In this document: piece after piece, positions 1 to 64,000 of the stretch | Position numbering within the stretch: the first letter of the stretch is position 1 | Layout: each line of letters begins with the position of its first letter | Origin: Lama guanicoe | Taxonomy: Eukaryota | Length of the DNA: 64,000 nucleotides | Assembly (NCBI GenBank): GCA_013239625.1 | Contig: MU057036.1 | Location: 14,978,655-15,042,654, forward strand | Reading direction: 5' to 3' | Position numbers and translations under genes: made by a program | Notes under the pieces: model-generated | Databases searched by the model: none | The model's input: the letters and a program-made list of their open reading frames with translations, nothing else | Told to the model about the DNA's origin: nothing

Positions 1-2346
1 TGGGTTGTTCAGGCCTCATCCTGTCTCTCCATGTCCTGTCTGTGCTCATACCACATCCACCTTGCTGACCACTGGTATCTCTGTCTACCAGGGGTTGGAC
101 AAAAATGAAGAGAGGGTGTAAAACCCAACTTTAGCAGGTTGGTGTTGTGGCATAATAGAAAGAAGAAAAGTCAGTGAGTCTACGGGGACCATCCCATTCC
201 AGCTTTGCTAGCTTTTCTTGGGCAAGTTGCTCACCCTCCTCTTCAGAAGGAAACAGTTGATACTGACATGACATCAAAGCTCCCACCCATCATATGATCA
301 CCAAGGGCAGAGCATAAGAAATATCACACAAACTTAGATTATTTTTTAGGTGCTGTGGATTGCATTTAGTTGTGTTTAGTATCTCCCAAATTTAAAGGTA
401 GTGTGTTTAAGTCTTGGCATATATACTAATATAAGTGAGTAGACAGAGATAAAAGAAATTGAGGCCAAGGAGAAATTAACCTTGGGGCAAAGGAAAAGGA
501 CTTTGATTTAAAAAAAAAAAAAAAAGAACAGATGTCCTGTGGGAGCAGAGAGCTCCTGCCATATCCTTATGCAGATACATGGCCTTCCAGCAGGCTGGGT
601 GAGAGTGGAGCTGGGGAACATTTGATTGGTAAAGACTTTGGATACATAAACCCATGATATGATTCATTGTCTCCAACTGAGTACAAAGCGGAATGGAAGT
701 TCTGCAGAACAAATCTCCTGGAATCCACCTGGGTGGGAAGAGCACAGGACAAGGAGGCTAGAGACCCATGTTCCTTCTCTGGCTCTGTGGCTAACCAGCT
801 GGGTGACCACACTTAATCTGGCTAAACTCTGGGCCACAGTTTAATCACCCATGCAGTGAATTGTTTGGACTCTACTCCTACAAGCGTGGAAAACCTGTGA
901 TCATGCTCAGAGAGCCCTAGAAATCTCAAAGATGCTTTTCTTTGCCAGGAGCCAAAAGTGTGAGAAATTACAGCAGCTCAACCAGGAAACAACCCCCTCC
1001 CCCAACATGCACCTATGTACACATATTGTTTATCTGGGAAAGGTTGAGGCCACGCCCTATTGGATATGTATCCTCACTCCTGATCTGAAGCAACTACTTA
1101 TGAACCATAGGTGATGAGATCCCACCTGGTTATAAGCATAATTCTGACTGATTAGCCTTGGCAGTACCCAAAGAGTTTTCTGGATTTTTTTAAAGAGACA
1201 GAGCACAGTAATTCCTCAGACTATTAGGGTGGAGGTGGTTGTGTGTATGTGTGTGAAGGCCAAGTGAGAAACCTCACCAGCTGCTTCCATCAGTGGTGAA
1301 ATAGTTGTCATCTAGGATGATCTGGTTAAGAGCAGGAAAAGGCAACAGTGCCATTCAGGATAGGAAAACCAGTGGCTAAAGAAAACTACCCAGGATAATT
1401 GGGTTTATTAATCTATCTGACTTTAAATCATCTTTCCTCCACCATTTTTATAGTCTCTAAGTCTACAAATTGTTTTGAAACTCAGCCCCTCCTCCTCTGC
1501 CTCTGTCCCAAGGCTGCTGCATGATAAATAGCCCTACCTTCTCTCCCCAACCCTTCCTACATTCCTCTCCAGCCATGTCAATTCCTTCCTGAGACTAGGG
1601 TGGGAGTCTACTCAACAGTCTCTACTTGCCTGGACCTTGTGTCTAACTTCGGAAAGAACTGGTTTTAGAGAACACTCAGGGAGGGAGTGATTCCTACAGA
1701 CATACCTTTCTCAGACCAGATGTCCCCTGGAGGCAGTCCTAGCTGGACATTGAACCCTGATAACGTTTGAATGAAAGTGTAGAGGCTGTAAAGCAAAGCA
1801 AGTCCACTTTCCATATTAAGTCCTGCTGCTTCTCGGCTTTGCTGAGTCCTCTGGCCCCCAGGTTAGCTACAGTGAACATAAGAACAACCTTCCTAGCAGT
1901 TTCTGTGTTCTGGTGACAGCCTGTCCCACTGACCTCCCTGGTCAGGAGAGCATCCTTCTCTTCTGTTGGGGCTCTTACAACCAAATGTATGGCTCTTTTA
2001 TTAAGTTGCCAGGTCCTGAAAGTGAGGGAGGAAAGAAGTGGCCTGCTTTGCCTACAGTTTCAGTTTAGGAAACAGGGAAGTGGAAGAATTTATCCACGGT
2101 CCTTCTCTGCTAAAAGACTGCAAAATTCTTCAGCCACCATTGAGAAGAAACCTCCCTACTTCAAGGCTAGATTTCTGGTACCCTAAGGCTAGAAGGGATT
2201 TCTAGATCATGAAAACATCTATTGATACGGAAGGTGGCCTGGGGAGAGAGAGTAAATAACAGGCCCAAAAGATTACACATTGCAGAGCTAGTCTGGAGAA
2301 CCCCACAGAAGGCGGCTGGATCACCAATTTCCCTAGATCTCACCCC

Positions 2347-2416
2347 ACACACACACACTCACTCACTCACTCACTCACTCACTCACACTCTCCTCTCTCT
2401 CAGTCTCTTTCTCTCC
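2347..2416. repeat. Compound microsatellite (CA)n-(CTCA)n-(CT)-rich
   Basis: Directly visible: cacacacacacactcactcactcactcactcactcactcacactctcctctctct. Confidence 0.95.
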
Positions 2417-2451
2417 TTGATCATCTTCAAAAGGGACCTTCTTCGGTGGGC
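2387..2451 (-). other. Candidate spliced exon (65 nt) of an unidentified minus-strand transcript
   Basis: Minus strand reads tttactgttttttttccag|GCCCACC...GAGGAGAGT|gtgagt: strong polypyrimidine acceptor, purine-rich body, GTGAGT donor. Motif-based only. Confidence 0.35.
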
Positions 2452-3509
2452 CTGGAAAAAAAACAGTAAATCTCTCAGAGAGATAAAGAAGATTGGCAAC
2501 CTTGTGTCAGCTTCCCTTTCTTTCTTTCAAGATACTCAGTATTTCACTTTGCCCAGGAAATAGAGAAGAAGAAAAGAGAATCAGATGTTGTTATAAAGAA
2601 AACAAAGCAAATAAAGAAATCTGCTTTTTAAGGAAAAGTGCTTGCTTGTATGTGTGTGTGTGTCTGTGTGTCCAGGGCCATGTATTTTTTGGAGTAAGCT
2701 ATATAAAAATGTAAGCGGCCTTTTCATTAAGTGAAACACAGAGAACAAGGCCTTCTTAACCTGTCCCAGTCCTTAAAAACCTTAAAAATCAGTGTGAAGA
2801 TAAGTGATTCACTCTGCCTCAGATCCCGGGGCTCTGCTCTGCCCTCTATCCTGCAGAATATTCTCTATTCTGTTTCCTTTAGGCTTCTTTTGGCGTATCT
2901 CTCTTCCATTATTAGTCATTCTAATAAACACTTCTAATAAACACAAATCCAGGATGCTGCTTTTGGGCTCTTGTGCTGCCTTTATCAAAGGCTGATACCT
3001 GCATTAACTTTGTCATCTGTCTTGAAGAAACCCAGCTGAGGTCCTTAACATATTCTGTTGCAAGCCGTGATATAATGGACGTATTTCGTGTACATTCTCA
3101 TGTTAAATGGAATCTGCATCCCTAAGCGAACTAAAAATGCTTAATTATTAATAAGTCCCCGAGGGATTGGTGACATTTGGGATGATTTTATCATGCTGCA
3201 GATATTTAACGACATAATGTGTATGGTGGTAGTCTTTCGTTTAAAAGAACGTTCCTTCCCAATTCGTTTTGACTTCTGTGCCATGGGGATTAGTCCCTGA
3301 ATATCCAGCCCCAGGTGGAGGCAGAGGGGAGTCCTGAGGAATGGGGTGGGATTGAAGCTGGGGCAGTGCAGGGAAGACCAGGAAAAGGCCCCAAGGAGCT
3401 GCCTCCTGGGAGTTGGAATTGGTTTGGGGTAGACTGCAAATGAGGTGCTTCTGTTCACGTAGAGGCAGTGGTGGCAATAGATGGAAGTTTCTGGAAAGTC
3501 TAGGGATCA

Positions 3510-3920
3510 CAGGACTAAGTTCCAGGTTTACGTGTCACACCAATTTGCTGTGTGACTCTGAGCAAATTACTTAACCTTTCAGAGACAGAGTTTTCCCATA
3601 TATTTAGCAAGAATAATTACATACCTCTTAGCTACCATATTGAATTGTGTGCAGTATATATGAAAGTATTTCCAACAGTTAAAGCACTTTATAAGAAATA
3701 TATTTGAAGATGGTGAAGAAGGAAAAAGCATTTACTAAGCACCCTCTATGTACTAGGGATTGTGTTCGAAACTTTTACAAACATGAAGCCATTTAATCTT
3801 AGTGAAAAAATCTGAGATAGGCCTGATTACCCCACTGACAGAGAAGAAATTTGAGGCTCAGAGATGTTGCCTAAGGTCACAAAGCTAGTGAGTGGTGGAG
3901 CCTGCTGGAAAACCTAGAGA
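3510..3920. mobile_element. Two MIR SINE fragments in opposite orientation
   Basis: MIR core motifs tgtgtgactctgagcaaattacttaacctttc (+) and gaagaaatttgaggctcagaga...cctaaggtcacaaagctagtgagtgg (-). Confidence 0.8.
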
Positions 3921-4910
3921 TAAGGTATGAAAGTACACAATATGTAAAAGGAAAATGGGTCACAACTGCAATTTTTAAGTAGAAATGTTGTCAACCTAAG
4001 CATTTAGTTGACTTATACACGATGATATGCATTATCACAACGTATGAACATTCACATGAAAATTTCATTATTTTGTCATCAGCTTATTTCTCTGCACAGT
4101 CTGATATTAAGGAAGGAAAATCTCTAAGTATAGTGTCAAAATAGGTTATTAAAGAAAGTAAACATTTAGGTTTATATGATCTTGATCTGTTAGCAGTTGA
4201 TGGACTGATCACAGGGGGCTTTCCTCTCATCACTTCCTTGTTTCTGGCACATCACTGTGAGTTTTCACCTCCAGTGGTAACACTCGTCTCTCCTCCATTT
4301 CTGCTCAGGCCCTGGGCTCTGCGTAGGATGGAGATCCCATTTGCACTCAAATGCTGTGGGTCCTGGTTTTCAGTGTTTGGCCTGGAGATAAAGTTATTGG
4401 CTGTTTATGAAAGAGACACGGTGGAGCAGGGTTAGGAGCAAGAGACCAGAAGCCAGTCCCTCACCTGCTCCCTCAGTGACCTCGCTTCACCTCTTCATGC
4501 TTCATTTTCTCCATCTGTTGGTGAAAGAGTGATACACGATACGTGGCTCTCAGAGTGTCAGAAACATCTTTGTAAAGCACTGGGATATGCTAGAAGGGGC
4601 CTGAAAGACTTCATGCTTCCCTTTACGTGGTAAAATAAAACCCCATCCGATGGGTGAAAAATTACAGAACGTATATTTTTTAAATGAGAAGACGATCTTA
4701 CACCTGAAAAAGGCCTTGCATGTCTTTATCAGTGGCTGCTGTACCATGAACCTCAGGTCAAAGGTAGGACCTAAATTGTTTAAATAATAAACGAATAAGC
4801 CTAAGCATGTACAAGATGCACATGTGGCTGCTGTCATTCATACTAGTTTACTCTCCTACTACAAAATGGATTTCTATTACTTTTAACATTCTCTGAGTGC
4901 TTGTTCTCAC

Positions 4911-4924
4911 CGTGCACGCACGCG

Positions 4925-4971
<47 letters not shown>
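4911..4971. repeat. (CG)6(CA)19 alternating purine-pyrimidine microsatellite
   Basis: cgtgcacgca(cg)6(ca)19 seen directly. Confidence 0.95.
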
Positions 4972-4974
<3 letters not shown>

Positions 4975-5135
4975 CCCTCATGGTAGATTAGCAGCAAGAT
5001 GGGATCATCACCCCTATTTTATAGATGAGAAAACTCAAACCAGGAGAAGTAAATGGATTGCCAAGTCCACACGGATAATTAAGGACAGAGTTAGGAAAAT
5101 AATCTGTCTCCTGTCTCAAAATCTGGTGCTTAATC
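4975..5135 (-). mobile_element. MIR SINE
   Basis: ccctattttatagatgagaaaactcaaaccaggagaagtaaatggattgccaagtccacac matches the MIR core in antisense. Confidence 0.75.
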
Positions 5136-5216
5136 CTCTCGACTTCATTTTTTTATAATCCTGAAGACCAAACTTTTTTCTCTTTCTGTTCTTGTACATC
5201 TTTGTTCTCCACTTAC

Positions 5217-5308
5217 CGACAGGACAGGGCTGTCGGTGCCTTCTTCCACTCCTCCTCTGGGAACGGAGCCCTCTAAAGCAACACATCCCTGATGTCCTCG
5301 AGCAAGGT
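5217..5308 (-). other. Candidate spliced exon (92 nt) of an unidentified minus-strand transcript
   Basis: Minus strand ctttcactttaccgcag|ACCTTGC...CCTGTCG|gtaagt; CpG-retaining non-repeat sequence. Confidence 0.45.
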
Positions 5309-6599
5309 CTGCGGTAAAGTGAAAGCTCAGACATGACTGTTCGCTTGTTAAGCTTGTTCCTCATTGCAAGCCCCAAGAAAAACCTGCCCCAAATCACATT
5401 ACCCAGGCTCTGGGATCTCCCAGCTGCTCTAAGTGGAAGAGCCAGTCGAGCTGCACAAGTTATATTCAGGCTGTAATAGCTGCGTCGTGATGCTCTCACA
5501 GACAAGCATTTGCTTTGTATGTGCTTCTAAAGTGTACCCAGGCTTACGCACCAGAAGGACGAGCGTGGGTTGAGCACCAAAGAGCAGTTTAAACTGATAT
5601 TCTTTTCCCTTCCTGTGGGGAATTAAATTGCAAAGATTATCAGAGACTGATGAAGAAACAGAAAAGCCGCAGCTGATGAGGCACTAACCCCATTTTTAAC
5701 ACACATTCAAGAGTGACTAGTACTCTGCATGCTCCTTGCCAATCCAGGTAGCTTCAAAATTCCTTCCAAGGATGAACCTTCCCGCCCCCATCCCCATGCC
5801 CAGTATCACTCTGCAAAAAAGTTCTACTGAGATTTTTAACCAGGGAGACAAAGGAGGCTGCAAAGGGGAACCCCAGCATGATGGATAGACGGCTGGCCTG
5901 CTGCTGCTGCTGCCCAAGGTCTGGCGGGTGAAGCTCAGATGGAGAGGATGGGCCCTCTCGAAGATGCTTCTGTCTTCCCCACTTTAGCTGCTACTGCCAG
6001 GGCCAGCATCCCTGAGAAGTTGCCCTGTAAAATGAGCAGCTACTTTTCAATAGCTGGCTCCCAGCTGCTCCCCACCTCTGTGGCTGCTGTTGACCCGACA
6101 GAGCCAGCCTGGCTCGGCTCTCCATGCTGAAGACCTATTGGGAGCCCAAGCTGGAAGGCACAGGTGAGCAGAAGCAATGTGGGTAGTCTGGGTGGCATGC
6201 CTGCCCCACCTGCAGAGTCTCCTCCAGCTTTGGGTTGATGGGGTGAGAAATTTGAGGGTTGGGTGTTCTTCCCAAACATCTCAGTCTCTCTTCCTTTTCC
6301 TGTATAGCCCGCACCCCTTCACCCACCCTAAAGCCCTGCCTGGAAACAGAACACTGCAGCTGGCCCTGCCCCCAGGAGCCAGAAGGGCCAGGTCTGGCTC
6401 GGAGCCAGGCTCTGAAGAACCGACAGAGGGCAGAGAGAGGCGATGGGTGGGGCATGCGTTACACATTCAAAGCCTAATTTTGGATCAGTCATACTTGTAG
6501 CCAAGCCTTAAAGATCACTGAGGCCCCAAGATGAACCCACAGCTCGGAGGGGGGTCCTGGGTGAATCCTCAGCTCTCTTGCCCACACACTGCTCTCCTT

Positions 6600-7900
6600 A
6601 GTTAGAGCAGCTCAGTCAGGCTTGTTTGGATTTTCACTGGTGGTTTTTTTAAAGCAACATCAATTGTCTCTCTGGCGCTAGCTGAGGGCAGGGTGCATGT
6701 CCCACACTCATCTCGCTGTCCACGATCACAAGACTGCCCCCGCTGAGATGCTGACCGGAAGCCGGGGTCTCATGCCCCTGCCCCCCAGCTTAGGCCTAGG
6801 ACATGCCATCCTGCTTTGAGGTGGCACCAGCACAGACAATAGGCCAGCAGGGAGAGGGCAGCCACAGGTGATGGAGCGGGCGCCTTCCTCTGAACAGTAA
6901 AAATGACCCTCTCTGACATGAAAGAGAGAAGAGACAGCTGGCCTCTGGGAGCTACTGGAGCAAGAAGGGAGGGCTGCTCTCGCTTCTTCCAAGGGTGTGG
7001 GCACTTCCTTCGGAGGATTGGCGGCTGCCAAGAGCAGGCTGTTGCCTCCCTGGAACTCCGGGTATCAGGATGCTTGTTTGCAGAGCTGGCCGGCCNNNNN
7101 NNNNNNNNNNNNNNNNNNNNNNNNNNNNNNNNNNNNNNNNNNNNNNNNNNNNNNNNNNNNNNNNNNNNNNNNNNNNNNNNNNNNNNNNNNNNNNNNNNNN
7201 NNNNNNNNNNNNNNNNNNNNNNNNNNNNNNNNNNNNNNNNNNNNNNNNNNNNNNNNNNNNGAAGACAGCAGAAAGAAAGGGCACAAGCTGCTCCCACCGC
7301 TCCCTGGGCTGAATACGGAGAAACCCGTGTCTGCACACCAAGGACCCCAGCTCTTGTTCCCAGACTTAGAACCAAAGTCTGTGCCCCTGAACAGCCTTCT
7401 GACTTTTTTTTCCAAAGCTGTACCTGCTGAACGCTGGATTTCAAGAAGTGTGCCGGGCTGACATATTGAATAGCACTCCTCAGCTGTTTAATCTAAATTG
7501 ACTGCATCTTTGTAGCAGCTGGCCACAGGGAAAAACAAAAGAATTCATGATGAAAAAGGCAAATCTCTCCTGACTAGCAAGTGCTGCAGCCAGAGCAGCC
7601 GCTGTTAAACATTTCGGTACCATGCTTAATGCCGTGCCCAGATGCGGACATCGGGGGGGGGGAGGAAAAACAGCAACTTTACAGAAGTGAAATGTGGGTT
7701 AATTTACAAGTTTTTTTTTTTCTCCCGGAAGGAGAAAAACTTATTAATGCCTGGTTCTTTATACTTTCCAAGATTTCTCTGGTGTTTCCTAATTAGAAGG
7801 TAGATGGGAAATGAACCTAAGGGAGCAAGTGGGGAAAAGGAGCGGGGGGGACTGTCTTCCTGCTGCTGTTTGGCGCCCGCAGCCTCACACCAGCAGGGAT
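6600..7900. promoter_or_regulatory. GC-richer, CpG-retaining, repeat-free segment around N gap 7096-7260; possible promoter/enhancer
   Basis: Elevated GC and CpG relative to flanks; gap is entered through ggccggcc; no repeat motifs recognised. Confidence 0.35.
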
Positions 7901-8160
7901 CTCCCCTCACACTTTCAGAGGCTCCCATAGGTTTCTCCCATTTCTCGGCATTTCCTTCCTGCCTTCCATCAGGAGGTTGCCTGCAGCATTCACAGGGCTT
8001 GGAGTCCCCCAACAAAGTATTCAAAATCCTGTGTTTTTGCCAGCTCAGGGAACAATTTCAAGGCTCATATCAGACCAGCCCAGTGGACAGGCCTGAGATT
8101 CCCGTGGCCTCGTGATGACCCCTTTCCACTTGTACAACTCCTGATTTATGTCGCTTTAAA

Positions 8161-8345
8161 GGGGCGGGTGACTTACCTGGTATAAGGCACCCTTGATGTA
8201 TAAAAGTAACAGCCATGCACCATGACATGTGATTGGCTTGGGCTGGTCAATGAGGAGGCAATTTCATTATCTTTCCCCCTTGTCCATTGCTTCGCACATG
8301 GTTACTTGACATGCTATCCATCAGGAGGCGTGAATGCAGGTAAGT
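8161..8345. promoter_or_regulatory. Candidate (bidirectional) promoter flanked by two outward-facing consensus 5' splice sites
   Basis: GGGGCGGG 8161-8168, TATAAAAG 8199-8206, ATTGG (CCAAT on -) 8232-8236; CAG|GTAAGT on - (8179-8171) and on + (8337-8345). Confidence 0.45.
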
Positions 8346-8614
8346 GCCAGCCTGTGTGTGGGCATGGCAGCCTTGTTCCTGAGTGATTAATGGAAATGCA
8401 TGATGACACTGTTCTCTTTGGGACTGATTGCTAGAATCTCCTTATTGCCTGGGTGGAGATATTATGGCGACAGGTCAGAAGGATTTTTCCAGTAGGATCC
8501 AAGTGGGCATTATTTTTAATTCCGTTTCCTCTTTTTCTTCCACATCAGATTTTACATTTTCTAAACACACACAGACACACAGACATATACATACTGTTAA
8601 TTCTTAGAGCCATG

Positions 8615-8812
8615 AGTGCACATACAGTAGCCACTAGCCATTTATGACAATTTAAATTAATTAAAATGAAGTAAAATTGAAAATTCAGTTCTTCAGTCAT
8701 TCTGAGAATATTTCAAGTGCTCTGCAGCCACATGAGGCTGGGGGCTACTGTACTGGACAACACAGAGTTACCGAACATTTCCATCACTGCAGAAAGTTCT
8801 ATCAGACAGCCT
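8615..8812 (-). mobile_element. hAT-Charlie MITE, MER3/MER33-like
   Basis: gtagccactagcca...aaaattcagttcttcagtc...atttcaagtgctc...gccacatg...aacatttccatcactgcagaaagttctat is the MER3 motif set in antisense. Confidence 0.85.
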
Positions 8813-10452
8813 ATCCTAGAGTATCTATTTGCTCTTATATCTCAAGACTCTCATCCCTTTCACAATCCTTTACCATTAGTTTTTATGAAGGTGACAATTA
8901 TTTTTTTCTTTAACGACAACTTAAATCAAACTAATTAGCTCCTTTTAGGCTCTTAAGGGAAAGTTCCCCAGCTGCTGGGCTGGTAAAACCTTCTCAAATA
9001 GTTGAACAGGGTGTGGCGTCACAGACATTGAAAGGACCTAAAGTCCACAGGATTTTAGTCTCAGGCAGTCTTGACCCTAACCTATTCCTGTAGATAATTT
9101 TCCTAGACAGTCCTTAATCATCATAGGAGAAGCTACTGCAAGGCTAAGTGGTGAGTCAAGAAAGATACCAGGGTATCTCCATAAAAATTTGCACAATAAC
9201 TAGAGAGTAATAAATCCTTTAGAACTACAAGGTAGACCACACTGCAAGTTCCTGCAGCTAGGCTTTGAAGTTAGGCAGAGATGCACAGAGCAATGAAGCA
9301 CTTTGATGCAGCTGGAAGCACCTTCAAAGCTTCTGGGGGAGAGATTAGACAGCTACCTGTAACCGATTGTTCAGGTCTTTGTGTGTGTGTTGGTGGAGGC
9401 GGGGCCTGGACCACACAAAAATTAAACAAACCGCAAGCTACGCTGGAAGCACTGTCCCAAAACTACCTACAACCACAGGAAGGATATTGAACACTTTTGC
9501 TGGAAACTTAAAAATTCCACTCAGAACTTTTATTTACTTCTTTTATTTTCTGATTTAGAACAGAATCTCACTGGCAACTGGTATATCCTCTTGACCTTAA
9601 AATTTTGACATTTCAAATCCTTTTTTTGAAAAATTTCCAAACCTGCTTTATTCTCATCTTTAACTGGCATGATACACTTTGTATCTTATCAACAAGTTAG
9701 ACAGCCTGAATGCAAACTATATTCTGAGCCTCCTCCAATTTAATTTAAGATGAAAGTGTCCACAGTACAGGCTCCATGACCGTGTTATTACACGCAGATT
9801 CTTAGGGACTTTCATTTGGCTGCATTGTGGTGAGGGTATGGGTGGGTGACGGCACATTCCTGGAAGCAGATGAACAGGATATTACCCAAGTCGCTTCTTA
9901 GTCCAAGCTACTCTGTCACAAAGCAGCTGTTAGGTGTCACAGCCACAAACCTGGGCTACCCACTGGCCTGATTTTCCCACTTCTCTCAAGGAATAAATGT
10001 AGACCTGGCCTTGTTCGAAAGTAAAAGCTGAAACAGAGAGGGAGAATAGGAAAGAGACAAGACTCGTCAATCCAGCTTGGGAAGTTTCAGAGGATAGGAG
10101 TTAGAAATGTTTCTGAATTCGAGATCCTGGCCCTTTCTTTCCAACGCCAGTAGGGAATGTGGGTGGGACTAGGGGAAAGGAGTCCTGCTGAAGTTTCGGG
10201 AAGATCCTGTGGGGGCGGTCTCCTGATCAGGGAGGCAGGGAGACAGTGTGACAAAAGCTGCCAGCCTGGATACCAATAAGACCTAGTCCCTTTTCAGCCT
10301 TATCCCATGCCAGGGGGCAGACCCCGTCTTGGAGGGAATCAGCTCCAGGCCTAAGCAGCACCTCTGACAGGGTGGTTTGGCCCCTTTCAGAGTTGCTGAG
10401 CCTCCTGTGGCAGCGACACATCTGGGGCTACAACTTTCTTACTCGCTCTCTC

Positions 10453-10630
10453 TTTTTTTTAAATTTAAGTCTAGTTGATTTATAAAGTTGTGTTAGTTTC
10501 TAGTATACAGCATACTGATTCAGTTATACATACATACATATATATACACTCTTTCATTATAGGCCATTACAAGCTCTTTGTGCTGTGGAGTAGGACCTTG
10601 CTGTTATCTATTTTGTATATAATAGTATCT
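10453..10630 (-). mobile_element. Short 5'-truncated young L1 3'UTR (cetartiodactyl/camelid type)
   Basis: T-run then gttgtgttagtttctagtatacagcatactgattcagttataca...taggaccttgctgttatctatttt, homologous to the 18494 copy. Confidence 0.8.
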
Positions 10631-12299
10631 GGCTCTTCTTACCCTAGAGGCCTCCTCATTCAAGCTGGGAATCAGGCTGGGGGAGGGGGAAGCTGGAAGA
10701 TGTCTTCCAGCCCGTTGCTGGTGGAAGCAGCCCCACTGTTTCACTCAGAGATCAACAAATGGCACCTTGGTCCTCGGTGAACAAATCCTCTGGAAGTGGA
10801 GCTCCTTCATAATGAAGCTGGCTGTTTTCTTCTTTCAGTCTTCATAAATCATGTGCGCCAGTGCTGGCATGACTCATGTGGCTCGGCAGCAAAGCTCCTG
10901 CTCAGCCACACAGCTGCACGGGACAAAAATACCTCAGTGAATAAAGCGTGTTTGTCCTGCAGGATTTGGGGTATAAATACGAAATCAGCAAATATGTTGG
11001 GGTTCCCCAGCCTCGCGTTTCTGACTCTCATAACCCCTTGGCTGCCTCCTCTGTCCCTTCAGCTGCCCCATGTCAGCCTCTTTCCCCACTTCCTTGCTTT
11101 TGTCAAGGAAGAAAAAGGTCTGATCAGGGTCACTGTCATCTACGGATTGTCTGATTCCTTGATGAGAGGAACTTTTGTCTCAGTGACTTGAGGTCAATGC
11201 GGAACCTCAACCAAGCAAGTATACTCAGTCTTTTCATTCTAATGGAATAATGAAAGACGTCCCCCTTGTGAAAGGACTTGCAAATGGATGGGGGTGACCT
11301 GGGATGCAGTGAAATCACGGACATGTAACCCCAACACTGAGCTTGCACTTGGTGTGCTTGGGGGCCCCTGTGGGATCAGAAGTGCCTTCTGTCTCTCCTC
11401 TGTGGGTAGTCTGTGTCCTTGCAGAGACTTGTCCAGGCCAAGCTCAGTTCCAGCCCCTCCAGACCTGGTCTGGGGCTGCTGGAGTGACCAAATCAGGTGG
11501 AGTCCATTCTCCTACAGTCCAGGCCACTCCCGCAGGCTTCTTTAAACCTTTTCTCTGGCCAGTGCAGATTCGCCCTGAGGGTCCCACCCCCTCTTAATCT
11601 CCTCTCTATCTCAGAACTTCCAGAATCTTGCTTTCAGGCAACCTACTTATATTCTTTTGGTTAATACTTACTAATTTTTCACCATCCCCACTTCTTCTCT
11701 GTCCTCTTTGGATGGGTCCTGATGATTTCTGTGTTGCCGCTTCATTGGATAATGAAGTTTCTGACACTGAAGTGTGCTGTTGGAAGGCATTTTGCCTCAT
11801 TAATGGAGGTATTACTGTAAATGTGGGTCACTTAATATCTGTTAGGTGACATATCTCATTTACCTTCAGACTAGGGTATTGTTTAATATGTATTTAGGGC
11901 TTTGGCTTTAAGAGATGTATTTTTTTAATTAAACACATATTTTGAGTCCTGACATCTGACATGTTTTGCCTATATATAAAGTGTTTATATAATTTGCCTA
12001 TCTAAGTTCAGTGAAGTATAAAGTACACTAATGAACGATAGTAAATCACTCCACACATATAAACCTCTGTTTATTTGTGGCTGGACCAGAAACAGCCTAA
12101 AACTTTTCTAACATTCTAAGCACTATTGCTTTCGGATATGCTTACCCCAATATGCAGGATAAATCCTTGGCTTTAGGACAGATTTCCAGCCACATTGCTG
12201 CTTTGGGGGCTTTAGATGTGGAAAAACCAGGAGAAAGGTGGGAAACAGGACGTTCTCAGTGATCATCCTTTCTCTTTGAACGACCCACTGACTTACTCA

Positions 12300-12530
12300 G
12301 GGAGGCATCACCTGATGTGGGGAGAGAGAATGGACTTCAATGTAAAAGGGAACTGGATTTGAATCTATTAGCTTGTGACCTTGAATGAGTTGCTTAACCT
12401 TTCTAAGCCTCACTTTTCTCAGCTTTAAAAAAGTGGATGCTGATACATGTTTCCTGGGTAGGTTGTGAGGTGAAAGCACTTAGCCAATCTCTGTCTATAA
12501 CGGGATTCAATAAATGCCAATTCTCTTTTT
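12300..12530 (+). mobile_element. MIR SINE
   Basis: tgtgaccttgaatgagttgcttaacctttctaagcctcacttttctcagctttaaaa. Confidence 0.8.
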
Positions 12531-12949
12531 ATTCCGATCTTAGCATAGATATCTCTATTAGATAAACCGTTTTTAGCAGATAATATGAGGAAGTATTTTT
12601 GTCCTGCCCCCACCACCATGAAGGTGATTAAGCTAAATCATCAATTACGATGTGCATCTAGAAAGTGACATTCGTTTCACACTGTGGATATCACAGCAGC
12701 AAGCCACTGCCCCAAGACTCATTTCTCTACTTACCAGCAGTGGTCACATGGAATCAGTCCTGTGGGGAAGAGTGCCAGCCAGACTTCAGGTTGGAGCAGA
12801 CCACGTGAGGCATACACCCATCTGCTACAACCAGTTCCATTTGGGGATACGTTTGAAAGGCCATGGAGAGTTACTTGCCACCTACCCACACATCTGCCAA
12901 ATTTCTCCTCAAGTACTATCGTGAAAGGTTCATTCCTTTTGTTTAAGAG

Positions 12950-13245
12950 CTTGTCAGTAGCAAACACACAAGTCAAGCTAAGGATTTTAAGGAATGGAAA
13001 CATCTTGGCTTACGTACCTTGAAAGTTTAAGAAGATGACTGACTTTGAGTGCGTCTGGAGCACATGTCCAGCTACTAAACCAATAACTCTGGCTGGAACA
13101 GGCAGAAATTTCATTGGTTAGACTTCATAAGCCTTTCCCTGGAGCAGTCCTACCTAAACTACATGGACACAGAGTGAGTCTGGGGAGGATTGCCAAAACA
13201 AGAAGATTGGTTTCTGGGCAGACAAATGCAATAGATGTTGCCTAC
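12950..13245. mobile_element. Degraded MaLR (MLT1-like) LTR fragment
   Basis: Ends ...ttctgggcagacaaatgcaatagatgttgcctaca, typical of MLT1 termini. Confidence 0.4.
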
Positions 13246-13304
13246 AAGCGACTACAGAACAGAAACTACTGCGGGAGTGTCAACACATGATTCCAGGCCG
13301 TCAG

Positions 13305-13910
13305 CTTGTTCATCAGTCAGGGACCAGTTAGGAGATGGAAACTCCCTAGTTATTTTAACAGGGAGAATTTAATAGAAGGAATTCATAACTAGGTACAAAG
13401 TTGTTAACAAGGTAGCTAAAAGTGTTCAAAAGAAGATATTAACATACTCGGGCTGGCAGAGGGAAGGGAAGAGGGTGGGACTATTAAAATCTAGAAGCTT
13501 GGAGATGCCCTATGGACCTACAACTCACTTCTGGAGAGGGGTGATGCTTGGCTGGTATTGGTGACTAAGGATGCACAATGTGGCTGGTTCTGTAGGTTTT
13601 GAACAAACTGAATCCTGGATTCACTCACTGCTATGGGAAAGAACTGCTTCTGCCGAGTGAAGAAATGTGGCTGCGGCTGCTCGCAGCAGTGGCATTCAGA
13701 CATCAAGCCAATAGGGAGCAAATGGAAAGGAGTTAATCCCTTTTCCTCCTCCAGCATTACAGGCTCCCTCTAATGCTCACAGAGCCTAATATGGAGCTGC
13801 TGCCAAAGGAGAATCATGGTTTGCAGAATCCAAGTCCAGCATCATAAAGCCAAGAAGATAAGGGCAGGTGTGGGGCTGAGAGACTGACTTCTTAACCGGG
13901 AGTAATCACA
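13305..13910 (-). mobile_element. Ancient ERV solo LTR (LTR78/LTR41-like; subfamily uncertain)
   Basis: tcagtcagggaccagttaggagatggaaact...gagaatttaatagaaggaatt: antisense LTR end with reversed polyA signal. Confidence 0.5.
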
Positions 13911-14479
13911 CTTTAGAGTGCAATGGTTACTTCCTTCAAGATTAGCAGACAGTAAGTGTACTAGAGACATGGAAGTTTGGATGGCACTGAGTAATGCTTG
14001 GAGATATGAATCATGATCCTCTCCTACTTCAAATTTCCTTATTCCTTGGGCAGAGCAGACGTGGTGTCAGAAGGACTATAGTAACTGCGACCAGAAAACA
14101 AAGGGACGACATCCCCCAGGAAAGCATTTCATTAACTTGAGTTGTTCTTTCATGTATCCATGTGACAAGTGGGTCAAGCTTTTCCTTTTCTCTCTAGGCT
14201 GTAGGCAGTCAAGGTGTTGGTAGTTACTGAGCCATGTTGATCAAAGTTCAGCTGAAACTTTCCTGATGACTAAGCATAAACAATCTTGCCAGAGGAAGGA
14301 GCTGGTGTGTTTACACAAAATGTTTGTCCTTTTCCTAAAGTAAGATTCTCCTCTTGGTCAAAATTTTTCATTAACTCTGTCACCTGAGATTAGCTCTTGA
14401 AACCCTGACATTTCAGACAAACTGAATTTCTCTAGTTATTCCAACTATACTAGTATGACTACTTTGGTCAAAGCAAGTT

Positions 14480-14519
14480 TGTGTGTGTGTGTGTGTGCAT
14501 GCATGCATGCACGTGTATG
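14480..14519. repeat. (TG)n-(CATG)n alternating purine-pyrimidine repeat
   Basis: tgtgtgtgtgtgtgtgtgcatgcatgcatgcacgtgtatg seen directly. Confidence 0.9.
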
Positions 14520-14899
14520 ACTTAAGTCCAGGTAGAAAATACATACTCTGTGTAAGCAATAAATGTCAGAAACATCAAGTACAATTTGCTGAACTTTAGC
14601 AGAACAGTTATTAAGCTATACAACCCTTTCCTTTGCTCCAGCAAATTGTGAAGACTCAACTTTTCAAAAAAGGAGAAAAGTTGAAGAACACTATGAAACC
14701 ATGAATCCATTTTTGATTTATTGTTAGCAAAAGGCTGTCATCAAAACAAAGTTTATGCCTATTAATAAATGAGCCATAAATAACAATGGTTCCCAATACA
14801 AATACACTTCCAAGGGCAAAAAATTATGGAGAAAGGAATCTGTCCCCATAAGTGACTTTGAGCCTAATAAAAATTATAAAAATACTCTAATTTATTTCA

Positions 14900-15530
14900 A
14901 CTAAATGCTTTATAGTTTTCAAAATGCTTTCACATCTATCTCCCCATTCAGTCCTCACAGGAACTATGTGAGGTGGATAAGATTTATCATTCAATTTTAC
15001 AGATTGCAAAAACAAAAAACAATGGAGGCTCAGAGACGCTGAAGCAATTTGTTTAAGTGGTAAATTGTGGAGCTGGGTCACAAACCAGGTTTTCTAAATT
15101 GCACATTGGCCCTCTTTTTATTGCTGCTTCTTTAACTAACTCTATGGTCAGATTTCAAAAATATGTAGTAAAAATATGTGTAAAAGAAAATGATCATAGC
15201 CTAAAATTTCCTACATGTATAAAGTAGTAAGATCTATCCCATTAGATAGTACTGCATCTAACACATAACTTCCTGGTAATTGGGAAGCAAGATTTGGAAT
15301 TTGAGAAGAAGAATAGCTAACATTTATTGTTACTACTTGCGAAACTCTCTTCCTTATGCAACACCTAAAACTGCTAATACTACTGAGGTATGTATTTCTT
15401 TTAGACTCATTTTACAGATGAATAGACAGAGGCTGAGATAACTCTCCAAAGTCATTTAACCAGTAAGTTGCGGAGCAAGAATCAAATCAAGGTCTGTCTG
15501 ATCCAAAACCCACCCACTCTGGTCTCTGCT
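14900..15530 (-). mobile_element. Two MIR SINEs (~14900-15100 and ~15310-15530)
   Basis: ttttacagattg...tggaggctcagaga and cattttacagatgaatagacagaggctgaga. Confidence 0.75.
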
Positions 15531-15690
15531 CTTCCATACAAGCTCAGCTGTCCCAGTAAGAAACGCTAATCCATCCTGTTCTCCCAGACCTGCCCAAACA
15601 CAGAGTCTCTAAATAAAGAGGACGAAGCCACAGCCTAACAAACTGCTAATACAGCCTCACTTGCAAAAGACATGAATTTCAGCTTTGATT

Positions 15691-15701
15691 TGCTGAGTCA
15701 T
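15691..15701. promoter_or_regulatory. Perfect CNC-sMaf antioxidant response element (TGCTGAGTCAT)
   Basis: Exact match with A/T-rich flank (ATGACTCAGCAAAT on -); function untested. Confidence 0.45.
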
Positions 15702-17789
15702 CGTGGTTAAGACCCTCCTTCCCATCCCTCTTCTCTTAGCAGGAAATGACAATATCAGGGCTGTCTTCATGGCCATTTGCCTCTGGTTTATCTCCATGAG
15801 AGTTTGCCACCACAAGGACAGACCATGGACCAGAAAAATGGGCGTTTCCCCTTACTTTATTTCATATCCTAGAATGAGAGATGTCGGCTCGATTCCAGTT
15901 ATTACCTAATTGGCAATAGTGGATCGTATTTTTTATATTGCAGGCCTGGAAGCGGGCAACAGAATTTAATGCTGGTGTAAGTAGTAGTGTTTTTTGAAAC
16001 ATTCAGGCACAATACAACATATTTCCCAACAAATAGTTCTTGCTAGCTTTGTGTCGTGTTCAAAACGTACCAGAGGCATTAATCCATATTATGGACTTGG
16101 AGCTTTCTTTTTTCTGCTTAAAGTCTAACTTATTTTCAAATTATAAAACTTATAAGTGCCCAAAACCACAAAACTTTTTTTTGGCACTCGTAACCAAAAA
16201 AGAGCTGAATTTTGTTTTCCCTAAGATTTTTATAAGAAATTTGCTCTTAGGCTGATGCTTGTGAACTTGAGCTCTTTTTTTTTTTTTCCTGACCAACTTT
16301 TAATTTACTGAAAATTGGGGCTTATGACATGGAGAAGGCACTAACAAATCCTAATCTGGGCTAATGAGCTGGATGGGTAAATGAATGGGTGGCTACCACC
16401 AAAAGATAATAATGGCCATGAGAGTTTTTTCCCCTCTCAATTAAGTATAGATGTGATTATCTGACCATGCTGCAATATTCGTTTAGTAATTGTGCTAGAC
16501 TAACAGTCTAAATTTATTTTATGTAATAGTCTTTTTAATAACAATGTCTATTAAAGACATCTGGTGAAAGTCTGTAATGCTTATTTCATGGATAGCCAGC
16601 GNNNNNNNNNNNNNNNNNNNNNNNNNNNNNNNNNNNNNNNNNNNNNNNNNNNNNNNNNNNNNNNNNNNNNNNNNNNNNNNNNNNNNNNNNNNNNNNNNNN
16701 NNNNNNNNNNNNNNNNNNNNNNNNNNNNNNNNNATATTATGAAAGGCTTTTAAAAATATTAAAAAGTTTAACTAAACAAGAATATTAGTGTAATTTAATG
16801 TTTTACCTGCAGTTTTCAAGGCCATTCAAAACACTTCCCAATCACCAGGTTTCAAATTCATATGTTAGCCTGCCTCTCATGCTACAAGGCTTTTAAAAAT
16901 CAGAGGTTTATGACATCAGGTCAATATTTTAACCACAAGAGGAAAAGAGATCTGTATTTGCTGAATTGCTTGACTGTAGGTGAAAAAGAAAAAAATCCTG
17001 TATGCCACGGACCCTTTGCTAGGGTCTGAGATGCTAGCTGAGCCACGGGGGTGGTGGTGGAACAGACAGGCCCAGGGTCCCCGGCCCAGGCTTGGCCTGG
17101 ACAGAAGCCACCACGTTAACACCACTGCCAATTTGAAATGAATCACCCTACCCATTGGCTAGGCTTAGCATCCCTGTAATTTCATTTTAAAACCTCAATG
17201 ATCAAGATGAAAAGAAAGCAATAAAACATATCAAAGTTTTCCTCGTGCAGTTTGAAGAGCCCCCTGTTCTCCGTATCTGTGGCCTTGACACTTCTTTTGG
17301 CATTGCTATTAGTGATGCAAGGAGTAATCCACCACTGTCAGGGAACTTGGCTGTTTCATCACCTACATGAGAGACCTGCATAACTCCATGGTGACTGCTG
17401 GCTAGATGAATTATGTGGCTCCTTCGTGCACTTTTTGATTGAGCAGTGATAACCCAGGTACTGCATTATCCTGTGCCCCTCTCTGCCCTGAGAAAAACTT
17501 GCTCTTTTTTCTTACAGGGCAGTGAAAGAATGACCTCATTGAGACAGTTAAAGTGACATCACCATGCCAATCCGAACTTATTACAGTCAGGAAGAAGCAA
17601 TTGCTGGGCCAGATTAAATACAGTAAAGGAAAATATCAGTGACAGCTCTTTCAACTGTTTAGAACTGGTGATAATTGTTCATCAGGCTCTTAGAAAAGAG
17701 TAGGTGAAGCAATGCCCAAAATATAGCTGCTGAAATTTATTTTATAATCTCATATTCATACTTGCCAGGGAATCCACTGGCTTTGCCAT

Positions 17790-18180
17790 TTATCCATTCA
17801 TCCATCCATTCACCATTTATTCATTCAACATATAATGTGGCATGCTCATTAAATGCCTGAGCTAAGCACTAATAATTCAGCAGTAAGCCAAACTGATGGG
17901 TGTTGCTCTTCAAGGGTTTATTGTCTATTGGGAAGACAGAAATTAAGTATTTACAAGTGTGATGAGTATTAAGAAGGACATATGCAGGACACTTTGGAAG
18001 CATGTCATAGGAGAATCTAATCTCATCAGAGGAGACAGAAAGGCTTCCTAAAAGAAATGATGCTTAAACTGAGACCTAAAGGATGAGAGACTGGAGAGAG
18101 AGCCCCTCTGGTTGAGGAATAGCAGATGCAAAGTACCTGAGGCAGGCAGGAAATGCAGGACAACCATGAGAACCTGGAGA
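17790..18180 (-). mobile_element. L2 LINE 3' fragment
   Basis: cattcatccatccattc...tcattcaaca tail and ggcttcctaaaagaaatgatgcttaaactgagacctaaaggatgag. Confidence 0.8.
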
Positions 18181-18493
18181 TACAGTGACGTCCATGATGA
18201 GTGGGGCATGGGAGGGGGAAACTGGTACAAGATGTATCACATCCTGATGGCCCATCCTCACCCATGAACAAAAAAGGAAAAAAGAATTATGTCAATAAGA
18301 TTTTATTAGAATATGATTCTAGAGGCATGGAGAATCTTAAACATTTTTTATTATGTATATCATATATACTGAGTATGTGTAGATTATAAAATATGTATAT
18401 ATGTACTATACTGTGTCTGTGTGTATATACATATAGGTACTGCCACATGTAGTTTAAATAACTATATTCTTATATATTTTTTGAGACAATGGG

Positions 18494-19178
18494 TTTTTTT
18501 TTTATTTACAATGTTGTGTTAGTTTCTGGTATGTAGCATAGTGATTCAGTTATACATATAAATTCTTTTTCATATTCTTTTTCATTATAGATTATTACAA
18601 GATATTGAATATAGTTCCCTGTACTATACAATAGGACCTTGTTGTTTATCTATTTTATGTATAGTAGTTCGTATCTGCAAATTTTGAACTCCTAGTTTAT
18701 TCCTCCCTCCCTTCCCCTTTGGTAACCACAAGTTTGTTTTCTATGTGAGTCTCTTTCTGCTTTGTAAATAAGTTCATTTGTGTCATTTTTTTTAGATTCC
18801 ACATACAAGTGACAATATATATATTTGTCTTTCTCTGTCTAACTTACTTTACTTAGTGTGATAATCTCTGGGTCCATCCACGTTGCTGCAAATGGCATTA
18901 TTTCATTCTTTTCTATGGTTGGGTAGTATTGCATTGTGTATGTGTGTATGTATATGCCACATCTTTATTCATCTGTTGATGGACATTTAGGCTGCTTCCA
19001 TGTCTTGGCTATTGTAAATAGTGCTGCTGTTTTGGGGTGTGTGCATCTTTTTGAATTAGAGTTCTTTTCCAGGTATATGCTGTGAGCGGGATTGCTGGAC
19101 CACATGGCAACTATCTTTTCTCCCTTGTATATTATTGCCTCCTTTGTCAAAGATTAATTGACCATAGGTGTGTGGGTT
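18494..19178 (-). mobile_element. Young L1 copy A: 3'UTR plus ORF2 C-terminus with internal deletion
   Basis: ORF 18965-19150 (-) gives AALFTIAKTWKQPKCPSTDE (L1 ORF2 C-term); junction near 19110 jumps to the YGQLIFDKGG segment. Confidence 0.9.
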
Positions 19179-19179
19179 C

Positions 19180-19798
19180 TTATTACAGTGTTGTGTTAGT
19201 TTCTGGTGTACAGCAAAGTGATTCAGTTATACGTATAATTCTTTTTTATTAGAAGTTACTACAAGCTACTGAATATAGTTCCCTGTGCTATAGGTCTTCT
19301 GCCCATTTTTTGATTGGGATGTTTGTTTTTTTGTTTTTGAGTTGTGTGAGCTGTTTGTGTATTCCGGAAGTTAGGCCCTTGTCAGTCGCATCGTTTGCAA
19401 ATATTTTCTCCCAGTCAGTAGGCTGTCCTTTCATTTTGTTTATAGTTTCCTTTGCTGTGCAGAAGCTTATAAGTTTAATTAGGTCCCATTTGTTTACTTT
19501 TGCTTTTATTTCTATTGCCTTGGTAGACTGACCTAGGAAAAAAACATTGCTACGATTTGTCAGAGAATGTTTTGCCTGTGTTCTCTTCTAGGATATTTAT
19601 GGTGTCCTGTCTTATGTTTAAGTCTCTAAGCCATTTTGAGTTTATTTTTGTTTGTGGTGTGAGGGAGTGTTCTAACTTCATTGATTTACATGCTGCTGTC
19701 CAGCTTTCCCATCACCACTTGCCAAAGAGACTGTCTTTCCTCCATTGTATATTCTTGCCTCCTTTGTCAAAGATTAATTGATCATAGATGTGTGAGTT
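19180..19798 (-). mobile_element. Young L1 copy B: partial 3'UTR joined to ORF2 segment, internally deleted
   Basis: Minus strand encodes LIFDKGGKNIQWRKDSLFGKW...[13 protein letters not shown]...KKWAEDL, then jumps near 19291 into 3'UTR tatagcacagggaactatattc. Confidence 0.9.
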
Positions 19799-21049
19799 TT
19801 AATTAAACTATTCTTAAACTAATATTATTTAAAATACAATTTAAATGAAAATAAAAAATGATCATACTTTAGTACCCACCACCCAGGTTAAGAACACATC
19901 TCTGTAACTTTTAAAACACCCTTTTATACCCTCTCCAACATATTCCTTCTCCTTCATTTCTGATTGTAATTTTACTACATAAGTGCATATGTGTGCTTCC
20001 CTGAATTTTATATAAGTGCAATTATATTCTGTGTATTAAGACTTTCTTTCTTGCACGAAATATATTGTGATTCATCCATGTTGATGTGTAAACATTTCCT
20101 TTTCATGGCAGAACAGAACTTCGATTTACAGCTCAACTTCAGTGCATGGTGAGTGAGGCAAATAGTACAAAGTTTCAAAATCTATAGTTAGTTCTCAGAT
20201 TTCTTTTTATTCATTAGTATCTGTGAACTTCTTCACCCACCTTTATATGAAATAACAATGGAGCTGATAATGAGCAATAAATTTGCCAAGTAATACTTGA
20301 TATTTTCAAAAAGCTTTGTAATTTATGCCATGCAAGCATACCATTGCATTTAATCCCTCACCGCAACTGTAGGAGGTAGGCGTGCCCCAAATTTCTAGTT
20401 TGACAAGCGAGGGAATTGAGGTCTAGAGAGATAAGGTGACTTGATGAGGGGCCTTTATGTGGCAGAGAGGTACAAAATCCTGTCAGAACTGGGCAATTGG
20501 AAGTGGCTTTAACACTGCAGTTACTTATGGAGCTCCCACCTACTTCCAAGGACTGTTACACATCTGTAGCATAAGCCTTGAGACCCACAGGAGTCCCATG
20601 GCATTTGAAGGGTTTAGATTCACTACTTGAATTACTCCAAAGAGACTTGGGGACCCTTGACCTGTATTAATTTGCGTTTTAGCTCAGACACATTTGATTA
20701 AAGTGAGCCGCAAGGTTGGAAAGTAGACACCCAGATACTGTAGCTACTAAATGAACCTGGTTAACTGCTCATCATCTGAGTTTGGCAGCAGGTTCACCAT
20801 TCTCTCTCCACTCTCAAGCAAAGTTATGGGAGACGTTATACACTAACATGATATTTGCTGATGTAGGCATTTACCAAGGTCTTGGGTATCTTTCTCAAAT
20901 GCTAGGAGCCTGCTGCAGCCATCCATAACATTCTTCAAATGAAAAACACAGAATTCAATATACATATACATGTACATATAACATACGAAAAAGATTGCAA
21001 TGGACTACTCAAATATGGAAGGAATAGTATTTAGTTGGTATGATTAGAA

Positions 21050-21301
21050 CAGTGGTTCCTAGCTACGGTTGCTTTTTGCCCCCTGGGGGCTTTTGACAAG
21101 ACTTAGAAATATTTTTGATTGTTGCAACTGGTCAGAGGGAATCTGTGGGGTAGAGGCTGGGGGGAGGCAGAGGATGCTACTGCATCTCCTGGGCAGAGGC
21201 TACAGATGCTGCTGATCCTCCTTCAGTGCCTAGGGCAGATCTCTGTAACAAAAAAGTTGTCCAGTGCAAAATGTCAATAGTGCCAAGGTTAAGAAACCCA
21301 G
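21050..21301 (+). mobile_element. MER20 hAT-Charlie DNA transposon with intact 8-bp TSD
   Basis: cagtggttcct...tttgccccctgggg...caaaatgtcaatagtgccaaggttaagaaacccag; GATTAGAA on both sides (21042-21049, 21302-21309). Confidence 0.9.
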
Positions 21302-22799
21302 GATTAGAATAATTATTTTCTCTATTGTTCCAGAATTTNNNNNNNNNNNNNNNNNNNNNNNNNNNNNNNNNNNNNNNNNNNNNNNNNNNNNNNNNNNNNN
21401 NNNNNNNNNNNNNNNNNNNNNNNNNNNNNNNNNNNNNNNNNNNNNNNNNNNNNNNNNNNNNNNNNNNNNNNNNNNNNNNNNNNNNNNNNNNNNNNNNNNN
21501 NNNNNNNNNNNNNNNNNNNNNNNNNNNNNNNNNNNNNNNNNNNNNNNNNNNNNNNNNNNNNNNNNNNNNNNNNNNNNNNNTGAGCCTTCAGCAAGTCATA
21601 GGAGTAATATCAAAGATCGTTGATCGCAGATCACATAACAAATACAATTATAGTGAAAAAATTTGAAATATAATGAGAATAGCCTGTATATACATTATTA
21701 CATAATGTCATTATATTTAGGTTTTTTTTCTTCTTCTACTAAGTTTTGTCATCCTAAAACAAAACTATTATTATCCTTACTTTCTGGGAAGTTTATATTA
21801 TGATTTAAGCCCTTTCATTAAGGGCTGATCAACTAAAAGCCAAATGGAACCCTCTGCATTTTTGGCAACTTCACTGTTGAGGACAAAGTTCACAACGGTA
21901 CTTAATTCACCTTATGTAAATATGCTTTCAAAATACATTTTTCTTAGATCTCAGGACCAGAAACAGTTCATCTGTCTTGTTAAACTGCTATATATATATA
22001 GCATATATATATATACCTATATATATATGTTTTTTGGTTTTTTGGGGGGTTTTTTTTGCTTTTGGGTAATAAGTACGTTTTTCTCTCTTTACCTTAGCTA
22101 CTAAGGAAACTCAATGCTAAGTTTTCTCCTCCCATCTTCCTCATTGCTTCACTCTGTTCACTTTTGGATTCTTCCTGTCTTCTTAAGTCTTGTTCACTTT
22201 TCTATCTGCACCTAACATGGTACTTTTAGAATTCATTAATTAATTACTTAACTGAAAATGTCCCCCTCTTTCCATGTCCTCCCTCCCATTCATTCTTTGT
22301 GTTTTTCCCCCATAGATTCTTTTTTTTTAATCCCTCATTGTTTTTATTCCATATCTTATCTCTTTCATACTTTTAAATGTAGCTGATTTATTGTCTCCTT
22401 TGGGTTGTTATTTTTATCTCATGTCCCTGTTCAGTGTTTCTGCTGACTCTTTTTTCAGAGCCTATTGCTACCTTTGTGTGATTTGTAATTTTTAGGTGTG
22501 AGTTTATCTTCCGTGGTGACTATTGTTTGCTTTTTGTTGTAGGAATCCCATGCATCGTTGTTAGTTGAGGGACAAATATAAACATATTCTTTTTGAAAGT
22601 TATTAGAGTAGTTTAAAAATATACACATATGCTATATTTCATAGAAAAATTTAGTATAATAAAAGTATGAAAAATTACTTAAAATTTTTTATCACATCAT
22701 CATATAAATAATAATGGAATGAACCTGGTATCATATAGCTGGGCATTATTAAATAAAAAGCATGTGGAATGTTAAAATATGAAAGTTGAGTCTATGATT

Positions 22800-22970
22800 T
22801 TTTTAAAAAATCCTGGCCTAGAAGAAATCACTGGTCTTCATATTCCCGTGGCAACCATTCCAATGGCCACACTTAGATGCAAAGGGATTTGTAATCTCTG
22901 GCTGAGCAGATGCTTCTCTGCTTTGAGGGAAGTGTGAATTTCAGTGGTCAGCTCACCATCTCTCCCACAG
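22800..22970 (-). mobile_element. MaLR MLT1 (J/K-like) LTR fragment
   Basis: atggccacacttagatgcaaaggga...ggtcagctcaccatctctcccaca. Confidence 0.55.
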
Positions 22971-23339
22971 TGGGTCTGATCTCAATGTCAAGGTCATTCT
23001 TCCTTCTCTTACTTGTCTCCTCATGATTCAGCCTTTAATATGCTATACTGTCTCCCCATCCTAGCCCTCACTCTACACTCATTGCTTTTCTAAAGATGGC
23101 GTTGAGGGTTGGGAGAAAGATCTGTGTGCCCACCTGTGTGCTAATGAAGTCAGTCCTTCTCTAACCATGGAGAAAGAGTGGTGACAAGCTCTGCTCTGTC
23201 CAAATAGAGCCACAAGAAAATTAATTGTATTAAGGCAAGGACTCTGCCAGTCTTGTTCGCCATTGTATCATCAGTACCTGAAGAGTGCCACAAGGCAGAA
23301 GGCAATATCTAGTAAGAGCTAGCATTTTCCCTTCAGTGC

Positions 23340-25170
23340 TTCGTTCTCAGGGACCACAAGGGCCCCTCTCAGGAGCTGCCCCACCTCCCCTCTGGTTGCC
23401 AAGCTCATAACTAGGGTTACATCCCAGCAGACCTGGCTAGGGATGTGCTGTGTCTGCCAAGGGAAGAAAGAGTTTATATACTGAAGGTGTTGCAAGAATT
23501 AGGCAGCATGTACCAGCAGAAGCCAGGGGATACCGCTGGCATTGAATTTTGAGAGTGCGCTAGGAATGTGCTGTGTCTGCCAAGGGAAGAAAGAGTTTAT
23601 ATACTGAAGGTGTTGCAAGAATTAGGCAGCATGTACCAGCAGAAGCCAGGGGATACCCCTGGCATTGAATTTTGAGAGTGCTTGATCAATAGGGTCAAAT
23701 GTAAGGCAAGATAAACACGAATTTATTGCCTTGGAGGCATTTTCTCAGGACACTGGCTTAACACCCTAGCAAGGACCCTGGGGAGCAGGGTGGTTCTTAG
23801 AAGCCTGGAGAAATTGCTGGATGATGCTGAGCAAAGTGCAAATGCCTGAGTTACCCTGGCTGATGGTAGAGGAAGGAATAAAAAGGCTGTGGGCAGTGGG
23901 CATGCTGGAATGGATGGATATGCTACATGAGTTCAGAAAAAACATCAGGAGATTATGTTGGGTTCGAGGGCCCAGAGGATACACTATTTATCAAGGCCGA
24001 GCTAGCTATTGTTGCCTATAAATGTCCAACCTGTCAGCAACAGAGACCAGTGCTGAGCCCCAACATGGAACTATTCCTCAAGGAGAACAGCAGGCCACTT
24101 GGTGGCATGTCAGCTACTCTGGGACCCTCCTGTCCCAGAAGAGCCGGCTCTCTGTAATCCTAGGGTGACTTCCTGTTCTGCAGATGAGTTTACCTTTCCT
24201 TCACAGAGAGCCTCATCTGGCACTAACAGAGGGCTTACAGGATGCCAAATCCTCAGACATTCTATTCTACACAGCATGACCAGGGAACCCATTTCACAGC
24301 AAAAGAAGTATAAGAGTGGGCCCATGACCACAGGATCAAATGGTCCTATCACGTCCTGAACCATCCAGTGTCATAGAACACCGGAGCGACCTTCTACTGT
24401 CACAGTGGAAGTGGCAGCACAGAGGCAACACTGAAAAGATAAGGTGCCACCCTTCAGGATGTGGTATATGCATCGGATTAGAGAAAGATCTCTCTACAGT
24501 GCTGGGTCTCCAAGGAGAAGAATATATGGGTCCAGAAACAAAGGACTGGAAGCAGGTGTTATTAACATCACTCCCAATGAACCACTCCAGCTCTGAGATC
24601 TTCAGATGTCCTAGTCTCCTTGCCAAGGGACGTATCAAGAGTCCATTGAACTTTAAGATTTGACAATGGCCAGGGCAATTTGGACCCTTAATGTCCAGGG
24701 ACAAGCAGGCAAAAGGAAGAGTCACCATAGTGGCAGGAGTGATAGACCCTGATCATCAGGAGGAGGGAGAGCTGCTTTTAATCACAGGTCAAGGAGGAAC
24801 ATGAGTGGAGCTTAGGCACGCCTTTGGTGCTTCCTAGTACTCCTTTGCCCCTTTGGAACTGAGACAGGGTGGTGCCAAGAGCTTAGAGCTTTAGGAATGA
24901 ATATCTGGTCACATAAACAAGTAAGCCACCAAGGCTTGCTGAAGTGAAGGCTGAGGATGAGGGAAATTTAGAATGGATGGTGGAAAAGGGAGAGGATGAG
25001 TTATCAGTTGTAGCCCTGAGATTGATTACACAGATTGACCAATTGCAGTTGGTACCACTAACTTCCTTTTCTAAGTTTCCTCTTGGGAAGAGAGACCCAC
25101 AGGAACCATGGGAAGATCTGCTACCTGAACTTGCATGGAAAAGAAATCTGTATGGCACAGGGAATAGATC
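23340..25170 (+). mobile_element. Degenerate ERV-L internal region (ERV3-16A3/HERV16-like): gag, integrase and dUTPase remnants; protease/RT deleted
   Basis: LSKVQMPELPWLMVEEGIKRLWAVGMLEW (ERV-L gag), CPTCQQQRPVLSP (IN zinc finger), PLNFKI*QWPGQFGPLMSRDKQAKGRVTIVAGVIDPDHQEE (ERV-L dUTPase after IN); many stops and frameshifts. Confidence 0.9.
23436..23681 (+). repeat. Tandem direct duplication, 2 x 123 bp
   Basis: Copies 23436-23558 and 23559-23681 differ at only 2 positions by eye (gggatg/ggaatg; taccgct/tacccct). Confidence 0.95.
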
Positions 25171-25316
25171 CTGNNNNNNNNNNNNNNNNNNNNNNNNNNN
25201 NNNNNNNNNNNNNNNNNNNNNNNNNNNNNNNNNNNNNNNNNNNNNNNNNNNNNNNNNNNNNNNNNNNNNNNNNNNNNNNNNNNNNNNNNNNNNNNNNNNN
25301 NNNNNNNNNNNNNNNN

Positions 25317-25560
25317 GTTTAGGGAGGGCAGACTTCCTGCTGTATCCTCACATAATGGGGGGAGGGAGAGAGAGCGAGAGAGAGCACGCTCTGGTCTCTT
25401 CTTCTTATAAGAGCATTAATCCCATCATGGGGCTCTACTCTCAAGACATCATCTAAACCCTAATACCTCCCAAAGGTCCCCCCTCCAAACACCATCGCGT
25501 TGGGTTGGTTAGGTCTTTACATGTGAGTTTGGGAGGGATGCAAACATTCAGTTCATAGCA
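25317..25560 (-). mobile_element. MaLR MLT1A/B-like LTR inserted into the ERV-L 3' LTR
   Basis: ttataagagcattaatcccatcatgggg...acctcccaaaggtcccc...caaacattcagttcatagca. Confidence 0.85.
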
Positions 25561-26005
25561 TCTGACAACCATGAAAATGTACGTCTCAGATAACAAGGAG
25601 TTTAAGTGACTGATGGTCCCAGCTGCTGCCCTTCTGGACCCAACATTGGGCTTGCACCAAGGCCGAACCTGTGGGCTCCCAACCCATGACTAAGCATGGT
25701 GGGGATGCTAATGACAGCCCATTCCTTCAAGATGCAGGATTCCTCCAACAGGTGACTTTGGTTGGAAGACTCCCCACAGACCTGGCTGAAACTTTCTCTG
25801 AACTGTGCTAAGTTCTTGACTCTTCCTACTCACCTCTCCTTCCTTCCTTCCTTCCTTCCCTCTCCCTTTCAGGGATGTCAGACCTGCAACTGGTGGCTCT
25901 CCTCACTTCCTCCTGCTTCCTCTCCCTTTACCCATCACAGGTATTTCCCCAGTAAATCTCTTGCATGTTCAATCCCATCTAGGCATCTGCCCCTCAGCAG
26001 ACAAC
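25561..26005 (+). mobile_element. LTR16-family 3' LTR of the ERV-L
   Basis: ccagctgctgcccttctgg...gacctggctgaaactttctc...ccccagtaaatctcttgcatg...atcccatctaggcatctgc; lies directly downstream of the ERV-L internal sequence. Confidence 0.75.
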
Positions 26006-26019
26006 AATTAAGATCTTCC

Positions 26020-26320
26020 ATAAAATATATAGGATGCTGGATGCTGTGATGGAAGAGAATGTGGTGGTGATGGGAAGGTGATTACTTCACAGGGCAGTTG
26101 GAGGAGGCAGTGGGAAGACTGATCCCAGGCTCTAAGGAAGTGACTGCTGAATCAGGATGTAAAGTGAGGGGAAGGCAAGGACCACACAGAGAGCTGGGGG
26201 GTTGTGTTCTGGCATGGGGAAGGTCAGGAAGGCTGGAGTGTAGTGGGTGAGGGAAAGTGGCAAGAAGAAGATGGAGAGGTCAATGGAGATCAGCTCCTGT
26301 GGGGGTTGTTGACTGGATAG
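26020..26320 (-). mobile_element. L2 fragment
   Basis: aggaaggctggagtgtagtgggtgaggg...gatggagaggtcaatggagatcag. Confidence 0.55.
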
Positions 26321-28827
26321 AATGGTCAACTAGAAACAAGGGAGAAGCAATCTCATGTGTACAAATAACTCAGTGACCCAGGATTTACAATTCCATATGG
26401 CAGCTCCTTTCAGTACTAATTTATCCATTCATCCATCCACTTGTTCATTCATGTTGAAGTTTTAATTCTCCAAAACAGAAAACTGCTTTCCTTTCATGCC
26501 TATCGGGCCCTTATCACAAAAGCTGGTTTGTAGATTATAAGGTTCTAGAATTTGGACCTCAGCTTTTAGATCCAAAACTTGTTTTCTGTCTGCCTGGATG
26601 AGATCAGTCTCTCAAGGATTCTCACACAAACAACTCAAGAGGCTGATGTCAACCCCCAAATAATACATAGAAAGCTAAGGTGTTGGTTAGTCAGAATAGT
26701 ACTCTTGTTCTATAGAAAAATCTATCCAGGGAGTTAAGATTTAATCCCAGGGTTTTTTTTATCAGCAACCATCTCCTAACAGGTGAAACTCTCTCTGATT
26801 TCCCCTAATAGATCCTTTTGTAGTTTCCATAGAGATCATACTCACGCTCCCATTAACACTTTCTTTCTTCAGACAGAGCACAACGCAATTGATTAGATTA
26901 AAGCTTTCCTGGTTATAATCTCATCACACCTTCTTCCCTGAGCTTAACCTCCAGGTTATTGTAAATGAATTTGGGGTGTTCCTGTAACTTTTTGATTGCG
27001 TATTTCTTGGAAAATTTCTTGAACTATAAATAATAGTAATCAGTAATAGCAAATAATTATTATTATAGATGATGTATAATGCTTACTTGTGATGGGCTAA
27101 GCCCTTTACATAAGTTATTTTATTAAATGCTTTAAAGTGCTCTGTGAAGGAAACATTTAGATATCTATTTTATAGGGAAAAAAACCTGAGACTAAGTTAC
27201 TTGTCATTGTGGCTTCAAAGCCCATCCTGATTTCTTCTGTTCTCTGTGATTTCTGTGCCCTTTTTCTTTCCCTTTCTTCCCTTTCCTTTTTTTTTTTTCC
27301 TTCTGTGATAATTAAAAACTATACATGCAACGTATACAGATATTTCAAAAAATACAGAAGAAAATGAAGTTAAAAGAACAGTGCCCATTCTCACTTCCTA
27401 ATGCCAGCTCTGGCCACCCTGTTTCCCACTGGAAGTAAATCACTCCTGAACAGTTTTCTTGAATAAATCCCACCATATTCTTCACACATGCACACACACA
27501 CACACACACACTTTTTACTTTGTGTATTTTCCCCCAAAATACAAATGCTGTGTGTAACTGTGTATCTCAAACATGCTTCCTCATCACTACTAACGGATGC
27601 TTTTTATTCTTTCAAATTGATTCGTCTAAACTCCCCTATTTTCCATTGATCTGCCTATTTGGACACCAGAATCAAAGTGTTTCAGTTACTATAGATACAT
27701 TTTAATGTGTTAGCGTTATTCTTCCCCTTTATTTTTAGAACTTTCTGGACAATTTTCACATCTTTTCTTCCAAATCGATTTCAGACACATTTCTTCTTTT
27801 CAAGTTCAGAACAACAACAGGATGGAAGAAGAAAACCTATTTACATTTTGAGCAGGATTGTATTGAGACTATAGGTGAATTTAGGGATAATTGACATCTT
27901 TATACTATTTTTGTCTTGCTTTCTAAAACCAAAAAGTACACAATTTCTCCAGGAAAATCATTTTCAAAAACTAATACAATGGAGTGTGACAGTGTCACAG
28001 CAGCACATGTGCAGAGTATTATAGATGAGTGGGAAACGAGTAGAGGAGGGGCCCCCAGTCTGGCTCATGGTTGACTTCTGGATTAAAATTCATCTCCCAA
28101 CTATCAACTCCTTGGTTCTAGTTCTGACCTCTGAAGTGTTTAATTTATCTTCCTCCTGTGTGCTGAAAAAAATTTTGGGGTCTCTTTTAAAACTTCTGCC
28201 AGCTGAACATCACCATTTTCTTAAGTAACATGATTTTCCAGACTCTTCATCCATTTCTTTCCTTCTGTAGACATCAGCCTCTTAAATTGTGGTGCTCAGA
28301 ATTTTAATACAGTAGCTGTGAAGATTTAAGATCTGCAGCTTCAAGAATATGTGTGAAGTTTCATGACCGAATTTTTTCTTAAGGCACAAATTTGAATCAT
28401 ATAGGCTCAAGTAGAGGATGGATGGAGGAATGGAGAAATAACATTCATTTACCCATCCATACATTCATTCCACAAATATTTCACTGACACTTGTGCAGAA
28501 ATCATTCCTAAGTGAGTCTAGCTGGTTTTCAATCATCTGCTTGTGAGCCCAGCCTTACTGTTCTCTACTCTAAAGCGCTCATGCATCTTGTGAGGAAATT
28601 GGGTGAGGATTCTGTGTGAGGATTTCCATGACACTACCAAATACCTTGCTNNNNNNNNNNNNNNNNNNNNNNNNNNNNNNNNNNNNNNNNNNNNNNNNNN
28701 NNNNNNNNNNNNNNNNNNNNNNNNNNNNNNNNNNNNNNNNNNNNNNNNNNNNNNNNNNNNNNNNNNNNNNNNNNNNNNNNNNNNNNNNNNNNNNNNNNNN
28801 NNNNNNNNNNNNNNNNNNNNNNNNNNN

Positions 28828-31440
28828 ACTGTATCATCTCCAACATTTCATATGGTCTTTTTTTTTTTTAAGCCATTCTAATGTATGTGTTGAGTATGTC
28901 ATTAGAGTTTTAATTTGCACTTCCCTAATGACTAATTTTATGGTGTATTTGCCACCTGTATATCTTTTTTGAGAAATGTCCGGCTTTTTTACCTTTTTGT
29001 ATTAGGTCGCTTTTCTTCTTTTTTACTGAGTTATAAGAGTCCTTTATATATTCTAAATACAAGTCCTTTCTTGGATATATGCTCTCCAAATATTTTCTCC
29101 CTGTCTGTGGCTTGCTTTTTAATTTTGATAATAGTGACATTTAAAGATTAAGTTTTAAATTTTAATAAAGACCAATGTATTTGTTTTATCTTTTATAGTT
29201 TGTGTACTTTGTGTCCTGTTTAATAAATATTTGCTGGATCCAAGGTCACAAGATTTTTTCCCAGATATTTTGTCTGTAAGTTTTACAGTTTTAGCTCATT
29301 TTAATTTAATTTTTAGATATGGTGTGAGATAATAGTCCAGTTTCTTTCTTCCTTCCTTCTTTCCTTTCTCTTTCTTTCTTTCTTTCTCTTTCTTTCTTCC
29401 TTCCTCCCTCCCTCCCTTCTCTCACCCTCTCTGTCTCTCTCTTTTGTGTATGGTTATCCAGTTGTTCCATCATCATTTATTGAAAAGATTGCCTTCTCCT
29501 ACTGACTTGCCTCAAACATTTGTGAAAAATCAAATGCCCATTGTAGGTTTATTCTGGACTCTATTCCTGTCCTCTTGACCTGTATGTTTATTTTTATGCC
29601 AATGCCACACTACTTTGATTACTGTAGCTTATAAGACTCAAAGTTATGTTGCCTAAGTCCTAGAAATTTGTTATTTTTTAAAGTTGTTTTGGTTATTCTA
29701 GGTCCTTTGCATTTCCATATACATTTCAGAACCAACTTACCAATTTCTATTTTTTTAAAGCTTTCTGGGATTTAATTTAGATTATATTAAGTTTATAGAT
29801 TATTTGGGGATAATTTATGTCTTAACAACATTGAATCTTTCAATTCATGCACATAGTATATCTCTCCCTTTAAGTCTTTAATTTCTCTCAGCAATATTTT
29901 ATAGTTTTAAGACTATATGCCTTACACATCTATTGCCAAATTTATTGCAAACTATATCATATCTTCATGCTCTTGTAAATGGTATCATTTAAAAATTTTC
30001 CACTTCTAAGTGTTCATTGCTGATAAATATGAAAATATAATTAATTTTGAAATTAATGTTGTAATTAACTTTGCTAAGCTTAGTCATTAGTCCTAGTAGG
30101 TTTTTTAAAAATTCTAAAGATTTTCCACATAGTTGATCATGTAGACAAATAAAGACAGTTTCATTTCTTCCTGTCCAATCTTCTTATTTCGCTGGCTAGT
30201 ACTTCCACTGCAATACTGACTAGAAAGACTGAGAACAGACATTCTTGTCTTATGCCTGATCTTAGGGGGGAAGCAATCAATTTTTTACAGTTACGTATGA
30301 TGTCACCCATAGGTTCTTTGTAAATAACTGCCTCTTACCAGGTTAAGAAACTTTATGTTCCTAGTTTGCTGAGAATTTTTTTTGGGGGGGGAAATGAATT
30401 TTGTCCAATGCTTTTTCTGCATCTTTTGAGTTGATCACATGGTCTTTCTCTTTGTCTCTCAATATGGCGAATTACATCTATTTTGATATGTTAAAGCAAC
30501 TTTGCATTCCTAGGACAAATTCCACTTGATCATGATGTGTTATCCTTTCTATATGTCATTGGATTTCATTTGCTAAAATTTTGTTGAGAATTTTAAAGTC
30601 TATTTTTATGAGGGTTATTGGTCTAAAGTTTTCCATTCTTGTAGTATATTTATCTTCTTTGATGTCAGGGTAATATTAGAGTCATAAAATATGTGAAGAA
30701 TGCTTCCATTTTCTGGGAAATGTTGTTTCATATTGGTATTAATTCCTCTTTAAATATTTAGTATATTCACCAGTGAAGCTACCTAGGCCTGGAGCATTCT
30801 TTGTGAAAAGGCTTTAAACTCCCCATTTAGTTTCTTTAGTCTAGGATTAATTTTGCCCCCCTTTGAAGGATTCCCCTGTGAGTATTGTGTCTGATGTTCC
30901 ATGTGCTCTGAGAGGTTTCCACTCTAGCTGCTGGGAATACAAATTATCCGAGACCTGTATGATTTCCACACATTGTCGCCACTGCTGTCTTGGAGTAGTT
31001 CTTTTCCTTGTCCCAGGTTATTTTCTCACACAAGTGAGCCACTCAGTATTGAACTGATGACTCAGGGGCACACTCTGCCAATCTCTGGGAGTCCCTCCTT
31101 GTGCAGCTGTCTTCTCTCTGATACCCAGACCATTGAACTTCAGCTATCTTGACCTCCTTGAAATCCCAACTGCATTTCCTCAACTTAGGGAGATTGCCTG
31201 GCTCTGGTTGCTCCTCCCTGTACTGTGGGCTGAAAACTTCATCCAGAGTTTCCACTGGGCGGTTGTAAAGATCATCTATCTGTTTCTCCTCTCTCAGTGA
31301 TCAGTTTCCTTTGCTGCTTGTTGTCCAATGTCTGAAAACACATTGTTTCACATATTTTGCCTCATGTTTTTAGTTATTTAAGGTGAGAAGGTAAATCTGG
31401 TCCTTGTTAATTCACCTTATCTAGAAGCTGAAATTTCTTA
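28828..31440 (-). mobile_element. Old L1M (MB/MC-like) LINE: ORF2 3' part plus more 5' sequence; includes (TTTC)n at 29341-29440
   Basis: gttttaatttgcacttccctaatgacta, ggtcctttgcatttccatat, cattcttgtcttatgcctgatcttagggg, ttcaccagtgaagctacctaggcctgg. Confidence 0.85.
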
Positions 31441-31709
31441 CATATTCTCATTTGTATAGCCCAAGATTGCCTGACCCTTTCTAGAAGTCAAGTTCTGCTG
31501 AGCTTGCAGTCTATCACAACCTATAGGTTTTTCATTCTTTAACATCCAGGTTCCTAAAAAGTAAGGTCTCCCTGATCTTGTATTTGTGTGATTGATTCAT
31601 CAACTTAAAGTCAGCTCTCATATTTATTCTATCAGATTTCTTCATATTAATTTTGGTCCTTAGGTGTCCTGGAATCCTGCTTCTACCATCCATTCTGCTG
31701 TCTATCTCA

Positions 31710-32790
31710 TTTATTAAATGAATATTTATCAGTGCCAAGTACGTGCCTGGCATTATTCCAGTTGATACAGGGGATACAAACACAGTTCTTGTTCTCATGG
31801 AGTTGACATTTTGGGAGTGAGGGAAATACACAACAAACAGAAACCGATACACAAAATAATTATTTCAGATAGTGCTACATGCTGTGAAGAACTGAGTACT
31901 GTGACAGAGAACAACCAGGGTAGGAAATTGGCTGCTTTAGCTTTGGCTTTCAGGGAAGTTCTTTGAATGGGTTCTTGGTTGCAAACAATAGAAAACTCTG
32001 CTTAACTTAAGCAGAAAAACATTTTGGGGGAGAGTTTCAGGTAACTAATACCACTGATACGTAGGCTGCAGAACCCAGCTTCAGTGGGACCCAAGGGAGG
32101 CAAAAAACAACGAAGAAAAAAAATCACAGAGTCATCTGCACATCAGCTCAGCACCAACCAGCCATGGCCACTGCTAAGAGCACCACCGTTGGACAACCAT
32201 CACTGCAATGAACTCCACCAACCTTCCATACTACTAGAACCCTGCAGGACTCCATGGTACCAGAGCCACCATGAAAACTGCACCTGCCTCTGCACATCAT
32301 CACTCTCTTCAGATTTGAAACCCAGGAACAGGAAATGACTGGCTGCATTTGAATCATGTGCCCGGGTCTTAGCTTCCACGGGTAGGTTAAGAGAAGACCT
32401 GACCCTTTGAAGTTTCATGAGCACGAGATGTTCAGTTGCTGGGTAGATAATAGACAATGTCTCTATGGCCTCTCTAAAAAGGTGACATCTGAAGAATGGG
32501 AAAAGGCAACCCTATGAAGAGCTGAAGAAAATGCATTCTAGACCAAGAAAACAGTAGGAACAGAGACCAAAACAGGAATAAGCCTGGTGTTTTCAAGGGA
32601 TGTGAAGTCCCTGGGTGGCTGGAACACAGGGGACAAGGGAAAGAGACTCAACAGATAAGATCTAGGAGATGTCAGAAGTATGATATCTACAACTTTAAAG
32701 AGCACGGAAGGGGATTTGCAGGGTACTTCTGTTGCACAAGGAAATCATCGGCATATTGAAGCGTTACCAGAAAGGAAGTGATATGACCCC
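31710..32790 (-). mobile_element. L2 split by an MLT1(K-like) LTR at ~31965-32465
   Basis: L2 tail/body motifs on both sides; ggttcttggttgcaaacaatagaaaact marks an MLT1 end. Confidence 0.7.
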
Positions 32791-33765
32791 TCCTGGTGGT
32801 GTTCACTTCAAATTTAGAAAGCATTTTTTTTTTAACATTAGGTTGTAAAAATGTTATAGCAACACTGAAGAATTTTAGGAAAAAATAATTTAAAACTTCA
32901 TTCTTTTAAGACTGTTTTCATTGCTGCCTATTTTCTTCAAATTTTGCCCATATGCACACTTACTTTTGTATCTCTGCCCATTGTACGTAAACTTTTATGT
33001 TTTATTCTTTTTACTGAATGTTGCATATTACACATTGTTCAACACTAGGGATAGTGCTGTATTGCAAATTTGTCTTTACAAATTTTCTTTAGAATGCACA
33101 TTTAGGAATGGGATTACAGAGCTGCAAGATACACACAGTTTATTTAAAATGCAATACATATCTCCATAGAGCTTTCTGAAAGAGTTGCATTGATTTATAA
33201 TGTTACCGAAGTCCATGAGTATATTAGTTTCACCAGTTATGTAACTGCTGACTTTGCAGCACTAATCTGACTCAGGTTGTTCTCATTTTCGTGTCTTTGA
33301 TAACTACTGCCACCTTTGTGCATTGAGGCTCCAAGGAAGCCATAGGTAGGGCAGTAGGAAGTGAGAGGGAGGCATAGTTTCTCTGGTCCCACCTCCACTT
33401 CTAGGACTGTGAAACCACAGCCTGACATTCCACTCTGCCTCTTCTCTGGGACTTCTAGAGTGTCTCACCGGTGGCATCTCCTTTGCTGTGGCTTCCCCCG
33501 TTGATGGCTGCTTCCAGTCTACCTCCATCCCCAGGGCCTGGGTCTTTGTGCCCTATTCCCCCTCCATGACTGCTCACTCTTCCTCTGTCCTCTGCCTTGT
33601 TGGATAAAAAGCCACTCCTCCCTTCTGTGCTCCCGGTGTCAGGTTACCCGAATGGAGAAAATTCCCACGGCCACTACCTTTGCTGCAAAGAGTGCTTCCT
33701 GGTGATCTCAGTTTTCTTACAGAGATTCAAAACCATTCATACATCCAACAACTAATTATTCAGCA

Positions 33766-34200
33766 GTGTATCAGTCAAAATCCCAGCAGGAAACAGATGG
33801 CACACTCAAACTGGGCGGCTGAGAAGGGTTTAATAAAGGGATTATTTGCAAATATGGGCTGGAGTTAAGGAAGCCAACAAAGGATGATGTAGTGCCCAGG
33901 CACTAGCAACAAACAGGAGTTACTGCCACCTAAAAGGACAAGAAGAGAGAGTGGTTACAGAAACTTAGATAGAGGAGCTTGATAGAGAGGGCTGCCTGGC
34001 AGAATCTATGACATTGGGAAGAGGGTTGCAGGAAATCCATAGCAACCCATCAAGGAAGACGTCAGGGGAGTACATACCCTAAGCTCACTCTCCTCCTGCC
34101 CCTGGTATCCTGCCACAGCCTCCGTTGGCTGAATACAATCAGAGGCCATAAAGGAAAAGAGACTCTTTATGGAGGCAGGAGCTGGAGGACACAGTGATAG
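33766..34200 (-). mobile_element. ERVL-class solo LTR (LTR41-like)
   Basis: tgtatcagtcaaaatcccagcaggaaacagatggcacactcaaa...gtttaataaagggattattt. Confidence 0.65.
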
Positions 34201-35754
34201 CATACCGCCAATGGGAATAAGACTCCTGGGGATGGAGGATGTCCTGAGCTCCCTATCATGACTGAAGCAGATAGGAATAAAAGCCATGATGGGGTTGGTC
34301 CAGATGGTCTCAAGGTGAATACTGAGGCTGCCAGTGTTTGGAGGGGATGGAGGGAAGCATGAGGGTCTTGCCAGAAGTGTGCAAAGTTCTTATGCCACTT
34401 CTTAACCCTTCCTAATGATGATGATATATCCGGGGAGAGGCAGTGTTTTCCTGAATACCAGAGATCCAATGGCTACTCTTAGATTCATAGTATGGAGGTG
34501 TGGAGCCCTCGTCATATTAGTACTCACTCTTTAATTTGCTATGTTCATTTACCCCATGTCCTTCCATGACCCACTGTTCCTCGATCAAGAATGTGCAGGC
34601 TACTTATTTCATAACTAGCAAGTATTGGCCCCTATCGTGGTGCTGGGACTACAAAGACACACGCTATGGTTCTTTACTCAAGAGGGAGAGATCTAGCACG
34701 TAAGCATGTAGTAATTAGAACAGAAAGTAACGAGCACAGTGAGAGAAATACACAAAGGATACTATGGGAGCATGAAGGATGTCAGGGAGGTGATCATCTC
34801 TTCTATTGGCAGGGATTCTCTGCTGAGAGCCCTCCATCCATCATTAAGACAGAGCTTCAGTTGGATGGCGGTACCCAGAGACTCTTTGAGACTCCACTGC
34901 TCTGCAAAGTGTGGACTTTCTTCCTGTGAATGTGTCTTTTAAATATGTTGTGTATTTCCTCTTTGGTGAATTATTGTTTCTATTCATCATGTTTTTTTCC
35001 TGGTAAATTTAAATCCCATTTTTTAGGTATTATAGATATTATTCTGTCATACTTGATGCAAATCTTTTTGACAGCCTGATTTTTTCTTTTTAATATTAGT
35101 GATGTTATTCTGCATTGTATGGCTATTTTAAAAGTCTGCTTATTCAAACCTGTCATTTGTCAGTCTTTTCTGTTTAGATTGTTTATGTTTCTTTGTAGCT
35201 GAGAATATTATCATTCCTCTACAGATCTATGAACATTTTATTCTATTTTCTACCAGACTTTCATACAATTTTGAATTATTTAGCACTTTTAATCTATTTG
35301 AGAATGATTCTGCATGCTCTTTAACATATGAACATATGTTTATTCTCCTCTCAAATATTATAATATTTTCTATATTATCATGCAACTTACCAATAAAACT
35401 TTGGGAAAGCCCAGAGCCAAGTCTGCCACCCAAACCACTAGAAGGTTCCTTTTCGACTTACATTAATCCATTATCAATATCATTGGCAATTCCCCCATGG
35501 ATTACCCAGCTCAGTGTGTGTATTTTGCATGGTAATTGTCTCATCCCTGGTAAGTTCCATAAAAGCAGGGATCATCTATACATCCCCACTACCTAACAGA
35601 GTACCTTACACATTGTTTATTTGGCACCTTAAATATCTGTCAAATGAATGAATAAATAACAGAATGAATTAAATCCATCCACTGTTTTAATATTCATCTT
35701 CCTGTAAGTCCACAAGGAGAAAGTGAAATGCTACTTAAGCCACCTGGCTTATAT

Positions 35755-35925
35755 TATTTCCTGGATCCACTAGTCTAATAACCTTACCCAAAAGAAGATT
35801 ATGTTAGACGCAGGGCATCCCTAGTGGACACACACTGACTCCCAGTAATCACTGCTGTCTTATCTGAGTGCTCACAGAACATCTGCTCACTGATCTTTTC
35901 TAAAACCTTGTCTGAAATCTTCTTG
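35755..35925 (-). mobile_element. CR1/L3 LINE reverse-transcriptase fragment
   Basis: Minus strand translates ISDKVLEKISEQMFCEHSDKTAVITGSQ, resembling CR1/L3 RT IPGKILEQIIKQMVCEHL..AVITRSQHGF, followed by ggttattagactagtggatc (V.RLVD). Confidence 0.75.
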
Positions 35926-37049
35926 ATCTCCAGAGTCCATTCTCACCCTGCCCTCACCACTTTTTGAAAATGAGGGCAGAGACCAGGTCTTCATTTGGCT
36001 CAGTTTCCTCCTTGCTGAGCAGTATTCTGAAAAATAAAAAGTAGTTGCTTAATAAATGTTTAATGAATGAATAAACAAATGAACAAGTGAAAAATAACTA
36101 TTACCCATCCAAACCTTCTAGACAGCTTAAATGAAATAATCCAAATAAACATGTAACACTGGGTAGTGTGCACCCACAAATCACCTCTGTTCTGTGTATG
36201 ATGTAGACACAGCTTGAAAGTACTCACCGCATTAGGAGGGATTCACAGAGAGGCAAAAACAATGTGCTGGTCCCTGACATGGGAAAAGCACTTTCTGGCC
36301 AATGCGGCAATCCTCGACTTTAGGTCATTTGAGCAAGACGTGACTCAGGTTGGAAAATGTTTGCAGACATCTGGCTTCAATTCAAATTTTGCAACTGTTT
36401 GAGAGGCATTTAATCTTATTCCTTTGTCCATAAAACAAGAAAGAAAGCAAATCTGTGTGTGTTACAGTTTCTTCTCAGGTCTGACCACTTGTGCAAGAGT
36501 CTGAGTCAAATCACTAATTTTTGGTTGTGCAGCAAGAATACGAAAAATAAAACAAAGTCTATGATAAGTCATCTGCTTTGACTCTAACTGAATTATTTAA
36601 TGTTATTGCATGTGAATGGTGTTCAATACCATTTGTCATAAAGCAGAATCAAGCTAATCTTACTGAAGGTCAGGTTGAAAGTCCTCCAGTTTAATGAAGC
36701 ATCAATATCAAATTGGACTGAGTGAATTTTCTGTTGGAGAATCTGATAAGCAATAACTAATCTAAGAAGAGGAACGAATGCAAGGCCAACTAAAGCTATG
36801 TTCAGTCCTAATGTGTTCTAACAAGATCATCAGGCCCCTCTGCTGGCCTGGAGACTGGTTAGTACCACTGAAGGCACAGAGTGTGTGCTCAGAGTAAGCT
36901 GGCCACTCCGCAGGTGACCAGCAGCTGGGGTCAAGGGCGAGTCCCTCTCGCTTGCAGCACTCCACACCTCCTGTAGGATTATTATAAAAACAGGGGGGCT
37001 CCGGGCTGTAGTTTGCTGACAACTGCCCTATATTCTCAGCCTCTTCAAA

Positions 37050-38470
37050 GAAGAATGTTTCTTGACCTTCCTCTGGCTGTTACCTGGCTTTCCCTGAGGA
37101 CATATCTTCCTGTAACCCTCTCAAGTGGTCTGGTAGTTATTTACTCTTTGTACAATGGAGCCAGGGGTGGAACAGGTGTTCTCCATCTTCTACTGTGTGG
37201 CTTTCAGACTGTGCTCCCTCTCTCCCTCCTAAAAATGCTCAGCTTTGAATCTCACTCATCTGATACTCTCATCCTCTAGTTTCAGCTGCCTCCTGATTCC
37301 TAGGCCACTGTCCCTCACTCCTTAAAGATGTTTGCAACCCACGCACTGTCACTGTTTCAAAATCAGTCCAATGATTATTCACGTAATTTCCATAACCGGA
37401 TATTCTTTCCAAGACCCTGGCCTTTCAGTCTTTCATCTCCTTTCTCCAATGGCCTCGTCCTCTCTTCAATGTCTGCAGCTCATTTCTATGGTCATATCTT
37501 TGACTTTCTCATGATCAATAAATTCAGTACCCCAAACTTAATTTCAGACATCCTACTCTCTTACCGCTGCCTATTATCTTTCGGGTTCATACGCCAACAC
37601 GAACAATTCTTCTGTACCCCCAGGACTTTAATCCAATTCCCCTGCCACCTTCCCACTGTTCCGCCCCATTGACTTCCTCTCCCCTACCCCTCTCCACCCA
37701 GTTTAAATTTCATAGTCCATCTTTAGAATCATCCCCTTGTGTATAGACTTGACTCCCTTGCCCCTCTCCCTTACATGGGCTTGACTAAACCAAAACCTTC
37801 ATTAAATTTTCACTCTGCCTACTGAATGCTTATACCCTCACAGCATGACCAGAAAAATCACCCAAACATGATGAGTAATTTCACTTTAAATTTATGGTCA
37901 AGTGGCTTTGATATTGCCTGGAACTTGTCCTTGTTCCATCACTTGTCATATTCCTAGGTGGCCATCATGTCTTCTGTCTCTTCAAACATTCAACATCTCC
38001 TCCTCCATCTTTGCTCTCAGCTGATGGTGTTGCTTCTTCTTTCACTGAGAAAACAATGCCACTTCCAACCACCATCCACCTGTGCCCACATACTCTACCT
38101 TTGGTTCCCGTCCTCTCTGACCTGTTCAAGGATGTTGACCCAGCAAGTGTCCCCTTTCTGCCCCAGTATCACTGATTGTTCCTTCTCTACTGGATAATTC
38201 TCATTAATGTACAAGCATTATGTTATTTTCCCATTTGAAAAAATCCCTCTTGACTTCACCACATCCCATTTATCTTCCTCCCTTTATAGAAGAACTTAAG
38301 AACTGGTTTTTCCCACTGTTTACAGTTTCCTTCTCCCATTATCCCTTAAACCCATGCCAATCAGGCTTTCTCCACAACCACTCCACCAAAACTGCTCAAG
38401 TCACCAGTGACTCCACATGGCTCAGCTAATGGGCAGTGTGTGGTCCCCATCTAATTGATCTATCGGCACC
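37050..38470 (+). mobile_element. Long L2 ORF2 fragment
   Basis: C/T-rich L2 motifs: cagctttgaatctca, ctctcagctgatggtgttgcttcttctttcactgagaaaa, caatcaggctttctccacaaccactccaccaaaactgctc. Confidence 0.8.
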
Positions 38471-39769
38471 CATTCTCTCTACATACACCTGAACAGTCCA
38501 CAGCATGCTGTGCTTCTGAAGAATGGAATGGGATTCTGGTTTTATGAAATTAAATTTGTGGCACATGAACAAACCAATCTATAAGAATATGTCTTACAGC
38601 TACTCACCCATCTGCCTTCTCTGAGTTAACGATGATTTATGATAGAGCAGCAGTAAGGAATGTTAATTGGCTTCATTTTAGTACTTGGACTTCTTGCCAG
38701 GGACTGTGGATTGATGGGAGAAAGTTTTAAGGAACACTGTAATTTTTGTTTTCCAACTGAAACCAAGCTCGACTACTCTCTCTCTCTCAGTATTTTGAAC
38801 CACAGAGTAGTGTTAGACTTTATCTTACAGAACAGCTGGTCAAACCTTTCATTTGCTAGAGAAGGTCCCGAAAGGCTGAATGATCTCCTTAAAGTCTCAT
38901 GGCCAATTAGTGACCCATGTGAAACAGAACCTGAGCTTCTGTCTCTAAATTCAGTATCAGCTCTACACACTTGCTGGGGAGCTTCTTCCTTACAGTTCTC
39001 TCAGGGTCCACATTCTGTAGTGATACTTTCAATTCACTTTTCAAGGAATCCTTTTATTCTCCTGGACTCCGCGGGGTCTGTAAATCCAGCATCCTTTCCA
39101 ACACACGCGCTGCTGATAGGTTTTCTGACAGTTCTTTCAATGCATGCATTCTTGATGGATGCATTTCATTCCCTTTCAAGGAGTCCTACTGTCCTCCTGG
39201 ATGGTTTGCAATCTTTGGTTCCATCAAGGAACATACTTCACTTATCAGGGCTAAATTTGACAGTGGCTTTGATTTGTTACTTTGCCCCCAAGTTGTAAGA
39301 GAGAGATGCTTGGCAGGATCCCAGAGTGCATTCCAGGGCCAATACTTAAAGATGGTCTCAATTGTGCAACATTTGAAAATATCGTCCTGACCTACCATTC
39401 TAGACTCCCCACTTATTCAACCATCAGTCCAATGCAGCTGCCTTGCTCCTGTTCCAGACTACAGGGAGCCCTCTGGCCTCTGAACCTCAGTGCATTTTGT
39501 GACAGTCTCCTGAACCCTGCCCTCATGGTTCTTCAGTTGAATTGTTTTTTTATTTATATGGGTAGTGAGGAAAATGGGAGGGAAACTAGGCAGTCCCCCT
39601 CTCCAGCATACAAATGGCAGACCTTTTAGGACAACAATAAGCAAGAACACCTTAGTGAGATAAACTGGTTCCAAGAACAGAGTCAACCTTGGTGAAAGTG
39701 ATTACCATACCTAAAGAAACACTGTGTCAAAGTAAAGAGGGGTTCTAACCAGTAGCTTTAACGATAACT

Positions 39770-39990
39770 AGCACTTAACTTCACACCAAAAACTGTTCTG
39801 GACTCTTTATATGTATTATATTAGATGTATTAATTTAATCCTCACAAGTCTATAAAATAGGCACTGTTATGGATGAGAAAACTGAGGCACAGAGATATTA
39901 ACTAGCTCCTAAAGTCACACAGCTAATACAATGGTAGGGTACCATTTGAACCAGGTCCTGACTCCAGAGTCTTTGCTCTTAACCACGGTC
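39770..39990 (-). mobile_element. MIR SINE
   Basis: tttaatcctcacaa...gatgagaaaactgaggcacagaga...aagtcacacagcta...tttgaaccagg...tgactccagag. Confidence 0.85.
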
Positions 39991-40556
39991 TACCATGTCT
40001 TTCTGGAATCCACAGATAGAAGAGCTAGCATCCATCCTTGGCAGAGCCAGGTGGGGACTTGAGGACAAACTGTTTCCCTCTAACCCTACTGGCAAGGCCA
40101 TCCCTTTGGTGGAAAAGAGTTCCTCAAACTATCTCAATTAAGAAGCAATTCCTAACAGCACCCAGTTTTCTGAATCTCTGTGTGAAAATCCACTTTAAGG
40201 TTATAATGTGGTTTTTCATGGCACTCAGCCTACTCAAGGGAAAATGCAAATCAACACACAGAATTCTAGTTTTTTGCTCTGACTCTCTGGGCCTTGGTTA
40301 ATATGAGTCTGACAGCTCCTCTGAATTCACTCTCTGGATGCTGACAGATCAGATGCAGGGCTAAGAGCCAGAGGCCACGAGGTAGTGAGTGCTACCCTGG
40401 GGACATCCAGGTGCTGATCTCACCTTGAAACTGCAGACATCTCGGCATCATAAACCTTTTCCTTTGAAGCTTCACTGTCCTATCTTCCGTATTAGATTGG
40501 TGGCTTCTTGATGGAAACTACTGTGTTTTAGATGTCTCAGTATTCCCCCAATGGGT

Positions 40557-40958
40557 CTGTCATTTCCCTGCCCATGCCCCTAAAAGATTCAGACTGTTTT
40601 AGCTGATTCCAGCTGCCAGAATTGCAGGGTTTCCCCCTGAGAGCAGCAGAAGGCACACATTAAGCTGAGATTGCCTGGCAATTAATCTACTGTACTCCCA
40701 GTAGCCTTCAACCAGTAAGTCTTGGAACTAGGTATATCAATACCCCAGAACTCTCCTCCCTCAGATGGGATAACGCTGAGGATCTGTGTTGCATTGTTTT
40801 CCTGCAGGATTAAGTCCCAGTCAGCCACACTGGTGTCCGTCTTAATAACTTACCCTATTGGCTGCTTCCCAATCCCTGTCTCCTTTCTCCTCTGGAGCAT
40901 CCATGCCCTGGAAACCTTGTCTCAGGGCTGGCTGTGGAGGGAAACCCCAAATAAGACA
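40557..40958 (+). mobile_element. LTR16A-like solo LTR
   Basis: cagatgggataacgctgagg...ccttgtctcagggctggctgtggagggaaaccccaaataagaca. Confidence 0.75.
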
Positions 40959-41429
40959 AAGGATGAAGGCAGGTAATGGTTGCAGAAAGCCTGCTGTGCC
41001 CAGCATCATGTTAAGGTTGTCATAGTCATGATCTTATTTCATCCTCTCCACAGCCATGGGCTATAAGGAGCTATTTCATAGATGAGAAATTTCAGATGAC
41101 TGTAAGTTGCTTATAGTCATGTAGCTGCTCAGCAGGTCAGCTGGCTGAATACTCACTATTCTCTGTGGCATCATGGCCTTCCTGTTTCCATCCTACCCTG
41201 TGGCCGAGGGTAGGGCTTTGCATTCTCTATTGAAGACTCAAAAATGTGGGAATCAACTTGTGGGTATTTCTGGAATAACCTCTGGTGATTTGTCATCCTA
41301 TTACCTATTCTGTGGAGACATCAGTGATGCTAAAACATGTATCAACATAAGCAAGTGTTTTCAAAACACCTTTCCCTCCTCTCTTCTGTCTCTCTTGGCG
41401 GAGACTGAGGCTGTGCCAACGTTAAGGCA

Positions 41430-42505
41430 GGGAGTGGGCGTGACTCACTAACAGCCTGCTCGGCAGACTGGTTTGTAAAACTCTCCACATACAACTGGCA
41501 ACACAGGCACAGAGGCAAGAGAGGAGAGAAACCGGCTGGGGTGTGAAGACCGATGCCCACACCTCTGTGCCTGGCTTCACTCCCGCAAAAGTGTTTCTAA
41601 GTGATTGTGTGGACATAGCCTGAATAATTCCATAGAGAAAGATAGCTTACTGAAGGTTTGGTGTCTTCTCATATTTGGCAAGTAAGTAACTAGATTTTTT
41701 TGAAAAAAATTTTTAGTCTCAGAGGAAACCTATAGTTTGTTGTTATTTTTGCCCAAAGATCTCTCTAGGGTCACCCCATCAGCCTTTATTGCGCACACCT
41801 AGAATATAAACTTAGCAACAAGCTCTTATCCTCGATAGCGTTAAGGTCTAACAGCAGAACTGACCAACCTCATTGACGAAAAGTCCCCACTTTCTCCACT
41901 GTGGTGCCTCACCTGGGTCTCAGAGCTCAGAGTGACTTCTGCAGTCACCCCGGGATGCAAGATCGCCAGTTCTGCCACCTTGTCAGTGATAATTTTGTGA
42001 ATGCTAGCTGCTGGCCAGGCCTCAGTTCTGGAGGCAAGACAAGCAGCGGTGGACAGGGGCTCTCCGTCCCGGCCACCCGTGAAGCCCCTCCCTTTTGACA
42101 TGACGAGAGGGATCGTCTGGGAGGGAGTCATCGTCCTAGAGCCACAGTTGACTCAACAGCAAGAAACATGCCGAGGTTGTATTTGCTGACAGCCAAATCA
42201 GTGATGGCTCTGGGTCTTCCTGCAAATTCTTTTCCAGCTGGGCTGTGTGTGTGTGTGTGTGTGGTTTAGTATTAAAAAAAGACGCTTCCTAATTAGACAG
42301 CTCTCTGTCCTGTGGATCAATCTGAGAACTTCTGTGGTATTTTCACATTAGATATCTCTTCACCCATCAGCCCTATGCTCTCCAGCCTTCCTAAATCATA
42401 ACTCACTGAATAGCTCCTTAAGCAGGCAACAGCCACATAACTAGTAATTAGTGTCCTGTCAGCTGATATCAGCAGCATTAGTTTTTAGCTGCTGACATCA
42501 GCAAG
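41430..42505. promoter_or_regulatory. Candidate enhancer/promoter: AP-1, NF-kB-like and paired MARE sites in non-repeat CpG-retaining DNA
   Basis: TGACTCA 41441-41447; GGGACTTTTC on - at 41887-41878; AGCTGATATCAGCA 42461-42474; TGCTGACATCAGCA 42490-42503. Confidence 0.35.
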
Positions 42506-44369
42506 TCCATCACATATTTAAAGCCATAGCTACTTATAATTGCATTGAATACATCTGAGATATCCANNNNNNNNNNNNNNNNNNNNNNNNNNNNNNNNNN
42601 NNNNNNNNNNNNNNNNNNNNNNNNNNNNNNNNNNNNNNNNNNNNNNNNNNNNNNNNNNNNNNNNNNNNNNNNNNNNNNNNNNNNNNNNNNNNNNNNNNNN
42701 NNNNNNNNNNNNNACTATATAAAACAAATTAAAATAAGAATTAATAAGCCAAATTTTAGCCCAAGAATGAATCTGTGAGAGCCCACAGTCCTAGACAGTC
42801 TTCCCAGCTCTGGAATAGACATCTATCATAAATCCATAAACAAGTCTGCTCCTTTCTGATTAGAGGATGGAGTGCTTTGGTCAAGGTTATAGAGAATATC
42901 TGTTTGAATGACAGAAGTAAGTAGAACAGGAGGACTTTGAGTCTCTCCATTTTTTTATTCACTGATTGCACATAAAAGAGTTAGTAATTATTTTAAAAAC
43001 ATGTTCTGATTAAAAGTAAGGCCAAATAAATACTTCACTCTTATTCTGAAGGGGAAAAAAACACAATGTAAAGCTTGCATTTATTTGAAAATTAAAAATT
43101 GAAATTTCAGAATAAGTGAACACTATCTGAACAATACCTATAGAGCTTTTCAGAGGAATTTCCAGTTAATATGACCAAAATGCAGAATAGGAAAAATAGA
43201 ACCATTTTAAAGAAATTAAATATGAAGGAAAATACCTATTTTGTTGGGAAAGCTATCTTATACTTAGGAAATTATCAGAAAAATAATAATTTTCTTTAAG
43301 AAATGTACTTCATCTATTATTTAACTTCTACGCCTCCAAAAGACTATCAGAGTGACATCTATTTTTAGACTTTTCTGAGGTTTTGCACCAAATTGATGAT
43401 TGCTACACCTGCAAAGCCTTACCTATCAAATTGAGTTAAGCATGAACCAGATCACAATTGCAACTAAGCTTATCAACCTCCAGGAAACTCAGCCCACTGC
43501 CTCCAAAAAACAATAGCTAAGATTTAATAAAGGAATCCTAAACAGGTAACATTTTTCTTTCTCCACAATTTGAGACAGTGTTTGTTCATCATATAGAAAT
43601 AGCAAATATGCATGTTGGAAATCCAGAAAACAAATATGTCAGGAAGCATTTTATGCATCATTTAAAATTATATTTAAACAGTTCTCCAGCTATAAATTAA
43701 AAAAGGAAAAATTATGTGCCTAAGCTTTCATAAATGTCATATACCAAATTCATGGAAATTAATAAATACAATATCAAGTACAATTTATCTTTTTTTTTTC
43801 ATTAAATAAAACAGTAATTTACCGAGTCCAAATGAGAGTTAGAGACACTCACACATTATTAAAGGGAACAACGATACAGTATTACCAGAAATGTTCATAA
43901 CACATTAGGTATGTTGCTTCCACTGAACAGGAATAAATTAGAAATAGCATGTATATTTTATGACATATAGATAGTTTTTCTTCCTTGTTTAATCCACTCC
44001 CCTTTCTCATACATTAACCCTTCCCCTGGGGTGAAAAATGCTCATGTCACAAACCAGTTCAGGGCGATGCAACAGCAATTAAACCAGGACCAAAGGATAA
44101 TAAGGAATATTTATAGACTTGGGCAAGATTGGGGAATAAAATGTTGATCCTTCACTAACTTTTCTCATTTGTTGACCTGTACAGGCCTCTAACCCTGCTT
44201 ACATTTTTGAAAAGGGAGTCTGGACAAGAGGGCAATTTATAATGGTGGCTTGTAATTACCTGCAGTGAATTGTAACCCAGGGATCTGTCTGTGCTCTGTG
44301 GTCTAGTGCAAGTTGGACTAGAGAGGGAGATGAAGTGCTCAGACAAGAAGGGGGCAGAGCTGAGGGTTA

Positions 44370-47300
44370 TTTTCTTAATTAAAAAGTAGCTTTTTCAGAT
44401 AGAAAATGTATGTTTGTTATATGATTTAAAAAATACAGAAATAGATTAAAAAGTAAAAATCACTGATCATCTAACCTTTCAGAGATAATCACTATTAAAT
44501 TTTGATTGCTTCTTCCTGGTCTTTTAAAATATATATATGGCAAAATTTGTAGTATATATTGTGTCTCACTTTTATTTGTGGGCATATTTCATCTTATTAG
44601 GTATTCCTCAAAAGTATGCTTTTTATTGACTACATAGTATTTTCTTGAATTTACTGTCATCTGTTGAGCCATTCCCTGTTGCTGGACATCTAGGTTGAAA
44701 GTTTCCAGTTCTTTAATGCTCTGAGTAATGCTGTAACAAAAACATCCTTGCTTGTACATTCTTGTGCCTATGCTTGGTTATCTCCTTGGGATCATTCCCT
44801 ATTATGGTAAGCGTGCTCTTGTTCCATATTGCCAGATTACTTTTCAGAAAATGTGATACTAATTCACACAGCTAACGTCACTGATTGAGGGTGAAATTTA
44901 ATTTAAGCCTTGTCAGCACTCAATATTATAAATTGAAAGGAAGACAGTGAAAATTTAAAGTGAAAATTGGCATTTCTTTTTCATTTTAGCCTCCGTAATT
45001 TATGAATGGGGCCCCAGAAGCCCAGAGAGGGAGAGGAACTTGTCTGGGCTCACACAGCAGTTAAGGGCAGAGCTGGGACTGGAACCCAGGCCTCCTGGCT
45101 CCCAACCCTTTTCCCACTGGGCCCGCCACTGCCCTGCCATTCTTTTCCATTTTAATTTACAGTTCTATGTAGGTGGCTTCTGAAGAACTATTTCAACAGT
45201 TTTATTATATTTATAAAAATACACATGATCATTAGGAACTAGAGAAAATAGCAAAGAACATCTACCATCTAGGTATAACCAGAGACAGCCACTTAGAAAT
45301 TTTTGTTTAACATTTCTGATATATATATGAGTATTATATACATATAAAATAATGCTGTACATAATATTTGTAACCTTTTTCATTCAATAAAATGTTTAGA
45401 TATCTTTCCTTATTGTATAAATACAAAGCATCATTTAAAATATTTGCGTAATAATTCATTATGTATTAACATTGGTTTAACTAGTTCCCTATTCATGGGC
45501 ATGTAGGTGGTTTTGGAGAACATTTTGACAATTTTTCCTGATTTTAAAATAAAATAACAAATTTTAAATATTTTAAGTGAAATATTTCAAACATTCATGA
45601 AAGTGTAAGGAATCACGTAGTAACACTCTCATGCCTAACACTGAATTGTAGCAAATCCCAGAGTTTTGCCAGTTAGTTTTTTTAATAAAACAACACACAT
45701 TATCATTAAAGCCTCCTGTGTACCCCTTTCCAATCACATTCCCTTCATTCCTCCCCTCAAGGGAAACTGTTGTATAGCATTCCCATGAATGGTTTTATGT
45801 GGATTATATCTGTAAGTGCCTGATATATCCACAAACAACAGATAGCACTGTATTTTTGTTCTTAAACTTTAAATAAATATTATTATATGCTATATATTCT
45901 CCAACTTACTTTTTTCAGCATTAAATTTTTTAAGCTTTATCCATATGGAAACATGTAACTTTAGGTCATTCATTTTCATAGCTGCACAATATTTCACTAT
46001 ATGACTGTATTTAACAATATATACAGTCATTCCTCTGTATTGAAGGGCATTTAAGTCATTTCCAATATTTTGCTCCTACAGATAACACAGCAGTGAATAG
46101 TCTACTCCTTGTGTAAGAGTTTACCTTGACTAGAGAATATTTTCTAGAAATGGAATTACTGGATGGTAAGATATAAGCATCTTAACTTTGCTACTTGAAC
46201 TGTCCACCAAGGTTTTTCTACTGTCTGTAGCCCCAACAGTAGCACATGAAAGTCCCTGTTAGAGTCAGACGTTTTATTCTTTCTAATCCAGTGGGTATGA
46301 AATGATATCATTTTAATTTTTGCTTCCCTGATTATTAGTAAGGTTGACCATCTTAACATATGCTTATTGACCATTCAGTTTTCTTCTGCTGTAAATTGTT
46401 TATATCTTTTGTCCATTTGTCTATTGGATTATTTGTCTTAATAATCTTTTGTGAGGTCAACACACAGCAAATATCTTCCAGTCTGTAGCTTATCTTTTTA
46501 CCTGTCTGGGGTTTGGTTGTTATTGTCATGTGGTTGGACTTGCTCTTGATGTTGAATTTTAAGATGATGATATCACATTTATCCATATTTCTTTATGGTC
46601 TGGAATCTTTTATCTAACAAGTTCTTCCCTAAGCTGATTTGTTGTGATTAAAATTACGTTTTCTTCAAAAAGTCTTGCTTTTCACATTTGATCCTGTAAT
46701 CCATCTGAACTTTTTTGGTGTGGTGTGAGGTAGGACTCATTCCTTTTCCACACAAATTGTTTTAGCGCTACTTACCAAATACTGATACCAATCTGTGATG
46801 TGACCTCTGGCCTGAAACAAGCTTTCCATAGTCTAGTTTCTGGGTTTTCATGTTTCGTTTCATTGGTTTGTCTCTCCTTTGCCCTAGAGTCATGTTTTCT
46901 TAAATATTCCCACCTGATACTGGGTTAAGATTATACCATTTTGTTCTGCTTCAAAGTGTTTTGTCTATTTTTCACCCTTTACTGTACCAAATGAATTTTA
47001 GGATTAGCTTGTCAAGTCCTGTGAAAAACTCCATCATGGTTCTCACTTGGGTTGTATTTACTTTTTAGATTAATTTGGAGGCAATTGACTTCTTAATCTA
47101 GTAAGTCTTCCTGTCCACCATCATAGCATTTCACCCTGTTTTTTCAAGTCTCTTGCATGTTCTTCAATAAAGTTTTTGTAAACTTTTTCCAAAAGTCTTA
47201 TTATATACCTTTGTTATACTTATTCTTAAGTAGTTATAGTTTTTATTACTCTTATAAATTATCTTTCACTTATTATATTTTCAGATTGATTATTAATTGT

Positions 47301-47600
47301 GTATGGAAATGCAAGAGAGCTGTACTTTCATCTCATTTGGCATAAGCCAAATTTTCTCACTAGGTCCAATCAATTGTCTGAACACTTTATTTTGCATTTC
47401 TTTGGGAGACAATCATATAGCTTACCTATAAAGATAATTCTGTCTCTTCTTTTCCAACTGTTACTCCTCTAATCATTATTTTCATCTTATTGCATTGTTG
47501 AACAGTGGGGTAGTATCAGATACCCTTGTCCTTCTCCTTAAAGTTCTAAAAGTACACAATTAAGAAAAGGGCTCCTATTGTTTTTTTATATTTGATGTCC
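44370..47600 (-). mobile_element. Ancient L1ME-like LINE fragments (with a MIR at ~45010-45110)
   Basis: ctagaaatggaattactggatgg, ttttaatttttgcttccctgattattagtaaggttgaccatct, atgaattttaggattagcttgtcaagt. Confidence 0.75.
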
Positions 47601-47619
47601 ATTATCATGTGTATTTAGC

Positions 47620-47737
47620 CTTTTATTCATAACATTTATATTCAGCGCTTACTATGTGCCAGGAACTTTTCTAAGTGATGAGGACAGAGTGGTGAATGTG
47701 ACGAAGTCCTTCATGGAGCTTAACAAGGTAGAGAGAG

Positions 47738-47778
<41 letters not shown>

Positions 47779-49390
47779 CTCAGGAACTGGTACACGATAT
47801 GAAGAAAAATAAAGAGTGACAGGGGAATGCTTATTTAGGTGGGGTTCAGGGAAGGCCTCTCTGAGAAATGAATACTTGAGCAGAGAACTGAATAAGTGAG
47901 GTGAGTTGTGTGTTGCAGGCTTGAGATGGAACTCAGCATGCAGGGCACATATTAAGAAATGCCCTTGGGACCAACACCTGTGCGAGTGAGGAGAGACGGG
48001 GGAAGAGTGGGCAGAAGAGAAGTGGAGCTTCAGTGCAGGTCCAGCAACAGCCTTGCCTGTTTCACTAGAGAGTTCTAGAGCTCCTATGACCCCACTCAAG
48101 GGGTAGAGTAAGTAGGGGCAAGGAAGCATGGCCTTTATACCCTTGCAAGGACCAGATGTTAGATGCGGCCATTCCAGGAACTAGTATGACCATGAACAAG
48201 GTGGTTTTCTTCAGCTAAAGTGGAACAGGCCATCCACTGCAGGCTGTCCACTGAGATTCTAGAAGGTGAGGTAACAAGACCCACCAAAGGGGATCTGGCT
48301 GAGCAGCACAAGCCATGTGACAGTCTGGAAGAAAGGCAGTCCATGCAGGGGACAACGAAAGAAATGCCTGAGTTAGGCATAACCTACTGTGACCAAGAAG
48401 CAGATGAAGAGCAGTGTGACCAGAAGGAAGCCAGCAGGGATAACAGCAGTGGGAGATGAGTCACTGAGGTAGCGCTGCCAGGCCACGTAGGTTGGAATTT
48501 ACTCTGAGTACCAACAGAAGGCTTTGAGGAGTCACAAGAAGGGACATGATTTGAAATGAATTATGTTTAAGAAGTTCTCTCTGGCTGCTGTTGGCAGAAT
48601 TGCCTGTAGGGAACAAAAATGGAAGCTGAGAGACCAGTTGGGAGGCAATTGTGTTCAATTGTGTAAGAGATTATGCTGGCTTGCACCATGTTGGTAGTTA
48701 GGGAGGTAGTAAGAACTGCTTGGGTTAAGGATCTATCTGAAGATGAAACTAACCAGGTGTGGTGATAGATTGGGTGTGTGATGGAGGGAAAGAGAGCAGT
48801 TCTGGATGATCCTATGTATCTGACCTGAGCAACAGTAAGTGAAGTTGCCTTAACAGAGTTAGGAATTCCCTGGAGAGGAAAAGGTTGTGTGTCAGCAGAA
48901 GAAAAAGGGAAACCAAGAGTCCTGCTTTGGACAAATTAGGTTTGAGATCCTTATTTTACTTTCAGTGAAGATGCCAAATAGGCGGTTGGAGCTGAATATG
49001 CCTTTGGGTGTTATCAGTAGACACATAGTGTTTAAAGTCACAAGAATGAATAAAATCATCAGGATGGCAAGTGTAAAGAAAGGAGAGAAAATAAAGAGAA
49101 GAGAGGGCTGAATTCCAGGGAGCTTTAACATTTACGGTGGCACCAGTGAATAGAATGAGAATGGATGACCACTGATCTAGGAGGAAAACCCGAGGAGTAT
49201 AGAATCATAGTCGTCCAGGGAAGAGAGTATTCCAAGAAGGAGGGAGAGATCGTCTGTATCAGAAGCTGCTCAGACTAAAATAACAATTTTCCATTAAACT
49301 TGGCAGTGAAATGGTGACGATTATAGCCTGAGTTAGTTGCGTTGAGGAGAAAATATAAGGTGATAGAGCTGAAACAGTGAGTCTAGAAAC
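47620..49390 (-). mobile_element. L2a LINE inserted in the old L1, itself split by an LTR
   Basis: cttactatgtgccaggaac, cagggaaggcctctctgag, ctctctggctgctg, gctttggacaaattaggtttgaga; (CA)n at 47741-47780. Confidence 0.8.
47905..48325 (-). mobile_element. ERVL-class LTR (LTR33/LTR16-like) nested in L2
   Basis: tgagatggaactcagcatgcaggg...gcccttgggaccaacacctgtg...ggcctttatacc...ggggatctggctgagcagcacaa. Confidence 0.6.
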
Positions 49391-49399
49391 AGTGAGTCC

Positions 49400-51870
49400 A
49401 CATCCCTTTTATTCATAATTTACTAAGATTTTTTAAAATCTTAAATATTTAATTTTATCCCAACATATTTTTTGCACCTGTTGAGAATGACTTCTCTTTC
49501 AATCTGCTAATTACACTCATATATTTTATGATGTTGCAACATCCTTGCATAATGGAAAAATTCTATTTAATTAGGATGTATCATTTTTATCAATAATAGA
49601 CATAGGTATGTTGAATTCAATTTGTTCTTATTTTACTTAGGATTTTCCTATGTTCATAAATGAAATATAATTGTTTCATGGTTCTCTCATGCTATCCCTT
49701 TCTAGTTTTAATTTCAAAATTAGACTAGCTTTATAAAATGAATTAGGTGGTTTTTTCACTTTTTCAGTTATCTGAAATATTTTTATAATATTAGGATTAT
49801 CTGTTTTGATTCCTATAAAACTGTCAGGGTCCAAGATCTTTGGAGGTTAGGAGGTTAAGGAGGATATAGAGAATATTTTACTTGCAGATGGTTACAGGTT
49901 TATTGTTGTTAGGTTTATTTTTCTTCTTGAGTCAATTTTGAGGATGTCATTTCTTTCCTATTTGCTCTCAGATCATTTGTCTGTCTTCTTGCTGCAAACT
50001 ACATTTCTGAGATCCCCTATCCAATTAGCTAGTTTTGGTCAATGGTGGACACTAGCAGAGGACTAGCGGGCAGGAGAGAGGGAGAAGCCATGCCATTTCT
50101 CCCATCCTCTCTCTGCCTCCAGCAATGGCTGTCTCCTCTGGGGTTCCAGCTCCCACTAAACAGCTTTCCCCATGATCCAGCTCCCTCTCAGCACCCTGTC
50201 ACAAATCTAGCTCCCACTGGTAACTGGGTCTTAACCCTCAGTGATGCCAACTCCTGCCTTGATCCCTCCAGCCCTAGTGGTGGTAACAGTTTCCCGATGG
50301 TACTAATCTCAGTGTTGCCTCACCACCTGCTGCTTAACTTTGAAGTTCTCCTTTTGAAACAGATCTCCTGTATTAAATCCCTTTTATTGGACTGGAGAGG
50401 TTCTGTTTTCATGACTAAACTCTGACTAGTCCAGATAGTTTATATTTTTCTGAAAAACCACCTACTTCACTTAGGTTTTTAAGTTTATTGACATACATAT
50501 GAAAAATTATTGGCATAATATTTAATTAGGATGCTTAGAATCTCTTCTATATCCATAGTTATGTCCTCTTTTTCATCCCCACTATTGTTTATTTGTGTCT
50601 TCTCTCCCTCTCTCTCTCTCCCCTCCTCACTTCAGTCTTGCTGAAGGTCTGAAAAATATCTCCAATTTACATTTGAGCTAAAAATAGGAAAAGGCTACTA
50701 TCTATTTAATATTGGCTCAATGTACAAGTTACCACTGGAAAGATAAAAAAGAAAATAATATTGGTTGTCTGTAGAAGGGAAATTGGGTGGTCAGGCAAAA
50801 GAAATGGAAAGAAAGCTTTTAATTATATACCAGCTCATACATTTAAAGTTTTGAACTATATGAATGATTCACTCACTTAGTCAAAGAATTAGATTTAAAA
50901 TAGTTTAAAAGAGTAGATTTTTTTATTTGCTTACCTTATTTCTGTTTTCTATTTTATTATTTTCTGCACTATTATTATTATTATTTTCTCCCTTTCATTC
51001 TATCCAGGTTTACTCTGTTCTTCTAGCTCACTTATTTTCAGTTTTCATATCTTTTTAATAAACAAATTCAAGGCTACAATTTATATTTAAAATACCATTT
51101 TGCCTATCTCATTTTTTGATGGGTGATAATTTCATTATGTTTATTTCTGAAAATTTTAGTATTTCCACTACGATTTCCTGCTTAATCATTGGATTACTTA
51201 TGTGTATCTTTAGTATTACAAACATATGTGCCTTTTAGGTTTTCTTTTTACTGTTGGTTTCTACTTTGGTACCATGGTTCTAATGGTACCATGACAAGAG
51301 ATAGTGGTCTATTTGGCAACTTTACTTTGAAATTTATAATCTTGTTTGAATGGTCCATTTTTTACAAGTTCCACTAGTGCTTGAAATGAAAAGGTATATC
51401 CTATTAGTGGAATATAACATATGTGTGTATGCACATACCTTAACTCAAACTTGATAGCTTTATTTTTTAAATTTTTATTTTCTTGTAATCTTTTTCTGAT
51501 TGATTGTTTTTAATATAAGTGTGTTCAAATAACCCATCATATTTTGCAAAATTATCTTTGTAATTGTCAGTTTTTGCTTTATTAATATCAGGACCATGTT
51601 GTTAGTTGCCTAGAAGTTCATGATGATTTTGTATTCTTAGTGGATTGATACATATATTATGTAGTACCCCATTTTTTACCTTTACTAATGCTTATATTCT
51701 CATGTTTCTTATATTATTAAGTCCCTACTATCTGGTGTGTATGTGTGTGTATGTGTGTATTTGCCTGCTGTATCTTGTTCCATTCTTTGTTTTCAGATTT
51801 TCAGAATCTTTTTAAGTGATATGTCTTGAAAGAAGTAAAGAATTTAACTTTTAAAAAATACAGTATAATG
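49400..51870 (-). mobile_element. Continuation of ancient L1ME-like LINE
   Basis: ctagctttataaaatgaattagg, aaaactgtcagggtcc, ttcttcttgagtcaatttt, aaattcaaggctacaattt. Confidence 0.65.
49955..50432 (+). mobile_element. ERVL-class solo LTR (LTR41-like)
   Basis: ttttggtcaatgg...gggagaagccatgccatttctccc...ccagccctagtggtggtaacagtttcc...attaaatccc...ttctgttttcatgactaaactctgacta. Confidence 0.65.
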
Positions 51871-51879
51871 AATGAAAGA

Positions 51880-53820
51880 GATAAAACCATCTCTAGTTTC
51901 AAGTAACATGATTGTACTCCTAGAAAATTTGTGGGACTCTACCACCACTACCACCAACAACAATAAAAACTCTCCTAGAACCCACAAGTGAGTTCAGCAG
52001 GTTCACAGGACATAAGATCAACATGCCAAAATCAACTGCCTTTCTATATACTAACAGCAAACAAGTAGAAACCAAATTCTTTAAAAAAATGCAATACCAT
52101 TTACAATTGCTCCAAAGAATATTAAATATTCAGTATAAATCTGACAAAAACGTATAGAATCTGTATGATGAAAATTACAAGAAGCTGATAAAAGAAGTCA
52201 AAGGTGATCTGAATAAATGAAGAGACTTACTGTGTTCATGGATTGAAAGACTCAACATAAAGATGTCACTTTTCCCAAATTGATATACAAGTTTAATGCA
52301 ATTCCTATGAAAATATCATCAAGATTTTTTGTAGACATTGTTAAGATTAAACTGAAATGTATATGAAATGGCAGGACTAGAATAGCTAAAAGAATGTTGA
52401 AAAAGAAGAGTAGAGCAGGCAGAGTCAGTGCCTCCGATTTGAAGACTTCTGTAGCTACAGTGATGGAGACTGTGGTGAAGGTGGAGGGATAGACACATAA
52501 ATCAGTGGAACAGAACAGAGAACCCAGAAAGGGACTCACACAAATATGCTCAACTTATCTTTGACAAAGGAGAGAAACAACTCAGCAAAGGAAGGATAGC
52601 CTTTCCAACAAATGGGCTGAACCAACTGGTCACCCACAAGGAAGGAAAAAAAAAACCAACCAAACAAAATAAAACAAGAAAGCAAAACCCACCTAAACCT
52701 AACACTGTACACAGAAATTAACTAAATTAACTCAAAATGAATCACAGACTTAAATGTAAAATGCAAAACTATAAAAGTTTAGAACAAAATGTAAGTGAAA
52801 AATCTGTGGGACCTAGAGCTAGGCAGAGTTCTTAAATTTGATACCAAAAGCTCATGTCCATAAAAGGAAAAGATAACAATTTGGACTTTATCAAAATAAG
52901 AAATTTTGGTTCTGGGAAAGACTCTCTTAAAAGGATGAAAGGATAAATTACAACCTGGGAGAAAATATTTGCAAAACACATATAGGCCAAGGGATTTGTG
53001 TCTACAAAATATAAAGGACTCTCAAAGCACAATAGTAAATAAACAATCAAATTAGAAAAATTTTCCAAAGACATAAACCAGTACTCTATCAAGGAGAACA
53101 GACAGATGGCAAGTAAGCACATAAAATGGTGTTCAACTTCATTAGCCCTTAAGGAAATGTAAATGAAAACCACAATTGAGATATCACTACACACCTATCA
53201 GTATGGCTAAAATNNNNNNNNNNNNNNNNNNNNNNNNNNNNNNNNNNNNNNNNNNNNNNNNNNNNNNNNNNNNNNNNNNNNNNNNNNNNNNNNNNNNNNN
53301 NNNNNNNNNNNNNNNNNNNNNNNNNNNNNNNNNNNNNNNNNNNNNNNACTTACCATATCATTCAGTAACTGCACTGCTGGGCATTTACCACAGAGAAATG
53401 AAAACTTACATTCATGCAGAAACTTGTACATGAATGTTCACAGCAGCTTTATTCATAATAGCCGCTGGAAACTATCCAGTTTTCCTTCAGTGGTTGAATG
53501 GATAAGCAAACTGTGGTATATCCATGGCAGAGAAAGTACTCAGCAATAGAAGGAATGAAATATTGATAAATGCAACAACTTGGGTGAAACTCATGGGAAT
53601 GATGATGAGTGAAAAAAAGTTACATATTGAATGATTGTATTTACATAACAATCTTGAAATAACAAAATTATAGAGATGGGAAAAAGATTAGTGGTTGCCA
53701 GGGGTTAAGGATGGGGGTGGGAGGGTGTGGCTTTAAAGGGGTACCAGGAAGAAGCCTTTCAGTTGATGGCACAATTTTCCCATTTTGATTGTAGTGATAG
53801 TTACAGGAAGCTATGAGTGG
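51880..53820 (+). mobile_element. L1MB/MC-like LINE 3' end (ORF2 C-terminus plus 3'UTR), sense orientation
   Basis: gagttcagcaggttcacaggacataagatcaac, tgttcatggattgaaagactcaacat, tgagatatcactacacaccta, LPY..V.ALLGIY.REMKT; G-rich 3'UTR. Confidence 0.9.
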
Positions 53821-53829
53821 GCTGTTTAT

Positions 53830-54570
53830 TCAGGAATCTTTTGCACTTTGCAATCAAAAAGGAAAGATAATGACAAAGTGAAAACTTTTTGAGAATGTTG
53901 TTACAATTGAAAAGTTTCTACAGAAGATGCAGAAATTTGTTTTCTTAGACTTAATGATGACATGGAATCTACAGTATTGATCAATAAGAATCAGAGTTTA
54001 ATTTAATACTCATACAGTACATGGACAATAAAAATGATTCCTGCTGTTTCAGTATGTAAAATGATGGAGATCATCTGTGCTGATATATTAAAAAAAATCA
54101 ACTTTTAAGAAATATGTAGACATTTGGCCTTTTATCAAGATTTCCTGTAATGTTGATTGGAAAATCATTCTGATAGCAAGCCATCTAAAATTTTAGGAGG
54201 TAAAAGATTAAAGATTGCTAAATGTTTTCCCTTTGACTTACTCTGGAGTACCATTAGGAAAAAATGTAATTCTAAAATAATTGTTCTCTAGTTAAAGAAG
54301 AAGTTGGTAAGGACTTCTTATTTCAAGTCTTTTCTTGAAATATCAGTTTTTATAAATATCCATCTGTTTGGGTTGTAATTTCCCTTATCATCATGGTTAC
54401 ATAAACACACGTCTCAGTTTTTAAATATGGATTTTTAAATAAGAAATGCAAGCTACAGCTCTTGAATGTTCTCAATATATCATCAATTAAAATGATACTA
54501 AACTGTTGGAGGCAGATATAAAACTTGGATAATAAAATTTCTTGGCTAATTAAAAAGATACAATAGATTA
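53830..54570 (+). mobile_element. Possible highly decayed hAT-Charlie transposase remnant
   Basis: AT-rich non-L1 insert; only weak motif echoes (NDKVKTF vs DKIxAF). Confidence 0.2.
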
Positions 54571-54599
54571 GTAAATTCTTCTAATAATTAAATTTCATT

Positions 54600-55950
54600 T
54601 CACAGTTATTTATTGTGATTAGTGATTATTTGAATATATTTTTACTACTGCTTTTGTTTTGTTTTCTTTTTGCCTTCCTTTCCCTTTTTATAATTTTCCT
54701 TCTTGTTTTCTGCTGAATTGGTAAATTCCTTTATTTCATTTTAAATATTCTTCTACTGATTTTGAAACTATAAATTACAATTCTAGCTTTGTTCTTGTTA
54801 TCCTTATATTTTTAACTATGTAAATATAAATTTTCATTAAAAGTTTTAAGTTATTCTTTACCACAATTCTCCTAAACACACAGAAGTTCTTGGTATGATT
54901 CAGCCAAGTTATGGAACAACTCCTGATATTACTGTTACAGACAGTTTCAGTTTTTCCTCTTTTTTTTTTAAGTAAAACAGTGAATTGTTACAGTCAGTGG
55001 TCAATTAAACTATATCCACTTATTTTGTCAACTTCTTTGTTTATTTGTGATTTCTTTCATACAGTGTCTTCCTGGCCCACCTGGTTTAAATCTCCATTCT
55101 TACTAGCAGGGCGATCTTAATCTTTTTGAACCTGTTTCCTCACTGTAAAATAAAGTTAAAAATGTGTCCTCCTCATAGAGTTCTCGGGAGGATTAAAAGT
55201 AGTTGATGCATGTAAAGTGTTAGCCATTGTTATAATGATTATTATTAGGCTCTTTTCTTTATATTCAAGTTAACCCTTTAATGGATGGGTAAACTTTTCA
55301 AGGCTGAAAGATCCTTATTTTGTCTTTTTTTTCAATGATAGTTTAGTTTTGGTATGAGAATCTAGCTAGATGGAAAATTCTTTTCCCTCCACAGTTTGGA
55401 TAATTATTTCATTGATCAATGCTGATGAGAAGAGGCCAGCCCAGCTGTAACTCTTCTCTCGGTGACCAGTCTTTTTCCTCTGGTAGCTTTTAGGATTGTT
55501 CTATTTGTCCTTGACGTTTTACCATTTCCCTACAATGTAGGTTTATTTTTATTTATGTTGTGAACTTTTCGTTTGCAGGCTTGTCTTCAACTCTGGAAAT
55601 TTCTCAGCCTTCTCTCTTCAAATGTTGTTCTTCTGTCTTTCTCTTTCATCTGTTTTCCCTGAAATTCCTAAATATTTGTTTATGAGCCTCTCCGTCAATT
55701 ATTCATGGCTCTTGGCTTCCCTTAAGTAGTTTTTGTCTCCATGTGCTGCATTCTGTGTGAATTCCTCAGCACTGTTTTCCAATTCTATCTTTGGCTGATC
55801 TCAATCTAGACTTCAATCCATATATTGAGATTTTTAATTTCAAAGAGTACATTTTTTTCAAAATTCCTAATCAGTTCTTTTTCATATCTACTTGTTCTTG
55901 AAGATGCTCATTTTTGTTGTTGTTGTTGTTGGTTTCTATAAATAACTACT
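54600..55950 (-). mobile_element. Ancient L1ME-like 5'/ORF1 region with a MIR at ~55080-55240
   Basis: ttcaatgatagtttag...gctgatgagaag...tctggtagcttttaggatt...caactctggaaatttctcagcc. Confidence 0.6.
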
Positions 55951-56288
55951 CAATTGTAGAAATATCCATAGTCATGCACTGAGGTTAAGGAAAATTCAGG
56001 ACCTTAACCGGCTAAATTTTCAAGAGAATAAGTGCTTTAAATTCATTCTATCTTATTTAGTTGTATTTTTCATAAATCAAGTGCCTATTGTATGTAGGCA
56101 GTGACAAGGATTCTTAAAATGTCTTTTCTTCTACTTAGCTCCCTATTTCATTAAGCTTAGGGAATCAAAAATTTATCTGCATCAAAAATACTCCCACTGC
56201 ACACACCTTCCCAGAAAAATCAAACTGAATGGTAACTGGCATGCAAAAATACAGTCCCTTATTTTACTGATTCCTTATTTTGTTTCAG

Positions 56289-56567
56289 GCAGTGCAATGG
56301 GCCCAGGTTAATTTGCTCAGCTCACAGAGGACAGTAACTAGGAGCTCCGTGGATTCAGAACTCTACCAGCTTAGCCACGATCCTGACAACCTATCTCCAG
56401 CCTCCCTTCAGAAAGCACCACAGACTGATTCTCCCACACAAAGGTGCCTAACTCTCAGAGAATCAGAGAGAATATTATGGAACATTTTTTCTGGCCAAGA
56501 GGATGCTAGCGTCAAAGCATTAATCAATGGCCCCTTTCAATCTGCAAAATATAGCCAGTTGTCCAGG
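56289..56567 (+). other. Candidate symmetric (phase 0-0) internal exon, 93 open codons, product unknown
   Basis: tactgattccttattttgtttcag|GCA...TCCAGG|gtgagc; splice sites nearly coincide with the ends of ORF 56280-56594. Confidence 0.3.
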
Positions 56568-58734
56568 GTGAGCTTTATTGTTTCCCAAGGGTGAAATGGT
56601 TTCAAGCTAGCACATTTTATTAATTCTGTTTCATTAGAAGCTCAGACTGAAAGTGTCCCTTTTATCTCAAAGGACTCTAAAGTCCTCAAAAAGTTATGTG
56701 CTGGATGATAACTCCTAATGCAAAGACCTGCCTCCTCTGACATGCTAGTCTGGACTGATTCTCAAATTTAATACTGATTCTAACTAAACATGCTGTGGAG
56801 TTGGTTAGAGTGAGTGAACAAGGGGCAAGGAGATCTTCAGTTTCTACCTTTTTGTACATGGTATTGGATATGTTAGCATTTGCATTTTCAATAGGTTTTT
56901 AATGTCCAACGTTTTTCAAGGAAATGAATGCAGCCATTATGTATCTTTATGCTTAAAAAAAAAGATGGATGCATATTATTACTTTAACCCTTATTATTAC
57001 CTCATTGTGTGGCTATAGCAGTGTTTACGACATGAAATACAAGAGCCTCTGTGCTCATCTGTTCCTTGATAAATCCCTGTATCCTCACATTTAGTTCCAT
57101 GTACCAAGTAGGATAGGTTTCTTGTTGGTGAGTTTTTTTATGTACAATTGTAGAATTTTAGAGTTGAAAGAGGCTATAGACATTAGTCTTCTGGTATAGA
57201 TAGATCAGGTAACAAAGTACCAGTAAAGTCAAGATCAAATAGTTAATTAGTATCAGGTCTAGAATTAGAATTTATGGTTCCCAACTCCTGGTCTAATGCC
57301 CATGAAGGTAGAAGAGCCTATAAATAAATACAAATATTTGGTCCATTCAGGAACCACCTGAGATATCCCTTATGCTTTGTAGTGAGTCTATTAGTAGTAT
57401 GAAAATTGTTACTTCTGACATGTTATAAACAAAATCAACAATCTCCTGGACCCATTATGAGGTACTTAAGAACTTTTTTTGAGGGCTTTGAAAGGCAAAG
57501 GAAGATAGCCAAAGAAGCTCTCTGCAAATGGGCAGCTTTCCCAGATAGCCCCAGAAGGAAAAAAGAATGAACAAATTAGTGAATCAGAGTTCTTTTAATA
57601 GTTGTATTGTGATGTGTAGTTGTTAGTGTGAGACCCTATGACCTCATCACAAGGTTTTAGCATGCTGGTTGAAATCTTGGCTAAACCTGGCTTTTTTATT
57701 CACTAAAATTAAAAAAAAAGCTCTTTTCCCTTAAATGAAGAGACACTACAAAACTCTGAAGTTCATCATACGTGCAAAACCATACTCAAAATCAGAGATT
57801 TTAGAAGCCCGCCCTCACCATAATGCGTAGTGTGTATCTGGCAGTCTCATGTCATCCAGCTAGTAAACCAATGCGATAGAGCTTATCATCGATATTGCCT
57901 CCATTTTATAAACAAAGAAACAGATTTAGACAAGTTTTTGACTTGCCAGAGGTTGTGTAGCCAGTAACAGCAGGGCTGGGATTTGTACCCAAGACTCTCC
58001 AACTGCAGAATTTAGCTCCAAATCACCATAAACTCCATTTTGTCACAGGTGGAAGTGAGTTTAAGAAAGAAGTTACTGCTATATCCCCAGGGCCTAGAAC
58101 TGTGCCTGACACCTAGTGATACTTAGTAAATAATTGTTGGATCCATAAGTGAATGCATTCAGCAGTTTGAAAAGGACGGCCAGCATCTCCAAGTTGGTTT
58201 GCAAAGCTCCTACCAAATTTAAGAGGTATGTATGACCCAAGAAAGATTTTCAATCAAGTCTTTGCTGTTACTTTGTTATTCTCTACCAAACTGCTTCAAA
58301 GGTGTCACAATGTAACCTGCAAGGGAGTCCCCTGGACTTTCCACTAACTTCTCTGTTATGCTGTTTAGTTGTAAACTGGTGAAGACACTACAGAGTAGGA
58401 AATATTTTTATCCCTGGGAAATAAATTCAGAGAATAAGTCTTTTTTAATCCCTACTGTTCTTCAGTGTCTTATAATGAATTTGCAAGAAGTGCATTCTGA
58501 ATAGCTAAGCGTGGCCTCTGGAGTTGGCTTGGGCTGGAAGCTAGGCTCCATCCCTTATCAGCTGTGTGACATTAGTAAGGTTACCTCTGCCTGTTTCCTT
58601 ATTCAGAAATTGCTGGTTTGTTGTTAACAAAATGAGTTAACTTAGATCAGAAGCATAGCATCTTACCCAATACCTGATCAATAAATGTTAAGTATATTAC
58701 ATCAAAAATATCCTGTTTTCTTCAATGCGTGGAA

Positions 58735-60225
58735 AGCTCATTTATTCATTCAACAGCAAACAGGTATTGAATGCCCACCATGTGCCCGCCTCTGCTCCAT
58801 GTGCAGAAGACAGAGAACAATGTAACTGTCTGCTCCCCAGAACAGAAGAGGACTCAGAAAATAAAATAAGATGCACTATATGCCTGGTGGTGAAATATGG
58901 CTCAAAAAGAGAGGTAAGATAGTGGGGGAGGATTATTTCACACAAGGTGGAGGGGAGGTCTCTGAGGGACACATCTGATGGGAGTGACAGAGATCTGGGA
59001 AAAGAGCATTTCAACAGAGGGAATTTCTGGCCTCTTAGAAGAAGAAGGAGAAGAGGCAAGGAGGCCAGAAAGCAGAGTGAACGAGGAGTAGTAGGAGACA
59101 GAGCCAATGAGGTAGGAGCAGCCAGACCCTGCAGGGGCTGGCAGGCCATGGTGAGGATTTTGGATTTCACCTCAAATGAGATGGGAACCGTTTGTGAGTT
59201 TTGAGCAGAGGATGGACATGATCTAACATGTTTGAGAAGGGACAGTCTGGCTGCTGTATGGATAGTTGGCTGGAAAGGGGCAGGAGTGGAAGTTAGGTCG
59301 TTATCACCTTGGTCCAGGTGAGGATGGTGAAGGTTTAGAGCATGATAATAGCAGGGGGCAAAATAAATCGAGGCCAGATTCTAGGTAGTGTGAACATAGA
59401 GCTGACGTGGTTTGCTGTGAGTTGGATCTTAGGTGTGAGAGAAAGAGCACAGTCAAGGATGACCCCAAAGTTTTTATACCAAGGCATTGGTGGACTCATT
59501 TTGCCATTTTTTTGTTGTTGTTGTTGTTACGGGGACACTGAAGAGGAAGAATATATTAGTCGGGATTTTCTAGAGAAACAGAACCAATAGGATGTGTGTG
59601 TATATATACACACACATATATAAACTTATATACATGTATATATACACATAAACATACATATACATACAGAAATTTACTATTGGGAGTTGGCCCATGTGAT
59701 TGTGGAGGCTGACAAGTCCCAAGATCTGCAAGGTGTGTCCGCAAGCTACAGACCCAGGAGAGCTGATGCTGCCCTTCCAGTCCCACAGCCGGCAGGCTCC
59801 AGACCAAGGACATGCCAGGGTGTTTCAGTTCTTGTGTGAAGGCAGGAGACATCCAGTGCCCCTTTTTAAAGGCAGCCAGGCAGGAGGTATTCTCTCTTAC
59901 TTGCAGGAGGGCCAGCCTTTTTGCTCTACTCAGGTCTTCAACTGATCGACTGAGGTCCACTCACATAAGGGAGGAAAGTCTGCTTCACTGCCTATTGATT
60001 TAAATGTTAATCTCATCCAAACACACTCTCAAGGAACACCCTGAATAATATGTGACCAAATACCTGGGCACACTATGGTCCTGTCAGGTTGATGCAGAAA
60101 ATCAACCACCATGGAGGAGGAGCAGATGTGGAGAGGAAATCCAGAGTTCTGCTTTGGACATATTAAGCTGGAGATATTTATTAGACCTCAAAGGAGAGAT
60201 GTTGTTAAGCAGCTGGGTGTAGAGA
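58735..60225 (-). mobile_element. L2 LINE split by an MLT2 LTR
   Basis: tcatttattcattcaacag tail; ggccatggtgaggattttggatttcacc; gagttctgctttggacatattaag resumes after the LTR. Confidence 0.85.
59552..60113 (-). mobile_element. MLT2 (ERV-L LTR, MLT2B-like) solo LTR with internal (TA/CA)n
   Basis: tattagtcgggattttctagagaaacagaaccaatagga...gctgacaagtcccaagatctgca...atttaaatgttaatctcatccaaa. Confidence 0.9.
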
Positions 60226-61169
60226 CCACTGTCCTTGAAATACATTATTTTTCTCTTCTCTTGTATATCCCATATGCAGTCCTGATATGAAATTCCTTGT
60301 ATTAACAGTGACTTTAATTGGTCCTGCCCTAGTTATTCAGATTAAATACTAGTTCACTAACACTGATTTGCTACATCAGAAAACTTATTTCTTAAGACAT
60401 CATGGCTTCTCACTTTTCTGAACCCCTTCACCTTTTTTGTTTCATCTTTCTGGATGCCCCCTCCTCATCTGTCCATCTAGAAAATACCTTTTAAAGATTC
60501 ATGAGATGGTATCACCTGCTCCTTGAATCTTTTCCTGAATCATTTCAGCAAACTTCAGACTAGAGACATTCCCATTTTTCCTTCTCTTCAGATTCTCTCT
60601 CCTTTCCTTTCTTTATTTTTCCTTCTTTCTAGAAAATATAAAGTTTTCCTTTTCTTTCTATATATATATGTATACACATACACACACGCACAATTAAAGC
60701 AATAAAGAAAATAATACATGATAGTAGAAAGCACCTAAAATCCCAGAGTAATGATGAACAACCAGTTTTCTAGAGTTTGCTAGATTTATATACACAAAAT
60801 TTTGTAATTTTATACAAAATATATAAGGGCATTTTTGTAACTTATTTTTATAAACTGCCTTTTAAAATCAATAATATGTCATAAAGATTTTTTAATGACA
60901 ATCCCTATACCTGAATATGACTCATTTTTAACACTTGCTTATTTTAGTGTATGAATATAATATACTTTATTTATCCTGTCCCCTAATAGTGGTTTTCTGT
61001 TTGTTTTCTTTTTTCTTTTTTCTCTTTTTTTTGCTATGATAAGCAATGCAATAATTCATGCGTAGCTCTACATGAATCCTTTAAATTATTGCATATAATT
61101 CATTATTTGGATATAATGTAATTTATTTAACCAGTCCCTAACTGATGTATATTTCAAGTATAAAATACT

Positions 61170-61213
61170 CACACATACACGCACGTGCGCGCGCGCACAC
61201 ACACACACACACA
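61170..61213. repeat. (CA)/(CG) alternating purine-pyrimidine tract
   Basis: cacacatacacgcacgtgcgcgcgcgcacacacacacacacaca. Confidence 0.9.
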
Positions 61214-61249
61214 GTTGAAAGAAGGAAGGGAGGAAGGAAGGAAAATGTA

Positions 61250-61750
61250 AGAAAAGGGAGAATTATTGGCTTACATAATTGAAACTTCTAGGGCATCTTG
61301 GCTTTAAGCCCAGCTGGATCCAGGACAGAAATGGTGTCACGAGGACTATCTCCATTTCTTGGCTCTATTTTCCTCTGGGTTGGCTTTATTTTCAAACAGG
61401 CTTTGTCATTGTTATATCAAAGCTGGCCCCAGGCAGCTCCAAGCTTTTATGGTCTTTAACTTCCAGGATTTCTGGAGGAGAAAATATTCCTCTTCTGGTA
61501 TTTCCAGCAAAATTCCCAGAGAGAGCTTTAATTGAACCAGTCTAGCTGCACACCCATCTTTGAATCAGTCACTATGTTCAAGAGGAAGGTGACCTGAGTG
61601 ACTAACCTGCCCTTATAACCAGGAAGTCTCCCCTCCCCGCCGTACAATTCATGGGCTGTGAACGTGGGTAGGAGGGTTTTGAAAAGCTATGAAGGTGTTC
61701 TGTTACTAGATGACATGAGCGTGGTAATTGAGAAGCCCAAAACAACAATA
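61250..61750 (-). mobile_element. MaLR MLT1(I/J/K-like) LTR
   Basis: ttattggcttacataattgaaa...cagctggatccagg...ctctgggttggctttatt...ggccccaggcagctccaagctt. Confidence 0.75.
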
Positions 61751-62907
61751 CTTAAGATGGATTAACATAGTTAAAAAAAAAAACCACCAGTGCTTTTGTA
61801 AAAACAACAAAAAGTGTTTTTATGACTACAAATCTGTATAACATCAAACTGTAAAACGTCCGTGGTTGGAACATCATTTTAACCAACAGATGCCACACTG
61901 CTTCTGCTTTAAGGTTGAGTGACTCCTGCCCCTTGCCAGTCAGCCTTGTCTTCTCGCCTTTTTGCAACATCTGTCAGTTACTAATGCACGGATGGTAAGC
62001 AGAAGTGGATCAATAAGCTTCCTCTGTCCTGGGCAGCCCTCACTTCATCCCTATGCCTGGTCTGTTCCTTATGGCACCTGAGGCATTACACACCTTTTCC
62101 TTCTCCCATGCTGAAGATTTTCTTTAACAGAGAACTGGCAGGAGGGGATGCAGAAAAATGAAAAGTGTTGCAGCCAAAGCTGAGGCGTTTGTTTTAAGTC
62201 TCATGGGCACTAACTAATAGTCTGATCCTAACATTGTCACATTTCACATTCAATGATTTTCTGGTCTCCCCACTAGCCAGCATATAACCAGACACATGAC
62301 TAGATCAAGGTATATGGATGCCTGGATAGGTTAATCATTTAGTTGGACCTTGAAATCACTTTGTTTGGCATTTACTCAAAGGAGAAACTGAGAGTAGGGG
62401 AAAAGCCTAGATCACTAGTAGCTGTCTTTCCTCCATAGTCCCAGCCTTGCATACCCCACTCAGTAAGGCAAAACCCCAGTGGTACCAGGACACACCCTTC
62501 TTAGTAGGCAGGCTATACACGATCTATCTACCTTTGCATGACTCTAGGGTCTTGAAAACCCTGCCCTACCACTGCAAAACAGGGAGACCATGCTAGCATG
62601 CTTTCTGAACATGCACAGTGCTCCCCAATGGAACTCTAGACAATACAGTTTTCTCCATCTCATCACACACTTAGTTCGATCATCCTTATATCTGCCCAGC
62701 TCAGAGGAATGAAAAGAAATTTGAGGAAGCTGACATTAACAAGCAGATCACTAAACTCTGGAGCCAAAGTTAACCAGTCCTGAGGCACCGTGAAGTAAGG
62801 GTGGTGACATCAAGAAGAGTGAAATGATAATCTGTGTTGATGGAGGGTGGAGATTGGGTGGGGGAGAGAGGGAGAGTTGGCCAGCAAAAACAAGATGAAA
62901 CATAGAA

Positions 62908-63080
62908 CTATTTTCAAACACTTTTTAGCCGTGGGACCCTTATTTCAAAGGAAATCTTACTCCAATTTGAGTTGAGTTGAAGAACAGCCAAGACCCAAAC
63001 AACTCCGCTCCCCACCACGCACAGCCCCTGAGGCCCCTCCCAGGGAATTCTTAGAGCTCAACGTGGCTTAAAAAGCGCTG
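62908..63080. mobile_element. hAT-Charlie MITE (subfamily uncertain)
   Basis: ctattttcaaac...aaaagcgctg termini flanked by acatagaa/acctagac (TAGA-type target). Confidence 0.5.
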
Positions 63081-63469
63081 ACCTAGACTGTCTACTAGAG
63101 TAACAGTGAAGAATGCAGTTTGCTCAGAGTCAAACTGATGTTGCTCAGGCTTTGTTCCAAAGTTTAAAAGGGAGCACTAGGCTGGGGAACAGGCAATATC
63201 AAACCATTAAACAGATACCTTTGGGGGATTTTTCCTCGGATGATGAAAATGATGTTTGTATTTTTAAACTGTCGAATCTTACTATTTTTTACCTTTTGAA
63301 TGTTAGATATAGAATGGTAAACCTTTCCTTAATCATTCTAACTAAGCTTAGGTTAATTGTTTTTTCCAATCCCCTTCTCACTAGTTTTTTTTTTTTTTAA
63401 CCGAGACAAACCCGTTCTTAACCCTCCCTTAAACTCTGCTCAATCAAGAGCTAACTGCAACACTCTCAT

Positions 63470-63615
63470 GTTGGCCTGTTGTATTATTTATATTTCCTTC
63501 TCCCCACTAGATTATTAAACTCCCTTGGGGAGGAAAATGTTTCTGTTCAAGTCTGCATCCCTTGCACCTAACATAGAACTTGTCAATAGTCAATAAATAT
63601 TTGCTGAATGGATGA
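63470..63615 (+). mobile_element. L2 3' end
   Basis: ccccactagattattaaactcc...gcacctaacatag...caataaatatttgctgaatg. Confidence 0.8.
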
Positions 63616-64000
63616 CAATAGCAGCATGGGAATAGCTACAAGGCCCCTACCACCACCACCACCATAACAACAACAACAAAACCACACAAAGGGGATCCAG
63701 ACAGGTACATAAGACGGAGGCTTTGGAGCTGATTTGGATGCAAGTTATGTAAACTCTTTAAGCCTTCATTTTCTTATCTGCAAAATAGGAATAATAATGT
63801 GGTGGAGTTATATCTTTCTCAGCATGTAATTGTAATCACCTTAAAACCCTCACATCATCCATGAAGTGAAATAAGTATACATAGTTTGGTACATTCCTCT
63901 GCCGACTGAGCAGCTCCAAAATAGTTCCCCCCTCTCTTGTTTACTTTTGAGCATGGATTAGATAGATGGACTATATATATAAAATACACAAGACAGAGCA

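What the first reader, a model, noticed from the sequence alone, without database searches (positions are those of the whole stretch)
2387..8242. Candidate unannotated minus-strand spliced gene encoding an Arg/Cys-rich small protein
Seen: three non-repeat segments with canonical splice signals (8242-8177, 5308-5217, 2451-2387). Joined by hand, the ATG at 8223 (gtcATGG, strong Kozak) stays open across both junctions: MVHGCYFYTSRVPYTR/PCSRTSGMCCFRGLRSQRRSGRRHRQPCPVG/PPKKVPFEDDQGEKETEREES. That is 68 codons, ending in phase 0 and continuing leftwards. A second frame from ATG 8228 is also open throughout (MSWCMAV...DSPVLS/AHRRRSLLKMIKERKRLRERR). Inference: a spliced microprotein (basic Cys/Arg core, acidic tail), or 5'UTR/lncRNA exons with uORFs belonging to a gene left of the window. 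I recognise neither peptide, and the unspliced ORF track cannot show this.
Basis: partly seen in the sequence, partly recalled or inferred. Interest (0 to 1): 0.7.

Follow-up and report, generated by a model that had tools for sequence, protein, structure and literature searches.

The report
Exon-like segments between MAML3 and SCOC
Three short stretches between the mammalian genes MAML3 and SCOC carry textbook splice signals and are likely exons of a weak non-coding RNA, if they are spliced at all; the small protein that can be read across them found no relative in the searches run and is likely incidental.

Summary
The three minus-strand segments have AG/GT ends at the stated places, and both ATG frames stay open when they are joined. 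The window is intergenic DNA of a 2.05-Gb mammalian genome, between a Mastermind-like gene (MAML3) and SCOC.

The microprotein reading found no support. No homologue turned up for any frame of exon 2. Neither open frame shows codon bias (a weak test). The exon-3 donor and the acidic tail lie in microsatellites. Equally strong exon-like triples occur in 42 of 92 six-kb bins, 5 of them with an open ATG frame.

Some features favour real exons. Exon 1 has the best donor of 385 exon-like segments, and exon 2 has exon-like GC contrast and purine enhancer words (thresholds set after the fact). Neither junction could be tested on RNA.

Best reading: non-coding exons (0.47), against decoy exons (0.38). 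A functional microprotein gets about 0.06. A complete 4-exon, 72-codon model exists on paper. Low interest.

The parts
8177..8242 (-). Segment 1 (66 nt). Weak acceptor (6.6 bits), consensus donor CAG|GTAAGT (12.8 bits); more like a first exon whose 5' end is unknown
   Evidence: best donor among 385 exon-like segments in 384 kb; single copy; no TATA box in the 520 nt scanned
8221..8228 (-). Two ATGs: 8228 (weak context, frame B) and 8223 (G at -3 and +4, frame A)
5217..5308 (-). Segment 2 (92 nt). Acceptor 7.1 bits, donor 8.8 bits, GC 59% against 42% in the flanks, purine-rich enhancer-like words, 4 CpG; the third frame holds one TAG
   Evidence: single copy
2387..2451 (-). Segment 3 (65 nt). 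Strong acceptor (13.2 bits); the proposed donor is the first unit of a microsatellite (6.0 bits); an alternative end at 2344 has an 8.0-bit donor
   Evidence: single copy; not covered by any of the 4 runs laid
2348..2415 (.). (TGAG)n array 2348-2386 and degenerate GA array 2358-2415: they supply the exon-3 donor and the acidic or basic tail of both frames
1934..2015 (-). Fourth exon-like segment, not in the finding. Acceptor 13.6 bits, AATAAA at 2002-1997; frame A would stop four codons in, at a stop that overlaps that AATAAA (72 codons in all)
   Evidence: 3 of 50 acceptors this strong have AATAAA within 30 nt; two contigs run through it unspliced

Best explanation
The three segments are single-copy, splice-signal-bounded pieces of intergenic DNA between MAML3 and SCOC, and they are likely exons of a low-level non-coding transcript on SCOC's strand, whose open frames are likely incidental. 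Shown: position, strand, signals and open frames. Inferred mechanism: RNA polymerase II starts at or upstream of segment 1. The consensus donor there and the purine-rich segments 2 and 3 let the spliceosome define them as exons. The RNA would end at the AATAAA just inside the acceptor at 2015, or run on past the CpG island about 6.5 kb left of the window as a far 5' leader of SCOC. Any translation from ATG 8223 or 8228 would give an unconserved peptide or act as an upstream ORF, because no join to SCOC's ATG exon is in frame.
For: Locus and strand. Segment 1 has the top donor of 385 exon-like segments; segment 2 is one of 2 of 385 with both GC contrast and enhancer-like words; segments 2, 3 and 4 rank in the top 1-4% for such words (thresholds chosen after seeing the data). 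A strong acceptor with AATAAA follows segment 3. No coding signal was found. All four joins tried to the SCOC ATG exon hit a stop. [quoted passage not shown]
Against: No junction or loose end at any splice site was seen. In the one stretch laid, 13 contig pieces from 3 runs were unspliced, exon 3 was uncovered in all 4 runs, and two contigs cross segment 4 without a joint. Those contigs look DNA-like, so this is no real test. Triples as strong occur in 42 of 92 bins and the cluster is not denser than chance. The exon-3 donor is a microsatellite unit. No TATA box or CRE lies upstream of segment 1. The splice scores come from a home-made matrix with recalled frequencies.
Confidence: 0.47

Rival explanations
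1. Decoy (pseudo-) exons: chance pairs of splice-like sites in ordinary intergenic DNA that are never joined in this order; the gene is a product of picking 3 of many candidates.
For: 4-6 exon-like segments per 10 kb on both strands, and 42 of 92 bins hold an equally strong triple. From ATG 8228 alone, 15 different two-exon continuations stay open, and 8 from ATG 8223. The donor sits in a microsatellite. A passage of PMC3098058 says decoy exons outnumber real ones by an order of magnitude. No joints were seen.
Against: Each segment is an outlier on some exon feature among 385 candidates, and this is the only triple of 1595 with two open ATG frames.
Confidence: 0.38
2. Relic of a decayed protein-coding gene read in the third frame, which both of the first reader's frames miss: a hydrophobic stretch in segment 1 and a helix-like stretch in segment 2, now broken by stops.
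For: The third frame is the only one with any codon-usage signal (4% of a GC-matched null score as high; exon 2 alone 7% against a best-of-three null). It has one TAG in segment 2 and three stops in segment 3.
Against: No intact relative: none in the 5.8-billion set at 96-2000 aa. The only hit among 1.84 billion representatives is a singleton tandem-repeat protein. The only metagenome hit is a chance match in an unrelated protein. Nothing in Pfam or the PDB and no paralogue in G000. A 30-residue query is insensitive to distant relatives.
Confidence: 0.07
3. A real, lineage-restricted small gene: four exons, ATG 8223 in a strong context, 72 codons, stop in the last exon overlapping the polyadenylation signal, giving a basic Cys/Arg peptide with an acidic tail.
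For: Open frame and Kozak context. The stop falls in a last exon beside AATAAA, which would escape nonsense-mediated decay (inference). Arg of 11 or more is reached by 2.0% and Arg+Cys of 16 or more by 1.1% of stop-free 68-codon frames of this GC content (overlapping windows, composition chosen after the fact).
Against: No homologue at 55-175 aa, no Atlas hit, and 45% of null stretches reach its codon score. It needs a microsatellite donor. An out-of-frame ATG lies 5 nt upstream. An ATG frame this long is open in 53 of 1595 chance triples.
Confidence: 0.06

Closest known systems
Intergenic spliced lncRNAs with universal alternative splicing (bioRxiv 10.1101/136275; passages read)
   Same: Short single-copy segments with canonical AG/GT in non-repetitive intergenic DNA, no coding signal, many alternative exon choices nearby.
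   Different: No transcript has been shown here; those were defined by captured reads.
Decoy or pseudo-exons (PMC3098058; passages read)
   Same: Exon-sized, splice-like ends, plentiful on both strands.
   Different: Segments 1-3 are outliers on donor strength, GC contrast or enhancer-like words.
Upstream non-coding exons of SCOC's long isoform (isoform structure recalled; exon found)
   Same: Same strand, upstream of the exon that carries the long-isoform ATG, about 79 kb from segment 3.
   Different: They lie 9-15 kb beyond the small CpG island that is probably that isoform's promoter (inference). No in-frame join exists and no junction was tested.
Protamines and transition proteins (small Arg/Cys-rich sperm proteins; features recalled)
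   Same: Short, with a basic Cys-containing middle (8 Arg and 4 Cys in the 30 codons of segment 2).
   Different: Only 16% Arg overall, an acidic tail from a microsatellite, no sequence hit, and a different locus.

Membership tests
Spliced intergenic lncRNA | A spliced transcript over 200 nt exists | tested here: inconclusive
Spliced intergenic lncRNA | No overlap with protein-coding exons | tested here: met
   Six-frame Pfam scan of window 1-12000 gave one weak hit (E 0.14, below cut-off, outside the segments); flanking genes lie about 63 kb and 79 kb away.
Spliced intergenic lncRNA | Low coding potential | tested here: met
   The codon test is weak: five real AT-rich exons also scored below zero.
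Conserved microprotein gene | ATG-initiated frame with a stop | tested here: met
   On paper only: 70-72 codons depending on the exon-3 donor.
Conserved microprotein gene | Homologous peptides in other species | tested here: not met
   Exon-2 frames A and B with flanks, 55-175 aa targets: 3 and 4 candidates, none scoring E<=10. Longer or shorter targets and the joined peptide were not searched.
Conserved microprotein gene | Purifying selection on the frame (PhyloCSF, dN/dS) | not testable with these tools
Conserved microprotein gene | Translation (Ribo-seq, mass spectrometry) | not testable with these tools
   No such data on hand.
Protamine / transition protein | Very high Arg content, about half of residues in protamine 1 (recalled) | tested here: not met
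   11 of 68 residues.
Protamine / transition protein | Sequence match to the families, and place in the protamine cluster (recalled) | tested here: not met
   No such Pfam family in any frame; flanks are MAML3 and SCOC.
Unitary pseudogene | Homology to an intact gene elsewhere | tested here: not met
   short query, so distant relatives can be missed.
SCOC 5' exons | Same strand and upstream of SCOC | tested here: met
SCOC 5' exons | Splice junction into a SCOC exon | not tested
   No RNA laid there; an in-frame fusion is excluded for the four joins tried.

The most novel reading that the evidence does not exclude
An unannotated, lineage-restricted four-exon gene between MAML3 and SCOC makes a 72-residue Cys/Arg-rich peptide. 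Its third donor and acidic tail were born from microsatellites, its stop overlaps the polyadenylation signal, and a second reading frame is open over the same exons: a de novo gene caught in the making.
Probability: 0.06. Interest if true: 0.5.

Novelty: new member of a known kind. Interest (0 to 1): 0.14.

Why it matters
On the best reading it matters little: one more weak spliced non-coding RNA, or none, in mammalian intergenic DNA, at most a far upstream leader that could tune SCOC. If the 72-codon model were expressed and translated, it would be a tidy example of a de novo gene using a microsatellite as splice donor and coding tail, easy to test by RT-PCR and comparison across related species.

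Tried and rejected
Protein searches for exon 2 in each frame found nothing scoring: third frame, frame A, frame B. Segment 1 alone had no Pfam match. The single representative hit P0003 (E 1.1e-4) was rejected: a singleton nine-fold tandem repeat whose score is summed over 7 stretches. Locus L036 was rejected: an 8-residue seed match inside an unrelated hydrophobic protein.

Rfam found nothing in window 1-20000. A PDB search of one frame of 1002-9002 found nothing. An apparent excess of exon-like segments at 1000-9000 (11, highest of 94 fixed bins) vanished with sliding windows (P=0.86). In-frame fusion to SCOC was rejected. The two changes in segment 4 of the related contigs match background and say nothing.

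My recollection that mouse 4933434I20Rik might be this gene was dropped: the abstract listed calls it a glycosyltransferase-like gene, which fits the MGAT4-family neighbour instead. Paper searches for MAML3 with SCOC, SCOC isoforms and camelid testis transcripts showed no gene between the two in the listings and passages seen; supplements were not opened and could hold lncRNA lists. Earlier findings of the scan: none.
Full report
Setting. The window is G000:C8970:14978655-15042654 in a 2.05-Gb genome. It is CpG-depleted and 27-57% GC per kb, as in a mammal; the repeat style suggests an even-toed ungulate (recalled likeness, untested). I fetched 200 kb to the left and 120 kb to the right. To the right, a plus-strand frame about 7 kb beyond the window end carries a MamL-1 domain (E 7.6e-20; PDB mastermind hit); its N-terminus is that of MAML3 by recall. 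To the left, on the minus strand, lies SCOC (PDB 4bwd, E 1.3e-25; exons mapped). Beyond it are a calreticulin-family exon and three MGAT4 exons (CLGN and MGAT4D by recall). Passages of bioRxiv 10.1101/2025.05.15.654293 place MAML3 and SCOC as neighbours at human 4q31. The finding therefore lies in the intergenic stretch, on SCOC's strand, 9-15 kb upstream of a small CpG island about 6.5 kb left of the window.

The observation. Coordinates, AG/GT ends and both open frames are as described. ATG 8223 has G at -3 and +4; ATG 8228, five bases upstream and out of frame, has a weak context. Segments 1, 2 and 3 each match only themselves in G000. Two points were missed. The proposed exon-3 donor is the first unit of a (TGAG)n array, and the last 29 nt of exon 3 lie in a degenerate GA array, so the acidic tail is translated microsatellite. 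A better donor lies at 2343; using it, or reading through, the frames stop at 70-71 codons. A masked stretch in the first proposed intron cannot be read, so an exon there can be neither seen nor excluded.

Is it more than chance? I scored splice sites with a simple weight matrix built from recalled frequencies; five real flanking exons scored 10.0-14.7 bits (acceptor) and 8.4-9.7 bits (donor), against 6.6/12.8, 7.1/8.8 and 13.2/6.0 for segments 1-3. On four real strand sets (172 kb intergenic and 110 kb MAML3 intron, both strands), exon-like segments occur 4-6 per 10 kb. 42 of 92 six-kb bins hold a triple with as high a total, and 5 of 92 hold one with an ATG frame open for 60 or more codons. 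Of 1595 triples, 53 have one such frame and 1, this one, has two. Two open frames occur in 0.8% of 210-nt stretches of this GC content. Other continuations from the same ATGs are equally open: 15 and 8 two-exon chains. The cluster of 11 exon-like loci in 8 kb looked high in fixed bins but not against a sliding-window null (P=0.86). A passage of PMC3098058 states that decoy exons outnumber real ones tenfold.

What favours real exons. Among 385 exon-like segments in 384 kb, segment 1 has the single best donor. Segment 2 is one of two with both a GC contrast of 0.16 or more and at least 9.7 purine enhancer-like words per 100 nt. Segments 2, 3 and 4 rank in the top 1-4% for such words. These thresholds were set after seeing the data. 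A fourth segment begins at a 13.6-bit acceptor at 2015, with AATAAA 13 nt inside; 3 of 50 acceptors this strong have that. Spliced from 2387, frame A would stop four codons in, at a stop overlapping that AATAAA, giving a complete 72-codon, four-exon model on paper.

Coding evidence. None was found. Exon 2 with flanks gave 3 candidates in frame A and 4 in frame B, none at E<=10, for targets of 55-175 aa. The third frame gave 2 candidates and no score at 96-2000 aa. The Atlas gave no usable hit for frames A and B, with recognition 1465 and 1352 against 2300 for most known families; the tool warns that this shows neither absence nor novelty. Six frames of window 1-12000 gave one sub-threshold Pfam hit outside the segments. 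Codon-usage scores for frames A and B are reached by 45% and 41% of GC-matched null stretches, the third frame by 4%. The test is weak, since five real AT-rich exons scored below zero. The third frame reads most like protein, but it has a TAG in segment 2 and three stops in segment 3. Its only hits were a singleton tandem-repeat protein and a seed match in an unrelated protein. Against my reading, the Arg and Cys content of frame A is in the top 1-2% of stop-free frames, though Arg is only 11 of 68. Four joins to the SCOC ATG exon all hit a stop. Exons 1 and 3 and the joined peptides were not searched against the large protein sets.

RNA evidence. Not achieved. The run search listed 19 runs, 13 holding part of 2000-7000. 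Four runs were laid on window 1-2980. Three gave 13 contig pieces, 95-100% alike and unspliced, spread over intron-like and exon-like DNA alike; the fourth (raw reads, about 1 in 100 read) gave none. There were no joints. Exon 3 was uncovered in all four, and two contigs cross both ends of segment 4. Assemblies of 500-830 million letters from RNA libraries suggest DNA or nascent RNA (inference), so this neither shows nor excludes splicing. The two junctions named in the finding were not tested.

Mechanism and verdict. The likeliest reading (0.47) is exons of a weak non-coding RNA, ending at the AATAAA near 2000 or running on as a far leader of SCOC, with incidental ORFs. Passages of bioRxiv 10.1101/136275 show that such spliced loci fill non-repetitive intergenic DNA. 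Decoy exons come close (0.38); a decayed gene in the third frame (0.07) and a true microprotein (0.06) are unlikely. A table row in PMC13370539 names a human transcript RP11-392B6.1 beside MAML3; its extent was not seen, so whether it reaches this place is open. It works like ordinary lncRNA exons, and membership is unproven because no transcript was seen. Interest 0.14.

Noticed in passing
L002:3300-4050 (about 6.5 kb left of the window): Small CpG island (GC 0.66, CpG o/e 0.64), probably the distal promoter of SCOC's long isoform (inference).
   Followed up: partly
L009:3491-3578, minus strand: 88-nt exon with strong sites that carries the ATG of SCOC's long isoform; a stop lies upstream of that ATG in the same frame.
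   Followed up: yes
window 23436-23683: A direct tandem duplication of about 123 nt, seen by eye and as two identical acceptors 123 nt apart.
   Followed up: no
window 41913-42027, minus strand: Exon-like segment with the best splice sum on the window's minus strand (21.7 bits) and one open frame, inside a 103-codon ORF; not searched.
   Followed up: no
window 38657-39298 (+) and 58742-59380 (-): The two longest stop-free frames without N in the window, 213 and 212 codons; not searched, and they look non-coding by eye.
   Followed up: no
window 4001-8000: CpG is better kept here (17-21 per kb) than in most of the window, which may mark a regulatory, germline-unmethylated stretch.
   Followed up: no
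window 8640-8830: Looks like a MER3-type DNA transposon remnant about 400 nt upstream of segment 1 (recalled likeness, untested).
   Followed up: no
window 1742-2059, minus strand: A 106-codon stop-free frame covers segment 4; frame B spliced into it and read through would reach 161 codons. No Pfam match.
   Followed up: partly
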